A stretch of 64,000 nucleotides of DNA from an uncultured Ignavibacteria bacterium (GTDB taxonomy: Bacteria; Zixibacteria; MSB-5A5; JAABVY01; JAHJOQ01): positions 922 to 64,921 of the forward strand of contig CAYQCE010000003.1 of NCBI GenBank assembly GCA_964415885.1, read 5' to 3'. The translations under genes and the position numbers were made by a program. Under the pieces are notes generated by a model, which had not been told where the DNA came from, did no database searches, and was given only the letters and a program-made list of their open reading frames with translations. Positions 1-64,000 of the stretch are shown here, piece after piece (within the stretch, counting starts at the first letter, position 1; each line of letters begins with the position of its first letter).

Positions 1-1
1 C

Positions 2-292
2 GGTCGTTACTGGGAGGCCGGTTACGAGGACATCAACCGAACTCAGCGAATCGACCACGAGCGACGAATCAGGTTCATCAATCTGCCGTACACATGCACG
101 GTAAAGATATACACTCTGAGCGGAGACCTGGTTGAGCAACTCGAGCATCCCGGCTCGACTTCAGAAACGGATTCTCGCATCTCCTGGAACATGCGATCGA
201 GAAACAACGAGCTGGTCTCATCCGGGATATATCTTTACTCCGTGGAATCGCAGTGGGGCAACTGGGTAGGCAAGTTCGTTATTATCCTGTAG
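2..292 (+). CDS. 3' end of a secreted protein with a T9SS-type/FlgD-Ig-like C-terminal domain (partial)
   Basis: Not in the ORF track. Frame +2 is open from the window edge to TAG 290-292 and reads ...IRFINLPYTCTVKIYTLSGDLV...SWNMRSRNNELVSSGIYLYSVES...GKFVIIL*, the pattern of FCB-group C-terminal sorting domains. Confidence 0.8.
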   Translation, partial: GRYWEAGYEDINRTQRIDHERRIRFINLPYTCTVKIYTLSGDLVEQLEHPGSTSETDSRISWNMRSRNNELVSSGIYLYSVESQWGNWVGKFVIIL

Positions 293-320
293 CTGAAGAC
301 TGAAAGCTACAAATAGATAT

Positions 321-360
321 AGAGGCGGCGGAGATGATTCTCCGGCGCCTCTCCTTTTTA
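321..360 (+). terminator. Intrinsic terminator
   Basis: Hairpin AGAGGCGGCGGAGA-TGAT-TCTCCGGCGCCTCT followed by CCTTTTT, just after the partial CDS. Confidence 0.65.
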
Positions 361-396
361 TCTCTCTTTCTCGTTCTTTCGAGCCACGCACAGGGT

Positions 397-504
397 TCAT
401 TCGAAGAAACGCTTGTACAAATCAATGAATACGCCGTTGGTCCATCCGAAGCCTTGCTGCGTCGGGTAGCGATCGTGAATCTCGCGAAGAGTATCTTCCG
501 GCAT
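397..504 (-). pseudogene. Remnant of the C-terminus of a GH37 trehalase (35 codons)
   Basis: Manual translation MPEDTLREIHDRYPTQQGFGWTNGVFIDLYKRFFE* contains the trehalase-like motif YPxQxGFGWTNGV; an in-frame TGA lies just upstream. Confidence 0.6.
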
Positions 505-623
505 GACTCACCTCGCATACACTTTTCTCACGATGACAGCTGCCATTGCAACTGTAATGCCTGGATGACCGCCCGCTGGATCTGCTCTCGTTAAACTGGC
601 TGATTGGAGGCCGGATGTCAAAC

Positions 624-652
624 AAAAGCGGGACGGCCCATGACCGTCCCGC
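624..652 (-). terminator. Intrinsic terminator after gdhA
   Basis: Perfect 9-bp stem GCGGGACGG/CCGTCCCGC with a U-tract on the minus strand. Confidence 0.75.
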
Positions 653-681
653 AAACTGACGTCGTATCACAAAATGTCGGA

Positions 682-2028
<1,347 letters not shown>

Positions 2029-2105
2029 TCACTCCTTACTTCAAAGGACGAATTGAAACAAACATGTAAGTTTATCGTTTCTTACCTTACTATCATCAAC
2101 CAGCC

Positions 2106-3428
2106 TTATGCATACAAGCCACGAAGCTCTGCCGCCTCAGTGACTCGTTTGATACTCACTATGAATGCCGCTGTTCGCATCGGCACCTCGTACTGCAGTG
2201 AAGATTGAAGAACCTTCGAAAAGGCGTCCTCCATGATCCGTTGCAGGTCCTCCTGAATCCTCTGCTCGGTCCAGTAGTAACCCATCCGGTTCTGAACCCA
2301 TTCGAGGTAGGAAACTGTCACGCCACCGGCATTGCACAGGATATCCGGGATGATGAACGTCCCCTTCTTCTCGAGAATGTCGTCAGCTTCCGGCGTACAC
2401 GGACCATTGGCGCACTCCGCAATGAGTTTGGCCTTAACGCGCCTGGCATTCACTTTCGTGATCTGATTCTCCAGCGCCGCCGGGATGAGCAGATCGACAG
2501 GAAGCTCGAGCAGCTTCATCGGATCGTCCATCTTCTCAACCGGAGCATGCTTGTCGAAATCCTTGAGAGAACCGTGCTCTGCTACGTAAGTCGCGGCCAT
2601 CTGCGCATCGATTCCCTTCTTGGATATAAACGCACCGTCGACATCAGAAATGGCCTGTATTATACAGCCGTCCCGCTTCAAAAGACGCGCAGCAAATGAA
2701 CCGGCGTTGCCGTAACCCTGTACTGCAACGGTTGCACCTTTCAGCGGTGCACCCATGTGCTCAAATGCCTTGCGCACACAGTAGACCATGCCCTGCGCTG
2801 TTGCGGACATTCGACCATGCGAGCCACCTATCTCGAGCGGCTTTCCGGTCACAACTGCGGGTATGTGACGCCTGCGATGCATGGAGTACGTGTCCATGAA
2901 CCATGCCATAATCTGGGGATTGGTATTGACATCAGGTGCGGGAACATCGGAATCGGGTCCGAACAGATCTATCATTTCGGCGAAATATCTTCTCGCGAGA
3001 CGTTCCAGTTCGCCGAGAGACAGCTTCTTCGGATCAACTACTATGCCGCCCTTGCCGCCCCCCATTGGAATTCCTACGACCGCGCACTTGTAAGTCATCC
3101 AGAATGCCAGCGCTTTCACCTCATCGACCGTCACGCCCGGATGAAACCGAACTCCCCCCTTGGCCGGTCCGCGTCCTACATTATGCTGAACACGGATGCC
3201 GTGAAAGACCTCCACCGAGCCATCATCCATTCGGATCGGAAGCTTGCACTCGGTTATCTTTCTCGGTTCTTTTATTACTGCTGTTTGATTGACGGTGAGA
3301 TCCAGGAGCTTTGCGGCTCTGTCAAACTGAGCCATCGCATTTGCGTATGCCGAGGCCTTGTCGGTCAAATGTCGTCCGGACTGCGACGAGCCTTTGCTTG
3401 TGGATGGCTTCTTTTCCTTCTGCGGCAC
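2106..3428 (-). CDS. Glu/Leu/Phe/Val dehydrogenase (GudB/RocG-like glutamate dehydrogenase)
   Basis: GPAKGGVRFHP, GGGKGG, DVPAPDVNT, VVTGKP, QGYGNAG, IPDILCNAGGVTVSYLEWVQN. Confidence 0.9.
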   Translation of the reverse strand: MPQKEKKPSTSKGSSQSGRHLTDKASAYANAMAQFDRAAKLLDLTVNQTAVIKEPRKITECKLPIRMDDGSVEVFHGIRVQHNVGRGPAKGGVRFHPGVTVDEVKALAFWMTYKCAVVGIPMGGGKGGIVVDPKKLSLGELERLARRYFAEMIDLFGPDSDVPAPDVNTNPQIMAWFMDTYSMHRRRHIPAVVTGKPLEIGGSHGRMSATAQGMVYCVRKAFEHMGAPLKGATVAVQGYGNAGSFAARLLKRDGCIIQAISDVDGAFISKKGIDAQMAATYVAEHGSLKDFDKHAPVEKMDDPMKLLELPVDLLIPAALENQITKVNARRVKAKLIAECANGPCTPEADDILEKKGTFIIPDILCNAGGVTVSYLEWVQNRMGYYWTEQRIQEDLQRIMEDAFSKVLQSSLQYEVPMRTAAFIVSIKRVTEAAELRGLYA

Positions 3429-3462
3429 TACCTGCTTCCTTATTCGTGACGGTTCGCCTTCA

Positions 3463-3506
3463 CGTGAAATAAATCACGAATTTACAATTATGGCTGGAAA
3501 AGTCAA
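3463..3506 (-). promoter_or_regulatory. Sigma70-like promoter with an adjacent palindromic operator
   Basis: Minus strand TTGACT-N16-TAAATT followed directly by CGTGA-N6-TCACG (3463-3478). Confidence 0.5.
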
Positions 3507-3625
3507 GCGTTTCCGGCACAATCTTCAGCGTTTCAGGCAGATTTTTGGCGGGTCAGACCAAGTGGATCAGAAAATCGAATTTTCGGTGGAGACCCATAGT
3601 TTCAATTGGCAGATAGAAATCTGGC

Positions 3626-4507
3626 TCAGCCCAGATTATTGAGTCTTTTGCAAGCTTGAAGCGTGTTGGAGAGAAGCATGGCAATCGTCATGGGTCCGAC
3701 CCCACCGGGAACCGGTGTGATGTAGGAAGCTCTCTTCTCGCACGATTCAAAATCGACATCACCTACGATACGATACCCTTTCTTCTTCGTCGCATCATCT
3801 ATTCGGTTTATCCCGACATCGACGACTATTGCGCCGTCCTTTATCATATCGCCGGTCAGGAACCGGGCTTTGCCCATTGCGGCGACAATCAAATCCGCGC
3901 GCTGAGTATGATCCGCCGTGTCCTTCGTTCCTGTGTGGCAGAGCGTAACCGTGGCATTCGCACCGTTCTTTAGCGAAAGCAGCACCGATAGCGGCTTTCC
4001 GACGATGTTACCTCTGCCGAGAACTACGGCGTGCTTGCCGGCCAGGTCGATATCATATCTATCCAGAAGCTCGATTATCCCTTTCGGCGTGCATGCTATG
4101 AAGGCATCGTGTCCCAGAAGCATCTTTCCTACACTTACCGGATGAAACCCGTCGACATCTTTGGCTGGGTCCATCAGAAGAATCATCTCCAGGCTGTTGA
4201 GCTGCGGTGGAAGAGGCTCCTGCACAAGAATGCCGTGAATGTCTTCTCGATTGTTCAATTCCTCGATCAGCTCGAGAAGCTCTTTCTGAGTGAATTCCTT
4301 GGGCCGCTCGATTACTTCCGAATAGAATCCGATCTTGCTACATGCTTTCGCCTTGCTCGAAACATATATCCTGGAGGCTGGATTGTCGCCGATTAGAACG
4401 GCCGCGAGTCCGGGCACGACACCGAATGAAGCGAGCTTCTTTGTTTCTTCCGCGAGTTCGGAAAGAATGTCCTTCGAGACCTGTTTACCGTCAAGTATCG
4501 TCGCCAT
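3626..4507 (-). CDS. folD: Bifunctional methylene-THF dehydrogenase/cyclohydrolase
   Basis: MATILDGK, KDVDGFHP, CTPKG, GNIVGKP, ITPVPGGVGPMT; start moved to ATG 4507. Confidence 0.95.
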   Translation of the reverse strand: MATILDGKQVSKDILSELAEETKKLASFGVVPGLAAVLIGDNPASRIYVSSKAKACSKIGFYSEVIERPKEFTQKELLELIEELNNREDIHGILVQEPLPPQLNSLEMILLMDPAKDVDGFHPVSVGKMLLGHDAFIACTPKGIIELLDRYDIDLAGKHAVVLGRGNIVGKPLSVLLSLKNGANATVTLCHTGTKDTADHTQRADLIVAAMGKARFLTGDMIKDGAIVVDVGINRIDDATKKKGYRIVGDVDFESCEKRASYITPVPGGVGPMTIAMLLSNTLQACKRLNNLG

Positions 4508-5372
4508 AATCATCTCCCCCGCCGCTGAATTCCTCATGCTCCTCCTCGAGTCCCTCCGCCGGGAGCTGGTATTCCTCGGGCATCTTGCCGTCGAACGGAA
4601 TTCGAAGTCGCTGGATCGAGATAGCCCTACCCGTCTCGTCATCGATATCCGCGAAGACCGCGCACAAGTGAATATCCCCATCTGCAACAGCGAATCGATG
4701 AGGAATCCCCTGCAGAAAACGCGGGATCACTGAACGATAACGCATTCCGATTACTCCGTCATGCGGGCCGGTCATACCGACATCCGTGATATAAGCCAGC
4801 CCCTCCGGAAAGATCTTCTCATCCGCCGTTTGTACGTGAGTATGCGTGCCTACAAGCAGCGAGGCGCGACCATCCAGATAATGGGCCATTGCCTGCTTCT
4901 CGGCTGTAGTCTCCGCGTGAATATCCACGACAACGATGTTCGTGCGCTCGCGGATCATGGCAAGCTCGCCGTCCATCGTACGGAACGGGCAGTCAATATT
5001 GCGGCCGAATACCCGACCCTCAACATTGACAACGCCGACACGTCTGCCGTCCGGCAGAGTATGTATCATTGAGCCGTAACCGGGTGCACCGGACGGGTAG
5101 TTTGCGGGACGGATCACCCTGTTTTCAGGGTCGTCCATGAACGGAAAGATATCCTGACGATCCCAGATGTGGTTGCCCGAAGTCTGGAAATCCGCGCCGT
5201 ACGACATTATCTTTCGGGATATGGGCTCCGTGAGCCCGAATCCGCCGGCGGCATTCTCGACATTCGCTATCGTGAAGTCTATCTCATGTTTCCGCTTTAC
5301 ATTCTTGAGGAGTTGTGAGACGACCCAACGCCCCGGTTTCCCCATAATGTCGCCAATAAACAGTATCCTCAA
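4491..5372 (-). CDS. ymdB: YmdB-family metallophosphoesterase
   Basis: ILFIGDI, NVENAAGG, TSGNH, DIHAE, GTHTHVQTAD, DVGMTGP; next to rny. Confidence 0.92.
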   Translation of the reverse strand: MRILFIGDIMGKPGRWVVSQLLKNVKRKHEIDFTIANVENAAGGFGLTEPISRKIMSYGADFQTSGNHIWDRQDIFPFMDDPENRVIRPANYPSGAPGYGSMIHTLPDGRRVGVVNVEGRVFGRNIDCPFRTMDGELAMIRERTNIVVVDIHAETTAEKQAMAHYLDGRASLLVGTHTHVQTADEKIFPEGLAYITDVGMTGPHDGVIGMRYRSVIPRFLQGIPHRFAVADGDIHLCAVFADIDDETGRAISIQRLRIPFDGKMPEEYQLPAEGLEEEHEEFSGGGDDYGDDT

Positions 5373-5384
5373 AATTCCACCGTT

Positions 5385-6956
5385 CTACTTCGCATAATCA
5401 ACCGCTCTGGTTTCTCTGATAACTGTCACCTTGATCTGCCCCGGATACTCCATCTCCGCCTGAATCTTCATCGCTATATCCGACGCCAGAATCTGCGACT
5501 TGGCATCATCTATTTCGTCATGCTCGACTATCACACGGATCTCGCGACCAGCTTGAATGGCAAAGGCTTTCGCGACTCCCTTGAACGAATCCGCGAGATC
5601 CTCGAGCTTCTCGAGACGTTTGATGTAACCCTCGAGCGGCTCGCGTCTAGCTCCCGGTCTCGAACCCGATACCGCATCCGCCGCCTGGACAAGCACCGAA
5701 TACGGCGTCTCCATCGGGATGTCCCCATGATGTGACGCAACGGCGTTGACTACCGCCGGATGCTCATTATAGCGGCCGAGGAACGCGGCACCGATTTCGG
5801 TGTGTGTACCCTCGGTCTCGCGATCGATCGCCTTGCCTATATCGTGCAACAGCCCGCATCGCTTGGCCAGATGAGCATCCAGACCAAGTTCTGCAGCCAT
5901 CAGGCCGCAGAGGATTGAGACCTCTTTGGCATGTTGCAAAACATTCTGGCCATACGATGTTCGGTAGTTGAGCTTGCCGAGAAGGTGCACGACATCAGAG
6001 TGGATATCGTGAATTCCAAGCTCGAAGCTCGCCTGCTCTCCGGCCTCGCGGATCATCATATCCATCTCTTTTTCGCATTTCTCGACGACTTCCTCGATAC
6101 GTGCTGGATGGATTCGTCCGTCGGAAACGAGCCTCTCGAGTGCCATTCTGGCCACCTCGCGGCGGATAGGATCGTAACCGGAGAGGATCACCGCCTCCGG
6201 TGTGTCATCGACTATGACATCGATCCCGGTGCAAGTCTCGAATGATCTGATGTTTCGACCCTCACGCCCGATGATTCGGCCCTTCATTTCGTCAGTAGGC
6301 AGCGACACGACCGAGACCGTGGTCTCGACCGTATGATCGGCGGCACACCGGTAAATCGCCTGCGTAATGATCTCGCGGGCTTCCTTCTCGGCAGTACGCT
6401 CTGCTTCTTCCTTGATCTCTTTGATCGTCGAGGCAGCCTCCATCTTGGCATGCCCGATCAGGTTGTCCATCAACTGCTGCTTTGCCTCGTCAGAGGTCAT
6501 GCCCGCTATCTTCTCGAGCTGTGCGTTCTGCTGTGAAATGAGATTGTTCAACTCATCTTCCTTAACCTGGATAGCCTTCTCGCGGGCCTTAAGGCTTCCC
6601 TCCAAGCTCTGGAAGTCTTTCTCTTTTTTGTTGAGTAGATCGACCTTGCGGTCTAAAGCGGTTTCTTTGTCGGCGAGACGTTTTTCGAGTTTTTGGAGGT
6701 CAACGCGCTTGTTTTGTATTTCACGCTCTAAGTTGACCTTGGCTTTGTACAGTTCATCTTTCGCTTCAAGTAGCGCCTCCTTCTTTCGCAACACTGCGTC
6801 ACGCTCGGCCTTATCGAGAATCTCCCTGGCCTGCTGCTCGGCATTCCCAAGCTTGGACACCCCGGCTTTGCGGATAAGAAGCCAGGTGACAAATGCTGCG
6901 ATGAAAGCGGCGGCGGCTGCGCATATGATCAGTACAGTCAGGCTAAATCCCTGCAT
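5385..6956 (-). CDS. rny: Ribonuclease Y
   Basis: N-terminal TM helix, coiled coil, KH ([13 protein letters not shown]) and HD (GLLHDIGKA) domains; GGAGG before ATG 6956. Confidence 0.96.
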
Positions 6957-7046
6957 GCAAACCTCCACCCCCGTGGGTAAAGACCCGGTTTATATCAAAC
7001 GTTGTTAAAGCAGAAAATGAGGACTATGGGAGGAACGGTATGATAA

Positions 7047-7376
7047 TCAACCGGATGGCGAAGAAGACAGTCTCTCTTCAAGCCGGCTCGCAAGATGACC
7101 TGCCCTCTGATTAACGCTGGATTTAAGCTCCTCGTTTTCTCGTCTCAACCTGAGAAGCTCGTCCGTAATGTTAAGCGCTGTCAGAACCGCGATATTCTTG
7201 GGCGACCTGTTTGATGATTTCTCCGCCACATCATGCATTCTTTGATCTACGTATTTTGCAATATCGAGAACAAGCTCGCGATACTCTTCCGCCTGAGCCT
7301 CATCCTCGAAGTCACCTTTAATGGGATAATCTTCCCCAAAAATGTGAACTTTTATTATCCGGTTATTTTCAGACAT
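7047..7376 (-). CDS. zapA: Cell division protein ZapA
   Basis: VHIFGEDYPI...IAKYVDQRM...IAVLTALNITDEL; usual pheT-zapA-rny context. Confidence 0.88.
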   Translation of the reverse strand: MSENNRIIKVHIFGEDYPIKGDFEDEAQAEEYRELVLDIAKYVDQRMHDVAEKSSNRSPKNIAVLTALNITDELLRLRRENEELKSSVNQRAGHLASRLEERLSSSPSG

Positions 7377-7425
7377 AGTATTTATCTGTAAAAACCTCTC
7401 ATACCCGCATATTCTGCGACAAGCA

Positions 7426-7454
7426 AACCTACCTGTTTGATAGATTTATGTCAA
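7426..7454 (-). promoter_or_regulatory. Sigma70 promoter for zapA-rny
   Basis: TTGACA-N17-TAGGTT on the minus strand. Confidence 0.55.
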
Positions 7455-7458
7455 GGTT

Positions 7459-7719
7459 TTATTTGATCTCGAGTTCCACCTTCTCGACCTGGCTGAGAAG
7501 CGATTCGAGGCGGTTCTTGACCTCTTTTTCACGCTCCGTATAGTCCGTAGCGATATTATCCTTTTCCGAGCGGAGCTTCTCATTCTCCATCTTCAGCGCT
7601 TCGTAGCGTTGTGAGAGTTCCCGGTTTTCGTTGCGAAGGTTCTTGTTGGCTTCCTCAAGTTCCTGTATACGAGCGACTACAGCTTCCACTCGCTCTTCAA
7701 GACGATTCAACTCCTCCAT
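7459..7719 (-). CDS. ZapB-like coiled-coil protein
   Basis: 86-aa coiled coil (LEERVEAVV...V..RLESLL) upstream of zapA, with a GGAGG RBS region. Confidence 0.7.
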   Translation of the reverse strand: MEELNRLEERVEAVVARIQELEEANKNLRNENRELSQRYEALKMENEKLRSEKDNIATDYTEREKEVKNRLESLLSQVEKVELEIK

Positions 7720-7748
7720 GTCAACCTGCCTTCATTTTCGGAATTTGC

Positions 7749-10133
7749 TTAGGTTCTAAGCTCGGCACCACATTTCTCGCCAAGCGCCTTGACAATAGCG
7801 TTATGAACCCGATCTATCTCTTCATCGGTCAATGTCTTTCTTATGGATCTATACTCGATCGAGAACGCGAGGCTCTTCTTACCTGCAGGCACCTGCTTCC
7901 CCGCGTAAACGTCGAAAAGAGAGATACTTTCGAGGATATCTCCCCCGTGCTCTTCAATTACTTCGCTCAACTGCCTTGCGAGCATCGCTTCATCGACTAT
8001 GAGGGCAATGTCACGCACGGATGACGGGTATCGCGGTACCGCTTTCACCACCCGCTCTTCGCTGAAGCTTTCGATCAGCATGTCGAGATCGAGCTCGGCA
8101 AAATAGACGGGCAACTCGATATCGTACGCATCCAGAGCCGATTGTGAGACCACCCCGCAGAATCCACAATCCGCTTCACCCAAACGGACATCGAATGACT
8201 TGCCCTTCTCAAAGAAGGGGTACTCCTTCGGCGTCAGTATCAGACCACCAAGCCCGAGGTCATCGGCAAGGATTTCGAGAACGCCCTTGAGATTGAAAAA
8301 ATCGTATTTCTCCGGCGGGCGATCCCAGCGAAGATCCGCTTCTTCCCCACAGAAAGCTATCGCGAGCCTGGCAGGTTCACAGGGCCGTGGATCGCCTTCT
8401 TTCGGAATGAAGACTTTTCCGATCTCGAAAAATGGGATATCGCTCTTTTTGCGATTCAAATTGTATGCGATAATATGCAGGAAGCTGTGCAGGAAATTCT
8501 GCCGAAGCACCGAAAGCTCTACTGACACAGGATTCAGCACTTTGATATGATTGTCGAGTCCGGACACGACTTTGTCCTTCGCAGGATCGATCATCGTGTT
8601 GGTCAGCGCCTCCACCATCCCCTGCGAGACCAGGAGCGCGCGCAGTACCCGGTAAAACCGCTCCTCCGGTCTTTCCGGAGTCACGAGCGACCCCGCAGCG
8701 GATTCGGACGATTTAATCTTGCCCACACCGTAGATTCGCGCAACCTCTTCGACGAGATCGATCTCACGGGTAACATCCGGCCTGAATGTGGGCACAGTTA
8801 CTCCCAATTCCTTACCGGGCTGAACCGCAAATTTTAGTCCGCTGAGTATGTCGATCATTTCCGGAACGGATATGTCCGTATCAAGTATCTCATTCACCCT
8901 GCCGGGACGAAGAGATATCTTGACGGGATTTATCTCCTTAGGATAGCAATCCACCTGTCCGGTGAGAACCTTGCCACCGGCGTATTCCTGAATCAAGCTC
9001 GCTGCACGATCACAAGCTCTGGGTACGCACTGCGGATCGGCGCCTTTCTCGAATCGAACCTGCGACTCGGATTGAATCCCGAGTTTTTTGCTCGTCCTTC
9101 TGATCGCAGTCGGATGAAAATAGGCACTCTCCAGCAGCACATTACTCGATTCCTCTGTCACTTCCGAGTCGAGTCCGCCCATTATGCCGCCGAGCGCAAC
9201 ATTCTTCTTCGAATCGGTGATCATTATCATACCTTCTTCGAGCGTCCGTTCGACATCGTCCAGCGTCCTAAACTTCTCTCCGGCCCTGGCGCTGCGTACG
9301 AGCACTTTGGGAGCGCTGAACAGATCATAGTCGAAGGCATGCAGCGGGTGTCCGTACTCCATCAAAACGAAATTCGTTATATCGACAATGTTGTTGATTG
9401 ACCTGACACCCGTAGAATAGAGATACTTCTTGATCCACCACGGTGTGGGGGCGATCTTCACGTTTTTGATCACTCGGCCCATATATCGAGGGCATAGCTC
9501 CGGGTCCTCGATATCTATCTCTACTGCATCCGCGGCCAAATCTGAAATCTCATTAAGTTCAATCGGTGGATGACAGACTTTGGTTCCCGCGAGAACCGCA
9601 ATCTCGCGGGCAATGCCGATAGCCGAGAGGCAATCCGGCCGGTTCGGAGTCAGATCGAATTCTATCAACCAGTCATCCAGATCGAGGGCTTGCCGGAGGT
9701 TGGATCCGACCTTAACTGTGTTGTCCAACTCGATAACGCCGGAGTGATCCTCGGATAGTCCGAGCTCGGATTCGGAGCAGATCATACCCTCGGATTTATG
9801 CCCAACTCTCTCCGCAACTTCCACTTTGATCCTATCCGGCAGTTCTGCACCGGGACCGGCGAATGCGACCTTCAATCCCGGGCGAACATTCGGCGCTCCG
9901 CAGATCGAGGTCATAGCACTCGAACCCGTATCAACCTCACATAAAGTAAGTTTATCGGAGGAATCGACCGGTTCGCACGAAACGACTTTCCCGACGATGA
10001 CCCCTGTGAAATTCGGAAAGAGTGGCCCGGTAACATAGCATTCCGTGCCGGACATGGTGAGCCTGTGTGCTAACTCCTCGGCATCCCAATCAAAGTCCAC
10101 GAGTTCTTTCAGCCAGCCGTAACATATCTTCAT
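7749..10133 (-). CDS. pheT: Phenylalanine-tRNA ligase beta subunit
   Basis: CGAPNV, SEGMICS, LTPNRPDC, RFEKG, REIDLVEEVARIYG, C-terminal GKKSLAF. Confidence 0.96.
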   Translation of the reverse strand: MKICYGWLKELVDFDWDAEELAHRLTMSGTECYVTGPLFPNFTGVIVGKVVSCEPVDSSDKLTLCEVDTGSSAMTSICGAPNVRPGLKVAFAGPGAELPDRIKVEVAERVGHKSEGMICSESELGLSEDHSGVIELDNTVKVGSNLRQALDLDDWLIEFDLTPNRPDCLSAIGIAREIAVLAGTKVCHPPIELNEISDLAADAVEIDIEDPELCPRYMGRVIKNVKIAPTPWWIKKYLYSTGVRSINNIVDITNFVLMEYGHPLHAFDYDLFSAPKVLVRSARAGEKFRTLDDVERTLEEGMIMITDSKKNVALGGIMGGLDSEVTEESSNVLLESAYFHPTAIRRTSKKLGIQSESQVRFEKGADPQCVPRACDRAASLIQEYAGGKVLTGQVDCYPKEINPVKISLRPGRVNEILDTDISVPEMIDILSGLKFAVQPGKELGVTVPTFRPDVTREIDLVEEVARIYGVGKIKSSESAAGSLVTPERPEERFYRVLRALLVSQGMVEALTNTMIDPAKDKVVSGLDNHIKVLNPVSVELSVLRQNFLHSFLHIIAYNLNRKKSDIPFFEIGKVFIPKEGDPRPCEPARLAIAFCGEEADLRWDRPPEKYDFFNLKGVLEILADDLGLGGLILTPKEYPFFEKGKSFDVRLGEADCGFCGVVSQSALDAYDIELPVYFAELDLDMLIESFSEERVVKAVPRYPSSVRDIALIVDEAMLARQLSEVIEEHGGDILESISLFDVYAGKQVPAGKKSLAFSIEYRSIRKTLTDEEIDRVHNAIVKALGEKCGAELRT

Positions 10134-11161
10134 AGCAACTGCTCCAGAACTCTCAGATCATTCTCGAAAAATCTTCTTATATCATCAATGCCGTGTTTCA
10201 GCATGGCGATCCGCTCGATTCCCATACCCCAGGCAAATCCGGAGTATTTTTCCGAGTCATAGCCGACAAATGCAAAAACCGCAGGATCAACCATTCCGCA
10301 TCCGAGAACCTCGAGCCACCCTGTGTGTTTGCATACCGGACACCCCTTCGCCTTGCAGAGGAAACACGTTATGTCGAGTTCGGCCGACGGCTCGGTGAAC
10401 GGAAAGTAGTTTGCCCGAAGACGTGTCTTGATATCCGAGCCGAAGAATTCGCGCACAAAACCTTCGAGCGTTCCCTTGAGATCCGCGAACGTAACCCCCT
10501 CGTCGACGTAGAGGCCTTCGATCTGGTGAAACAGGATATTCGATCGAGCTGAAATTGCCTCATTACGATAGCACTTTCCGGGTGCGATGATCCGCACCGG
10601 AGGCGGCTGCGATTCCATGACGTGTATCTGCACTGGCGAGGTATGGGTCCGCATCACCGTCTCGTCCGAGAGATAGAATGTATCCTGCATGTCGCGAGCC
10701 GGGTGATCCTTCGGTATATTCAGCGCTTCGAAATTGTAATAATCTGTTTCGGCGTCAGGACCGACTGCGATCTCGAAACCCATGCCGTAAAAAATCCGAC
10801 ACATTTCCTCGATGGCGATATTGACCGGGTGACGTCGACCGAGCTTGCGTTTTTTGCCGGGGAGGGTGTAGTCAAAAACCGCTTCGGTCTTTTTCAATGA
10901 ACCGGTCTTGCCGGCATCGAGATCGCTCTTCTTGTCTTTAACCCAGGCCTCGATCTGCCCTCGAACCTGATTGGCATACTTTCCAACCTCCTTCCGCTCT
11001 TCAACCGGAAGGTCTTTCAGGCCCCTCAGCATCGAGGTCAGCTCGCACTTTCTGCCAAGGTATTTTACACGCAACTCCTCGAGTTCAGCGGGAGTGCCGA
11101 TACTCTCGGAGTCACGATCAAATTGTTCTTTTAACTCTGTAATTCTTTCTTTTGCAGACAT
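10130..11161 (-). CDS. pheS: Phenylalanine-tRNA ligase alpha subunit
   Basis: HPARDMQDTFY, RTHTSPVQ, FHQIEG, YFPFTEPS, GFAWGMGIER. Confidence 0.97.
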   Translation of the reverse strand: MSAKERITELKEQFDRDSESIGTPAELEELRVKYLGRKCELTSMLRGLKDLPVEERKEVGKYANQVRGQIEAWVKDKKSDLDAGKTGSLKKTEAVFDYTLPGKKRKLGRRHPVNIAIEEMCRIFYGMGFEIAVGPDAETDYYNFEALNIPKDHPARDMQDTFYLSDETVMRTHTSPVQIHVMESQPPPVRIIAPGKCYRNEAISARSNILFHQIEGLYVDEGVTFADLKGTLEGFVREFFGSDIKTRLRANYFPFTEPSAELDITCFLCKAKGCPVCKHTGWLEVLGCGMVDPAVFAFVGYDSEKYSGFAWGMGIERIAMLKHGIDDIRRFFENDLRVLEQLL

Positions 11162-11182
11162 AGTTGCCGGGTGGTAACAGTT

Positions 11183-11536
11183 TTAGGCCGCTTCACGTAC
11201 CTTGTTCACTAACTGCTCAAAGGCTACAGTATCGCGCGCTGCTATATCGGCGAGCGCCTTGCGATTCAGATCGATACCGGCCCTGTTCAACCCGGCTATG
11301 AACTCGCTGTAACGCATGTCGAACATGCGGCATGCTGCGGAGATACGCGTGATCCACAGTCTGCGAAACTCCCGCTTTCTGTTACGGCGATCACGATATG
11401 CATAGGTTTGACCTTTGTTGACGGTCTCACGGACGGTGCGCCAGAGCTTCCTGCGACCGCCATAATTTCCTCTCGCCTTCGAGATGACTTTTTTGCGCCT
11501 ACGTCTCGAGGCGACGTTGTTCGTTGCGCGCGGCAT
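11183..11536 (-). CDS. rplT: 50S ribosomal protein L20
   Basis: [31 protein letters not shown]. Confidence 0.97.
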
Positions 11537-11584
11537 TATATCCTCCCCAGAAGTTTCTTACTTTGAATCGCGCCCGTGATCGGT

Positions 11585-11782
11585 CTACAGATACGGGATC
11601 ATCAGACGAACGCGCCGAGAATCTTCCTGTGACACGAGTGTGCCCTGGCGGAGATTACGCTTTCTCTTGCGCGTCTTCTTGGTCAAGATATGGCTCTTAT
11701 GGCCCTTCATTCTCTTTATCTTGCCGGTGCCGGTTTTTTTGAAACGCTTGGCAGCGGCTCTGTTGGTTTTCAGCTTCGGCAT
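11585..11782 (-). CDS. rpmI: 50S ribosomal protein L35
   Basis: [24 protein letters not shown]...HILTKK. Confidence 0.97.
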
Positions 11783-11799
11783 ATTACCACCCGTCTTTC

Positions 11800-12318
11800 T
11801 TACTTGGGCATAAGTATCATTCCCAGTTTCCGGCCTTCCATTTTCGGCTTCTGTTCGACAGTGGCGATGTCCGAGAGATCTTCCTGTAATCTCTCTATGA
11901 GTCTCTTGCCGAACTCGGTGTGAGCCATTTCACGGCCCCGAAACTCAACATAGACTTTCACCTTGTAGCCGTCGGTCAGGAACTGACGTACATGTTTTGT
12001 CTTGAACAGATAGTCGTGCTCCTCGATCTTGGGCCTGTATCGCATTTCCTTGAGCTGAACAGTATGCTGTCTTTTCTTGGCGGCTTTCTGTTTCTTCGCA
12101 AGCTCATACTTGTACTTGCCGTAATCGAGAATCCTGCAAACCGGTGGCTTGGCATTTGGAGAAACCTCAACCAAATCAAGGCCTCTCTCTACCGCCATCC
12201 TCTGAGCCTCCTTGACGGGAACAATTCCGATCTGTTGCGCGTCCGGTCCGATCAAGCGGACCTGTGGGGCTCTTATTCTTTCATTGACCCGAGTTTCGGG
12301 AGATTTGCGCTTCGCTAT
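11800..12318 (-). CDS. infC: Translation initiation factor IF-3, probable AUA start
   Basis: [31 protein letters not shown]. The conserved [14 protein letters not shown] extends upstream of the tracked TTG to ATA 12318, which is preceded in frame by TGA GGA GGA. Confidence 0.93.
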
Positions 12319-12353
12319 TCCTCCTCACTCCTTCTTTAGAGTTAGTAGGTGTA

Positions 12354-14285
12354 CTATTTATTTTCAATTTCCTTTTTTAGCAAGGAAATAATTTCATCGA
12401 CGGGCTTGGCGCCGAGATCGCCTTCCTTGCGTCTTCGGTACGAAACCGTACCCGCTTGGGCCTCTTTCTTGCCGACAATCAACATCGCGGGGACCTTCTG
12501 AGTTTCACACTCGCGGATCTTATAGCCGATCTTCTCGGAACGGGAGTCGAGTTCAGCTCTGATTCCCGCCTCCTTTAGACTATCAACCACGCTTTGCCCG
12601 TAATCGTTCAAATCATCCGATATCGGCAGCACTCTCGCCTGGATTGGCGCAAGCCAAAGCGGGAAATCGCCCGCGTAGTGTTCGAGAAGCACGCCGAAGA
12701 ATCTCTCGAGCGAACCGAAAATAGCGCGATGAACCATATACGGCCGCTTCTGCTGGTTATCGGAATCAGTGTAGGTCAACTCGAATCGCTCAGGCAGGTT
12801 GAAATCGAATTGAATTGTCGAGCACTGCCAGGACCGCTTGAGAGCGTCCCTTATCTTGACATCGATCTTCGGACCATAGAACGCACCGGCGCCCTCGTCG
12901 ACTTCATACTCGAGACCGACTCTATCAAGCGCGCGTGCGAGCGCCTTCTCAGCAGTCTCCCATCTTTCCGGCGCGCCGACAAACTCGGTCTCCGGCTTTG
13001 TCGACAGAAATATATCGAAATTCTCGAACCCGAATTCTCGAAGGAACGACAGCGTCAATTCCACAACACCAACTATCTCGTCCTCTACCTGCTCCGGGGT
13101 GCAGAAGATGTGGGCATCATCCTGAGTGAATGATCTCACGCGAAACAGCCCATGGAGCACACCCGAACGCTCGTAACGGTAGACAGTACCGAGTTCCGCC
13201 CAGCGAATGGGAAGCTCGCGATACGAGTGCAGGTCGTTCTTGTAAATCTCTATATGGAACGGGCAGTTCATCGGCTTGATCTGGTATTCGACTTCCTCGA
13301 CGATCATCGGGCTGAACATATCCTCGCTGTAAAAATCCGTATGCCCCGAGGTCTTCCAAAGATCGAGGCGCGCTATGTGTGGAGTGAACACGAGCTCATA
13401 GCCCGAATCCACGTGGCGCTTCTTCCAATAGGTCTCGATGAGATCGCGCACTATCGCGCCTTTCGGATGCCAGAGCGCAAGCCCACAGCCCACATCTTCC
13501 TTGATCGAGAAGAGATTCAGCTCTTTGCCGAGCTTGCGGTGGTCTCGCTTCTTCGCCTCCTCCATTCGTTTGAGGAAGTCATCGAGCATCTCCTGCTTCG
13601 GATACGCCACGCCGTATATACGTTGCAGCATCTTGTTTTCCTCGGAGCCGCGCCAGTATGCCCCCGCTACCGAGATCAGCTTGAATGCCTTAACTTTTCC
13701 GGTGGAAGGAACGTGCGGGCCGCGACACAAGTCCACGAATGTATCGTGTGAATAAATAGTGAGCTGCTCATCTTCGAGTTCCGAAATCAACTCGAGCTTG
13801 TAGTTTTCGTCTTTGTCACTGAAGAGGCTTATCGCCTCCTCCTTCGAGCACTCCTTGCGACTGAACTCGTGATTAGCCTTTACGATCTGTTTCATCCGTT
13901 TCTCGATCCTCTCGAGATCATCGTCACTGAACGGCTCCGGCGAATCGAAGTCGTAGTAGAAACCCTCATCGATCGGCGGACCAATAGCGAGCTTGGTACC
14001 CGGAAAGAGATCCAGCACGGCCTGTGCCATGACATGCGCGGAGGAATGCCAGAACACATCCTTGCCTTCCGGATCGTCGAAAGTCAGTATCTGAAACTCG
14101 GCATCCTCGGCAATCGGTCTGTTCAGATCTCGAACCTGACCGTCGACCTTAACAGCGAGAGCCTTCTTTGCAAGGCTGTTGGAGATATCCTTAGCTATAT
14201 CGAGACCGGTAATACCGGCAGTGTATTCTCTCCTCGAACCGTCCGGAAACGTAATCTGTATGTTCTTGACTTCAGTCTTCTCCAT
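12354..14285 (-). CDS. thrS: Threonine-tRNA ligase
   Basis: TGS domain, HSSAHVMA, DLCRGPH, RDHRKLG, KPMNCP, GAFYGPK, HRAIFGSLERF. Confidence 0.97.
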   Translation of the reverse strand: MEKTEVKNIQITFPDGSRREYTAGITGLDIAKDISNSLAKKALAVKVDGQVRDLNRPIAEDAEFQILTFDDPEGKDVFWHSSAHVMAQAVLDLFPGTKLAIGPPIDEGFYYDFDSPEPFSDDDLERIEKRMKQIVKANHEFSRKECSKEEAISLFSDKDENYKLELISELEDEQLTIYSHDTFVDLCRGPHVPSTGKVKAFKLISVAGAYWRGSEENKMLQRIYGVAYPKQEMLDDFLKRMEEAKKRDHRKLGKELNLFSIKEDVGCGLALWHPKGAIVRDLIETYWKKRHVDSGYELVFTPHIARLDLWKTSGHTDFYSEDMFSPMIVEEVEYQIKPMNCPFHIEIYKNDLHSYRELPIRWAELGTVYRYERSGVLHGLFRVRSFTQDDAHIFCTPEQVEDEIVGVVELTLSFLREFGFENFDIFLSTKPETEFVGAPERWETAEKALARALDRVGLEYEVDEGAGAFYGPKIDVKIRDALKRSWQCSTIQFDFNLPERFELTYTDSDNQQKRPYMVHRAIFGSLERFFGVLLEHYAGDFPLWLAPIQARVLPISDDLNDYGQSVVDSLKEAGIRAELDSRSEKIGYKIRECETQKVPAMLIVGKKEAQAGTVSYRRRKEGDLGAKPVDEIISLLKKEIENK

Positions 14286-14335
14286 AACATGACTCCGTCA
14301 GGCATACATAATAAAACCCCTCGACGGGGCAACAA

Positions 14336-14412
14336 TGGTGGGCGATACTGGAATCGAACCAGTGACCTCTTGCATGTCAAGCAAGCACTCTAACCAACTG
14401 AGCTAATCGCCC
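14336..14412 (-). tRNA. tRNA-Val(GAC)
   Basis: Reverse complement GGGCGATTAGCTCAGTTGGTTAGAGTGCTTGCTTGACATGCAAGAGGTCACTGGTTCGATTCCAGTATCGCCCACCA: cloverleaf, anticodon GAC, encoded CCA. Confidence 0.96.
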
Positions 14413-14427
14413 ATATCGCAGAATGTT

Positions 14428-14456
14428 ATATTATATGACATACGCAATCCTGTCAA
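14428..14456 (-). promoter_or_regulatory. Sigma70 promoter for tRNA-Val/thrS
   Basis: TTGACA-N17-TAATAT (TATAAT also present at N15). Confidence 0.7.
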
Positions 14457-14615
14457 GCGAAAATAGAGACCAAATTGAGAGCAATATGCATCCAGCAACG
14501 CCAAAATGACCTGATGATTGAATCATCGACCGGTTTTCGTCTCTTTCTGACTGTATCGGAAAAAAATGTGGGAGTTTAAGTTTGCAGATCGAACTTCAGG
14601 ACAATCACCCGGATC

Positions 14616-15509
14616 CTACGCTCCTCTCGCCATCTTCATGAATGTCTCCGCCTTGGAATATTCGTCCATCAGTTTGTCGCGGAAACCGGGCAAATCGATC
14701 GAGTCGAGACCTATCTTGACCAGTATCTCGCGGTCAAGGATTTCTTCATTGCGATTTATCTGGCTCTCGTCATCGAAAGTCATGTGGCTCACGTAGTTTG
14801 CCGTATGAACCAAGCCAGCATGAACCCCCTCGGAGTTGGCGAGACGTGGTGTATGGTGGTTTTCGATTGCGTCCCTGAGAGCATTCGGGAGTTTCCATTT
14901 GTGGGCAAGCAGAGATCCGAGATGACCGTGTGTATAGCCGAGCGCTGTTTCCTCAGCTTTGTACCATGGCACCTGGCTCGATTCGGCAATCTCCTTCGCA
15001 GCTCTGAAGTCGTCCGGGAGGTATGAATACTGCACGAGCTTTCCGATATCATGGAGCAAGCCCGCGGAGAATGCAAGCTCTGCCTCTGTGATCCACTTCC
15101 CCGACATCTGACGAATCAGAAGGCGCGCACATGTGCCTGTGGCCAGCGAATGTCTCCAGAAATCATCCTGGAACCCCGGATCGGCGTCGTCGTCCTTAAA
15201 CATATCGAAAACGGCTGTGGAAAGGACGAGCGACCTGACGGCCTCGATTCCCATTATCACAATGGCCTGTTTGATCGAGGTGATCTCGCGGTTCATTCCG
15301 TAGAACGCAGAGTTGGACAGCTTGAGAACCTTAACGCTCATTGCAGGATCCTCGGAGAGAATCGCCGCGATGTCATATGCCGACGTACTCGGGTCGTTAA
15401 TGACCTTGTTGATCTGGTTGAATACGACCGGAGGTGTCGGGAGATTGGATATCCGCCCGACCGTCTGCTGCAGCTTGCCGATAGCTTCCTGTGTATCTAC
15501 CATTTCCAC
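14616..15509 (-). CDS. HDOD domain protein
   Basis: [47 protein letters not shown]...HH. Confidence 0.9.
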   Translation of the reverse strand: MEMVDTQEAIGKLQQTVGRISNLPTPPVVFNQINKVINDPSTSAYDIAAILSEDPAMSVKVLKLSNSAFYGMNREITSIKQAIVIMGIEAVRSLVLSTAVFDMFKDDDADPGFQDDFWRHSLATGTCARLLIRQMSGKWITEAELAFSAGLLHDIGKLVQYSYLPDDFRAAKEIAESSQVPWYKAEETALGYTHGHLGSLLAHKWKLPNALRDAIENHHTPRLANSEGVHAGLVHTANYVSHMTFDDESQINRNEEILDREILVKIGLDSIDLPGFRDKLMDEYSKAETFMKMARGA

Positions 15510-15536
15510 CCGTTACCCTGTTTCACCCTTGAGTTG

Positions 15537-15947
15537 TTAGCGGTTGTTTAGTCCAAACTGCTCCATAATCCGCCTGGCGACCTGGTCAATAACCTTCTTG
15601 TCCGAGTACTCGCCGGACTGCATTTTCTCACGGGCCTCCTCGACCTTCTCCTTCCGAACACTGGATGATTCCTCCTTGTCGTCGCCCTGCCCAATTAGCG
15701 CCTGAACAAGTTTCTGATCGTCGTCATCCATCTGCTTTCTCTCCGGAGATGGTCTTCCATAGACCTGCTCGGACCGACTCGACTTAGCCGTCTTTGATGC
15801 ACCGTCCGCCTTTTGCCTGGCATCGGGCGAGAGGTCGATCTTGTCCTGCTGACGTTGCTCGTTCGACTCCGCCTTTCGAGTTGCCTTCCTGTTGTGTTCT
15901 CCGCCTCTGTCGATCGGTGAGGCTCCGCTGACGTCTCCTACCTTCAT
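15537..15947 (-). CDS. flgM: Anti-sigma28 factor FlgM family
   Basis: DKIDLS and VRKEKVEEAREKMQSGEY...IDQVARRI; flagellar context. Confidence 0.75.
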   Translation of the reverse strand: MKVGDVSGASPIDRGGEHNRKATRKAESNEQRQQDKIDLSPDARQKADGASKTAKSSRSEQVYGRPSPERKQMDDDDQKLVQALIGQGDDKEESSSVRKEKVEEAREKMQSGEYSDKKVIDQVARRIMEQFGLNNR

Positions 15948-15965
15948 TGCTATCGCTCCCTCCGT

Positions 15966-16418
15966 TTAGCCTCGGCCATCGAGGATTCTGGCCTTCTGAT
16001 CTCGATTTTCGGCATACTGGGTGAGCTTCTGGTTGTTTTTGAGTGCCTCAAGTTCCTCCTTGATCCGCTGATATCGCTCGCTTGCAAACTCCTCGTTCTC
16101 CTTTATCATCGACAGATTCTTGCGAATCAGCGTTGATATCGAATTGACGAGTTTGCGAACTTCCGGTGATGTTGCTGCAAGGTTGAAGAGCTTCCGGTTG
16201 CGGTTCTTCAGCTCGGAGATCTTCTCCTCGCTTTCATGAATACGCTTTTCCATCTGCCGTATTTCGTCATAAACGGTCAATATCTTTCGGTCTCTGTCGT
16301 ACTTCAGCAAATCTCTCTGCTTATCTATTAGCACATAGAGCGACTGATAGAACCCATACTCTTCCTTGAGAAGAGATATCAACACGTTTTCCAAGTCGAT
16401 TACGTCACGGTATTCCAT
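15966..16418 (-). CDS. FliT/FlgN-like helical flagellar chaperone (putative)
   Basis: 150-aa helical ORF starting at ATG 16418, 1 nt after fliS; ends ...ILDGRG; occupies the usual fliT position. Confidence 0.55.
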   Translation of the reverse strand: MEYRDVIDLENVLISLLKEEYGFYQSLYVLIDKQRDLLKYDRDRKILTVYDEIRQMEKRIHESEEKISELKNRNRKLFNLAATSPEVRKLVNSISTLIRKNLSMIKENEEFASERYQRIKEELEALKNNQKLTQYAENRDQKARILDGRG

Positions 16419-16419
16419 A

Positions 16420-16890
16420 TTACACCTGTACTGAAACAGCTTTGTTGACTTCAGGATTTTGCGAATGCCCCCGAACGCTCTCCCGCTTCTGCTCAGAGTC
16501 AGCATTCTCTGTTTGTGAAGGCTCCGCACCCCTTCCGATGTTCTGCCAGCCATCCCTGAGATCACTCAGAATCGCCTTAATGTCCACGATCAGTTGCGGA
16601 TTCTTGGTCGAGTTCAGAATATAGAGCTGGCTTATCACGAACGAGTAGAGTGAACCGAGCTTCTCGGCTATCTCTCCACCTTTATCAAAATCGAGAGTAG
16701 TGTAGAGGTGATACACTATCCTGTGAACTCTCTCGAGCTTGTCTGCAAATTCATTTGTCTCCTTTTTCTCCAGGTGTCCATTTGCCTGGTCGAGGAATCT
16801 CAGAGCGCCGTCATACAGAAGGACAATCAGTTCCTTCTGGCTCATGCCGGACACCTGATTCTTCCTGTAGTTCGCGAGAGCTTTGTTCAT
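16420..16890 (-). CDS. fliS: Flagellin chaperone FliS
   Basis: ELIVLLYDGALRFL, TLDFDKGGEIAEKLGSLYSF, LRDGW. Confidence 0.92.
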   Translation of the reverse strand: MNKALANYRKNQVSGMSQKELIVLLYDGALRFLDQANGHLEKKETNEFADKLERVHRIVYHLYTTLDFDKGGEIAEKLGSLYSFVISQLYILNSTKNPQLIVDIKAILSDLRDGWQNIGRGAEPSQTENADSEQKRESVRGHSQNPEVNKAVSVQV

Positions 16891-16899
16891 TGCACATCC

Positions 16900-19263
16900 C
16901 TACCTCTTGCTTGATCCTGAGAATTTCCAATTGTTGCCTAACTGAGCAAGCTGGGTTTCCAGATAACTCTGTGTCGACCCCATCTCGCCGAGGAGTTTCT
17001 CCATCTCCCAAAATTGTAAGTATAGCGATTCCATCCTCAAATTGAGACGTTCTTCCTCGTCCTCGATTCTCTCGTTTGTATAGCTAATCTGCTTCTGAAG
17101 CGCATTCGACTTTCGTGCAAGTAGTCCCTCTTCGGATCGTGTGATCGATTCGAGGAGCTCATCGAATTTACTTGCAAATCCCTTGACGACTTCAACCGAG
17201 CCTGTAGCGATTCCGGCGGCGACGTCGGAGCTGCTATACTCTATCCTGAGCTTGAGACCGGCGATAGTCTCGCTGTCGCTCTTTCCACTCAGGATCTGAC
17301 CGGCTCCCTCCGCCTCTTCGCCGTTGATCGTACCGGCAACATCCAGACCCTCATGCGCCGTTGCCTGCGCCAGACCGAGCGTCACAGTCGCGCTGTTTTC
17401 AACTCCGGCCTGAATCTCGACTGCTGATCCGCTACCGTACTTGCCGGATGTTATCTTCAAATAGCCTTCAGAGCCGGTATCGACATAGCTGACGACGACG
17501 CCAAGATCAGCGAGGTTGTCGTCCGCATCTATCTTGTTCTGCAGCTCAGTGACAAGCTGTGACATGCTTGTATATGACCCCGCGCCAAGTACAATCTCAT
17601 CCGATACTCTACCGTCGATCTTTAGCTTCAATGAGTTGTTTGTGGAGTCTATTACAAGCGGCGTTACTGCCGGATCGACTATTGAGGTCCCCTGCAGGTA
17701 TCCGTGGGTTGCCGCCTGAGTAATGTTCACAGCGTAGCCGCTTTCCTTGGTCTCCTCCGTGTCGGTTCCAACCGACAACAAGCTGATCTTTGAGTCAGAG
17801 GTGTCACCCCAGCTCGTGAAGAGCTTTATCACGTCCGAGAGGTTCTCGTTTAGCGCCTCTGTGAGATTGGTCTGGTTGACGATCTTCAGTTTACCCGTAC
17901 CATCGGTACGTATACCCATATCTGCGAGCGTACGCATGCCAGAGTCGATTCCATCCACCGTTGAAGACAGAATCATCTTGAGCCTGCTCTGAATCGTTAT
18001 CATGGTTGAATCACCGAGCAGCGCTCCTGCCTTTTCGGTTTCCGAATCGTAGTCGAGGTACTCGTTGATACGTCCCATCGCCTGGTTGTACTGATTGATA
18101 AACTCCTCGATCTGGGCGCGCAGCCCTTCGGTATCGCGAGAAGCGCTTAGATTGACGGAAGGCGTCTCGGAGTCGGTTACTTTCTTTAGATTCAGAGTCA
18201 CTCCGGGGATCAGGTCCGCGACCGTATTAGTAGAGGAAGTGACAGTAATCGGCGATCCACCTCCGGATGCCGATCCGAGAGAGACTTCCGCATCCTGAGC
18301 GGCTTGTATCGTCGGGCTGAATGTCTGAACCTTGAAAGTATCGCCACCGACCATCGTACCTGCTCCAAACGACAGGGTTAGACCATCCGCACCGTCACCC
18401 GATCCGAGCGTCACTTCGGCATCTGCCTCGGAGACTGTGATCGCACCCGAGTTCGTGCCGTCGGACCAGTTGACGATAATCTCATCCGTGCCGACCGTCT
18501 GGCTCCCGGAGCCCTGCACAGTAAACGTGTACGTCTTGTTCTCGCTCCCGGTATATGATGCGGTGGGGCCAAGCGATACGGTCGAGCTTGCGCTGGATGT
18601 CCATCGGACCGTCTCGGGCGCATCGAACGATGAAGTCTCAAAGTCAATGTCTTCGTCACCACCGCTCAGCGAATTCGTTATCAATATCTGATTGTCGAGC
18701 CCTGATTTGCTGGAGGTCAGAAGCATACGATAGGGATTGCTCTCGGTACCATCGTTGATGATCGAAGCAGTAACGCCCATATCAGCGTTGTTAATAGCCT
18801 GCTTGAGACCTTCAAGAGTATTATTCGTAGAGTCTATAGTCAGGGTGCGCGCCGATGACATGCCCATCTGCACCGTAAACGAGCCCGTGCCGATACTCGT
18901 CGAGTCTTTGTCAGCGAAACCCTGGCTCGCAATCTGATGATTCTGAGCGAGCTTGTTTATCGAGATTGAATATGATCCCGTGGCGACATCTCCCCCGGAA
19001 ACTGCGGCGGAAACGTAATCCTCTGCCGAGTTGGCCACGGCGAACTTGTCGAATGTCGATGCCTTCGTTAGAGCCGAAACCTTCGCCTTGAGCCCCAGCA
19101 GCAATGCGGACACGGCATTGTAGGACGTAGTCTTGCTGGTCTTCTCCGCAACCTGCTCCCCCATGAGGTTGAGACGACCACTCTCGGCCTCGATCATAGC
19201 CTGGATGATACTTGTAGTATCAAGGCTCGAGCTTATTCCGTCAATTGACTGCATTCCGGGCAT
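16900..19263 (-). CDS. fliD: Flagellar filament cap protein FliD (787 aa)
   Basis: GISSSLDTTSII N-terminus, AQDA, LIPGVTLNL, GALLGDS, LADMGI, C-terminal coiled coil. Confidence 0.92.
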   Translation of the reverse strand: MPGMQSIDGISSSLDTTSIIQAMIEAESGRLNLMGEQVAEKTSKTTSYNAVSALLLGLKAKVSALTKASTFDKFAVANSAEDYVSAAVSGGDVATGSYSISINKLAQNHQIASQGFADKDSTSIGTGSFTVQMGMSSARTLTIDSTNNTLEGLKQAINNADMGVTASIINDGTESNPYRMLLTSSKSGLDNQILITNSLSGGDEDIDFETSSFDAPETVRWTSSASSTVSLGPTASYTGSENKTYTFTVQGSGSQTVGTDEIIVNWSDGTNSGAITVSEADAEVTLGSGDGADGLTLSFGAGTMVGGDTFKVQTFSPTIQAAQDAEVSLGSASGGGSPITVTSSTNTVADLIPGVTLNLKKVTDSETPSVNLSASRDTEGLRAQIEEFINQYNQAMGRINEYLDYDSETEKAGALLGDSTMITIQSRLKMILSSTVDGIDSGMRTLADMGIRTDGTGKLKIVNQTNLTEALNENLSDVIKLFTSWGDTSDSKISLLSVGTDTEETKESGYAVNITQAATHGYLQGTSIVDPAVTPLVIDSTNNSLKLKIDGRVSDEIVLGAGSYTSMSQLVTELQNKIDADDNLADLGVVVSYVDTGSEGYLKITSGKYGSGSAVEIQAGVENSATVTLGLAQATAHEGLDVAGTINGEEAEGAGQILSGKSDSETIAGLKLRIEYSSSDVAAGIATGSVEVVKGFASKFDELLESITRSEEGLLARKSNALQKQISYTNERIEDEEERLNLRMESLYLQFWEMEKLLGEMGSTQSYLETQLAQLGNNWKFSGSSKR

Positions 19264-19326
19264 TACTTTACCCTCTTCTCACAGTTTGTCCGGATGAGGC
19301 TTTTCAGCCTCACCCGGTACTTTGAA

Positions 19327-19740
19327 TTATCCTTCAGTATCGAAAAGCATGCCTGTCATGCTTTCCAGCCGCCTTTTCAGAGCAAGCACCTCATCCGGCG
19401 GTATCTGCCGAACGACCTTGCCCGATTCAGAATCAACCACTTGCACGATGACACTGTCAGATGCTTCATCGACAGAGAAGCTGAGCGCGATTCTGCGCTG
19501 CCGCATCTCATCGTTCACCTGCTTAAGCATTGAATCGAGAAACTCATCGCTCGATTCGGAAGCCGAAGAAGACACTTCTTTCAGCTTCTGAAATGCGGAA
19601 GCTATGGCTTCTCGTTCGGCTGAGCCGAAATTCACCTGATTTCCTATTCTCGGCGAATCAACAGCATCCGATACTGCCCTCAGCTCGGGTCTCTTTGAAT
19701 GTGACGCCGAAGCCTGGTTTGTTTCATTGATCGGATACAT
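19327..19740 (-). CDS. flaG: Flagellar protein FlaG
   Basis: LSFSVDE...VQVVDSESGKVVRQIPPDEVL...GMLFD; lies between fliC and fliD. Confidence 0.9.
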   Translation of the reverse strand: MYPINETNQASASHSKRPELRAVSDAVDSPRIGNQVNFGSAEREAIASAFQKLKEVSSSASESSDEFLDSMLKQVNDEMRQRRIALSFSVDEASDSVIVQVVDSESGKVVRQIPPDEVLALKRRLESMTGMLFDTEG

Positions 19741-19813
19741 CTAAAACCACCTCGCCTTGGATCAGGAGAGGCCGGTTATGACCTCTCCCGATTGGTTATC
19801 TGGTGAATCTCGC

Positions 19814-22042
19814 TTAACCGAACAGCGACAGAACAACCTGCGGTACCTGGTTACCCTGCGCGAGCATGGCGGTACCGGCCTGCAGGAGGATCTGCTCCTT
19901 AGTGAATATCGACATCTCTCTTGCCATATCGGTATCACGGAGATCAGATTCCGCAGCCGTCAGGTTCTGAGCCGCGATCCGGAGGTTCGTCAGGTTCGAT
20001 TCGAGAGTGTTCTTCTGGAACGAACCGAGCGTACCTCTAAGGTTGGTCACCTCATCAATAGCCGCGTCGATCAAGGACTGTGCGTCCTGAGCGCCGGCAG
20101 CACTCGTAACATTGATCGCGGAGAGATCCGTGAACATGTTACCTGCGACGTTATTTGCGAGTGATGAAGATGACATGTTACTCAGCGAAATTCTCGCTGT
20201 CTGGCCGACATTACCGCCGATCTGGAACACGAGCGATCTGTCAGTGTCCTGAATCGTCTCCGATCCACCTTCCGACGAGAGCGCGTAGTTGACCTTCAGT
20301 GACTCGGACCTGTCGGAGTTGTAGACAATCGCCTCCTCGCCGGCTACCACCGAGGATGCGGGGCCGCCGTCGAGCCGGACATCGAACTCTGCAGCGCTCA
20401 CGTCGAGCAGCATGCTGCCCAGGTTGACGCCGTTCAGCGCAGTGTTCACCGTGATATCAAGCGAACCTCTACCGGACACACCTGCCGCCTTGTTGTACAG
20501 GGTCACATCGGTAGTGTCGGAGTACTTGACTGACGTGATCGTGTTCGTGTAGTTATCGAATGATACGAGAGCATCCGTACCGGTCGCCGCGATCGTATCG
20601 ATCGAGAAACCGAGCACATTGGCAGCTTCTTCCTTGTCTTCGGAGAGCTGCTGATGCTTAATCGTGTAGTCGGAACCCTCGTCACGCGTGTAGATACGCA
20701 GCTTGTTTCCAACCACTTCCGCATCGACGTTGGCGATTGAGCTGTTCGTACCTGAAGCCTCAACGGTACCGAAACCACCTGAACCCGAAGCGATCTTCAG
20801 AGCGCGGGCAACTTCATCACGAAGAGCGGCCATCGATACGAAGGTCTTCGCGCCACCGCCACTGGAGACTGTAGAGATATCCAGAGTCTCGGTCTTGAGA
20901 CCGTAACGGGCGGTGTTGATCTGCAGCTTCATCTCGTCTTTACTGACACCACGTGTGGAACGAGCGGATCCCATATCGAACAGGTTACCGCCGGTACCAA
21001 CCGTCGAGAACGACGACAGCTTCAAGCTGTACTGGGCACCCTCGTCAACAGAGCGGAAAACCAGTCTGCCGGTAGCACCGTCAGTACCGGAAGTCGTGGC
21101 GGCCTCGATCTTACCGGCGAGATACTCGTTGCCGGCGATAGAGGCGTTCCACTTCTGGACCTGATCACCGATGTCTTCGCCGGCGACCAGATCAACAGAG
21201 ATGCTCTGGTTACCGGTAACAACACCATCCTCGCCCTGGTAGTTGAGCTGAACCTGATAGGTACCAGCGTTACCAGAGGTAACAGTACCGAACGTGCCGG
21301 TAGACATAACCGTAGCATACTGCCCGGCGGTGGCGAGAGTAAGGTTGTTGTTGAAGGCGTCGGTGATACGGATATCGCTCGACAGCTTCTCGGCGCCATC
21401 GGAAGCCTGAACAACATCCAGATTATGAATGCCGTCGGACAGCTCCGACGGGTTGCCGGTGCTGTTGAGCGAAATACCGTACGAGGTCGTGTTGAGCGAT
21501 GAGGTTGCATCGCTCACCTTCGTGGCGCTGATGGAATGAGTGCCGGATGACAGCGTGGAGTTGACGATCGTCAACTTCGAGGAGTTCGCCGTTGTAATCG
21601 TGGCGAGGTTCTCCTTGGTGCCGTCGAGAAGCTTCTTGGTACCGAACTGCGTGTTCTTGGCAATACGGTCAATGGTTGCCAGCGCGTTTTCAATTTCCGC
21701 CTGGTCGGCTGCCAACTGGTTGACATCGTTGAAACCTTCGTTAGCAGCATGAATAGCCAGCTCTCTCATGGAGACCAGAAGACTGTTGATCTCGTTGAGA
21801 GCTCCCTCTGCGGTCTGGATCATGTTGACCGAACCTTCGGAGTTGGAGATCGCACGGTTGAGACCGGCAATCTGCGCTCTGAACTGCTCGGAAATCACAA
21901 GACCCGCCGGGTCGTCGGACGCGCGGTTAATTCTGTAACCGGACGACAACTTCTCCATCGACTTCGAAAGAGCCTTTGTCGTGCCGGACAGGTTACGATG
22001 CGCGTTCAAGGCAGCAATGTTGTGGTTAATGCGTAAGGACAT
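19814..22042 (-). CDS. fliC: Flagellin (742 aa)
   Basis: MSLRINHNIAAL, KLSSGYRINRASDDPAGL, FQIG, RGTLGSFQ, RDTDMAREM, VLSLFG. Confidence 0.97.
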   Translation of the reverse strand: MSLRINHNIAALNAHRNLSGTTKALSKSMEKLSSGYRINRASDDPAGLVISEQFRAQIAGLNRAISNSEGSVNMIQTAEGALNEINSLLVSMRELAIHAANEGFNDVNQLAADQAEIENALATIDRIAKNTQFGTKKLLDGTKENLATITTANSSKLTIVNSTLSSGTHSISATKVSDATSSLNTTSYGISLNSTGNPSELSDGIHNLDVVQASDGAEKLSSDIRITDAFNNNLTLATAGQYATVMSTGTFGTVTSGNAGTYQVQLNYQGEDGVVTGNQSISVDLVAGEDIGDQVQKWNASIAGNEYLAGKIEAATTSGTDGATGRLVFRSVDEGAQYSLKLSSFSTVGTGGNLFDMGSARSTRGVSKDEMKLQINTARYGLKTETLDISTVSSGGGAKTFVSMAALRDEVARALKIASGSGGFGTVEASGTNSSIANVDAEVVGNKLRIYTRDEGSDYTIKHQQLSEDKEEAANVLGFSIDTIAATGTDALVSFDNYTNTITSVKYSDTTDVTLYNKAAGVSGRGSLDITVNTALNGVNLGSMLLDVSAAEFDVRLDGGPASSVVAGEEAIVYNSDRSESLKVNYALSSEGGSETIQDTDRSLVFQIGGNVGQTARISLSNMSSSSLANNVAGNMFTDLSAINVTSAAGAQDAQSLIDAAIDEVTNLRGTLGSFQKNTLESNLTNLRIAAQNLTAAESDLRDTDMAREMSIFTKEQILLQAGTAMLAQGNQVPQVVLSLFG

Positions 22043-22145
22043 TTAATCCTCCTTGAAACTCCTTGTCGACTATCCCTGTCGACCCTGATTGACTGTAATA
22101 ACTGGTTTGTGCTCGCCAGTTCAGCCACATCCGATGTCTGCCAAG
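22043..22145 (-). promoter_or_regulatory. Putative CsrA-binding sites in the fliC leader
   Basis: GUCGAC-AGGGAUA-GUCGAC hairpin (22065-22083), CAAGGAG, SD CAAGGAGG and ACAUCGGAUGU (22127-22137). Confidence 0.65.
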
Positions 22146-22297
22146 GTCCCGAGCCAATTTCTGACCTTCAAGCCGTCATTACTAAACGAGTCGCGGCTTG
22201 TCGACTCGAGTGCTTCATCACCTCCCGTCGTTTCTGATTCTTACCTTCTTTACTCTATTCAACGTCGATTACCATAACTTCAAGCTTCTCTTTATCT

Positions 22298-22324
22298 TAA
22301 TCGGCTTCTGCTCCGAATTCTTTA
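22298..22324 (-). promoter_or_regulatory. Sigma28 promoter of fliC
   Basis: TAAA-N15-GCCGATTA. Confidence 0.85.
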
Positions 22325-22710
22325 CGCTACCTGAGCTTATGATCTCCTCTCTTCATCACTATTTTCGACATCCCGGAAGACGTACTTAACGCGCTCCGAC
22401 AGGTTTGTGACACACGCGAGCGGTACATACAGGACCCTGTCGGGGCAAGCGGCGTAACTGCAATAGATTCCATCTTTTGAACATTTTGCGCCCCTGTGAC
22501 TTATGGGACCCCACCCCTTGCAAAATGCACGAGCATTCGAGCGCGACCTGTTCATCGTGCGCACACTCATTCCGCCCTGATAGCCCCGCGCGGTCCTTCA
22601 CCGAATTCGGTTGACGCAAACCCTATCTTTTGTAAATTAGCGGCAAGTATTTTGAGGACTTGATGATTAGCCTCCCGCTGTGCGGGTCCAACTGGTCAGG
22701 AGTAGTGAGA

Positions 22711-23961
22711 ATGGTGAAGATAAAGCCTTTCAAAGGTCTTAGGCCCTTACCGGAGAATGCTCAAAAGGTAGCGTCTCCCCCGTACGATGTTCTCAGCTCG
22801 GCTGAGGCCCGGGAAATGGCGGCCACTAACCCGCACTCGTTTCTGCATGTCGTGAAGCCGGAAATAGACCTTCCGGAAGACATCGATCCGTATTCCGAAG
22901 CCGTATACAACAAGGCCAGGGATAATCTCGAAAAGCTGATGCACGACCGCGTAATGAAGCAGGAGGAGAAGGACAGCTACTATCTGTATCAGATTCAGAT
23001 GGGTGATCACATCCAGACAGGTCTTGTCGCAGTAGCCTCAGTGGATGATTATCTCGAAGGGAGGGTGAAAAAGCATGAGTTCACGCGCCCAGCCAAAGAG
23101 GACGACAGAACCACACACATCCTGACTTCCAAGGCCCAAACCGGTCCGGTCTTCTGCATCTTCCGTTCTGACCCTAACCTCAGTAAGATATTTCATGAGC
23201 TGACAAACGACGAACCGGAGTTCAATTTTACCGCCGATGACGGCGTCCGGCACACGCTCTGGGTCATCAAGAAAGCGGAGCATGCAAATTCGATTACGGA
23301 TGCGCTCGCAAAGTTCGATGCTATCTACATTGCCGACGGTCACCATCGCTCGGCGGCCGGTACGCGCGCCGCTGAGAAGTATCGCGAAAAATATCCCGAC
23401 TACAATGGCGAAGAGGAGTTCAACTACTTCCTCACCGTTATATTCCCCGACGACGAAATGAATATCCTGGCATATAATCGCGTGGTCAAAGACCTGAGCG
23501 GAATGTCGGAGAATGAGTTTCTAAACGGCCTGAAGAACAAGTTCGATGTCAGCGAGGCTGCGAACAGAGAGGAGGCCGAGCCTAAGGAAAACTACGAGTA
23601 CGGGATGTTCCTCGACGGCAAGTGGTACAAGCTCAAAGCGCACGACAGCGTCATCGACCGCACCGACCCCGTTGACTCGCTCGACGTTCAGGTCCTGGCG
23701 CGCAATGTCTTGAAGCCTATGCTCAAAATCGAGGATCCGCGTACTGATCCGAGGATCGATTTCGTAGGCGGGATTCGCGGACTAAAGGAGCTCGAGCGGC
23801 TCGTCAACAGCGGTGAGTGGAAGCTCGCGTTTGCTCTCTATCCAACCTCGGTGGAGCAACTTCTTCGCGTGGCGGATGCCGGGAAGGTCATGCCGCCAAA
23901 GTCAACCTGGTTCGAACCAAAACTCAGAAGTGGAATGGTAGTTCATCTACTTGAAGAATAG
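22711..23961 (+). CDS. DUF1015 family protein (ParB/Srx-like motif)
   Basis: SPPYDV, KKHEFT, YIADGHHR, MPPKSTWFEPKLRSG; start at ATG 22711. Confidence 0.9.
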   Translation: MVKIKPFKGLRPLPENAQKVASPPYDVLSSAEAREMAATNPHSFLHVVKPEIDLPEDIDPYSEAVYNKARDNLEKLMHDRVMKQEEKDSYYLYQIQMGDHIQTGLVAVASVDDYLEGRVKKHEFTRPAKEDDRTTHILTSKAQTGPVFCIFRSDPNLSKIFHELTNDEPEFNFTADDGVRHTLWVIKKAEHANSITDALAKFDAIYIADGHHRSAAGTRAAEKYREKYPDYNGEEEFNYFLTVIFPDDEMNILAYNRVVKDLSGMSENEFLNGLKNKFDVSEAANREEAEPKENYEYGMFLDGKWYKLKAHDSVIDRTDPVDSLDVQVLARNVLKPMLKIEDPRTDPRIDFVGGIRGLKELERLVNSGEWKLAFALYPTSVEQLLRVADAGKVMPPKSTWFEPKLRSGMVVHLLEE

Positions 23962-23996
23962 ATGCGTGAGAAGATAAGCCAGAAGGAGTTATTCGG

Positions 23997-24872
23997 ATGA
24001 AGATCCTGATATCTGATGCATTTGACCCCTCCCTGCCGGAGAAACTCGCGAAATACGGCGAAGTGACCGACGACAAGGATCAACTCAAGGATGCCGACGT
24101 CGTTCTCGTTCGCAGCAAGACCAAGTGCACGAAGGAGTACATAGACAGTGCACCCAACCTGAAGCTCATCATCAGGGGCGGTGTGGGACTCGACAATATT
24201 GACAGAGACTATGCCAAAGAGAAGAACATTATCGTTCACAACACCGCCGAGGCTTCCGCAATCGCCGTCGCGGAACTCGCAATGGCGCTGATGCTCACGA
24301 TGCCATGCAACGTTATTCCCGGCCATAATTCGATGAAGGAAGGCAAGTGGATGAAAAAGGAGCTCAAGCGTACGGAGCTCTTCGGAAAAACGCTCGGCCT
24401 GATGGGCGTCGGGAATATCGGGACGGAAGTTGCCAGGCGTGCCAAAGCCTTCGGAATGCACGTTATAGCCTACGATCCCTTCATCAAGGCGCATGACTAC
24501 GCTGACATAGTTGCGAATCTCGATGATTTCATCGGCCGCTGCGATTACATATCGCTGCACATGCCACTCACCGATGATACGAAAGGTATGATCAATAAGG
24601 GCCTCATTGCGAAGATGAAGGATGGAGTCTATATCGTGAACACGGGACGCGGCAAGTGCGTCAATGAGGATGATGTCGCCGAGGCGCTCAAATCCGGCAG
24701 GATAAAGGGATTTGCGACAGACGTATGGTACAGCGATCCGCCGGAGAGCACTCCTCTGCTGGATGCCCCAAATTTCGTCGCAACACCTCATATAGGCGCG
24801 TCCACCAGGGAGAATCTGCTCAGGATCGGCGAGGTTATAGACCGCCTTATCGGGGAATTCGTCAGCAAATAG
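23997..24872 (+). CDS. serA: D-3-phosphoglycerate dehydrogenase (short form, no ACT domain)
   Basis: RGGVGLDNI, AVAEL, GVGNIG, NTGRG, TPHIGAST; next to serC. Confidence 0.8.
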   Translation: MKILISDAFDPSLPEKLAKYGEVTDDKDQLKDADVVLVRSKTKCTKEYIDSAPNLKLIIRGGVGLDNIDRDYAKEKNIIVHNTAEASAIAVAELAMALMLTMPCNVIPGHNSMKEGKWMKKELKRTELFGKTLGLMGVGNIGTEVARRAKAFGMHVIAYDPFIKAHDYADIVANLDDFIGRCDYISLHMPLTDDTKGMINKGLIAKMKDGVYIVNTGRGKCVNEDDVAEALKSGRIKGFATDVWYSDPPESTPLLDAPNFVATPHIGASTRENLLRIGEVIDRLIGEFVSK

Positions 24873-24895
24873 TGTGAGCCGAAAGGAGAACGAAA

Positions 24896-25978
24896 ATGGC
24901 TAACCGCATATACAATTTCAATCCGGGCCCGGCGACACTACCGCTGCCGGTTATCGAGAAAATCCAGGGCGAGCTGCTGGACTATCAGGGTACGGGCATG
25001 TCTATACTCGAGACCAGCCACCGTTCACCGGAATTCAAGCAGGTCCACGAAGATACAAAGAGCCTGCTCAGAGAGATCGCGGGCATTTCTGATGACTACC
25101 ACATTCTATTCACTGCAGCAGGCGCGAGCATGCAGTTCGCGATGATACCGCTCAATTTCCTGCCGAGCGGAAAATCAGCGGATTATGTCAATACCGGCAC
25201 CTGGTCCAAAAAGGCGATCAAGGAGGCCCAGATAGTCGGAAATGTAAACGTGGCTGCATCCAGCGAAGACAAGGACTTCACTCACATCCCGAAGAACCTG
25301 AATTTGGATCCGAATGCCGCCTATGTTCACATTACGACAAACAACACGATTAAGGGTACGCAGTGGATGAGCATTCCCGATACAGGCAGCGTACCTCTGA
25401 TCGCTGACATGTCTTCCGACATTTTCTGCCGCAAGCTGGACTTCGGCAAGTTTTCGATGATCTACGCTGGAGCGCAGAAGAATCTCGGTCCGGCTGGTGT
25501 CACTGTCGTGCTCCTGCACAAGGACCTCGCTGAAAAAGCCAACGAGGGGCTGAATACGATGCTCTCCTACGGCACGTATATCGAGAAGGACTCGATGTTT
25601 AATACACCGCCTTGCTTTGCTATCTACACCGTGAAGCTCGTTCTCGAATGGGTGAAGGAGCAGGGTGGCCTCGAGGGTGTCGAGAAAATCAACGACAAGA
25701 AACAGAAGCTGCTCTATGACACGATCGATTCATCCGGCGGCTTCTATCGCGGCACCGTGGAGAAGGAAGACCGCTCATGGATGAATGCGACATTAAGAAT
25801 GTCGGATGAAGATCTCGAAAAGACATTCATCGCAGAGGCGAAGAAAGAAGGCCTGCATGGTCTAAAAGGTCATCGTTCCGTCGGCGGTATTCGTGTGTCG
25901 ATGTACAATGCCCTGCCTCTCGAGGGAATCGAGAAACTTGTCGACTTCATGCATGATTTCCAGAAGAAAAACGGATAG
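24896..25978 (+). CDS. serC: Phosphoserine aminotransferase
   Basis: NFNPGPATLP, SHRS, ADMSS, YAGAQKNLGPAG, NTPP, KGHRSVGGIR. Confidence 0.96.
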   Translation: MANRIYNFNPGPATLPLPVIEKIQGELLDYQGTGMSILETSHRSPEFKQVHEDTKSLLREIAGISDDYHILFTAAGASMQFAMIPLNFLPSGKSADYVNTGTWSKKAIKEAQIVGNVNVAASSEDKDFTHIPKNLNLDPNAAYVHITTNNTIKGTQWMSIPDTGSVPLIADMSSDIFCRKLDFGKFSMIYAGAQKNLGPAGVTVVLLHKDLAEKANEGLNTMLSYGTYIEKDSMFNTPPCFAIYTVKLVLEWVKEQGGLEGVEKINDKKQKLLYDTIDSSGGFYRGTVEKEDRSWMNATLRMSDEDLEKTFIAEAKKEGLHGLKGHRSVGGIRVSMYNALPLEGIEKLVDFMHDFQKKNG

Positions 25979-26002
25979 ACTAAATCAAGCTTCTGAGTAA
26001 CC

Positions 26003-26038
26003 AAGCTCCGTCTCAATGCGAGACGGGGCTTTTCTTTT
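26003..26038 (+). terminator. Intrinsic terminator after serC
   Basis: AAGCTCCGTCTC-AATGC-GAGACGGGGCTT followed by TTCTTTT. Confidence 0.8.
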
Positions 26039-26092
26039 GCGTCAAAAATATCTTCGCATTGCTGTTTTGAAAGCGAGAGGACTCAAATGGTC

Positions 26093-26692
26093 TCAGGATG
26101 AACCCGCAGCCCCTGCAGGCTTGGCTGCAGGCTTGGCCGCACGCTCGACTGCTGCAGAGTCAAGCCTCGACATAGCAAAAAGTCGGAGGACGGAAACTGC
26201 ACCATCGACGCTCAGCATCGAGGTATTCAGAACGAGATCGGGAGCTTCCGGCGGTTCGTACGGATCGCTGATTCCGGTGAAATTATCGATCTCGCCGTCG
26301 AGTGCCTTTCTATAAAGACCTTTCACATCACGTTCGATCAGCGTATCAAGGTCCGAGTCGAGGAAGATTAAAGAGAAGCGGTCTTCTCCAACAATACCGG
26401 AACGGACTTCCTCTCGGTCCTCCTCATAAGGCGAGATCAGTGCGCAGATTACAATCGAGCCGAAATCGGCCATCTCTCGCGCCATCGCGCCGACCCTTCT
26501 GACCTGACGCGCTCTACCTTCGCGCGAGAAATCCGTATGCCCCGTCTTGTCCCGCACGGCATCGCCGTCCAGAACACGGACATTGTACCCCGCACTCGAC
26601 AGGATATCTCCGAGGCAGTTGGTTAATGTGGTCTTGCCGGCTCCCGAGAGCCCGGTAAACCAGAATACATAGCCCTTCTTACAATCTTCCAT
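26093..26692 (-). CDS. cysC: Adenylyl-sulfate (APS) kinase
   Basis: WFTGLSGAGKTT, LDGDAVR, LISPY, RDVKGLY, NFTGISDPYEPP. Confidence 0.93.
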   Translation of the reverse strand: MEDCKKGYVFWFTGLSGAGKTTLTNCLGDILSSAGYNVRVLDGDAVRDKTGHTDFSREGRARQVRRVGAMAREMADFGSIVICALISPYEEDREEVRSGIVGEDRFSLIFLDSDLDTLIERDVKGLYRKALDGEIDNFTGISDPYEPPEAPDLVLNTSMLSVDGAVSVLRLFAMSRLDSAAVERAAKPAAKPAGAAGSS

Positions 26693-26732
26693 CTGGATTT
26701 CGCCCTATGCTCAATGCCCCTTCTCAGGCGGC

Positions 26733-27392
26733 TTAAGCGTATTCGAAAGTCTCCTCTGGTCGAACCGTGACTCTCTCGAATTCGTGCTCAATTGGCAGAC
26801 CTTCGTTGTTCAAGTACTTGCGGTTGCCGTCCCGCAGGCTTACTTCCGAAGGATCGATTGTAACATCCAGGCCGACCGATTCCATCGCGAGCTTGAAGTA
26901 CGTGAATCCGAGAAGCATCAGCGCCTCATAGCTGAAGATGAAATGCTCGATTTTCTCGCGCTCGAGATGGGTAAATATGACGTCGTAAGCCTTCTTGATG
27001 CGCTCCGAAGCTATCTTGATATTCTTGTTTCTGTCTACTCGGCAGAGCGACAGCGTTAGCACGTTGACATCGCGGGTGGTCACGATCACCAGAAGCTCGC
27101 GCCCGGTTTTCTCAGCGAGTCGTTTCAAGTTCGCTATGTTGTACCATACAGGGCGGGCGCCATGCGGATATGAGCGGCGCATCAAGACATGCTTCTCCGT
27201 GTCAGTGATTTGAAGAAACTGATTCACTGCGTCATCGATCTTGTCGTTCTGAAGGTTGCTCCAGACGGTGTCAAAGTCCTGCTCATGCTTCTCTGCGTTG
27301 TGCCCGTCAACGCTGTCAAGCGAACCGATTATCGACGAGATGAATCGGGTACCGGTGCCCTCTGAACCTGCAACGTAGATTATTCGTTTCAT
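26733..27392 (-). CDS. Putative PAPS-dependent sulfotransferase
   Basis: N-terminal IYVAGSEGTGTRFI resembles the 5'-PSB loop; VIVTTRD...S resembles the 3'-PB motif; FSYEAL; directly upstream of cysC. Confidence 0.6.
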   Translation of the reverse strand: MKRIIYVAGSEGTGTRFISSIIGSLDSVDGHNAEKHEQDFDTVWSNLQNDKIDDAVNQFLQITDTEKHVLMRRSYPHGARPVWYNIANLKRLAEKTGRELLVIVTTRDVNVLTLSLCRVDRNKNIKIASERIKKAYDVIFTHLEREKIEHFIFSYEALMLLGFTYFKLAMESVGLDVTIDPSEVSLRDGNRKYLNNEGLPIEHEFERVTVRPEETFEYA

Positions 27393-27423
27393 TCCGACCT
27401 TCCTATGTCAATGTAAGTTGATT

Positions 27424-28305
27424 TCATTCCTCAATGGATCCGGCGCCAAGTAGTTTCCGCCCCTCGAATACGTACCCTACAAGACGTGTGACATCATCGA
27501 TATCCACAAAACCGTCACCGGTAGGATCTGCCGCCGAGAATCGCTCTGGCGGGAGCCCCTCATGAAAGATGTAGTCTATCAGGAATATTACATCGTCCAC
27601 GTCTACGGAACGAGAGGCGTCGGCATCTCCCCAGATGTACTCCGGTGCCTCCAGCAGGAATCTCCGCGTCAACTCGGACAACAGATCGCTTTGGGTCGGT
27701 CGAGATATGTAAAAGACTCGACCCTTGCCGTATGCGCTCCGGGAAACGGCGATATCATCTGTCGCATCGCCGGGACAATGCCACTTCACAATCACATCAC
27801 ATCCCGGGAGCGGCTCGGCAAGCGCGCCAAATGAGTAGTGGCACGGTACACTGTCGATTCGCTCATCGACCTGATATCCATACTGCGCAGCGGCATCTGT
27901 AGCCATCATAATACCCGCGGCGTTCGTATAGTCTTCGCATGCGAACCAGTGATAGATCGGGTCGATTGTATCTGTCGAAGCGATGAAATATGGGATTCCG
28001 CCTCCGCATATCAAAGATCCGCCGGCGTGAATGTACTCATCGAGGACCTCAGTTCGGCATGATACTGCAGCGCCTCGCGACATCAGCATGACACAAGAGT
28101 ACCGGTCCTTATCGAGATCAAGCGGTATATAGTCGAGGTACTCGTAGTCAAACGAAGTCCTACTCAGAATCTGGCTTAGCTCCTGCCCCTCGGGCATGAT
28201 TCCCGACATCGAGTCGGTCACTATTGCGATTCGATTCTGAGAGAATGCCTCTGCCGAGATTAGCAGCATGGCAATCATCGAAATCTGTGCCAACACTCTT
28301 GACAC
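27424..28305 (-). CDS. Secreted protein with a C-terminal dockerin-type domain
   Basis: Signal peptide; duplicated Ca-loop motifs WGDADASRSVDVDDVIFLIDYIF and ADPTGDGFVDIDDVTRLVGYVF; N-part resembles a class-I glutamine amidotransferase-like fold (YIHAGGSLI, YGKGRVFY). Confidence 0.75.
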   Translation of the reverse strand: MSRVLAQISMIAMLLISAEAFSQNRIAIVTDSMSGIMPEGQELSQILSRTSFDYEYLDYIPLDLDKDRYSCVMLMSRGAAVSCRTEVLDEYIHAGGSLICGGGIPYFIASTDTIDPIYHWFACEDYTNAAGIMMATDAAAQYGYQVDERIDSVPCHYSFGALAEPLPGCDVIVKWHCPGDATDDIAVSRSAYGKGRVFYISRPTQSDLLSELTRRFLLEAPEYIWGDADASRSVDVDDVIFLIDYIFHEGLPPERFSAADPTGDGFVDIDDVTRLVGYVFEGRKLLGAGSIEE

Positions 28306-28307
28306 AT

Positions 28308-31004
28308 CTAACTCCCGCCTGTAACAGATGCCTCGAGCGACGCCAGATTCTCACGCGCCGGAGCGTAGTCCGGCTCTAACTGCAAAGCCCTTTCGTAGCC
28401 CACTTTCGCTGATTCATAGTGCCCGAGCCGGTAGTAGACATCGGCAACCTTCGTGAGGATTATGTGCGATTCCGGCATTAGCGACAGGCATAGTTCGTAC
28501 AGCTTGAGAGCGGCATCGAGCCGGCCTTTTTCGAACATTATGTCCCCGAGCAGATGAGCCACCTGAAAATCGTCGGGGGACAGCTCGAGATATGACGACA
28601 GCAGATCTGCAGCCTCATTCAGCTTCCCGGACTGCGCGAGTGTCAAGCCAAGATTGCGCGATACGAGCGCCGAATTCGGGCTGTGCGAGAGAGCGTTTCT
28701 ATAAGCTCTCTCAGCATCTTCGTATCTGCCGAGTTTGTAGTACGAGTTTCCGAGGTTGTTGAACACGTCGCCATCAGCTTCACCCTTCACCATCAGCCCT
28801 TCATAGTGGGCTGCGGCATTCTGAAAGTCATGCGCGGCGAAGTTAATATCACCGATCAGCCGGGCCGCGATTTCGAAATCCGGATGTTCACGCTGAAGAT
28901 CGTCGGCAATCCGTTTGGCATCATCAATCCGCTCAATCTGGAAATAGAGGGTTGCCAGCGCCTTCATTATGTCGCGATTTCGCGGCTGGGCTTTGTCGGC
29001 TTCCAAAAGATGTTGCTCCGATCGGGAGGCCTTTCCGATCAGGCGGTATGATTCTCCGAGAATGTAATGCGCCGGCCATGCATCCGGATGATTCTTCAAT
29101 TCAACTTCTGCTTCTTTCGCGGCAGACTCGTATTCGTTCTTATTGAACAGTATCTGCGCGATTCGCAGATGAGTCTCGAGAAATCCCTCGCCACATTCCG
29201 CCGCCCTGCGATAGTATTTTAGCGCTTCATCGACGTTCTTGAGATTCTCGCACGTCATCGCGAGATTGTAGTAGGCGTTCTGTTCCGATTTGAACGACAG
29301 AAGGATGATCGCTTCCGTCTCCTCGTTGTCCTTGAATGTCTCTCGAGCCTCGAGGTACCTCTCATACCACTTCTTAGCCTCTGTCCATTTCTGCTGAACC
29401 GATGAGATATGACCAAGCGTAATCAAGGGATCGAGATAATCGGGCCGATACTCGAGTGCTCTCTCGCAGGCTCGCCTTGCGTCATCAAGCCGGTTCTGGA
29501 AGTAGTATCCACTAGCGAGCTGATGGAGCGCCATCAAGTGAATGTGCCGCGTGTCCTTGTCATTCGGATCCGAATTGTCGACCGCCCTCTGAGCGTGGAA
29601 CTGTATCTTCTTCGCCTGTTCCGGACTCGGATTCGGCGTCTCGCCTCGGTATATCTGCGCGAGATTCATGTTGGCAAACGCATTGTTCGGATCCTCCTCG
29701 AGCTGCTGCAGCAGCAGCTCTCGAGAACGCTCGATCTTGCGCTTCATCTGCTCCGGCGAGAGGCCGTAGCCATAGTGCATGACTCGCACCGGACCGCGAA
29801 GGACTGTGTACCGATCAACGTCAAACTTCAACTGATTGTGCACGATGCCGGAGTAGTATGCTCCGATCGATCTCCGGAAAAATCGCGTTGACGGAAGAAA
29901 CGACTGATAGGAGCCATCCTCGGAGATATTGATCACCGAGCACGATACGAGATCATGTTCCTTCTGGTCGAGAAGTTGACGCAGTATCGGCAGGTCCTCC
30001 TGCACGATCTCCTCATCAGCATCGAGAATGCCAATCCACTCTTTGGTGGCGTAAGACAGCGACTGGTTTCTCGCTTTCGAGAAGTCCTTCTCCCACGCAT
30101 GGAAATGGACTTTTGCACCGTATGACTCGGCGATCTCGACTGTCCTGTCAGTAGAGCCCGTATCGACGACGATTATCTCATCGGCGAATGACTTGATGCT
30201 CTCCAGAGCTGTCGCCAGCCTCTCCTCTTCGTTCTTCACGATCATACAGAACGATACAGATGCCTTGTCGGTTTGCATCGAGTCTCTCAGCATCTCGAGC
30301 TCTTTCACATTCGGGCAGTGCTTGATACCACGTTCGAGCACTGTGATGGCATCTGCCTGCTGTGAGTTCGAGTTCAGCATGCGAGCGAGATTGATGTATG
30401 CAACCGGGTAGCGCGGCTCGGAATCGATCGAGCGTTCGAAGTACGCCACCGCCTCCTGAAGCCGCCCTTCCTCGCGAAGTGCCGCACCCATATTGTTCAA
30501 CACTTCGTACACCTTGTCGAATGTCCCTGTATATGCTGCATCGCTCCTATCGCTCTTGTCGAGCTGCGATCGAAGCTCGAGGTACTTCTGCCCGTAAATA
30601 TTCACGAGCGTGTAGTCCTCGAGACGGCTGTAGATATAGACGAGGAGATAGTATGCGTCGAGTTGCTCCTCATCCGCCGCAAGAGCCTTGAGCGCGCATT
30701 CCTTTGAAAGATCGTAATCGCCATTCTGAGCGGCCGCAAACCCCGCAACCCGGGACGCAAAGAGAAACGCGCGTTTGTCCTTCCCGGCCACCTCATCAGA
30801 GATTAGAGGCAGAATTGTCGAGAGCGCTGCCTCGTATTCGGCATCGTTGAGATGTCGCTGTGCAATATCTATCGTCTTCGCATACAGTGGATCGAACTTG
30901 ATTCCTGCTCCGGCAGAAACCGGATTAACCTCTGCACCGCGTTTTTTCGGCGTTCGCTTCGCTCTGCTCTTCTTCTGTTGCTTGCCCTTCTTAGCTCTTG
31001 CCAT
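28308..31004 (-). CDS. TPR-GT2-TPR glycosyltransferase
   Basis: SFCMIVKNEE, VVDTGSTD, DFSKARN, LDADE, HYGY flanked by many TPR repeats. Confidence 0.88.
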   Translation of the reverse strand: MARAKKGKQQKKSRAKRTPKKRGAEVNPVSAGAGIKFDPLYAKTIDIAQRHLNDAEYEAALSTILPLISDEVAGKDKRAFLFASRVAGFAAAQNGDYDLSKECALKALAADEEQLDAYYLLVYIYSRLEDYTLVNIYGQKYLELRSQLDKSDRSDAAYTGTFDKVYEVLNNMGAALREEGRLQEAVAYFERSIDSEPRYPVAYINLARMLNSNSQQADAITVLERGIKHCPNVKELEMLRDSMQTDKASVSFCMIVKNEEERLATALESIKSFADEIIVVDTGSTDRTVEIAESYGAKVHFHAWEKDFSKARNQSLSYATKEWIGILDADEEIVQEDLPILRQLLDQKEHDLVSCSVINISEDGSYQSFLPSTRFFRRSIGAYYSGIVHNQLKFDVDRYTVLRGPVRVMHYGYGLSPEQMKRKIERSRELLLQQLEEDPNNAFANMNLAQIYRGETPNPSPEQAKKIQFHAQRAVDNSDPNDKDTRHIHLMALHQLASGYYFQNRLDDARRACERALEYRPDYLDPLITLGHISSVQQKWTEAKKWYERYLEARETFKDNEETEAIILLSFKSEQNAYYNLAMTCENLKNVDEALKYYRRAAECGEGFLETHLRIAQILFNKNEYESAAKEAEVELKNHPDAWPAHYILGESYRLIGKASRSEQHLLEADKAQPRNRDIMKALATLYFQIERIDDAKRIADDLQREHPDFEIAARLIGDINFAAHDFQNAAAHYEGLMVKGEADGDVFNNLGNSYYKLGRYEDAERAYRNALSHSPNSALVSRNLGLTLAQSGKLNEAADLLSSYLELSPDDFQVAHLLGDIMFEKGRLDAALKLYELCLSLMPESHIILTKVADVYYRLGHYESAKVGYERALQLEPDYAPARENLASLEASVTGGS

Positions 31005-31019
31005 ATCAATATCGCCTTC

Positions 31020-31997
31020 TTATCTGACTCCAGCGGGGCTCTGCGGCACCCGATAGGGGTTCATATATGCGGGTCTGTTGGCTCCGATTCCATAGATCTG
31101 CTTCATCCATTCGATCGTTCTCGGCACTCCGACCTCCAGCGGTACTGACGGGTCGTGGCCGAAGTCCATCTTGGCTTTCGAGATATCAGGTTTCTTGTTC
31201 ATGACATTGTGCTTGTCTTCAGGGAGGTATGTCACCAGATTCTCGGAGGCTCCGGTATACTTGAGAACAAGGTCGGACAGGTCTTTGACACTCCGGAATT
31301 CACTTCCACCGATGTTGTAGACATTACCTGACTTGAAGTTCTCGCAGACCTCCGCGAGTGTCGGCACGAAGTCATCGATGTACATGAACACTCTGTGGTA
31401 TCCCAGGAAGACATTCCAGGGGATATTGTGGAGCGCTCTGTAGCAGAACAGACAGACCACCGAGCGATAGTGGTGATAGTGCTCACCGGGACCGTAGGCA
31501 TTAAAGAACCTGAGACGGACTACGGGCACCTCGTATCGACGTTCGAAGTTCATGATCTGAATCTCATTCACCCACTTTGTTGTAGCGTAGTCATTGTGCT
31601 GGATGATCGACGAATGCAGGGGAATGTCCTCGCGAAGGACATCCTCATGCTTGTCACCATAGATCTCCGATGAAGACGCAAATATGAGTTTGAAACCCTT
31701 TTTCTTCTGCCACTCGAGAATGTTGCGGGTTCCGATTACGTTGCTCTGCCAGAGCGTGTCGTAAAACTCTTCTCCGTTGATCCTGCCGAATTCCGCTGCG
31801 AGATGATAGACATAATCGTAGTTCTGCTCGAACACGCGTTCGAGCTGGCGGTAGTTTGCAACATCCGCGCGGAAGTAGTTCTCATCGGCCTGATGCTGCA
31901 GATCGCATGCCCAGACCTCATGCCCCCGCGCCTGGAGTTCGGCAACCAGGGGCTGCCCCAGCGTTCCCTTGCTTCCAGTGACCAGAATCTTAGCCAT
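31020..31997 (-). CDS. NAD-dependent nucleotide-sugar epimerase/dehydratase
   Basis: ILVTGSKGTLG, YHLAA, ASSSEIYG, YATTK, RFFNAYGP. Confidence 0.9.
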   Translation of the reverse strand: MAKILVTGSKGTLGQPLVAELQARGHEVWACDLQHQADENYFRADVANYRQLERVFEQNYDYVYHLAAEFGRINGEEFYDTLWQSNVIGTRNILEWQKKKGFKLIFASSSEIYGDKHEDVLREDIPLHSSIIQHNDYATTKWVNEIQIMNFERRYEVPVVRLRFFNAYGPGEHYHHYRSVVCLFCYRALHNIPWNVFLGYHRVFMYIDDFVPTLAEVCENFKSGNVYNIGGSEFRSVKDLSDLVLKYTGASENLVTYLPEDKHNVMNKKPDISKAKMDFGHDPSVPLEVGVPRTIEWMKQIYGIGANRPAYMNPYRVPQSPAGVR

Positions 31998-32056
31998 TAT
32001 CTGCTCCTTAATTATTCAATGATTTCGTTGTTATAATCCTTGTTCAGCTCGCCCGA

Positions 32057-32860
32057 TCACAGAGTTGTTACGACGGAGCCCACTCCACTCAAATTAAACT
32101 CCCCAGCCAATCTGCCCAGTATCCGCTGTTTCACATCTCCAAGGTTAGGCAGAGGCTTGCGCTCCGGCATATACTCCTCGCCAAACCACTTGTAGTCGAC
32201 TTCTTCCAGTTCTGCGCCATCAAGTACCGACAGGTAGTTTCCTGTCGGATGAAGCCGAAGATAGTTCGAGATCTTGCCGTAGAGCTTCTCCTCCGATGCG
32301 GAGCTGTAGTGCAACAGCTTTATGTTTACTTTGGTTGGATTGTCCATCTGCGGCGGCCAGAGTCTCTTGTGCAGCCCCGCAACCTCCTCGATTCGCATGT
32401 CACCCGCATTCCGCCAGATTCTCGGAGGGCTTGTCTTTCCGAGGCCTTTGTCGACCCTGTACCAGTTCTCCGCTATCCAGAGTTGTATCCATTCAAAGCA
32501 GAGAGAATTGATTCGCCTCGACTCCGCCCAGCGGAGCATATTGCGGAAGAACCCGTTCTCAAAAACACGTTTTTCGAACAGCTCGTCTGCATCGAACGAG
32601 ATGATCCAGTCCGGATCCAGTGTCATCACCCTTTCGAGCAGTCGTGCCTTGTTTGTCGTCTCGGCGTTCTTTTCCCAGTTGTTTTCGCGGTTGACTATTA
32701 TCTGGTCAGTGTACTCACGTACGATCTCAATCGAGTTGTCCGTCGAGGCGTCATCGAGAACGACCATTTCATCACAGAGCTTCGAGTAGTGATCCAGCGC
32801 TGTCCTCAGATGGCCGAGTTGTCGCTCGTTGAATATCTGAGCCATTCCGACGATTTTCAT
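32057..32860 (-). CDS. GT2-family glycosyltransferase
   Basis: VVLDDASTDNS, WIISFDADE, LLHY. Confidence 0.8.
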   Translation of the reverse strand: MKIVGMAQIFNERQLGHLRTALDHYSKLCDEMVVLDDASTDNSIEIVREYTDQIIVNRENNWEKNAETTNKARLLERVMTLDPDWIISFDADELFEKRVFENGFFRNMLRWAESRRINSLCFEWIQLWIAENWYRVDKGLGKTSPPRIWRNAGDMRIEEVAGLHKRLWPPQMDNPTKVNIKLLHYSSASEEKLYGKISNYLRLHPTGNYLSVLDGAELEEVDYKWFGEEYMPERKPLPNLGDVKQRILGRLAGEFNLSGVGSVVTTL

Positions 32861-32861
32861 A

Positions 32862-33125
32862 TCAAGTCCCTACTTTCTCCACCTGATGATAGATCTTCAC
32901 CTTCGGGTCGGTGATCTTTACGCCGCCGCTGACCGCATCCGCGAGGAACTGATCGATTTCATCGATCAGGTCATTGCGCTGCTGGTTTACGAGCGATACC
33001 TTGTCGGCAGCATCGAGACGCTCGCTGTCCGGAAGTGACATGTCTCTCCGGATGTCTTCGAGATGCCACAGGCGCAAGTTCTTTATCGTCAGCTTGTCAA
33101 CCAGACTTCCCAGTGTTTCCGCCAT
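32862..33125 (-). CDS. Small DUF4254-like protein
   Basis: ETLGSLVDKLTI, LWHLED, NQQRNDLIDEID. Confidence 0.65.
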   Translation of the reverse strand: MAETLGSLVDKLTIKNLRLWHLEDIRRDMSLPDSERLDAADKVSLVNQQRNDLIDEIDQFLADAVSGGVKITDPKVKIYHQVEKVGT

Positions 33126-33149
33126 CTTGGTCTCCTTTATCTCAGAATC

Positions 33150-34928
33150 TTAGAATTCCATTCTTCCCGTGGGAAGCTCAATGCGCGAGCTCGACAGCTT
33201 CGCGAGGAGCTTACCGCTCTTGCTCTTCTCCGCCCTGTCATCGAGCAGAACAGAACCGGTATTCTCGCCCATCCAGAGCCCATTGCGAAGCTTCGGTTCG
33301 AAATCATATATGCAAATGCCATAATCCTGTTTGAGCCTGCACTGACTGCAGATCGATTCTCCCTGAGGGACAAACCACTCCTTGCCGGGAGCCTTCGGAT
33401 TGTCTAACCGCCGCATCGTCTCCTCAGCGACCTGCTCAGTTGTTACATCGTGTGAACTGCGCATCCTCCGGCGCATTATGCTCTTCGACCAGTAGTGGCT
33501 AAACTCCCATTCGTATAGTTTTCCACCCCTTCCCGGCTTGATGAAACTTATGACCTCGCCGGTAGTCTTTTCCGAGCAGAGATAGGTGAGTCTTAGCTGC
33601 GGGAGCACGCACTTGTTCGGGATTCCGCCCCAAACGGGCGCCTCGTCATCCTCACACGTATGAATCACGATCTGCGGCGTCTCAACCAAAGGTGCGATCA
33701 TCGCCGAAACAGCGGTCGATGTGGAAATCAACAGATCCATCTTTTGGAAGAGAAGGACCTCGTCATACGCCACGAGTCTTCCCAAATCCGTAACATTCGG
33801 GATGTCCACGAGACTGCTCGACTCTTCCTGAGCGCTGTAAAAGGTGTAAAAGTCTATGTCGCTCCGCTGGCTGTTTAGGACATTTATGAGCTTACGGTAC
33901 TTTTCCGCATCCCAACCGGAGATTTCCCACGGAAGCGACATGTTGGGTCGATAGGTCGGGATGAAAAGCATGACCTTCTTCTTCCCATTCGACTTTGCCA
34001 ACATTCTGTCGACTCGATCGATGTCTTCCTGAGGGTAGTTGAACTTGAGACGTATACCCTTGTCGAGTACTCTGTCCCAGCCATCTGGACCATCGAAACC
34101 GTCGATGAACTTTCGCGGCTGCCACTTCTCATCTACATCGAATGCCCCACGCAACACCACATCGTATTTATAGTCGTTGAGCGGCACCGATGGATTATCG
34201 ACTGTCTTCTCAGTGACTTCGTCCACAGTCTCGGCTATCTCAAACAGAGGTTTCTCAATCTTGCCGGCGGCATATGCTACATGCGCACCAGGGTATCTGG
34301 CCTTGAAAATAGCGGTCAGCGGATATGACAGAAGTGAATCTCCGAATACACGTGCGATTGACTCAACGAGAATTTTCGGACCGGCAGTCTCCTTACGCAT
34401 ACTGTTCGACGGAACCCTGCGCGCGCTTTCCCGGATATCATCTTCAGACTTCTGAGCTTCGATCAGAATCCGCAGCGGGTCACGCCCCGGAAGCGGCCTC
34501 GGCTGGTCGAAACCACTATCCTCAAGCGCTCGCTTCAGTGAGCCGATATCATAGAGCTGTTTCACGAAATCATATTCGTGATCCTGAGCACCATACATCA
34601 GCCTGACAAGATCGCGGAGACGTCTCGAATCACGCCCATCTCTCAGCGCAGCCGACAGCTCCCGAATCATCCTCGGTAGATCAAGCGTCTCAATGCGGAT
34701 ACTCCCACCCGGCTTAAGCACACGGTGCCATTCCCGGAGGAATTCTACCAGTTCGTTCACGCCCAGATACTCGACGAGTCTCGATGCGTTCAGTTCGTCC
34801 ACCGAGCAATCGTCGAATGGCATGCGGCGTGCGTCGGCAACATACGTGGCGCCGGGCAGTTCTCTAATGTCGAGGCCTTCGAAACCTTCTCTTATTTCTT
34901 CTCCACAACCGAGATCAATCTTCAACAT
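33150..34928 (-). CDS. SAM methyltransferase / GT9-like glycosyltransferase fusion
   Basis: IDLGCG...EWHRVLKPGG (class I MTase), then FGDSLL...FKARYPGAHV and DLLISTST...APLVETPQI (GT9-like). Confidence 0.7.
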   Translation of the reverse strand: MLKIDLGCGEEIREGFEGLDIRELPGATYVADARRMPFDDCSVDELNASRLVEYLGVNELVEFLREWHRVLKPGGSIRIETLDLPRMIRELSAALRDGRDSRRLRDLVRLMYGAQDHEYDFVKQLYDIGSLKRALEDSGFDQPRPLPGRDPLRILIEAQKSEDDIRESARRVPSNSMRKETAGPKILVESIARVFGDSLLSYPLTAIFKARYPGAHVAYAAGKIEKPLFEIAETVDEVTEKTVDNPSVPLNDYKYDVVLRGAFDVDEKWQPRKFIDGFDGPDGWDRVLDKGIRLKFNYPQEDIDRVDRMLAKSNGKKKVMLFIPTYRPNMSLPWEISGWDAEKYRKLINVLNSQRSDIDFYTFYSAQEESSSLVDIPNVTDLGRLVAYDEVLLFQKMDLLISTSTAVSAMIAPLVETPQIVIHTCEDDEAPVWGGIPNKCVLPQLRLTYLCSEKTTGEVISFIKPGRGGKLYEWEFSHYWSKSIMRRRMRSSHDVTTEQVAEETMRRLDNPKAPGKEWFVPQGESICSQCRLKQDYGICIYDFEPKLRNGLWMGENTGSVLLDDRAEKSKSGKLLAKLSSSRIELPTGRMEF

Positions 34929-34932
34929 AGGA

Positions 34933-37900
34933 TTATACCTTTTCGAGGAAGTCTGACAGGTGACGGATCAGGTCTTTTTCATGCCACCACTTTCTAAACC
35001 AGTCGTATGTCTTCTTCTGCAAATGCTCCAGGTCTTTCGGATTCGAAACGAGATCTCGAATGAAGTGATAGACCTCACTCTCCGTCGACGGCGTATACCA
35101 CGGCAACTCGTTAGTACCGATCGAATTCGCGATGACCTTCTTACCGAAATCATCCATGTGAACAATGTTGACCATTCCGAGCGCCGAGTTCTCGACCGAG
35201 GACAGACAATAGTAGCCATCGCCGATCTGGAGCTGGTCGAACGCAATGTTACCCTGCCGTTTCAGGTTGATCGCCTCGTCGAACCCCATATTCTCGCAGA
35301 GACGGAAACTCACATTCGGGTAGACTGCGCTGATTTTGTTGTCTACAGATTCATAGATATCGGTGTTCTTGATCGGGCGATCAGTCGGCGAATGGATGAC
35401 TGTAATCTGATCGCCAACCTCGATCTCGCGATGATACCTCGGATTCTCCAGATCTATCAGAATCGGGGTGTACGTCGATCCTGGCATGTTTCGATGAATA
35501 TCCGGCTGGCAGGTTATTATCGGCCATCCCTTTTCACGATACAGATCGAGATAGAACTGGTAGTTCCTGCGGATGGATGTCGACCCATAGAAGAACACCG
35601 CACATCGCTTGTCCTTCGTATAGACGCGCCAGTCGATCGGTCCAAACGGGACATCATCGGTGTCACGATACTGCGAGTCGAACTGAGATACACCGGGCGC
35701 GACCGCAGCCGAGAATAGAAGCACATCCGCTTCCTCGGCTACTCGCTGCACCTCGGAGAAGTCTGTCATAGCCTCTTCGCCGCCCCACGCTGTCTTTTTC
35801 AGAACGATATCGGAATCGAACCCGCGTGATTCGGTGTGCGTGACAATCCTCATCTTGTGAGGCGTATAGCGCTCCACAGCCTTTTTGAACATCGCTGAGA
35901 TGCCGCCCGGATCGATTACGCCGATCCACGCGATATTCAGGCTCTTCTTCGTATTCGACTTGCCCACGAACGGCTTCCTTGGCGTTACGAGCTTCTTGTT
36001 CTGCTCATACGCATCGAACCAGTTCTTCATATATCCGCGATAGATATCCCAATGCTTCTCTGTATCGATGCTGTTCGCAACGTTATCGTCGTGCACACGA
36101 TAGTAAAGGAGCGGCTCATCCATGTATGCGATGTCGTAGAAGTACGCTATCTTGTGCCACATCGCGCCGTCGGCAGTGTAGCCACGTCTTCCACCGAGCC
36201 CCTCGTCAAACCAACCGGTCCTTTCGAGGCACGACTTGCGGAACATCGCCGAGCAGCCGTTAATCGGGTTGCGATTCCAGAGATCTTCGAGCGGGTTCTC
36301 CAACGGCTTCACATTGGCTCTGCCTGTGACATTCGATCTCTCATCGATATAATCGAAATCCGAGTAGACCATCGCGATCTCAGGATGCTCGTGCAGATAC
36401 CGTATCTGTTTCTCGACTTTCTCGGGTTTATAGACATCGTCCGAGGAGAGCCAGCTAATCAGATCGCCTTCGGCAGCACGGATGCAACTGTTCAAAGCAG
36501 CCGAGACACCGCGATTGCGGTGATGGCTCAGAATCTTCACTCTGTCCTTATACTTCTCGAGCACAAACTGCGTGCTGTCGGTCGAGCAATCGTCGCAAAC
36601 GATCACTTCGCAATTCTTGTAGGTCTGTTTGAGCGCTGATTCGATCGCTTCCTCGAGATACTCCGCGCGGTTGAATGTCGGAATTACAATCGACACCCTG
36701 CCAAGATCGACATCGCTCTTCCTGACCGCTTCCGGGACAAGCCTGTTGCGCTTCTGGTCCGTCGATCTGCCGGACGGACTCGCTCCAAGCGAGTCGATGA
36801 CCCTTGTGAATCCGCGCACCGTATTCTCGAGCGAGAATTGGCCGGCTATATATTCACGGTTTTCGTGCGCGAGTTCCTTTCGATCGGCCCCCATCAGCTC
36901 CCTCACCAGACGAACGCAATCATCCGGTGTGTAGAACAGGTACTTTTCCGGATAGATGTTCTCTGCACCGGGCCAGTGATGAACCAGCGGGAGGACTCCG
37001 GACGCCATCCCCTCGGCGATCGAATAGTGGAACGACTCGAACAACGAGGTCGAGATTACAAAATCCTTGTCCTTTAAGTAGGCCGGCACATCGTTGACCC
37101 AGTTTTCGAGACTAATCGGAAGATTCAGCTTCGTGAGCATGTGGTCAAAGTATATCTTGATCCGCGGATCCTGATGAGCCCCGGCTATGTGGAACCTGAA
37201 CTCCGGATCCCAGTCGTGAATCGCCTTGAAGCAGTACAAGAGCAGCGCCGGATTTTTCTTGTAGTTGATGTATCCGAGCGAACAGATGTTCTTGCCGTAC
37301 TTCTTGTCTTGTGGAACCACGAACTTATTTATGTCCACGCCGTTGCGGATAATCTCCGGCTTGATCGGAAGATTGTGGAATGTTCGCAGAACATGCTCGA
37401 CATTCTCATTGACGAGGATGAGCTTATCCACCTTGCTCCAATCGACCATGTCCGGCATTTCGGTGAATGCCTCATAGGAATGCAGCCGACAAATGATCTT
37501 GCATGTCTTCGGAAGCTTGGTCGCCTCGATCAGAAGCTGGTCACACCATTCGAACCATGCCACATCCGCCCACCGAAGAAGCTCGGTGAACTGCTCGACG
37601 TTCTGGCCCGCAAAGCGGCGTATTTCATTGTTTCTGGACAGTTGATGAAGAATCCCTTCGGCAAATGAGTTTTGAGTCGAGAAGAACGCAATCTTGTAAC
37701 CTCTTTTGGCGGTTTCGGCCGTGCGTGCAACCGTAATTGGACGGCCAGGCTCCGTGCTCTCGACCAAACTGGCAGCCTGTGTGATCTTCTGCCTGATCTC
37801 CTTCATCTTAGGATCATCCGGAACCAGCTTAAGGAAGCTATCAACGGCTTCAGTCGCTTCGTCGAAACGTTTCCGGCTGAGGCAGAATTCGACCAGATTC

Positions 37901-38379
37901 TCGTATGCTTTCTCGTAGAATGGATTCAATTTGATAGCCTTGTTAAAGCACTCGATCGCCTCACCCGTCTTTTCAGCGTGGGCAAGAACGACCGCTAGAT
38001 CATTGAACCCTTCTGCATTCTGCGGATCGAGCTCAGTGACCTTCGTAAAGGAAACGATCGCTCGCTCGGTGTCCTCCTCAGCGGCATACAGAAGACCCAG
38101 ATTGTGATGGATGTCTCTGTCGTCAGGGGATATCTCGAGAGCTTTCTCGAGATGGTCTATTGCGGCGGAGTAGTTCTCCAGTCGAGTCGCAAGTCCGCCG
38201 GCAGTGGTCTGAATTTCGATTGACTGCTGGAATTTCTGTGAGAGCTCGTCAACAAGTTCATAAGCCTTTGCCAGCTCTCCGGCCCTAATGTAGATATCTG
38301 CGAGTTCCAGACGGCTCTGGTGGTCATCCGGAGATGATACTACCTTTGCCTCCAGCTCCCGGGTCTTCTGCACATCCAT
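34933..38379 (-). CDS. Multidomain TPR-GT4-GT2-GT-B glycosyltransferase
   Basis: TPRs; ESFHYSIAEGMASG (GT4); VSIVIPTFNR, VCDDCSTD, LSSDD (GT2); C-terminal HSPTDR..K...FDQL...SSVENSALG. Confidence 0.85.
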   Translation of the reverse strand: MDVQKTRELEAKVVSSPDDHQSRLELADIYIRAGELAKAYELVDELSQKFQQSIEIQTTAGGLATRLENYSAAIDHLEKALEISPDDRDIHHNLGLLYAAEEDTERAIVSFTKVTELDPQNAEGFNDLAVVLAHAEKTGEAIECFNKAIKLNPFYEKAYENLVEFCLSRKRFDEATEAVDSFLKLVPDDPKMKEIRQKITQAASLVESTEPGRPITVARTAETAKRGYKIAFFSTQNSFAEGILHQLSRNNEIRRFAGQNVEQFTELLRWADVAWFEWCDQLLIEATKLPKTCKIICRLHSYEAFTEMPDMVDWSKVDKLILVNENVEHVLRTFHNLPIKPEIIRNGVDINKFVVPQDKKYGKNICSLGYINYKKNPALLLYCFKAIHDWDPEFRFHIAGAHQDPRIKIYFDHMLTKLNLPISLENWVNDVPAYLKDKDFVISTSLFESFHYSIAEGMASGVLPLVHHWPGAENIYPEKYLFYTPDDCVRLVRELMGADRKELAHENREYIAGQFSLENTVRGFTRVIDSLGASPSGRSTDQKRNRLVPEAVRKSDVDLGRVSIVIPTFNRAEYLEEAIESALKQTYKNCEVIVCDDCSTDSTQFVLEKYKDRVKILSHHRNRGVSAALNSCIRAAEGDLISWLSSDDVYKPEKVEKQIRYLHEHPEIAMVYSDFDYIDERSNVTGRANVKPLENPLEDLWNRNPINGCSAMFRKSCLERTGWFDEGLGGRRGYTADGAMWHKIAYFYDIAYMDEPLLYYRVHDDNVANSIDTEKHWDIYRGYMKNWFDAYEQNKKLVTPRKPFVGKSNTKKSLNIAWIGVIDPGGISAMFKKAVERYTPHKMRIVTHTESRGFDSDIVLKKTAWGGEEAMTDFSEVQRVAEEADVLLFSAAVAPGVSQFDSQYRDTDDVPFGPIDWRVYTKDKRCAVFFYGSTSIRRNYQFYLDLYREKGWPIITCQPDIHRNMPGSTYTPILIDLENPRYHREIEVGDQITVIHSPTDRPIKNTDIYESVDNKISAVYPNVSFRLCENMGFDEAINLKRQGNIAFDQLQIGDGYYCLSSVENSALGMVNIVHMDDFGKKVIANSIGTNELPWYTPSTESEVYHFIRDLVSNPKDLEHLQKKTYDWFRKWWHEKDLIRHLSDFLEKV

Positions 38380-38640
38380 GTACAACCTTCTTCCTATTTT
38401 TCACAAATTCCAATTCGTGTTTCATATCTGCCCTGTTATCCTCGGGCATTTCAGGCTGATCCGACAGCCATCCTGAGCAATTCCAGCTCAAGCTACCGGC
38501 CATGAGGCCGTTCTCCAATTCTCTGCGTCCTGCGATCCCGGCGGCGGTGGCCCCCTTTAGCCCTAACACAGCCTCAAAATGTGAGGCGGTTGGATCAGAT
38601 GACGATCCTGCCGCGCCGAGAATTTCTTTCTGCGTATCCA

Positions 38641-39120
38641 TCAGATCTTAACTGCGAGAGAGTCTTTTTTCTTCTTCTTGTCTCTCTTCTTCTCCAGTTC
38701 ATCCATGATGAAGTGCTGGATAGTATAAGGACTGTTTACCAGCACTGTTTGCTTCGCTATGCTCTTATCCACATTGATAAGCAACGGTCCCTGGAGATTC
38801 GCGGACATCTGCGATATGTCCTTCGGGATCGTTACGATAACATAGGTTTCCACATTCGTCGTCTCGTCGACCTCGATATCCTCCAGCTCTCTCAGGCTCA
38901 TCTCTATCTTGTAGCCGGGGAAGAAGAACGCCGGATTTGAGATCACGAACGCCAGATTGGGGTCCTCAATTGACTGGAGCCACCTGAAGGGCTCGGAATC
39001 CTCTCTGTGCAGAATCACATACTCGTGGAACTGCTCGAAACCTAGAATCCCTTTCGGGAAATCGACTATTTTGTCTTCCGGAATATCCAGTTCGCCGAAT
39101 CTTAATGTCACGATCTTCAT
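38641..39120 (-). CDS. fliW: Flagellar assembly factor FliW
   Basis: TLRFG, FPKGILGFE, WLQS..DPNLAF, SANLQGPL. Confidence 0.93.
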   Translation of the reverse strand: MKIVTLRFGELDIPEDKIVDFPKGILGFEQFHEYVILHREDSEPFRWLQSIEDPNLAFVISNPAFFFPGYKIEMSLRELEDIEVDETTNVETYVIVTIPKDISQMSANLQGPLLINVDKSIAKQTVLVNSPYTIQHFIMDELEKKRDKKKKKDSLAVKI

Positions 39121-39129
39121 TATCAAATC

Positions 39130-41082
39130 CTATCTGAGGAAGTCGAGTAGTGACGGCTGAATTATCTTCGCAGCAGCCTGCAAAGCCGCCGTGTATACGG
39201 TCTCCTGCTGTGCAAGATCCGTCACCAGTTTTGTCAAATCAGCATCTTCCGTATCCGACAACAGTTTTGTGTAATTCAATCTCATATCGACTATCTTGGT
39301 CTCCGTAGCCCCGAGTCGAACAAGCTTCGCACCTGTGGACGCCCTGACTGTCAGAATCTCGTCAAGTCCACCCTTAAGAGGATCGATTGCAAGTCGGACT
39401 CCTTCACGGTCCCCATCTTCCATAGTCTTCTGAAGCGCTATCAGCGTGCCCGCTACGTCCGGCGAGCCCTCAATACCGAGTTTGCGGGCAGGTTTTGATT
39501 CGCTCGTGTCCCTTACAATCAGGCTTCTCGTCTGATCGTCGTTCACGATCTGAATCCCCGTTCCGGCGGCATTGATCGACGCCGTGATGTCGAGGCCGGA
39601 ACTGTTTATGGCATCCAGCACATCCTGAACGGTGGTTATCCCGCTCGCACCGAGATCTATTAGTCGGCTCTGTTCGCCATGCAGAATTTGAATAGCATCG
39701 AGGTCAACTCCGTTGCCGTTAACGAGTATCGAGATCGGAGTGTCGACAGTCAGCATCGGGTTGATATCGGTCCCGACGAGATACCGGTTCATCAATCCCA
39801 GTATTCCGAGATCCTCTGCCGTCGTCTCACCCGGAGCAGACTCCTCGACCTGGAATTCGGGAATCGGATCGAGATCCTCTCCGATCATATCCGGCCCAAT
39901 GAAACCCTCGATACCGAGATCGTGAGCCGTAGTACCGTCGAGATTGAACTCCGAGACGTACAATCCGATCGGAGTACCATTCATATCCTGGATCCTCAGC
40001 CCCGTTCCGGCAGGGTTGATCGACGCAACGAGGTTGTTCACCAGCGGATCGGGATTCGCAGCGAAAGTCGCATTCAGATTATCCACTACATCCTGAATCG
40101 TACTCGCGGACGTCAAATCGGCCTCGAACGAGACAGAGCTGTCATCGTTATGGAACAGGATCTTACCCGGGTCCATATCCACGCCGGCGCCCTGCATCAC
40201 ATTCTTGAGCGGCGTGTTGCCGTTTATTTCGTTTCTATCCGTCGCAACCAGTCGAAGGTTGTTTCCTTCTGGTCCTATCTCCGCTGTCAGATTCGTAATT
40301 GGAGGTACATTGGCTGCGAGCTGTGTATTGATCTCCGTAATTGCATCCTGCACGGTGGCGTTGACCGCGAGCCCGGACAGGTCTATGGCTGCTGTAATAC
40401 CAAGATTCTTATCTACTACATTGAAGATTCCGGGTGCCTGATCGATACCAGTGCCGCCATTGAGGCTTGATATGAGTGTAGCACCTTCCACGCCGGCATT
40501 GACATCCGCAGATTCTCCGAGCGTGGAGTATGACTTGGTGAGAATATCCGACCCCGGAATGTTGATCGTCATTCTCGCTCTCTCTTCGATCTCGATCTGA
40601 ATCTGACCACTGTCCCCTTCGTAGACCACGCCGGTACCGTATGCGGTGAACGGAGTCACATTCGTTCGAAAACCGCCGAAGACATACTGGCCCTGCACCT
40701 GTGCGTTAACAGAACGCACGAGCTGATCGATCATCGCCTTTACTTCTTCAGCGCCACCCGCCAGTGAAAGATCCGCCTGGTTGTCGCTACCGAGCTGAAC
40801 AGCCAGCGCGCTTGCGTCGGTGAGAGTCGAGTTGATATCGTCCAGCACAACATCCATCTGCGAAAGCCATGATGTCGAGTGCGAGATATTCTTCTCGAAT
40901 TGGTCGATCTTCCGCAACGTGCTCCGGAAAGAGAGATCCCGAATCGTGCCCGTGGGATCATCGGAGGGCTTGTTGATCTTCCGACCAGTCGACATCTGAT
41001 TCTGCAGAGTCATAAATCGCTCGATCCCGCGCCTCAGGTTGGTGATCACGGTATCTGAGATCATTTTGTTGGTAACACGCAT
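39130..41082 (-). CDS. flgL: Hook-filament junction protein FlgL (about 650 aa)
   Basis: MRVTN, STGRKINKPSDDP, YVFGG, EDADL, PSLLDFLR; start at ATG 41082. Confidence 0.92.
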   Translation of the reverse strand: MRVTNKMISDTVITNLRRGIERFMTLQNQMSTGRKINKPSDDPTGTIRDLSFRSTLRKIDQFEKNISHSTSWLSQMDVVLDDINSTLTDASALAVQLGSDNQADLSLAGGAEEVKAMIDQLVRSVNAQVQGQYVFGGFRTNVTPFTAYGTGVVYEGDSGQIQIEIEERARMTINIPGSDILTKSYSTLGESADVNAGVEGATLISSLNGGTGIDQAPGIFNVVDKNLGITAAIDLSGLAVNATVQDAITEINTQLAANVPPITNLTAEIGPEGNNLRLVATDRNEINGNTPLKNVMQGAGVDMDPGKILFHNDDSSVSFEADLTSASTIQDVVDNLNATFAANPDPLVNNLVASINPAGTGLRIQDMNGTPIGLYVSEFNLDGTTAHDLGIEGFIGPDMIGEDLDPIPEFQVEESAPGETTAEDLGILGLMNRYLVGTDINPMLTVDTPISILVNGNGVDLDAIQILHGEQSRLIDLGASGITTVQDVLDAINSSGLDITASINAAGTGIQIVNDDQTRSLIVRDTSESKPARKLGIEGSPDVAGTLIALQKTMEDGDREGVRLAIDPLKGGLDEILTVRASTGAKLVRLGATETKIVDMRLNYTKLLSDTEDADLTKLVTDLAQQETVYTAALQAAAKIIQPSLLDFLR

Positions 41083-41086
41083 CGTG

Positions 41087-41242
41087 CTAACCCTCTTCGT
41101 AGTAGACAAACTCGGAGTCGAGACCGTTGCTCATCAGCTTCTCGGCGGCCTCTTTGTCGATACTCGACTTTCCACTCTGTTCTCTCGAACCCGAGAGCTG
41201 CTTTTCGCTCTGGTTCAGATCTTTTTCTTTTCCATTGCTCAT
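41087..41242 (-). CDS. 51-aa hypothetical protein between csrA and flgL
   Basis: ATG overlaps the csrA stop (ATGA); [51 protein letters not shown] ends 4 nt before the flgL ATG. Confidence 0.55.
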
Positions 41243-41562
41243 TCCGGCGGCCTCTTGTTTCGCCTTTGATTCTTGCTGTCGGACTTATAGTTGATCTTTG
41301 CCTTTTTGTCCGACTGTTTCATCTCACCCTTAAATTTGTTCTTAAGAAGCCTCACCACGTTTCCAAGGTCTTCCTTGACAGCCTCGGATGCCTTGCGATT
41401 CTCATTCTGGATCTTGACATAGATCTCTTCTCGATGCACGACTACTTTCAGCGGCGCCTCGATGCCGATCCTGACCTGCCTGCCATAGATCCCGAGAACC
41501 GTGACCTTGATGTTGTCACCGATTGTGATGCTTTCTCCTAACTTCCTTGTCAGAATCAGCAC
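41239..41562 (-). CDS. csrA: Carbon storage regulator CsrA with C-terminal extension
   Basis: [16 protein letters not shown]...VRIGIEAP...HREEIY...EN. Confidence 0.95.
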
Positions 41563-41580
41563 AGCGTATCCTTCCTTGGG

Positions 41581-42990
41581 CTATCTACCGGCCACTCCAG
41601 TGTTGTTGATCAACGTTTCCAGCGATTGATCGATGAAGTTGATGATCCTCGCCGCAGCGTTGTAGGCGTGCTGGTATTTCACCAGGTTCGCCATCTCCTC
41701 GTCCAGAGAGACTCCATGTACCGACTGCCTCGCATTATCGAGCTGCTGAACCAGCAACTCGTAATTCTGCTTCTGATTTTGGGCCTCCATGACCTGAGTA
41801 CCGATAGATCCTATAATCTGTCGATAGAATTCATCTATAGTAGTTGTATTGTCGACCATCACCTTGTCCACCTTGAGAAGGTCAGCTATGGCAAGAGCGT
41901 TTGAGCCGTCACCAACCTCGCCGCTCGTGGACGCTGCTATCAGACCATGATCGTTCACGATTTCGATGTTCAGATTAATTGTGTCGGCGGTAATGCCTAA
42001 GGGATCGAAGTAATTATAACCGGACTGCGGATTGCCGAGGGAATCCGGCATCCCGTAACCTGCGAGATGAGCCTCGTTTACTCTCTGCACTATCGTACGA
42101 GCGAGGCTATTGACCTTGTCAAGATAGCTGGGCAACACTTCATCACGCATATTGAAGAGCGACTTCATCTCACCGTTGAAAAACTCCAGTTCGAGCTCCG
42201 TGTTCTTCCACTTCACATTGGCCGCTGCAATGTTGTCGTCGGCCACCTTATCAACATCCAGCTCCCAGAATGAGCCGGAATCGACAAAACCCATCGAGCC
42301 GATGTATACGGTTATATTGCCGCGTTCATTCTCTCGGACGGTTACGTCCACATAGCTCGAGAGCTGATCAATCAGTAGATCACGGCGATCACGCAGGTCG
42401 TTCGCGCTCTCTCCTGCGAGCTCGAGCTGGTTGATTCTCGAATTGATACTCGCAATCTCGCTTCCGAGGTTGTTTATCTCCGCTACCTTGATCTGAATAT
42501 CTTCGTTTACAGATTTTCGCTGCTCGAATAGCTGCCGGTGTAGCTGATGAAACGCGTTCGTCAGCAGATTAGTCTGCTGAACGAGCATGTTTCTATTTTC
42601 GGGCTTCTCAGGCTGTTTGGCGAGTTCCTGCCACGATGCCCAGAAGTCATTTATCACGGCTCCGAGGCTTGTGTCCTGTGGCTCGTTGAAGAATGACTCG
42701 ACCTGCTCAAGGTTCGAGGATCGGGAAGACCAGTGTCCGAGGCCCTGATTCTCCTGCCTCCAACGGTTGCTGATGAATGCATCGCGCATTCTCTCAACCG
42801 ATGCAATATCAACACCCATTCCCATAATCCCATACGTGAAACGCACGGGTTCAGCATTGGTGAGATTCACGCGCTGACGAGTGAATCCGGGAGTGTTGAC
42901 ATTGGAGACATTATGACTCGCCGTATTCATCGAGGCCTGATGCGACATCAGAGCCTTCTTGCCGATCTCCAGTCCTTGAAACAGTGACAT
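41581..42990 (-). CDS. flgK: Hook-associated protein FlgK
   Basis: HNVSNVNTPGFTRQ, NDLRDRRD, GVSLDEEMANL..YQHAY. Confidence 0.94.
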   Translation of the reverse strand: MSLFQGLEIGKKALMSHQASMNTASHNVSNVNTPGFTRQRVNLTNAEPVRFTYGIMGMGVDIASVERMRDAFISNRWRQENQGLGHWSSRSSNLEQVESFFNEPQDTSLGAVINDFWASWQELAKQPEKPENRNMLVQQTNLLTNAFHQLHRQLFEQRKSVNEDIQIKVAEINNLGSEIASINSRINQLELAGESANDLRDRRDLLIDQLSSYVDVTVRENERGNITVYIGSMGFVDSGSFWELDVDKVADDNIAAANVKWKNTELELEFFNGEMKSLFNMRDEVLPSYLDKVNSLARTIVQRVNEAHLAGYGMPDSLGNPQSGYNYFDPLGITADTINLNIEIVNDHGLIAASTSGEVGDGSNALAIADLLKVDKVMVDNTTTIDEFYRQIIGSIGTQVMEAQNQKQNYELLVQQLDNARQSVHGVSLDEEMANLVKYQHAYNAAARIINFIDQSLETLINNTGVAGR

Positions 42991-43030
42991 CCGTGAAAAC
43001 TTCCTTGTTTGCGAGTCTTTTGGTCGAGCG

Positions 43031-43528
43031 TCACACTGTCCGATTGACTACTATGCTCGACGGCTTCCCATTCTTCGGTTTCTTGTCGACGTAAACCGAT
43101 TTGTCGTCTGCGAGCGATGCGAACAGCTTGACTGCATCCCCGATGTATTCCATCGACTTCTGAATCAGGAATTCGTTCTTTGATTTCACCCGGTTGATTT
43201 TGGCATGGAGGTCCAGAAGCCGTTTCTGCATTGCCTCCAGCCTCTCGGCCTGCGGCCTCGATAGATCGCGCGTGATGCGCGAAAGCGTTAGATCATTTGG
43301 ATCGGCGTCAAGATGATTAGAGAGCTCGTTCACTACCCTCATCCGGATCTTCTCGAGATCCCGACTGCGAACAATCGCCTCTTCCTGCTGCTTTATCACA
43401 TTGTTGAGACCATTGAGATCGTTCTCAACCAGGTGGTTCTGCTGCTCGGTTAGAAGCTGCAGAAACAGCTCGTACTGTTTCACTTCCTCTGAGACAGTCT
43501 CGGTCAACTTGTTGATCAATGATTCCAC
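43031..43528 (-). CDS. flgN: Flagellar export chaperone FlgN
   Basis: Helical protein (LTLSRI, KNEFLIQKS) upstream of flgK. Confidence 0.8.
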   Translation of the reverse strand: MESLINKLTETVSEEVKQYELFLQLLTEQQNHLVENDLNGLNNVIKQQEEAIVRSRDLEKIRMRVVNELSNHLDADPNDLTLSRITRDLSRPQAERLEAMQKRLLDLHAKINRVKSKNEFLIQKSMEYIGDAVKLFASLADDKSVYVDKKPKNGKPSSIVVNRTV

Positions 43529-43564
43529 GCTATCTCCAGTGGGTGTTTCGATCTTCCGCTAAAG

Positions 43565-43591
43565 TTGTCGGTTTTTGCGCCCTGTTCCTTA
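43565..43591 (-). promoter_or_regulatory. Sigma28-like promoter upstream of flgN
   Basis: TAAG-N15-ACCGACAA. Confidence 0.6.
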
Positions 43592-43662
43592 ACGAGATTT
43601 CCATTTCTGTACTTTCGTGTATCATTCCGAAATGGCGATTAAAGCCTCTATCGCTCGGCGCT

Positions 43663-44172
43663 TTAGTCCAACCGATCATCGGCTTGCGGCGTCTCATCCG
43701 CCTTTCCGATACCGATTCTGATCATATCCCTGTTCATCCGACGAACACCGCTCAGGTCCCTCAGCAACTGCAGATCGGAACCGGCTTCATCCGAGTTCTC
43801 GTCGCGATCTATCGGTTTGAAATCTGCTCCAGATTCCGATTCAGCCGCTTTCGAAGCTTCGAACGACTCGAAGTGCTCCATCAGGAGCTTCGATATCCCA
43901 AAAGCATCGCTGTCAGCGATCTTGTCGGCGACTGCTTGATCGGCGACGGACATCATCACGTCTTGACCGAAACCGAAATCACTCTTGTCACTAACGCTCT
44001 TGATTGACTGACGCATGGTTTTGAGAAGCTGATATACGAAAAGCGCCTCGAAGTCCCGAGTCGCTTTCTGAAGCTTGCGCCTTTCGTATTTCGGATCAAC
44101 CTTGCCGACTTCTTTGAAGCCTTCTTCAGATTGCTTGTTCTCCGCTATACTCTTAAGCGCCATGAAATCCAT
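43663..44172 (-). CDS. flgJ: FlgJ rod-binding domain protein (no muramidase domain)
   Basis: KLQKATRDFEALFVYQLLKTMR...FGISKLL; follows flgI. Confidence 0.8.
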   Translation of the reverse strand: MDFMALKSIAENKQSEEGFKEVGKVDPKYERRKLQKATRDFEALFVYQLLKTMRQSIKSVSDKSDFGFGQDVMMSVADQAVADKIADSDAFGISKLLMEHFESFEASKAAESESGADFKPIDRDENSDEAGSDLQLLRDLSGVRRMNRDMIRIGIGKADETPQADDRLD

Positions 44173-44196
44173 GCTTATTCTCCGCTACCGCAATCA

Positions 44197-45312
44197 CTAC
44201 AGTATGATCAGTTCGGCCCGTAAGGCGCCCGCCTGTTTCAGTGCCTGGAAGATCGCTATGATATCACGTGGCGTTGCGCCGATACCATTCAGCGCCGCTG
44301 CGACCTCGGATATATTAGTCCGCTCTTCCATAGCCACCACCCGAGCCGCCTCATCCTCTACCTCTATAAAGCTCTCCTGAGACTTCACTGTCTCACCCTT
44401 CGAGAACGGGGCCGGCTGAGATATTATCGGTATCGACTTGACCGCTATCGTGATAGTACCATGTGCGAGAGCGACTGGTGCGATCGATACGTGTTCGCCG
44501 GCTACTATGGTTCCGGTCTTTTCGTTGATAACGACCCGCGCAGGTGTATCCGGCTCGACTCTGAGATTTTCTACGGTTGAAACGAACTGCACCCATCCCG
44601 ATTTCATCTGAAGCGAATCGGGTACGACGAGTTCAATCGTGCTCTGATCGAGTGGATACGCGCTTCCGGGAAACACCTCGTTAATGCAGTCTTTCAGACG
44701 GTCCGCAGTCGTGAAATCCGGATTGTAGAGGCTTAGCTGAAGCACCTTGAGGTCGAAATCCTCCATCGAGTATCCGATATTCACATCCAGTCCCCCCGGA
44801 ATCCTTCCCACAAGCGTATAGTTGTTGACGATCTTGTTGTTGTCATCCACCTGCACATTGAAACCACCGATCGAGATCGGCCCCGACGCATAGCCGAATA
44901 TCCGGCCGTCGACCGACTTCATAGGCGTCAGAAGCAGGCTTCCACCTTTTAGGGAAGTAGCATCGCCAAGGGAGGAGACTGTTACATCGATGCTACTTCC
45001 CTTTTTTGTGCCAGGAGGAAGAGCAGCCGTCACTACTACTGCAGCAACGTTCTTTACCTTAACCTTCTCGACCGGTACTGTCACCCCCATACGCTGGAGC
45101 ATATTGACCAGAGACTGCACGGTGAACACGGTTCCCTTGCCATCCCCCGATCCCTCCAGCCCAACAACGAGACCGTAACCGATCAGAGACACTTCGTTTT
45201 GACTGTTGATTTTAGCTATGTCCTTTAGCCGAACCGAAGCGAACGACTTCGCCGCAAACCACAGTGTCGGCACGATAATCAGTATCAGAAATAGAATCGT
45301 TCTCTTCTTCAT
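44197..45312 (-). CDS. flgI: Flagellar P-ring protein
   Basis: LIGYGLVVGLEGSGD, KNVAAVVVTA, VVINEKTGTIV, LKQAGALRAEL. Confidence 0.96.
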   Translation of the reverse strand: MKKRTILFLILIIVPTLWFAAKSFASVRLKDIAKINSQNEVSLIGYGLVVGLEGSGDGKGTVFTVQSLVNMLQRMGVTVPVEKVKVKNVAAVVVTAALPPGTKKGSSIDVTVSSLGDATSLKGGSLLLTPMKSVDGRIFGYASGPISIGGFNVQVDDNNKIVNNYTLVGRIPGGLDVNIGYSMEDFDLKVLQLSLYNPDFTTADRLKDCINEVFPGSAYPLDQSTIELVVPDSLQMKSGWVQFVSTVENLRVEPDTPARVVINEKTGTIVAGEHVSIAPVALAHGTITIAVKSIPIISQPAPFSKGETVKSQESFIEVEDEAARVVAMEERTNISEVAAALNGIGATPRDIIAIFQALKQAGALRAELIIL

Positions 45313-45321
45313 GACATATCC

Positions 45322-45906
45322 TCAGAAGAGCCAGTTTAGAAATCTGATTATTATTCCCGGTCGAGCACCGGTCGAAACCGGGCCCTTGCCGCGGTATGAT
45401 ATCTGCGCATCGGCGATGTTGTATGACTCCACGGTGTTGTCTGAATTGATGTCCTGCGATCGCACGATGCCGGAGAGGGTCAGCGTTTCATCATCATTGT
45501 TAATTGTAATCACACGGTGCCCCTCGATCACGAGGTCACCGTTGTGACGGACAGCGATCACTCTCACTGTCATATTCGCCTTCAGTTGGCCCTGCCTGCT
45601 GCTGTTTCCGCTTCCCTTGTATTCATTCGTGTTCTCGCCGGACGCGCCGAAGAGCGGGATGAAATCGAGCGTTCCGACTCCCGGGCCGCCCCTGGTATCA
45701 AACTTCCCTTCCTTCTTGACATCCGTCTGCATGCGGTTTGACGCCTGCGCGTCCTCGTAGATTTTCACCGTAAGAATGTCGCCCACGTCATGAGCTTTTA
45801 TATCCGTGAACAGGCTGCCCGAACCATCGACTAGAGATCTCGCTCCGCACGGTACTGCAAGCAGGATCGACATGATCAGAATTGACAATATTATTGCAGG
45901 TCGCAT
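45322..45906 (-). CDS. flgH: Flagellar L-ring protein
   Basis: SLFTD.KA..VGDILTV, NGDLVIEG, LSGIVR..DI...N, IADAQI.Y.G.G. Confidence 0.9.
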   Translation of the reverse strand: MRPAIILSILIMSILLAVPCGARSLVDGSGSLFTDIKAHDVGDILTVKIYEDAQASNRMQTDVKKEGKFDTRGGPGVGTLDFIPLFGASGENTNEYKGSGNSSRQGQLKANMTVRVIAVRHNGDLVIEGHRVITINNDDETLTLSGIVRSQDINSDNTVESYNIADAQISYRGKGPVSTGARPGIIIRFLNWLF

Positions 45907-45915
45907 ATAATCACC

Positions 45916-46602
45916 TCACCTGTTCACTATTACGACGCCCTCGGATTCGACTTCCGCCTGAAGACGCTTTCTCGTTTCCTTGTTCATGACATTGATCCGA
46001 TCTCCAACACAGCCGTCCTCTTTCGCGACTCCAAGTGTCGAAATATCGAGTGAGCCGATTGCACAGCGTATCACGACCTCGTCGCCGCGAGCGATAACAG
46101 GAATTCGCTCGACCATGCGATACTCGAGGGCCTCACCCGCCCGAATGGTCTTGTCCGCACGCATGGAATCGAGTTTCACACTCGGTCGGACTATCTTGTC
46201 GAGATCGTAGGTGACGTCACAACGCTCGACGCGAAAATCACCCGGGTCGATATCCTCGCCGCGGTCTATCTTCCGATTTGCGACGTACGCCTCCTCGTAG
46301 ATCCGAACTCGTGCAGACGATGAAAGCGTCTTGATCGTTACGCCGTTGCGGACGATGTCATATTTCAGCGAGTAGCTTCCGCGCGGCGGGGAAGTCATAT
46401 TCGAGTAGACACGGAGCGAATCCGTTGGCCGGAGTTCATCAAAAGATCGATTCTTCCGGACACTGACAACGACCGATTCGGGATCCAAATCGAAGCGAGT
46501 GACGATGTAGTCACGGGTCGCGTTGAGGACTCTCTCGTTTGCGAGTATCTCACTTCCTGTGAGACAGATCAGAATCAACAATCCAATGTTGAAGTATTTC
46601 AT
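45916..46602 (-). CDS. flgA: P-ring formation chaperone FlgA
   Basis: SAF-like region, VIARGDEV, GVAKEDG.VGDRI.V.N. Confidence 0.85.
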   Translation of the reverse strand: MKYFNIGLLILICLTGSEILANERVLNATRDYIVTRFDLDPESVVVSVRKNRSFDELRPTDSLRVYSNMTSPPRGSYSLKYDIVRNGVTIKTLSSSARVRIYEEAYVANRKIDRGEDIDPGDFRVERCDVTYDLDKIVRPSVKLDSMRADKTIRAGEALEYRMVERIPVIARGDEVVIRCAIGSLDISTLGVAKEDGCVGDRINVMNKETRKRLQAEVESEGVVIVNR

Positions 46603-46607
46603 ATTAC

Positions 46608-47396
46608 CTATCTCTTTAAGTTATTGGCGATTCCCGACATATCATCCGATGTCTGGATCGCCTTCGAGTTCATCTCGTATCCTCTCTGAGCGACAATCAT
46701 GTTGACCATCTCGGTGACAACATCCACGTTGGACATCTCGAGATAGCCCTGAGCGATAGTTCCAAGCCCTTCTTCACCGGCGACTCCAATGATGGGCTCA
46801 CCCGAGGCGGCGGTCTGAGCATACAGGTTGTGTCCCATCGCCTCCAGACCGGCCGGATTGATGAACTTCGCCAGTTCGATCTGTCCCAGCTCCTGCGGAT
46901 CGGTCTGACCGACTATCTTCGCATGAACCGTACCATCGAAACCGATGTGAATCGACTCCGCATCTTCCGGTACCGTAATCTCCGGGAACATGAAATAGCC
47001 GTCGGATGTGGTGATCTGACCTTCAGCGGACAGCTTGAACGAGCCATCGCGAGAGTAGCCTATCGTCCCGTCCGGAAGTGTGATCTGGAAGAACCCGTTA
47101 CCCTCGATCGAAAGGTCGAGTGCGTTGCCTGTCTGCTGAAGCTCCCCCATCTGGAACTGACGTGTCGTGGCGACCGGTCGCGTCCCGTATCCGACCTCCA
47201 GAGATGTCGGAACACGGGTCCCCGGTGAAGCCGAAGTTCCCGCCGGTCGCAGATTCCGATAGAGAACATCCTGAAACTCGAGATTGCTCTTCTTGAATCC
47301 CGTCGTATTGACATTCGCGAGGTTGTTCGCGATGTTATCAACATTCATTTGCTGTGCGGCCATTCCGGAGGCCGCGGTTCTCATTGCCCTTAACAT
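46608..47396 (-). CDS. flgG: Distal rod protein FlgG
   Basis: IANNLANVNTTGFKK, FQDVLY, YSRDGSF, QGYLEMSNV, QRGYEMNSK. Confidence 0.95.
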   Translation of the reverse strand: MLRAMRTAASGMAAQQMNVDNIANNLANVNTTGFKKSNLEFQDVLYRNLRPAGTSASPGTRVPTSLEVGYGTRPVATTRQFQMGELQQTGNALDLSIEGNGFFQITLPDGTIGYSRDGSFKLSAEGQITTSDGYFMFPEITVPEDAESIHIGFDGTVHAKIVGQTDPQELGQIELAKFINPAGLEAMGHNLYAQTAASGEPIIGVAGEEGLGTIAQGYLEMSNVDVVTEMVNMIVAQRGYEMNSKAIQTSDDMSGIANNLKR

Positions 47397-47412
47397 ATTT
47401 GCACCACCTTAA

Positions 47413-48147
47413 TTAGCTTTTTGAACCTACCTCATTGACCGTTTTGCCGAGTGTCTCGTCCTCGATCTGTATCGCCTTCTGGCTCGATTCATATTCTCTA
47501 AATGACTGGATCATGTCGACCATCTCACGGATGACATCCACATTTGCAGTCTCGATGTACCCCTGACGAACCCACAGCCGCTCGGGATCGATCGGTTGCT
47601 CGTCCTCCGGGGCTCTGAACACGCTCCCGTCCAGGCGTTCCAGCCGCTGCATGTTTTCGAACGTAACGAGCTGAAGTCTACCTCTCTCCTCGCCGTTGAC
47701 CATCACGAAGCCGTCAATGCCGACTATAATCTCGCTACCGGGCTCTATCTGAATCGGTCCGGCATCAGTCTGCAGCGCATAGCCGTCGGGAGTCGTAACC
47801 AGCCCTTCGGGGGAAACGCTGAAGTTGCCGGCCCTCGTATAGAGATTCCGGCCATCTTCCGATTGCACGACCATAAATCCCCGTCCGTCAAGCGCGAGAT
47901 TCATCGGATCGCCCGTGCGCTCGAGCACTGACTGCGAGTAATCGGTGTAGATATCGTCGTACATTGGAATCTCCCATGTCTCCTGCTTCGGCATGAAACG
48001 ATCCCTCGCCTGACTAAGCTCCTGGAGGAACATTCCCTCACGCTTGAAGCCGGGCGTGGATGCGTTGGCAAGATTGTTCGAAATGACTTCCTGTTTCTTG
48101 ATCTGTGGCAGCATTCCGGATGCTGCTTTGTAAATTCCTTTAATCAT
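47413..48147 (-). CDS. flgF: Proximal rod protein FlgF
   Basis: ISNNLANASTPGFK, YTRAGNF, QGYIETANV; upstream of flgG. Confidence 0.88.
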   Translation of the reverse strand: MIKGIYKAASGMLPQIKKQEVISNNLANASTPGFKREGMFLQELSQARDRFMPKQETWEIPMYDDIYTDYSQSVLERTGDPMNLALDGRGFMVVQSEDGRNLYTRAGNFSVSPEGLVTTPDGYALQTDAGPIQIEPGSEIIVGIDGFVMVNGEERGRLQLVTFENMQRLERLDGSVFRAPEDEQPIDPERLWVRQGYIETANVDVIREMVDMIQSFREYESSQKAIQIEDETLGKTVNEVGSKS

Positions 48148-48170
48148 GCTATCTCTCCGCCCGATGATTC

Positions 48171-48186
48171 AGCGAAAGGCATGCCG
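48171..48186 (-). promoter_or_regulatory. Possible sigma54 promoter upstream of flgF
   Basis: CGGCATGCCTTTCGCT (GG-N10-GC) about 25 nt before the ATG. Confidence 0.45.
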
Positions 48187-48374
48187 GGGACAGATGACCG
48201 GGCGTAAGAGTCTCAATCGAGATTTGCAAGTTGCGGGGAATCAACGGGATGTAGACATCGATGCAATTCTGCGGCTCGGCAGGGACGGCTGCTCAACACC
48301 TCATGCAAACCAGGTTATTGGAAAGAATTTCCGCAGTACCGGGAGAGGATTTCCTTTGTCACGCAATCAGAGAG

Positions 48375-50204
48375 TCAATCGACGAGCCACGGAGCGACCT
48401 TGCGAAGCGCTTCAGCGTGCTCTTTAGCCCCATCGAGATCGCCGTAATCCTTGAGCGATCTATAAAGCGTGTAGCGAGTCTCAACCTGCAGCGGGTTCAG
48501 CTCGAGAGCGCGTCGGAAATAGTAGAGCGCTGAATCTGCCTCGTTCGTCTGGAGGAAGCTGAGGCCGGTGAAAAACTCAAGGACTGGAAAGTCGTGTCCA
48601 CACATCTTTGCAGCCTTCTGAAAGTGCTCGATAGCTTGTGACATATCTCCACCGGAAGCCGAGGCATATATATTCAAACCATCATGAACGTGATCGGCAA
48701 ACGACAGGTCGCTCAAGACCTCATTCGAATCCGCGAAATCGCCGGTTTTCTTCCAAACAAGCTTCATTTCGGTTCCGCCCATGAGAAAACCGAGCGTCGA
48801 GTAGTTCCTGCGGAAATGAGAATTGAGCACCAGAGCCCGCTCCGCGGGTGCCGAGGGCTTCTGTCCGGTAGAAAAGAGTATATAGTCGGGACGCTGATCG
48901 AGAAGGTACTTCGTATTGAAGTTGCGTTCCTTCCACGTTGTCTTCATGCCCTCAATTTTCTCGGGGTTCTTCGCTATCTCAGGATCGGTGAGCCCGAGCA
49001 TATCGATGATCTTCTTCCCTTTCAGTACATATGATACCTTACCGATCGTTGTCGTGGCGAGCGAGAAGCGCGATCGGTCTACACGCTTCAGATTCTCCGC
49101 CATGAATGTCATCTTGTTCAGGAAACTTCGCTCGACAAGCCTGGTCTGTAGAATGTAATCCTTCGGGATGATCAGACTCCAGGCAAGGTATCCGACTACA
49201 ACCAAACTCGCCACAAGCTGCACGACCCTGCTGCCACTTCGCTCGATAACCAGGCGATACAACGCATAGGTCATGATGCCGAAGAGCATCGGCAGGACGG
49301 GCAGGAAGAACCTATGCACTTTCAGGACATCCCCGCCTACCAGTATGATGTAAACTGTATAGATTATGGATGCGAGCCACAGGAACTTGACTTTGTTCGG
49401 CATTGACTTCAAGAACGCGAAAGGAAGCAAATAGAAGATACCGAACAAGCCGTAGTGATATGCGAACCGGGTGAAGTACTCGATTCCGCTGTTTAGATAC
49501 TCGATCGACATGCCGGTCTTGGCATAAAATGGATTGGGCAGCAAATCGCCAAAGTAGTAGATCTTGAATATGGCGTACGGGATCAACAGCCCAGCATACA
49601 TTCCCGCATAGACCGCGAGTGATCGAATTGCATCCCTCTTAACGAGTATTCGATAGATGAGAATTATCCCGAACAACAACCCACCCTCGGGCCTTGTGAG
49701 GGTTGCGATCACAAGCAATGCCGGCTGGACCGAAGGCCGCTTGAACTCAGCATAGATCGAAAGCGTGACCAGGAAGACGAAAAGTCCGGTTTCGAGACCG
49801 CCTATCACCCAGTAAGCAAGGGCGCCGTTCGCAGCGAGAAACGCAGGTGCGGCGAATGGAATCAGCCACCTCCTGCTGTCGCCAAAATCTCGGCAGATTT
49901 GATATGCGAATACGAGTGTCAGCGCTCCGCTCGCCACTCCCAGCAATTTCGACGTGGCAATGATGGAAAAACCCATCATGGAAGCGAGCGATAGAAGCAG
50001 TATCCAGAGGAAGTTCGTATAGCCCTCGACTCGCTCGCCGTAATTGAATACCAGTCCGTGGCCGCTCTGGAAATTCTCCACATAGCGATAGGATATGTAG
50101 GCGTCATCCTGAGTGAAGCTGAGCGAGACGGAGTGGAACACAAATGCGGCGACGATCACAAGCAGCAGTATTAGTTCCTGTATCTTGAATTCCCGTTCGG
50201 CCAT
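48375..50204 (-). CDS. GT-C-like polytopic membrane glycosyltransferase with C-terminal TPR
   Basis: DDAYISYRY, GERVEGYT, GLET, LTRPEG, LPNPFYAK, RFFLP, IDMLGLTD; about 10 TM helices; TPR at the end. Confidence 0.7.
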   Translation of the reverse strand: MAEREFKIQELILLLVIVAAFVFHSVSLSFTQDDAYISYRYVENFQSGHGLVFNYGERVEGYTNFLWILLLSLASMMGFSIIATSKLLGVASGALTLVFAYQICRDFGDSRRWLIPFAAPAFLAANGALAYWVIGGLETGLFVFLVTLSIYAEFKRPSVQPALLVIATLTRPEGGLLFGIILIYRILVKRDAIRSLAVYAGMYAGLLIPYAIFKIYYFGDLLPNPFYAKTGMSIEYLNSGIEYFTRFAYHYGLFGIFYLLPFAFLKSMPNKVKFLWLASIIYTVYIILVGGDVLKVHRFFLPVLPMLFGIMTYALYRLVIERSGSRVVQLVASLVVVGYLAWSLIIPKDYILQTRLVERSFLNKMTFMAENLKRVDRSRFSLATTTIGKVSYVLKGKKIIDMLGLTDPEIAKNPEKIEGMKTTWKERNFNTKYLLDQRPDYILFSTGQKPSAPAERALVLNSHFRRNYSTLGFLMGGTEMKLVWKKTGDFADSNEVLSDLSFADHVHDGLNIYASASGGDMSQAIEHFQKAAKMCGHDFPVLEFFTGLSFLQTNEADSALYYFRRALELNPLQVETRYTLYRSLKDYGDLDGAKEHAEALRKVAPWLVD

Positions 50205-50246
50205 TGCGCCTCAAAGATACTCATTCGAACAGGGTGCGCAACTATG

Positions 50247-50275
50247 AAAAAAAGGCGCGGCTCAAGCCACGCCTT
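50247..50275 (-). terminator. Intrinsic terminator after the galT-like gene
   Basis: AAGGCGTGGC-TTGA-GCCGCGCCTT followed by a U-run on the minus strand. Confidence 0.75.
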
Positions 50276-50301
50276 GAAAACTCATTTCTTGTGCGCTGAA
50301 T

Positions 50302-51336
50302 CTACCTCGCCGACGCACTCTGTGTGGCCATGCTGGCGACAGTATCAATCTCATTCAGGAAGTCCGCCGCCTGCTCGGGCGGAGTCGGGTTGATATAAAA
50401 ACCGGTACCCCATTCGAAACCCGCAATCTTCGTAAGCTTGGGAAATATCTCCACGTGCCAGTGGTATTCCTTCTCACTTCCCTCGATCATCGGTCCGGAG
50501 TGGACCATGTAGTTGAACGGCGGATCATTCAACGCGAGTTTCAGCTTCAGCAGAACCTCCTTGAGAAGCGACGCAAACCCGGCGTAGGTGGCATCACTCG
50601 ATTTGTCAAAGTGGGTGACGTGCTTCTTGGGGATAATCCACGTCTCGAACGGGAATCTCGCCGCAAACGGCTGAATCGCAACCATCTCCTCGTTCTGACC
50701 GACGACGCGCACTCCCTGCTGCAACTCCTGCCGGACAATGTCGCAAAAGATACAGCGTTCCTTGAAATCGTAGTATATCCGCGAGCCTTTCATCTCCTCG
50801 AGAACACGCTTGGGAATGATTGGCGTTGCAATTAGCTGGCTGTGAGCATGTTCGAGCGACGCACCCGCCGCTTCACCCTGGTTTTTGAACAACATGACGT
50901 AACGAAAGCGGATGTCATTCCGCAGATCCGCCATGCGCATCCGGTAGGCATCGATCACCATTTCGATCTCCGGCACGGACAAGTCGACGAGATCGAGGTG
51001 ATGATGAGGCGTCTCGATGATGACCTCGTGAGCGCCGATGCCGTTCATCTTGTCGAACATACCCTCGCCTTCGCGATTCAGATCACCCTCGATCTTGAGT
51101 GCAGGATACTTGTTGGCGATCACTCTCAGCGTCCAGCCCGGCTTGTTCGCTGCGGACCTGTCGGGTCGAACTCCGAATATCTCCGGAGGGGTAAGATGTT
51201 CGTTTCCCGGGCAGAACGGACACATTTTGGGGTCACGGGTCTTCGGCGGGCTAGCAAAGTCCGAAGGACGCTTTCCTCTTTCGGTCGAAATAATAACCCA
51301 TCTTCCGAGGATGGGATCTTTTCTTAGTTCAGGCAT
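50302..51336 (-). CDS. galT: Galactose-1-phosphate uridylyltransferase / ADP-glucose phosphorylase family
   Basis: ELRKDP, CPFCPGNE, NKYPAL, HEVIIE, GASLEHAHSQ, CIFC, YHWH, AGFEWGTG. Confidence 0.85.
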   Translation of the reverse strand: MPELRKDPILGRWVIISTERGKRPSDFASPPKTRDPKMCPFCPGNEHLTPPEIFGVRPDRSAANKPGWTLRVIANKYPALKIEGDLNREGEGMFDKMNGIGAHEVIIETPHHHLDLVDLSVPEIEMVIDAYRMRMADLRNDIRFRYVMLFKNQGEAAGASLEHAHSQLIATPIIPKRVLEEMKGSRIYYDFKERCIFCDIVRQELQQGVRVVGQNEEMVAIQPFAARFPFETWIIPKKHVTHFDKSSDATYAGFASLLKEVLLKLKLALNDPPFNYMVHSGPMIEGSEKEYHWHVEIFPKLTKIAGFEWGTGFYINPTPPEQAADFLNEIDTVASMATQSASAR

Positions 51337-51436
51337 CTATCTCTCCCATTGCCCTGTTGTCAAACCGGTGATGTCGGCATATCCATACTCTATCTATCGT
51401 CATTCGCACTCAATAGGTCAACCAACAAAAATTGAA

Positions 51437-52723
51437 TCATCCGAATCGGGCACGTCTCTCATCTGCAGAGTTGTCGAATATCATCTTAAACAGCTTCTCA
51501 TCCAGATTACCGAATTCAACTTCTCGTCGTTCCATGACCGTCTTCGCAGTATCGACAGCTTTTTCCAGTTTATACTCCGTGAAGCTCCCGGAGCTGCCCC
51601 AGCTAAACGGCGGAACATACTTGTCTGCAACCAGTCCTGCGCCAAATACATTGCTCGCAAATCCTATCACGATTCCAGTATTGAGCATAGTTCCGATGCC
51701 CGTCTTGACATGGTCGCCGACAAACGATCCCGCTTTGACAAGTCCCGTATCTTCCTGACCGTCGCCGAGATCAACCCGAATCGTCCCGTAATTGTTCTTG
51801 AGGTCCGAATTCGTTGTCATCGCTCCGAGATTCACCCACTCACCGAGATATGCGTGTCCGAGGAACCCGTCGTGAAACTTGTTCGAGTGACCGAGTATGA
51901 CTGACTCCTCAAGTTCCCCGCCGACTTTGCAGACGGGTCCGACCGAGCAGCCTTCCCGGATTTTCCCGCCGACTATCCTGCTCTTCTTTCCGATGTAGCA
52001 CGGCCCCTGGACAAAACTGTGGGGTTCGATATGCGCTTCGGCATCAATGAACACGGGGCCCTCACGGGCGTCGATAACCACTCCCGCGTCCACACGCGAC
52101 TTCTTGCCCAGCAGGATTCGATCATCCCGGTAAAGCGCGATGCGTTCATCAACAATAGCGACTTCATCTACCAGCCGTCTGTCGGCATTGGTCACTAGCC
52201 GTTCGAAATCACCCTCGATCTGCGACGGGTTGAGTGCTATGAAATCCCATATCTTGCGGACCTCGCAAATCTCTATGTCTTCCCGTGGCAGCTTCTTCAG
52301 AATTTCCTTGAAATGCCCGTAACCCCAATATTGCATCGCCTGGAGATTAGTTGACTCGGAACTCTCCGGCGTAAGCACCGCTGCTGCAAGGTTGCCATCT
52401 TGAAGGTATAGCATCGATTTCTCTGCGGCCTTTAGACGGGATACGATATCGAAATCAGGCAGATAGCGGCCATTTATGAACACGCTCGCTGTATCGCTGA
52501 TTCCTTTGAAGCTGTTGCAGGGGATATTGGTCTTGAGAGCCGTGATTGCCGCAAGATCGCCGCGAATGCAGAAACGCCCTGCGTAACCGTCGAAATAGGA
52601 GAACCATTTCTGATAAATAAGATCTATGCCGAGGCGAAGCTGATAGACGGCACGATTGACAGTGAGTGGATGGAAGTTCTCGTAGTTGTCATCCTCGAAT
52701 ACGTAGATATACGGACCAGCCAT
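51437..52723 (-). CDS. Putative sugar nucleotidyltransferase with hexapeptide repeats (GlmU-related)
   Basis: FED...F.PLT..R.V..LR.G, INGR, SNK.HDGFLGHAYLGEWVNLGA.T.NSDLKNNY. Confidence 0.8.
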   Translation of the reverse strand: MAGPYIYVFEDDNYENFHPLTVNRAVYQLRLGIDLIYQKWFSYFDGYAGRFCIRGDLAAITALKTNIPCNSFKGISDTASVFINGRYLPDFDIVSRLKAAEKSMLYLQDGNLAAAVLTPESSESTNLQAMQYWGYGHFKEILKKLPREDIEICEVRKIWDFIALNPSQIEGDFERLVTNADRRLVDEVAIVDERIALYRDDRILLGKKSRVDAGVVIDAREGPVFIDAEAHIEPHSFVQGPCYIGKKSRIVGGKIREGCSVGPVCKVGGELEESVILGHSNKFHDGFLGHAYLGEWVNLGAMTTNSDLKNNYGTIRVDLGDGQEDTGLVKAGSFVGDHVKTGIGTMLNTGIVIGFASNVFGAGLVADKYVPPFSWGSSGSFTEYKLEKAVDTAKTVMERREVEFGNLDEKLFKMIFDNSADERRARFG

Positions 52724-52757
52724 CTTAAAAGCCCTTCGAGTTATCGCCGTGGTAGAG

Positions 52758-54254
52758 TCAGATTATCCTGAAATAGTCGATGAGCGCGCAGCGTCTCGGT
52801 CGTGTGAAGGTCGATGCCTTCGTTATGCCCTCGCCGGTAGTGCCGGCAATCGTCATTGTGGTATGCCCCTCGCCACCGAATCCGAGCCCCGCGTAGTTCG
52901 GGCCATTCTTGACGAAGATGTTTCCACCGCAAATCTGTGCCATTTTGGACAGGTTGGCTACGCTCGTTGAGTGCATGACGAATGTGTGGTGGAACTGATG
53001 CTCAACAATAACGGCCTTCTCCATCGCCTCATCCACGTTCTTGCATCGCACGACTGGTAATATAGGCATCATCTGTTCGGCCATGACCATTGGATGGTCC
53101 CACTCGGCATCGAAGAATAGCAGCTTTACGCCGGGTGGAGGCTTGATATCAAGACGTTCGAGGATCTCGGAGGCGTTCTTGCCGATGAACTCACGCTGCA
53201 CCTGCACGTGCCTCAGGCCGCGTCCCTTCTTGTCCTCCTTCACGACAAGCTTCACCATCCGATCGATTTCGGTACCGGTCAGTTCATAACCGCCGTTCAT
53301 CGCCATCTCACGCTTGAGTGGATTGATTACCGGATCAACTGCGAAGACTTCCTTTTCGTCGGTGCACATGATGTTATTATCGAACGACGCGCCATCGATT
53401 ATATGCTTCGCCGCACGCGGAATAATCGCTGTTTCGTCTACCACAACAGGCGGATTCCCCGGGCCAGCGCATATCGCCCGCTTACCGGAGGTCATCCCGA
53501 GTTTCACAACCTCTCCACCACCGGTAATCACGAGCAAGTCGATGCCTGGATGCTCCATCAATGCGCGGGCTTTCGCCTGAGTCGGCTCATCGATTACATT
53601 AATGAGATGCTCCGGCCCACCGGTCTCGATTATTGCATCGGAGAGCAACTTCGCGGTCTTAATGCAAACATTCTTTGCAGCAGGATGAACAGCGAAGACA
53701 CATGAGTTACCGGCTGATATCATCGAAATTGAATTATTGACAACTGTCGAAACCGGATTAGTCGACGGAGTTATCACGCCGATTACTCCAAAGGGTGCTG
53801 GCTCGATGAGAGTGAGTCCATTGTCACCTGAGAACGACTCGGGGCGAAGATCCTCCGGTCCCGGTGTCTTCCGGGCCTGTAGCTCGATCTTGAGCATCTT
53901 GTCCGGCATCCGTCCCAGCCCGGTCTCGCTCACAGCCTCCCTGCCAAGCTCCTCGGCAAACTGCAGAATGACTCTGCGCATCGCGGCGATAAGATATCCG
54001 CGCCTCTCAAGTCCAAGGTCCAACAGCTTTCTCTGCGAAATCCGTGCGGCCTCGGTCGCCTGGTCCAGAGACTCGTATGCAACCGATCCGAAAGAGCGCT
54101 GTTTCGTGTCAGAAGGTGAGACGAAACACGTCGGACCGTCCGGCGCAACCCGCTCTCTGGGCTCAGGAGACACCGCTTGCGTAACGGTGGAACCGTACCC
54201 CAGTTCCTTCAGGACTTCTTCGACTATTCTGTTTACCTGATTATCGTCCGTCAT
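52758..54254 (-). CDS. CoA-acylating aldehyde dehydrogenase (EutE/PduP-like) with N-terminal encapsulation peptide
   Basis: ETGLGR..DK..K, PFGVIGVITPSTNP, AGPGNPP, FDNNIMCTDEKE, EQMMP, IAGTTGEG; N-terminal VNRIVEEVLKEL followed by a linker. Confidence 0.88.
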   Translation of the reverse strand: MTDDNQVNRIVEEVLKELGYGSTVTQAVSPEPRERVAPDGPTCFVSPSDTKQRSFGSVAYESLDQATEAARISQRKLLDLGLERRGYLIAAMRRVILQFAEELGREAVSETGLGRMPDKMLKIELQARKTPGPEDLRPESFSGDNGLTLIEPAPFGVIGVITPSTNPVSTVVNNSISMISAGNSCVFAVHPAAKNVCIKTAKLLSDAIIETGGPEHLINVIDEPTQAKARALMEHPGIDLLVITGGGEVVKLGMTSGKRAICAGPGNPPVVVDETAIIPRAAKHIIDGASFDNNIMCTDEKEVFAVDPVINPLKREMAMNGGYELTGTEIDRMVKLVVKEDKKGRGLRHVQVQREFIGKNASEILERLDIKPPPGVKLLFFDAEWDHPMVMAEQMMPILPVVRCKNVDEAMEKAVIVEHQFHHTFVMHSTSVANLSKMAQICGGNIFVKNGPNYAGLGFGGEGHTTMTIAGTTGEGITKASTFTRPRRCALIDYFRII

Positions 54255-54403
54255 AAAGGGACCGACCTCCCTGCTAAAGTAAGACTTAATCTATGAAAGA
54301 TGAACGTGCACGGCAAGCAAAATGTCTGCAGCAGCAGCATGGATCGAGGTGGGCCGGGAACGGATTCTCCCGGCACGACTGACAGGGTATGTGGAAGCTG
54401 AGT

Positions 54404-54706
54404 TTAGTCGTCGAACAGACTGTCCCAGGCCTCTTTCTTGCCCTCCTTCGTCTTGGGGGGAGCCTTTTTAATCAGGTGGATGAACCTCGGACGGTAGTAC
54501 TCGCAGAAATTCGCCTTCTCCTTGTAGCGAACCCACTCAGCCACAGCCGACTCTTTGCACTGATGGAAAGCTGCCTTGTCGTAATGGAGGCAGTTGAAGC
54601 AAGCCTTGATTGGAGAACTGCACTTGGGGCACTCGTCCTTGCGAGTCGGCTTCTCATCGACCTCGATCTCTTCCTTGCAGTTCCAGCAAGTGATTAGATT
54701 AGTCAT
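54404..54706 (-). CDS. Cys8 putative zinc-finger protein
   Basis: CWNC, CPKC, CFNC, HQC, NFCEY; probable start at ATG 54706. Confidence 0.75.
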   Translation of the reverse strand: MTNLITCWNCKEEIEVDEKPTRKDECPKCSSPIKACFNCLHYDKAAFHQCKESAVAEWVRYKEKANFCEYYRPRFIHLIKKAPPKTKEGKKEAWDSLFDD

Positions 54707-54888
54707 TGCTCTATCAATCCAGATTAAGTTGTAAATGAAATGTGAAAGCCCTTTTTGAATCCAAAGTCGGACGGAACGGACAGCCTCATTCACCGACAGC
54801 CTCTATCAGATATACTGACGGCGCCCGTGGATGTTCCGGACGGCCGTCAGCTAAAACTGAGTCAAACTAAATCGATGCGAGGTGTGCC

Positions 54889-55173
54889 TTACTCACCTTC
54901 CGGCAATCCGCTCGGAAAGATGTCATGCACGTTTGCATGAGGACGCGGAATGACATGCACGCTGATCAATTCGCCGATCTTCTGAGCAGCGGCGGCACCG
55001 GCATCAGTGGCGGCCTTGCAAGCCGCAACGTCACCGCGAATCAACGCTGTAACATATCCGCCCCCAACCTTCTCATAAGCAACCAACTGAACCTTGGCTG
55101 CCTTAACCATGGCATCGGAAGCTTCGATGAGGGCCACCAGACCCTTCGTTTCGATCATTCCTAAAGCTTCCAT
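54889..55173 (-). CDS. Bacterial microcompartment hexamer shell protein (BMC-H, EutM/PduA-like)
   Basis: [33 protein letters not shown]. Confidence 0.95.
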
Positions 55174-55210
55174 GCACTCCTCCTTCTACCCTAGTGGTGC
55201 TTTTCCGATG

Positions 55211-55239
55211 TATATACTGGCTGCGAAATTCAATGTCAA
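55211..55239 (-). promoter_or_regulatory. Sigma70 promoter for BMC-H
   Basis: TTGACA-N17-TATATA. Confidence 0.6.
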
Positions 55240-55247
55240 ACAAAATC

Positions 55248-55928
55248 TTAAGCGCTTCTAACCGCCGCAATTTTCCCCGAGGCATAGAGGAAAGGTGTGT
55301 CTATGAGCGCCACTATTATCTTCAAAACGTAGGTTGTAACAACTATCTGAATCAGCACACTCATCTCGAAAACGCCCAGGAACGCTATCGCCGTGAAGAC
55401 CACCGAATCGACCAACTGACTAACCCATGTCGACAGATTATTGCGCAGCCAAAGATACTTTCCGGCAGTCCTCTCTTTCCAGAACAGAAACGACCAAATG
55501 TCGTGATGCTGGCTTATAATGTAGGCAACGAGGCTTGCCACCACGACGCGCGGCATGACCCCGAACAACTCACGCAGATGACCGATCATGAAATCGGACT
55601 CATCGGGCGTAAAGTGAATGGCAAATTGCATCGCAATCGTGGCCCACACGAGGGAATAGAAGCCGATCCAGACTCCACGTCTGGCCTCTCTTCGACCATA
55701 ATGCTCCGATAGAATGTCGGTTGCGAGGAATATTGAGGAGTAAACAATGTTCCCGAGAGTTGCAACCATCCCGAAAAGTTCTACAGTTACCACAACCTGA
55801 ATATTGCAAATTATCCCCGAGCAGGCGATTACGGCATACAGACCGTTCTTGCCCCAGAGCCTGAAAGCGAGCAGGACCGCGGACAGATCGAATAGAATAA
55901 ATATCAGCCAGAGCAGTTCGTTGGGCAT
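55248..55928 (-). CDS. Queuosine precursor transporter (YhhQ/VUT family)
   Basis: FLATDILSEHYG, ASLVAY..SQ..D, LWLRNN.ST..SQ.VDS, DTPF.Y. Confidence 0.88.
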   Translation of the reverse strand: MPNELLWLIFILFDLSAVLLAFRLWGKNGLYAVIACSGIICNIQVVVTVELFGMVATLGNIVYSSIFLATDILSEHYGRREARRGVWIGFYSLVWATIAMQFAIHFTPDESDFMIGHLRELFGVMPRVVVASLVAYIISQHHDIWSFLFWKERTAGKYLWLRNNLSTWVSQLVDSVVFTAIAFLGVFEMSVLIQIVVTTYVLKIIVALIDTPFLYASGKIAAVRSA

Positions 55929-56066
55929 ATCTCCTCCGTGATGCTTGAATCAAATCCGAGACGCCCGGCATGTCAACTCGTTTCTCTTCGTGCTTCGAGC
56001 GGACAAAAAGCATTTGCACGTCCAAGCTCGATTTTTATATTTAGGGTTCTAATCGAAAGGACTGAG

Positions 56067-57356
56067 ATGAAAATACTCGTAGTCGGTTCAGGCGGCAGAG
56101 AACACGCGATCTGCTCGAAACTATCACAATCCAGGCTCGTGCAGAAAATCTACTGTGCGCCCGGAAACGCGGGGATCGCGGAAATCGGTCAGTGTGTCGA
56201 TATCGGCGCCAACGATATCTCGGCGCTCGTCGATCTGGTCAAGAAGGAAAACATCGACTTGACTGTAGTTGGGCCGGAGGAACCTCTGACCCTCGGTATC
56301 GTCGATGAATTCGAGGAACAGGGGCTGCGGATTTTCGGACCACGCAAGGAGGCCTCGATGATTGAGGGCTCCAAGGCGTTCGCCAAGGAATTCATGAAGC
56401 GGTACCATATACCGACTGCGCCGTTTAAGATATTTGAAGATCGTGAGGAAGCGATCGCGTTCAGCAGCGAGACACGTTATCCGCTCGTGATCAAGGCCGA
56501 TGGACTCGCCGCCGGAAAGGGTGCAATCATCGTCGATAATGTCGAGCAGGCGAACAACACGATCAACAAGATGATGGTGGACAAGGTCTTCGGCGAGGCC
56601 GGCAGCAGAGTCGTCATCGAAGACAAGCTCGTCGGCGAAGAGATCACTGTGATGGCGTTCACAGATGGCGAGCATATCCTCCCGATGCTCCCCGCGCAGG
56701 ATCACAAACCAGCGTTCGACGACGACAAAGGCCCGAATACCGGCGGAATGGGCGCCTACTGCCCAGTGCCCTTCGTACCGGACAGCATGATGGTCGATAT
56801 CTACGACCTGATTCTCGAACCAGTGGTACGTGGGCTCAAAGAGGACGGCCGCACGTTCAAAGGTATCATATACGCGGGACTGATGGTAAATGAACGAGGC
56901 CCGAAAGTGATCGAATTTAACTGCCGTTTCGGCGATCCCGAGACGCAGGTAGTCCTGCCGTTGCTCCGAAACGATCTCGCCGAGATATTCATATCTATAG
57001 TGGACAATAATCTCAATTTAGAAGATCTCGTCTGGCGTGATCTCTATTCGGTCTGTGTGATTCTGGCATCGGAAGGATATCCGAAAAGCTATGAGAAGGG
57101 TAAAGAGATCAAGGGGCTTCCGAAGAAAGCCGACGATCGCAGACGCTTCGTTTTCCACGCCGGGACATCCCTGACAGACAACCGGATCGTGACATCGGGC
57201 GGTCGCGTACTGGGCGTGACAAGCCTCGACGTCAACCTCCACGATGCGATAGCTGGGGCCTACGAACTCGTTGAACAGATTGGCTTTGAGGGCGCATTCC
57301 ACAGGTCTGATATCGGACAGAAGGCCGTGCGCCGTAGAGGCAAGATAACCAAGTAG
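56067..57356 (+). CDS. purD: Phosphoribosylamine-glycine ligase
   Basis: MKILVVGSGGREHA, EGSKAFAK, KADGLAAGKG, GPNTGGMG, EFNCRFGDPE, GGRVL. Confidence 0.96.
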   Translation: MKILVVGSGGREHAICSKLSQSRLVQKIYCAPGNAGIAEIGQCVDIGANDISALVDLVKKENIDLTVVGPEEPLTLGIVDEFEEQGLRIFGPRKEASMIEGSKAFAKEFMKRYHIPTAPFKIFEDREEAIAFSSETRYPLVIKADGLAAGKGAIIVDNVEQANNTINKMMVDKVFGEAGSRVVIEDKLVGEEITVMAFTDGEHILPMLPAQDHKPAFDDDKGPNTGGMGAYCPVPFVPDSMMVDIYDLILEPVVRGLKEDGRTFKGIIYAGLMVNERGPKVIEFNCRFGDPETQVVLPLLRNDLAEIFISIVDNNLNLEDLVWRDLYSVCVILASEGYPKSYEKGKEIKGLPKKADDRRRFVFHAGTSLTDNRIVTSGGRVLGVTSLDVNLHDAIAGAYELVEQIGFEGAFHRSDIGQKAVRRRGKITK

Positions 57357-57367
57357 AGGAACCTCCT

Positions 57368-57829
57368 ATGAAGAGCAGTGTATTAATTATGGCGGGTTCG
57401 AAGTCGGATGCCGACGCTGTAACCCGCTGCGAAGAGTACCTGAACAAACTCGGCATTTCATTCGAAACCGAGTACAGTTCCGCCCACCGAGACCCGGACA
57501 GGACATCGCAATTAGCTAAGGAGGCCGAATCGAAGGGCTTTTCCGCAGTAATATGCCTCGCCGGGATGGCGGCCGCATTACCAGGAGTTGTAGCCGGACA
57601 CACATCGCTTCCAGTGATTGGAGTACCGCTCGACGGATCCCCGTTGAACGGATTCGACTCTCTCCTGTCTATAGTGCAAATGCCCCCGGGTGTGCCGGTT
57701 GCCACTGTTGCGGTCGGAAAAGCCGGTGCGGCCAACGCTGCGGTCCTTGCCGCCAGGATACTGGCCCTCAAGGACGATGAGATTAAAAAGAACCTTGAGA
57801 ATTACATCAAAAGTCTAAGGAGTAAATGA
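57368..57829 (+). CDS. purE: N5-CAIR mutase
   Basis: GSKSD, SAHR, AGMAAALPG, PVIGVP, SIVQMPPGVPVATV. Confidence 0.95.
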   Translation: MKSSVLIMAGSKSDADAVTRCEEYLNKLGISFETEYSSAHRDPDRTSQLAKEAESKGFSAVICLAGMAAALPGVVAGHTSLPVIGVPLDGSPLNGFDSLLSIVQMPPGVPVATVAVGKAGAANAAVLAARILALKDDEIKKNLENYIKSLRSK

Positions 57830-57843
57830 AGGTAGGTAGACTT

Positions 57844-58761
57844 ATGAACTGCAGAAAGACCATATCACTGCTCTCGTGTGCCGTTATCGCTCTGCTTCTC
57901 GCTTTCGCCATATCGCCGAATGCTCTTGCACAGGACAACACCGCCAAGGAGAAGTTCAATGAGGGCATCGAAGCCGAGAAGGCGGGCAAGAACGATGCGG
58001 CGATTGCAGCGTACAAGGCCGCTACTGAGGCGGACCCAACGTACCCGGATCCGTATCTGAACCTCGGAGTGCTGCAATTTAGCCAGAAAAGCTATAAGGA
58101 TGCAGTTGCCACGTTCAAGGATTACACAGAGCTGGCACCGAAAGACATGGCAGGATACAAGAATCTCGGGTTTGCCTGCGTGAAAGCGAAAGATGTGAAG
58201 AGCGGCGCCGCGGCATTCGAGGCTGGGCTCGAGATCGAGCCGAAGAACACCGAATTGCTCAAGGGCTACGCCGAATTGTACCACGAGAGCGGTAACTGGG
58301 CTAAGTCGGTTGAACGTTACAACGCCTATCTCGCAGTCAATCCCAACGATGCCAAGGCACTCGTGAACCTGGGAGAGGCGCAGCAGGCTCTCGGAGATAC
58401 TGAAGAGGCTGCCGCCGCCTATCGCAAGGCGTCAACAGTCGATCCCAACTACGACTTCGCTTACTTCCAGCTCGGTTCGCTCTATCTCGAACAGGAAGAT
58501 TGGTCGAAAGCGGCAAGCGCTTTTGACAAGGCCACGAAGGTAGACAAGAACTACTGGAAGGCCTGGTATAATCTTGCAGTGGCATATCAGGCCATGCAAA
58601 CCGCCGAGGATTACGTTTCCGCTTATCAGGCATACGACAGGTTCATGGCATTGACCTCGAAGAGCGGCAACTCCCAAGTCAAGAAAATGCGTTCCCAGGC
58701 CAGGCAGATCATGGATCAGCTCGAGGCTTATTTCGAGGCTGAGGCCATAGACTATCAGTAG
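57844..58761 (+). CDS. Secreted TPR-repeat protein
   Basis: Signal peptide ending ALA-Q, followed by several TPR units. Confidence 0.8.
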   Translation: MNCRKTISLLSCAVIALLLAFAISPNALAQDNTAKEKFNEGIEAEKAGKNDAAIAAYKAATEADPTYPDPYLNLGVLQFSQKSYKDAVATFKDYTELAPKDMAGYKNLGFACVKAKDVKSGAAAFEAGLEIEPKNTELLKGYAELYHESGNWAKSVERYNAYLAVNPNDAKALVNLGEAQQALGDTEEAAAAYRKASTVDPNYDFAYFQLGSLYLEQEDWSKAASAFDKATKVDKNYWKAWYNLAVAYQAMQTAEDYVSAYQAYDRFMALTSKSGNSQVKKMRSQARQIMDQLEAYFEAEAIDYQ

Positions 58762-58787
58762 GACTTCGCAGAATTCCGGTTGATCGC

Positions 58788-58816
58788 AGGGCTGTCGGTT
58801 ACAACCGACAGCCCTT
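58788..58816 (+). terminator. Hairpin/terminator after the TPR gene
   Basis: AGGGCTGTCGGTT-AC-AACCGACAGCCCT followed by TCTGTT. Confidence 0.65.
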
Positions 58817-58954
58817 CTGTTATGTTGGACGTCGACATATTGGCTCCCCGAATCGCCTATTTTAGCTTGCTTGTCAGATTGAATAAGATACCTTAGTCTC
58901 TTGAGTCAATTCAGGCGGTACTGACACAGACCGCACAGCAATCGATTCGGAGTC

Positions 58955-59845
58955 ATGCCCAGGAATCTTGGCACAGAAAAAGGTACGACCGCCGTTTCTT
59001 TCCTGATCAATGTGATCCTGTTCGGACTGAAGATCACTGGCGGAATCATCGGACGAAGCAGCGCGCTTCTTGCTGACGCTCTGAATTCTCTGCTCGATAT
59101 TGTCGCAAACACCGCCGTCTGGGTGGGAATCAGGATCGCAAACAGGCCACCGGATGAGGATCATCCGTACGGTCACGGGCATGCCAATACGATCTCGGCT
59201 ATCTTCGTAGCGGTGCTGCTCGTGATAACCGGAGTATATATCGGAGCGAATGCGATCTACGTCATAATCTACGATCAATACGAGACTCCCGGCAGAATCG
59301 CCACGATCGTCGCCGCGCTCACGATCGTTGTCAAGGAAATACTGTACCAGTGGACAATACGTGTGGGCAGAAGAGAGAATTCTCCGGCCGTTATAGCGAA
59401 TGCATATGATCACCGCACGGACGTTTTCACGTCGCTCGGTGCCCTCATTGGCATTGTGGTCGCACAGCTCGGCTATCCGATTCTCGACCCGATAGCGGGA
59501 TTCCTGATCGGTATACTGATTCTCTGGAACGCATTCAGGCTTATAAGCGATAACATTCACTCACTTATGAGTGGTGCGCCGGACAAGGAGACATTAAACA
59601 AAATTTATGAAACCGCCGCCACACACTCCAGAGTACAACAAGTCAGGGACATAAAAGTCAGATCTGTCGGCACGAAGTACATCGCCGATCTCAAGATCAT
59701 GGTCAGAGGCGATCTTTCGGTCACCGAGGGGCATGACATAGCGTCAGACCTCAAGCGTCACCTGCTGAACCATGCGAAAAACCTGCAGGATGCCATGATT
59801 CATGTTGAACCCTTCGAAGATGAATCCAGAAAGGACAACTCGTGA
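58955..59845 (+). CDS. Cation diffusion facilitator (FieF-like)
   Basis: SSALLADA, PPDEDHPYGHG, DHRTD, LDPIA, EGHDIA, IHVEP. Confidence 0.9.
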   Translation: MPRNLGTEKGTTAVSFLINVILFGLKITGGIIGRSSALLADALNSLLDIVANTAVWVGIRIANRPPDEDHPYGHGHANTISAIFVAVLLVITGVYIGANAIYVIIYDQYETPGRIATIVAALTIVVKEILYQWTIRVGRRENSPAVIANAYDHRTDVFTSLGALIGIVVAQLGYPILDPIAGFLIGILILWNAFRLISDNIHSLMSGAPDKETLNKIYETAATHSRVQQVRDIKVRSVGTKYIADLKIMVRGDLSVTEGHDIASDLKRHLLNHAKNLQDAMIHVEPFEDESRKDNS

Positions 59846-60840
59846 ATTTCGCTGAGAACATATGTGACCTAATTGGCAAAACCCCGCTGGTCAAGATCAA
59901 TGCGACAGTAGCACATATCCCCGCAACGGTCCTTGCGAAGCTCGAATTTCTCAATCCATCCGGCTCAATCAAGGACCGCATGGCACTTTATATCATCGAA
60001 CATGCCGAGAAGCACGGTGATATCGATCAAAGTGACGTTGTCGTGGACAACACGTCGGGCAATACCGGCGCCGGTGCGGCAATGGTAGCCGCAGCGAAGG
60101 GATACCGGTCGGTGTTCACTACGCCTGAAAAAACAAGCAAGGAAAAGAAAGATCTGATCAAGTCGTTTGGTGCGGATATCATAATAACACCCTCCGACGT
60201 ACCGCACGATGATCCATCCAGCTATTATATGCAGGCTCGAAAGCTCGGCGAAAAGCCGGGATACTTCTATCTCGATCAGTATCACAGCCAGGTCAATGTT
60301 GAAGGGCACTACCATACGACCGGCCCCGAAATATGGGAACAGACGGACGGCAGGATAACGCACTTCTTCTGCGGCATAGGCACGGGCGGTACGATATCTG
60401 GAGTCGCACGATTCCTCAAAGAGAAGAAGAGCGAAATTAAGGTGATAGGCATTGATCCGATTGGATCGCTATTCCACGCGTACAAGAACGACATGCCCAT
60501 ACCAAAACCACGCCCATATAAGATGGAGGGAATCGGTACGGATGTAATCACGAAGGCATTTCACAGGCAGTTCATCGACGAAGTCGTGCCTGTCTCTGAT
60601 CGGGATGCGTTTCTTGCGGCGCGCGAACTCTGCCGCAGAGAGGGAATTTCCACCGGAGGATCATCCGGAGCGGTGCTCCACGCCATTCAGCATTATGGCG
60701 GTAAGTTCAGCGCCGATGATGTCGTTGTCGCTATTTTCGCCGACAGCGGGATACGATATCTCTCCAAAATGTATAATGATGAGTGGATGAAGGACAACGG
60801 GCTTCTTACCGAAGCTGAAGTTGTAGAGGAAATCGAATAG
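59842..60840 (+). CDS. PLP-dependent cysteine synthase / cystathionine beta-synthase family
   Basis: IGKTPLV, KLEFLNPSGSIKDR, TSGNTG, GIGTGGT, DSG.RYLSK. Confidence 0.9.
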   Translation: MNFAENICDLIGKTPLVKINATVAHIPATVLAKLEFLNPSGSIKDRMALYIIEHAEKHGDIDQSDVVVDNTSGNTGAGAAMVAAAKGYRSVFTTPEKTSKEKKDLIKSFGADIIITPSDVPHDDPSSYYMQARKLGEKPGYFYLDQYHSQVNVEGHYHTTGPEIWEQTDGRITHFFCGIGTGGTISGVARFLKEKKSEIKVIGIDPIGSLFHAYKNDMPIPKPRPYKMEGIGTDVITKAFHRQFIDEVVPVSDRDAFLAARELCRREGISTGGSSGAVLHAIQHYGGKFSADDVVVAIFADSGIRYLSKMYNDEWMKDNGLLTEAEVVEEIE

Positions 60841-60870
60841 TCTCATCTCTCAATAGCCAGGAGGAAACAG

Positions 60871-61575
60871 ATGCTCAAAACAGTTCTCGCAACGATCTTC
60901 CTCGCCCTGCTCGTGTCAGCACAGGCAGCAGCCCAGGAACTCGAAAAGCCGCTGGATGCAACAATCGGATTCTCCGAGCACACATTCGATTTTGGCTTCA
61001 TGCCGGCCGGTACGACAGTCATGCACACATTCGGGATCAAGAACGACGGCACGGACACTCTTCGCATTATCCGTGTTAAGCCGACCTGCGGCTGCACGAG
61101 CGCTCCGCTGTCAAAGACCGACCTCGGCCCGAACGATCTGGCAGAGCTGGATGTCTTCTTTGATTCCGAGCGATTCAAGGGCAAGGTCGTGAAGAAGGTA
61201 TCGGTCCTGTCGAACGATCCCAGGGATCCGTACTCGGAGATCGCATTTTCTGCTCAGATCAACGCAAAGCACCCGCTACTGGACATCCAGCCGCAAGTTG
61301 TTGAAGCGGATAGAGTTGTCGGCGGCACATACCGGGTGAAACTGGCGAACGAGTCCGACGAATCGATCGGTCTAACGATAGTCTCATCGTCCGAGCCATA
61401 TATCGAGACTAAACTCTCCCGCGACAAGATTGGGCCGGGCCAATCAGCGGACCTGATGATCAAAATTCTCGAGGATTACAACGAGGTCAAAAACCCCTGG
61501 TATTCGGTGACATTGCAGACTGATGATCCGATGCAGAATCGAGTGTCGATTCCCATAAAACTACCTGAAAGATAA
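60871..61575 (+). CDS. Secreted DUF1573 domain protein
   Basis: Signal peptide; FDFG...F.IKNDG...L.I..VKPTCGCT; SNDP. Confidence 0.85.
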   Translation: MLKTVLATIFLALLVSAQAAAQELEKPLDATIGFSEHTFDFGFMPAGTTVMHTFGIKNDGTDTLRIIRVKPTCGCTSAPLSKTDLGPNDLAELDVFFDSERFKGKVVKKVSVLSNDPRDPYSEIAFSAQINAKHPLLDIQPQVVEADRVVGGTYRVKLANESDESIGLTIVSSSEPYIETKLSRDKIGPGQSADLMIKILEDYNEVKNPWYSVTLQTDDPMQNRVSIPIKLPER

Positions 61576-61590
61576 AGAGTAAGGCCATGC

Positions 61591-61617
61591 TAAAGTCCTG
61601 TCTCGGAGTTCCGATAA
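61591..61617 (+). promoter_or_regulatory. Sigma28-like promoter
   Basis: TAAA-N15-TCCGATAA. Confidence 0.65.
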
Positions 61618-61675
61618 TACAACCGTCACGGAAAAAACTCTTGACAGTTTGTGACTTGAACATTAATTACTCGTA

Positions 61676-61759
61676 GCGAATTTGAGGGTGTTCCTCTGCT
61701 GTCCCTGGGTAGTTTCCTAGCCCCCTCTACCCTACCAGAGACACCCTCTTTTTATTTTT
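61676..61759 (+). ncRNA. Candidate small RNA (long interrupted hairpin plus U-tract)
   Basis: Helices GAGGGTGT/ACACCCTC, CTCTG/CAGAG and GGGTAG/CTACCC close a CU-rich loop, followed by TTTTTATTTTT; sigma28-like and TTGACA elements lie upstream. Confidence 0.5.
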
Positions 61760-61871
61760 CTCCAACCAGATGCTATCCTCAGACAAATGCTGTCGTCTCC
61801 CATAAGATATGATCCTGAAAACCGCACCAACAAGAAACATGGACAGGCGCATCCACATGCCCTTCACGGAC

Positions 61872-61898
61872 TTAGGATTTTTTGCAATCTGCCGATTA
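61872..61898 (+). promoter_or_regulatory. Sigma28-like promoter of the chemoreceptor gene
   Basis: TTAG-N15-GCCGATTA, the same -10 as the fliC promoter. Confidence 0.6.
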
Positions 61899-62101
61899 TT
61901 ATTGAAAGATAGTTGGAAAATGAACCAGAGGGAGAAACAGAAGGAGGACGGAAGAAGGTCTATATCTCACCAGTCCTGGAAAACCCCAAACAAGAGGCTT
62001 GCGAAAAGCTCGATTAGCAAGTTCTGTGTCCCCACCCCCAAGAATCAGCGCGGACACTTCGAAGAAACCCTCGCAGGCTGGTTTCATAAGGAGAGCAGTC
62101 T

Positions 62102-64000
62102 ATGAAGTCCCGAATTAAACTGCGACTGTCGCACAAGATCATGCTGATGGTCTTCGTTATCCTGGTAACGTCAATTTCGGGGTTAACGATTGTCAGCGTT
62201 TCCAAGTCTTCAGAATACCTGGAGAATGTGGCCCGCCAGGACCTCGCGCATCTGGCAAAGATGGCTGAGAGACAGTGCAGGATCGCAGCGGAAGACGTAC
62301 AGAACAAGGTCAGAACCGACCTCGTGGTCGCACGCCAGCTCTTTCAGGATTACTCAAAGGGCAGAGTGGTTACCGAGAACGGCGAGCTCATTGCCGATCC
62401 GGATGACTCTCGTGTCACGATGAACCGCAACGATCAATTCGTCGACAAAGTGACCGAGCTTACTGGGTCAGTTTGCTCGATATTCCTCAAAGACGGCGGC
62501 GGAGCGAAACGAATCGCCACCAACGTGGAGAACGATCGTGGAGAACGGGCACTCGGAAGCTATGCGTCCGATGAGGTCTTCAACAGAGTGGTAAACGGTG
62601 GAGAGAGCTTCTTCGGTCGCGCGTGGGTTGTCGACAGATACTATGTCACTGCCTATGAACCAATCAGAGATGCCAATTCCACTATAGTCGGCGTTCTTGC
62701 CGTGGCTCATCAGGAGCAGTCCGATGTCCTGAAAGAGAGCATTCTCTCTCAGACCGTTGGTGAGACCGGCTATCTCTACGCCATCGATTCAGAGGGAGTC
62801 CTTCGGGTTCACCCGGCCCAAGAGGGCGCCGATATCAGCCAGCACGATTTCATAAAGGAAATCACCCTGAAGGGCACCCGGCTTGCCGAAGGAGAGGTCG
62901 GCTGGATCACCTACCCATGGATCAACAGGGAACTGGGAGAGACCAAAGCGCGCGACAAAATTGTTGCGTATACCTATTTCGAAAAGTGGGATTGGATTAT
63001 TGCGGCGGGCAGCTACCTCGAAGAGTTCACCGCTCCAGTGGCGAGCATAAGAAACGCCGGAATGATGTTCGGTGTGCTGTTCCTGATCGCATCGCTCGTG
63101 ATTGCATTTCTAATCTCACGCTCCATTACAAGGCCGGTCACCAGGCTCGTCAGTGTTGCTGATGCCGTATCAGTTGGAGATGTTCGCCAAGATATAGACA
63201 TTAACAGCAAGGATGAGATCGGCAAACTTGCCGACTCGTTCCGTAGCATGATGGCATACCTGCAGGAGATGTCATCAGCGGCGGAGAGCATCGCCAACAA
63301 CGATCTGACAGTCGAAATCGAGCCAAAATCAGAGCATGACATCCTGGGCAATTCCACCAGGAAGATGCGAGCTAATCTCGCCCAGATCATTGCACAGCTT
63401 TCCGATAACGCATCGGAACTCGCGTCAGCAGCCACCGAAATCGCCTCGACTTCCGAGGAGCTCTCGCGCGGTGCACGCGACCAGTCCGAGCGCATAAATG
63501 AGGTCTCGGTTGGTATCGAGGAAATGACCTCTACCATCGGCGAGTCCGCCAGGAATGCGCATTCCGCAGCGGAGGCCTCTCAGGGCGCTTCCAGCACCGC
63601 CTCTGATGGCGGCCAGGTCGTCAGCGAGACCAATCATGGCATGTCAGAGATCGCCGAAGTGGTTCAGGAATCCGCAAGGTCAATTCAGGAGCTGGCCCAG
63701 TCCGCAGACCAGATTGGCGAGATCATCACCGTCATCGATGACATAGCCGATCAGACCAATTTGCTGGCTCTCAACGCTGCAATCGAAGCCGCAAGAGCGG
63801 GTGAGCAGGGTCGAGGGTTCGCGGTCGTCGCCGACGAGGTTAGGAAGCTCGCCGAGCGCACCGGAAAAGCGACCGGTGAGATCACAGGCATGATCAAGAC
63901 CATACAGGACGTCACTCAGACTGCGGTGCAGTCGATGGAATCCGGCGTCGAAAAGGTATCGCAGGGTCGAGAACTTGCTGACAAGGCCGGTCACAGCCTG
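62102..64000 (+). CDS. Methyl-accepting chemotaxis protein with Cache-type sensor domains (3' end outside the window)
   Basis: Not in the ORF track. ATG 62102 follows AAGGAG; TM1, [22 protein letters not shown]2-HAMP (DEIGKLA), in-frame [40 protein letters not shown]. Confidence 0.93.

Follow-up and report, generated by a model that had tools for sequence, protein, structure and literature searches.

The window analysed here, a stretch of 64,000 nucleotides, contains a late flagellar block, flgN-flgK-csrA-flgL-fliW (38641-43528, minus strand), directly upstream of an island of nine genes, beyond which lie the genes for flagellin and the filament. Gene annotation with Pfam and NCBIfam placed all genes of the hook-junction operon and of the island on the minus strand, and confirmed their content and order:

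43031-43528, minus strand: flgN (Pfam FlgN)
41581-42990, minus strand: flgK (Pfam FlgK_D1)
41239-41562, minus strand: csrA (Pfam CsrA)
39130-41109, minus strand: flgL (Flagellin_N/TIGR02550, 253.9 bits)
38641-39126, minus strand: fliW (Pfam FliW)
38380-38640, minus strand: spacer between fliW and the first glycosyltransferase (GT) gene, 261 nt
34933-38379, minus strand: TPR, GT4 and GT2 domains plus a C-terminal domain without known family, 1148 aa
33150-34928, minus strand: methyltransferase fusion, 592 aa
32862-33125, minus strand: DUF4254 fragment-sized protein, 87 aa
32057-32860, minus strand: GT2 glycosyltransferase, 267 aa
31020-31997, minus strand: NAD-dependent sugar-nucleotide epimerase/dehydratase, 325 aa
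28308-31004, minus strand: TPR-GT2-TPR protein, proposed initiating flagellin O-glycosyltransferase, 898 aa
27424-28305, minus strand: secreted protein with signal peptide, alpha/beta domain and C-terminal dockerin-like Ca-binding repeats, 293 aa
26733-27392, minus strand: P0001, putative divergent sulfotransferase-fold protein (family profile and fold search), 219 aa
26093-26692, minus strand: cysC, adenylyl-sulfate (APS) kinase, last gene of the island, 199 aa
26003-26031, plus strand: terminator-like hairpin, 12-bp stem, 7 of 12 pairs G-C
19814-22042, minus strand: flagellin, 742 aa (Flagellin_N 3.9e-36, Flagellin_C 8.6e-22)
16420-22042, minus strand: flagellin with flaG, fliD and fliS, proposed substrate and filament genes

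As the first-pass annotation had described, a tightly packed same-strand run follows fliW (intergenic gaps of 1-59 nt), and the gap that it put at about 260 nt measures 261 nt, the first GT gene starting at the ATG at 38379; three relatives of the same family have about 85, 117 and 226 nt at the corresponding place. A pattern scan of this spacer found no terminator-like or sigma-70-like site on the minus strand, and neither of the two exact patterns tried, one sigma-54-like and one sigma-28-like, occurs in it. The hairpin lies between the convergent ends of cysC and an aminotransferase gene and marks the 3' end of the island. The aminotransferase gene is serC-like by position. The island is thus flanked by flgKL-fliW and by flagellin-flaG-fliD-fliS, the flagellin gene lying 4 kb beyond its APS kinase end. 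Three unrelated opposite-strand genes (DUF1015, 2-hydroxyacid dehydrogenase and class-V aminotransferase) stand between island and flagellin, which counts against a flagellar glycan as the product. The flagellin itself is large and Ser/Thr-rich, as had been noticed early on: these two residues make up 20.9% of the protein and 46% of residues 151-200, as compared to 8-13% of the island enzymes.

The GT2 domain of the 898-aa protein (residues 235-470) has GmaR as its best PDB match (E 2e-28), followed by SunS (1.8e-20) and another GT2 chain (7msk, 1.3e-14), and these homologies support a GmaR/SunS-like core that would be directed at proteins or peptides. An orthologue with an open frame of 713-1382 aa is present in 38 of 61 genomes. 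In 20 relatives' loci, its gene follows fliW in 19 cases and precedes flagellin in 18, and three genomes have the minimal arrangement fliW-GT-flagellin. Together with the GmaR homology, this synteny supports the flagellin glycosyltransferase role suggested for TPR-GT2 proteins next to flagellar genes. Island content differs between close relatives.

If the flagellar position were incidental, the whole island could instead make a glycan for another surface structure (LPS, capsule or S-layer), a reading that we consider very improbable. The secreted dockerin protein encoded inside the operon would fit it, as would NCBIfam, where both GT2 and GT4 domains match polysaccharide enzymes (TuaG, EpsE, WcaA and PglI, all far below cut-off), and the epimerase/dehydratase, a type of enzyme common in O-antigen loci. 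However, domain and hydrophobicity scans of the island found no initiating phosphoglycosyl transferase, flippase, polymerase or ligase family and no enzyme with a transmembrane-like segment, the sole membrane-type signal being the signal peptide of the 293-aa protein (27424-28305). The GmaR/SunS-like core GT2 also speaks against such a glycan, and so does the fliW-to-flagellin placement of its gene, kept across 17 sampled families of the class.

The remaining island genes encode further candidate enzymes of glycan assembly and modification, together with two proteins of other kinds. The 1148-aa protein matches Glycos_transf_2 (4.3e-38, residues 565-721), Glycos_transf_1 and Glyco_trans_1_4 (over residues 364-489) and TPR repeats (over 6-195); the GT-B label initially given to its last 350 aa was not upheld, since neither the single sequence nor a 5-sequence profile of this part has a PDB match. 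What had been called a methyltransferase-GT9 fusion retains its N-terminal class I SAM methyltransferase (Methyltransf_11, 6e-08), but not its GT9 half: the C-terminal 423 aa have no PDB match, none of the 14 homologues found carries a Pfam domain there, and RfaQ, with a cut-off of 467 bits, scores 15; an Atlas lead of 0.89 for GT9 is weak. The 267-aa protein is a GT2 enzyme (PF13704 2.4e-10, PF00535 6.6e-06), and the 325-aa epimerase/dehydratase (PF01370, 3.6e-40) has dTDP-glucose 4,6-dehydratase (106.7 bits) and ADP-heptose 6-epimerase (99.9 bits) as best NCBIfam matches, both far below cut-off. The match of the 87-aa protein to DUF4254 (PF14063, 46.4 bits) spans only positions 11-61 of the 144 of the profile, and the protein is 76-90% identical in loci L006, L027, L029 and L030. 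The 293-aa protein has one hydrophobic N-terminal segment (residues 4-22) and a low-confidence model (pLDDT 56; best fold match Z 6.9). Its dockerin assignment stood in part: with a cut-off of 22.9 bits, Dockerin_1 scores too low in the window (16.6 bits), whereas two orthologues pass at 32.7 and 24.5 bits. Its gene follows that of the TPR-GT2-TPR protein in L006, L027, L028, L030 and L031. A cytoplasmic pathway would have no role for a secreted protein encoded in mid-operon, which counts against the flagellar glycan.

The assignment of cysC is supported by PF01583 (1e-49, 168.9 bits) and by TIGR00455 (177.5 bits, above the cut-off of 138.7), and its translation contains the stretches GLSGAGKTT and LDGD, which we take to be the Walker A motif and a catalytic motif, respectively. 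It is the only APS kinase match found in the 3.39-Mb, 96.9%-complete genome, in agreement with the original suggestion that the island has its own PAPS supply. A search for sat located this gene (dissimilatory-type ATP sulfurylase) outside the island; dsrAB is also present elsewhere in the genome, and the source organism is an uncultured bacterium of sulfate-reducer type, represented by a metagenome-assembled genome. No PAPS reductase was found in the genome by a search whose control was positive in 14 of 14 genomes, and profile searches for Sulfotransfer_1 and Sulfotransfer_3 gave no match in it; the control of the Sulfotransfer_2 search gave no match in any genome. If P0001 were not a sulfotransferase, cysC would therefore be left without a client among the PAPS reductase and sulfotransferase families detected.

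As a single sequence, P0001 has no match above threshold in Pfam, NCBIfam or PDB. The sulfotransferase label that it had received from the sequence was nevertheless strengthened by profile and fold searches. A profile of its 58-sequence family matched TPST1 (E 1.6e-5) in PDB; 15 of 18 matches, and all the significant ones, were sulfotransferases. When the low-confidence P0001 model (pLDDT 64) was compared by VIA-align with 48,161 chains, the top 12 were all sulfotransferases (Z 11.5-9.1), with P-loop kinases and GTPases close behind (rank 13, Z 9.0). The named Atlas neighbours are sulfotransferase clusters, and among 28 distant family members Sulfotransfer_3 is matched at E<=0.1 in 15 and above cut-off in two. 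Tyrosylprotein sulfotransferases (TPST) and Sulfotransfer_3 proteins are thus the best remote matches in sequence and fold. In the alignment with TPST, the family P-loop GpessGTR corresponds to GVPRSGTT, and the invariant Arg107 to the Arg of the 'VRD' stretch (3'-phosphate motif). Differently from these enzymes, P0001 is shorter, has its own invariant RRSxPH motif and scores below every Pfam threshold. Only 28 of the 58 family members have a Ser/Thr eight residues after Arg107, and where the 5'-PSB loop has its basic catalytic residue (Arg in TPST), this family has Ser/Gly, so that the missing Lys/Arg at this aligned position counts against a sulfotransferase. Taken together, the profile and the model support P0001 as a remote member of the sulfotransferase fold.

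The sulfotransferase fold is a relative of the P-loop NTPases, and P0001 might accordingly be a kinase-like enzyme (acting, for example, on a sugar or nucleotide), with cysC serving another purpose. The missing catalytic residue would agree with this, as would VIA-align rows 13-17, which are GTPases and kinases (Z 9.0-8.6), and Foldseek, which returned no match at E<=0.001 and whose top rows mix sulfotransferases with PezT and adenylate or UMP/CMP kinases (E about 2e-3). Still, we find a kinase hardly probable. The kinase P-loop motif is G-K-[ST], whereas the P0001 family lacks the Walker A lysine and has, in 58 of 58 members, a Thr in the column after the P-loop Gly, as in the SGTT loops of sulfotransferases; the significant profile matches and the clientless APS kinase also argue against it. 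The rank of TPST1/2 (E 1.6e-5; Z 11.5 and 11.4) might further suggest that P0001 sulfates the flagellin polypeptide itself, on Tyr or Ser/Thr, as tyrosylprotein sulfotransferases and bacterial RaxST do with their substrates. We regard direct protein sulfation as improbable, as the margin to carbohydrate enzymes is narrow (heparan sulfate 3-OST, Z 10.1; Stf1, 9.9; NDST, 9.8), the TPST catalytic Arg is not conserved, and the module always occurs together with GT and methyltransferase genes.

A P0001-like gene was found in none of 60 relatives and cysC in none of five same-family relatives, but both follow the dockerin gene in two metagenome relatives (82% and 69% identical), which supports acquisition of the two genes as a pair. 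It is possible, though unlikely, that the GTs modify flagellin but the pair arrived on its own, as a two-gene cassette inserted into the variable island tail that serves to sulfate something else: the secreted dockerin protein encoded next to it, for instance, or an exopolysaccharide, a lipid or a small molecule. The pair was found only in this genus-level clade, two sister genera have unrelated ORFs of no known function in the position after the dockerin gene, and P0001 lacks TPRs or any other domain for substrate recognition. Moreover, 39 of the 44 cysC-bearing genomes among 285 of the class have no linkage of cysC to flagellin. In the other five, cysC lies within about 10 kb of the large flagellin gene, where chance would predict about 0.35-0.5 genomes. 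One of these is the present genome; the other four, from three other families, carry a canonical Sulfotransfer_3 (40.2, 101.7, 116.4 and 132.3 bits) and cysC beside flagellin genes, always accompanied by methyltransferase domains and TPR-GT genes; in two of the four, Sulfotransfer_3 is fused to TPR repeats within the fliW-flagellin interval. The sulfotransferases of these four genomes are very divergent from one another or unrelated, with at most 38% identity, falling to none that could be detected, and the association has recurred independently in the class. This recurrence weighs against a separate cassette, as do the same-strand gaps of 31 and 40 nt and the lack of a terminator-like site before the end of cysC, from which a common transcript with the GT genes may be argued.

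We therefore favour, at a probability of roughly 0.52, the reading of the locus as a cytoplasmic flagellin O-glycosylation island with an added PAPS-dependent sulfation module. The GT cluster between hook-junction and flagellin genes, the sulfotransferase-like gene and the only PAPS-making kinase suggest that the filament probably carries a sulfated and methylated sugar coat, in line with the dedicated O-linked, O-methylated and sulfated glycan pathway first proposed from gene order. In our literature search, such a coat was not described for any bacterium. In the predicted pathway, sat-encoded ATP sulfurylase would form APS, which the island CysC would phosphorylate to PAPS. The GmaR-like enzyme would grip flagellin by its TPR arms and add the first sugar to Ser/Thr residues in its large middle domain, exposed at the surface. 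The 1148-aa protein, the 267-aa GT2 and the methyltransferase fusion would extend and O-methylate the chain, using a modified nucleotide sugar provided by the epimerase/dehydratase, and P0001 would move sulfate from PAPS to the glycan, its presumed acceptor, before the flagellar apparatus exports the flagellin. The island is likewise predicted to be expressed together with the flagellar genes.

Several known systems resemble parts of this locus. Pseudomonas aeruginosa reportedly has a flagellin glycosylation island between flgL and fliC, and both islands place variable GT and sugar-modifying genes between hook-junction and flagellin genes; here, however, the enzyme families differ (GmaR-like TPR-GT2), and genes for PAPS supply and a sulfotransferase-like protein are added. 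Substrate-specific sulfotransferases with dedicated sulfate-activation genes are found in rhizobia (NodH with NodPQ) and Xanthomonas (RaxST with RaxPQ). Those systems have their own ATP sulfurylase, whereas the island module has an APS kinase only and would obtain APS through the organism's sat; the predicted acceptor is a flagellar glycan instead of a lipo-chitooligosaccharide or a peptide. In Listeria monocytogenes, GmaR works in the cytoplasm, its N-terminal GT domain adding GlcNAc directly to flagellin and its TPR being the proposed flagellin-recognizing part (PMC9638930). GmaR, also encoded among flagellar genes, shares with the 898-aa protein a GT2 domain (E 2e-28 over about 190 residues) followed by TPR repeats, but the latter has an additional TPR block at its N-terminus and a C-terminal TPR array that is much longer, and no antirepressor function is implied for it; instead of a single GlcNAc, the multi-enzyme island would build an oligosaccharide. 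The type B flagellin of Clostridioides difficile bears an O-linked oligosaccharide that contains methylated sugars and ends in an anionic, sulfur-containing group, its genes, including a GT with putative methyltransferase function, flanking fliC. That study describes the group as a sulfonated peptidylamido sugar and its authors found no glycosulfotransferase gene (PMC5207246), whereas a PAPS-dependent sulfate ester is predicted here. Finally, archaeal flagellins and S-layer proteins (e.g. Halobacterium) are reported to carry sulfated N-glycans (PMC2913515, PMC12624080). The predicted product would similarly be a sulfated glycan on the protein of a motility filament, although the archaeal glycans are N-linked and assembled on lipid carriers, and archaella are unrelated to bacterial flagella.

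The nine island genes run on the minus strand from 38379 down to 26093, with intergenic gaps of 1-59 nt, and all genes of interest lie on that strand. Their arrangement, with the neighbouring plus-strand genes, is given below in the direction of transcription.

Features of the flagellar region (positions in the window)
Ahead of flgN, minus strand, transcriptionally first: flgF, flgG, flgA, flgH, flgI and a Rod-binding (FlgJ-like) gene
43031-43528, minus strand, flgN
41581-42990, minus strand, flgK
41239-41562, minus strand, csrA
39130-41109, minus strand, flgL, 659 aa
38641-39126, minus strand, fliW
Between fliW and the first glycosyltransferase (GT) gene, minus-strand series, spacer of 261 nt
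34933-38379, minus strand, TPR, GT4, GT2 and 350-aa tail protein, 1148 aa; Glycos_transf_1 / Glyco_trans_1_4 over residues 364-489, GT2 over residues 565-721 (4.3e-38)
33150-34928, minus strand, methyltransferase fusion, 592 aa; N-terminal class I methyltransferase (6e-08), then 423 aa without a family
32862-33125, minus strand, DUF4254-like protein, 87 aa; covers one third of DUF4254
32057-32860, minus strand, GT2 protein, 267 aa
31020-31997, minus strand, NAD-dependent epimerase/dehydratase, 325 aa
28308-31004, minus strand, TPR-GT2-TPR protein, 898 aa
27424-28305, minus strand, dockerin-like protein, 293 aa; signal peptide, alpha/beta domain, dockerin-like C-terminus
26733-27392, minus strand, sulfotransferase-like candidate P0001, 219 aa
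26093-26692, minus strand, APS kinase cysC, 199 aa
26003-26031, hairpin with a 12-bp stem, at the point where the island and three plus-strand genes converge
22660-25978, plus strand, genes for DUF1015, 2-hydroxyacid dehydrogenase and class-V aminotransferase
19814-22042, minus strand, flagellin, 742 aa
After flagellin, minus strand, in this order: flaG, fliD, fliS, a 199-aa ORF without known family, flgM and an HDOD gene

This gene order places the island among the late flagellar genes, flanked by the hook-junction operon on one side and the filament operon on the other. In the relatives, the hook-junction-to-flagellin interval holds as little as one gene, the minimal arrangement fliW-GT-flagellin being found in three genomes (loci L037, L040 and L041), while the nine genes of the window are the upper end of the range; extra GT genes stand between fliW and flagellin in other families, and the long version is found in the window's own family and order. 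Glycosyltransferase and sugar-modification genes of variable content between hook-junction and flagellin genes are what characterizes a flagellin glycosylation island, and from this sequence evidence we hold with good confidence that the region is one. The flagellin itself is rich in Ser and Thr, which make up 20.9% of the whole protein, 22.7% of residues 171-650 and 46% of residues 151-200, compared with 8-13% of the island enzymes. Since flagellins are commonly rich in both residues, this composition is permissive rather than probative. The large flagellin is conserved across the class (its complete open frames are about 700-770 aa long), and most class genomes encode another, short flagellin (about 260-300 aa) at a different place.

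We also would like to point out some features of the surroundings. The csrA gene lies between flgK and flgL and not beside fliW, a placement kept in relatives across the class, and its product has 107 aa, yet the CsrA domain covers residues 1-52 only. On the same strand, upstream of flgF (48375-54254), four genes possibly form another sugar-related set beside flagellar genes: they encode a 609-aa protein (six membrane-like segments, TPR at the C-terminus), two nucleotidyl transferases, one GalT/HIT-like and one of the NTP_transf_4/hexapeptide sugar type, and an aldehyde dehydrogenase. Also on the minus strand, 682-3428 carries a tandem pair of glutamate/leucine dehydrogenase paralogues (448 and 440 aa).

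The 261-nt spacer downstream of fliW contains no exact sigma-54-like or sigma-28-like pattern, and a scan of its minus strand for sigma-70 promoters and terminators gave nothing. It is filled by a 105-aa ORF (38324-38641) that begins on the last base of the fliW stop codon (TGATG) and overlaps the first GT gene by 56 nt. As it has no family match, and the spacer shrinks to about 85 nt in a relative of the same family, this ORF is unlikely to be a gene and was dropped.

The enzyme at the core of the island is the 898-aa TPR-GT2-TPR protein. Among solved structures, the best relative of its GT2 domain is the Listeria enzyme GmaR (E 2e-28, 103 bits in a PDB search), with 190 residues aligned (query residues 15-204, chain residues 10-202), followed by SunS (1.8e-20) and the GT2 chain 7msk (1.3e-14). 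By its NCBIfam name, the SunS family consists of peptide S-glycosyltransferases, and having GmaR and SunS as closest relatives places the domain in a GT2 clade that acts on polypeptides. TPR families cover residues ~430-890, after the GT domain, as in the GmaR type. GmaR uses its N-terminal domain to attach GlcNAc to flagellin, which its TPR region has been proposed to recognise (PMC9638930). By homology, the 898-aa enzyme thus points at flagellin as its substrate, with predicted transfer to Ser/Thr.

Synteny was studied in 20-kb stretches around 20 orthologues of the 898-aa protein, onto each of which the window proteins were aligned. The orthologue lies downstream of fliW in 19 of the 20 loci (L046 being the exception) and upstream of the large flagellin gene in 18; in the remaining two, the contig ends (L029) or no flagellin occurs within the 7.4 kb fetched beyond the orthologue (L031). 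The first-pass annotation had assigned this protein to the flagellin glycosyltransferase type found beside flagellar genes, and both the GmaR match and the position after fliW support this. The core GT2 domain was matched in 56/61 related genomes at E<=1e-10, and in 38 of the 61, the window's own included, the match reaches E<=1e-57 inside an open frame of 713-1382 aa. A collection-wide scan of genome contigs with the 898-aa protein returned distant matches only (25-41% identity), mostly to cyanobacterial TPR-GT2 proteins.

The remaining sugar enzymes are less sharply defined. The best NCBIfam matches of the epimerase/dehydratase, dTDP-glucose 4,6-dehydratase and ADP-heptose 6-epimerase, are both far under cut-off. 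The 350-aa tail of the 1148-aa protein had been labelled GT-B, which could not be confirmed, as neither the single sequence nor a 5-sequence profile matched any PDB chain. For the 592-aa protein, read earlier as a methyltransferase joined to a GT9 enzyme, the methyltransferase half holds (6e-08) and the GT9 half could not be confirmed: the 423-aa tail has no PDB and no Pfam match, scores 15 bits against RfaQ (cut-off 467), and its 14 homologues all lack a Pfam domain there. An ESM Atlas lead (0.89) to a cluster with PF01075 in 13% of its members makes GT9 a lead at best. In a Pfam scan of the island genes, none matched a family of flippases, polymerases, ligases or initiating phosphoglycosyl transferases, and no island protein has a membrane-like segment, apart from the signal peptide of the dockerin-like protein.

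This last protein does not fit the proposed scheme, being secreted and having no role in a cytoplasmic pathway. Its gene adjoins the core GT gene, 2 nt downstream, and is conserved at that place across the order, directly following the TPR-GT2-TPR gene in L006, L027, L028, L030 and L031. The dockerin label given at first pass falls short in the window copy (PF00404 at 16.6 bits, cut-off 22.9) and is reached by two orthologues (32.7 bits in L005, 24.5 in L006); the two Asp-rich loops are kept in 6/6 orthologues. A structural model of the protein has a pLDDT of 56 and a best fold Z of 6.9, within noise.

Whether P0001 is a sulfotransferase is central to the proposal. Taken alone, it matches no Pfam family, NCBIfam family or PDB chain. 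Only three close homologues were found among 5.8 billion clustered proteins, and no relative in the genome-contig collection scanned with the 4-sequence alignment. P0001 and these three homologues give no match to Sulfotransfer_3 (PF13469, gathering cut-off 27 bits) even at E<=10, and their 4-sequence profile found nothing in the PDB. An exhaustive HMM search with the four sequences among 1.84 billion yielded 309 representatives at E<=0.001, of which 38 reach 1e-10 and 4 reach 1e-30. Among the 150 relatives listed, 28 were chosen for a Pfam check (the nearest ones and all long ones), and Sulfotransfer_3 was matched at E<=0.1 in 15 of these, twice over the cut-off (32.9 and 58.4 bits) and weakly in 13 more. 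Some proteins of the family carry a methyltransferase, GT4 or Sulfotransfer_2 domain as a fusion partner. A 58-sequence profile built from single-domain members matched the tyrosylprotein sulfotransferase TPST1 in the PDB at E 1.6e-5, 2.2e-5 and 2.6e-5, and 15 of its 18 PDB matches at E<=10 are sulfotransferases. An AlphaFold model from the four sequences is weak (pLDDT 64.2); compared with 48,161 chains by VIA-align, this same model retrieved sulfotransferases at all of ranks 1-12 (Z 11.5-9.1, 162-197 residues, rmsd 3.8-5.4), with the first GTPase/kinase at rank 13 (Z 9.0). Foldseek gave no match at E<=0.001 with the model, and its top list mixes PezT, adenylate kinases and sulfotransferases. 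The family profile and the fold ranking thus bear on the first-pass call of a sulfotransferase-like gene at 26733-27392, and both favour it.

The active-site residues are less canonical. Sulfotransferases bind the 5'-phosphosulfate by a loop of the PKSGTT or PRSGTT type, which carries a catalytic Lys/Arg, and the 3'-phosphate by an Arg...Ser motif (R-x7-S). The family loop GpessGTR aligns to GVPRSGTT of TPST, which we take to be the 5'-phosphosulfate motif, with G9 and T15 present in 58/58 members. The catalytic basic residue is missing at the aligned loop position, which holds Ser in 46/58 members and Gly in P0001; the family has instead E11 and R16 in the loop (55/58 each). R107, invariant in all 58, aligns to the Arg of TPST1 'VRDGRASVHS', presumably that of the 3'-phosphate motif. 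S115 of P0001 stands at +8 from it, in a column with Ser/Thr in only 28 of the 58 members. The family's own invariant or near-invariant residues are E11, T15, R16, R72, R73, S74, P76, H77, R118, Y136, E156 and N190, and its motifs are GxExxGTR and RRSxPH. P0001 is not filed under Sulfotransfer_3. By profile and model, we take it to be a divergent protein of the sulfotransferase fold that probably functions as a sulfotransferase, and dependence on PAPS is predicted as likely. It defines a very divergent sulfotransferase-like family that standard family models miss.

The ESM Atlas clusters closest to P0001 by language-model features consist of phage (Uroviricota) hypothetical proteins, one cluster having 9,886 members, and many matches of the family HMM are 165-190 aa long. 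Searches with single short family members found nothing in viral contigs, nor in a phage collection by tblastn.

The supply of PAPS was considered at the level of the genome (3.39 Mb in 101 contigs, 96.9% complete). One ATP sulfurylase is encoded, which answers the search for sat outside the island, together with dsrAB. The only APS kinase match is the island cysC, for which the first reading is upheld by PF01583 (168.9 bits, cut-off 21.1) and TIGR00455 (177.5, cut-off 138.7), with an intact P-loop, GLSGAGKTT, readable in the translation. Neither Sulfotransfer_3 nor Sulfotransfer_1 was found in the genome, and neither was PAPS reductase, for which the control search was positive in 14/14 genomes; the Sulfotransfer_2 search was uninformative, as its control matched nowhere. 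Given that no PAPS reductase and no Sulfotransfer_1 or Sulfotransfer_3 protein was found, the only apparent PAPS user is P0001, encoded 40 nt upstream of cysC.

The P0001 gene was found in 0/60 relatives and an APS kinase in 0/5 same-family relatives. Two metagenome relatives, at 82% and 69% identity, keep the order dockerin-like gene, P0001-like gene, cysC. Two sister genera have unrelated ORFs without Pfam match in the slot that follows the dockerin-like gene, of 332 aa (L027:6330-7328, genome G001) and 225 aa (L028:11661-12338, genome G002), which makes the island tail a variable slot; as relatives of P0001 these ORFs were rejected, with hhalign probabilities of 2% and 0.1%. The absence of the pair in relatives, the order kept in the two metagenome relatives and the variability of the slot together mark P0001 and cysC as a recent joint addition to the island tail.

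The window DNA comes from a microbial mat metagenome, and the class, which bears dsrAB and sat, comprises at least 285 species-level genomes. Of the 285 genomes surveyed, 44 have an APS kinase at E<=1e-15, and Flagellin_N was located in the 43 other than the window's own. In four of them, representing three other families (G026, G260, G273 and G274), cysC lies within ~10 kb of the large flagellin gene on the same contig. Linkage in 5/44, the window's genome included, compares with ~0.35-0.5 expected by chance, a rough figure since related genomes are not independent cases and linkage is hidden where assemblies are fragmented. In G273, the interval between fliW/TPR-GT2 and flagellin contains cysC, a 661-aa TPR protein with Sulfotransfer_3 (116.4 bits; L103:10511-12496), a 1645-aa GT2-CheR-methyltransferase-GT4 protein and a TPR-GT4 gene. 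In G274, flagellin and TPR-GT2 enclose the genes of a 426-aa protein with cysC as its last part, a 691-aa TPR protein with Sulfotransfer_3 (132.3 bits; L104:3920-5995), a 1667-aa pyruvyl-transferase-GT2-CheR-methyltransferase-GT4 protein, a carbamoyltransferase and a GDSL protein. In G260, cysC, a 310-aa Sulfotransfer_3 protein (101.7 bits) and a 194-aa methyltransferase run convergently towards the filament operon, at its HDOD end, and in G026 a 761-aa TPR-GT4-methyltransferase, a 597-aa protein with Sulfotransfer_3 (40.2 bits) and cysC, at the contig end, follow past the HDOD gene.

The sulfotransferases of G273 and G274 are 38% identical to each other and 22-23% identical to that of G260; the G026 protein resembles the others around the P-loop only, and P0001 has no significant pairwise match to any of the four. 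This mutual divergence indicates separate recruitments of sulfotransferases to flagellar loci. The TPR-fused enzymes carry long N-terminal TPR arrays, and each adjoins the giant multidomain protein of its locus (1645 or 1667 aa), in which methyltransferase domains of the CheR type and of class I accompany GT2 and GT4, all between fliW and flagellin. Such TPR arms, in the same interval as TPR-bearing glycosyltransferases, would fit an enzyme working on a protein-bound glycan.

In the mechanism that we propose, the organism's ATP sulfurylase would make APS, which the island CysC would convert to PAPS. The GmaR-like 898-aa enzyme would start flagellin O-glycosylation in the cytoplasm, chain assembly and methylation would fall to the multidomain glycosyltransferases together with the small GT2, the methyltransferase fusion and the epimerase/dehydratase, and P0001 would sulfate the chain before flagellin is exported. 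We infer each catalytic step, as well as the acceptor, from gene content, homology and synteny. That the flagellar glycan is the acceptor of P0001 is mildly favoured, and to the whole scheme, from PAPS supply to a methylated and sulfated flagellin glycan, we give a probability of about 0.52. A more tentative reading, to which we give somewhat less than even odds, is that bacterial flagellin O-glycans bearing sulfate esters are a trait that recurs in this dsrAB-bearing class and has hitherto gone undescribed, and that one added APS kinase would draw on the dissimilatory APS pool. The flagellar locus would then have acquired sulfotransferases on at least three separate occasions, as TPR-fused Sulfotransfer_3, as plain Sulfotransfer_3 and as the small GxExxGTR/RRSxPH family, which by its Atlas neighbours may be abundant in phages too. 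If true, a sulfated and methylated filament coat would change surface charge, phage or predator recognition and adhesion in sulfate-rich microbial mats, and dissimilatory sulfur metabolism, through its APS pool, would be linked to surface decoration via a single kinase. The four further genomes with canonical sulfotransferases at the same place would make the idea testable in any cultured carrier.

Flagellin glycosylation itself is well studied. The flagellin glycosylation islands of other bacteria resemble the present one in their position and in the variability of their gene content, and its core enzyme is similar to Listeria GmaR. For Nod factors and RaxX, accessory sulfotransferases are known that come with dedicated sulfate-activation genes. 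In a full-text literature search, outside of which most subscription journals lie, we met with neither a PAPS-derived sulfate ester on a bacterial flagellin glycan nor a sulfotransferase in any flagellar glycosylation locus, which is not proof of absence. Sulfated glycans are known on archaeal flagellins. The nearest case is the type B flagellin of C. difficile, which carries methylated rhamnoses and a sulfonated peptidylamido sugar, and for which the authors noted no glycosulfotransferase gene (PMC5207246). There the group is a sulfonated sugar, whereas the island described here is predicted to add a PAPS-derived sulfate ester.
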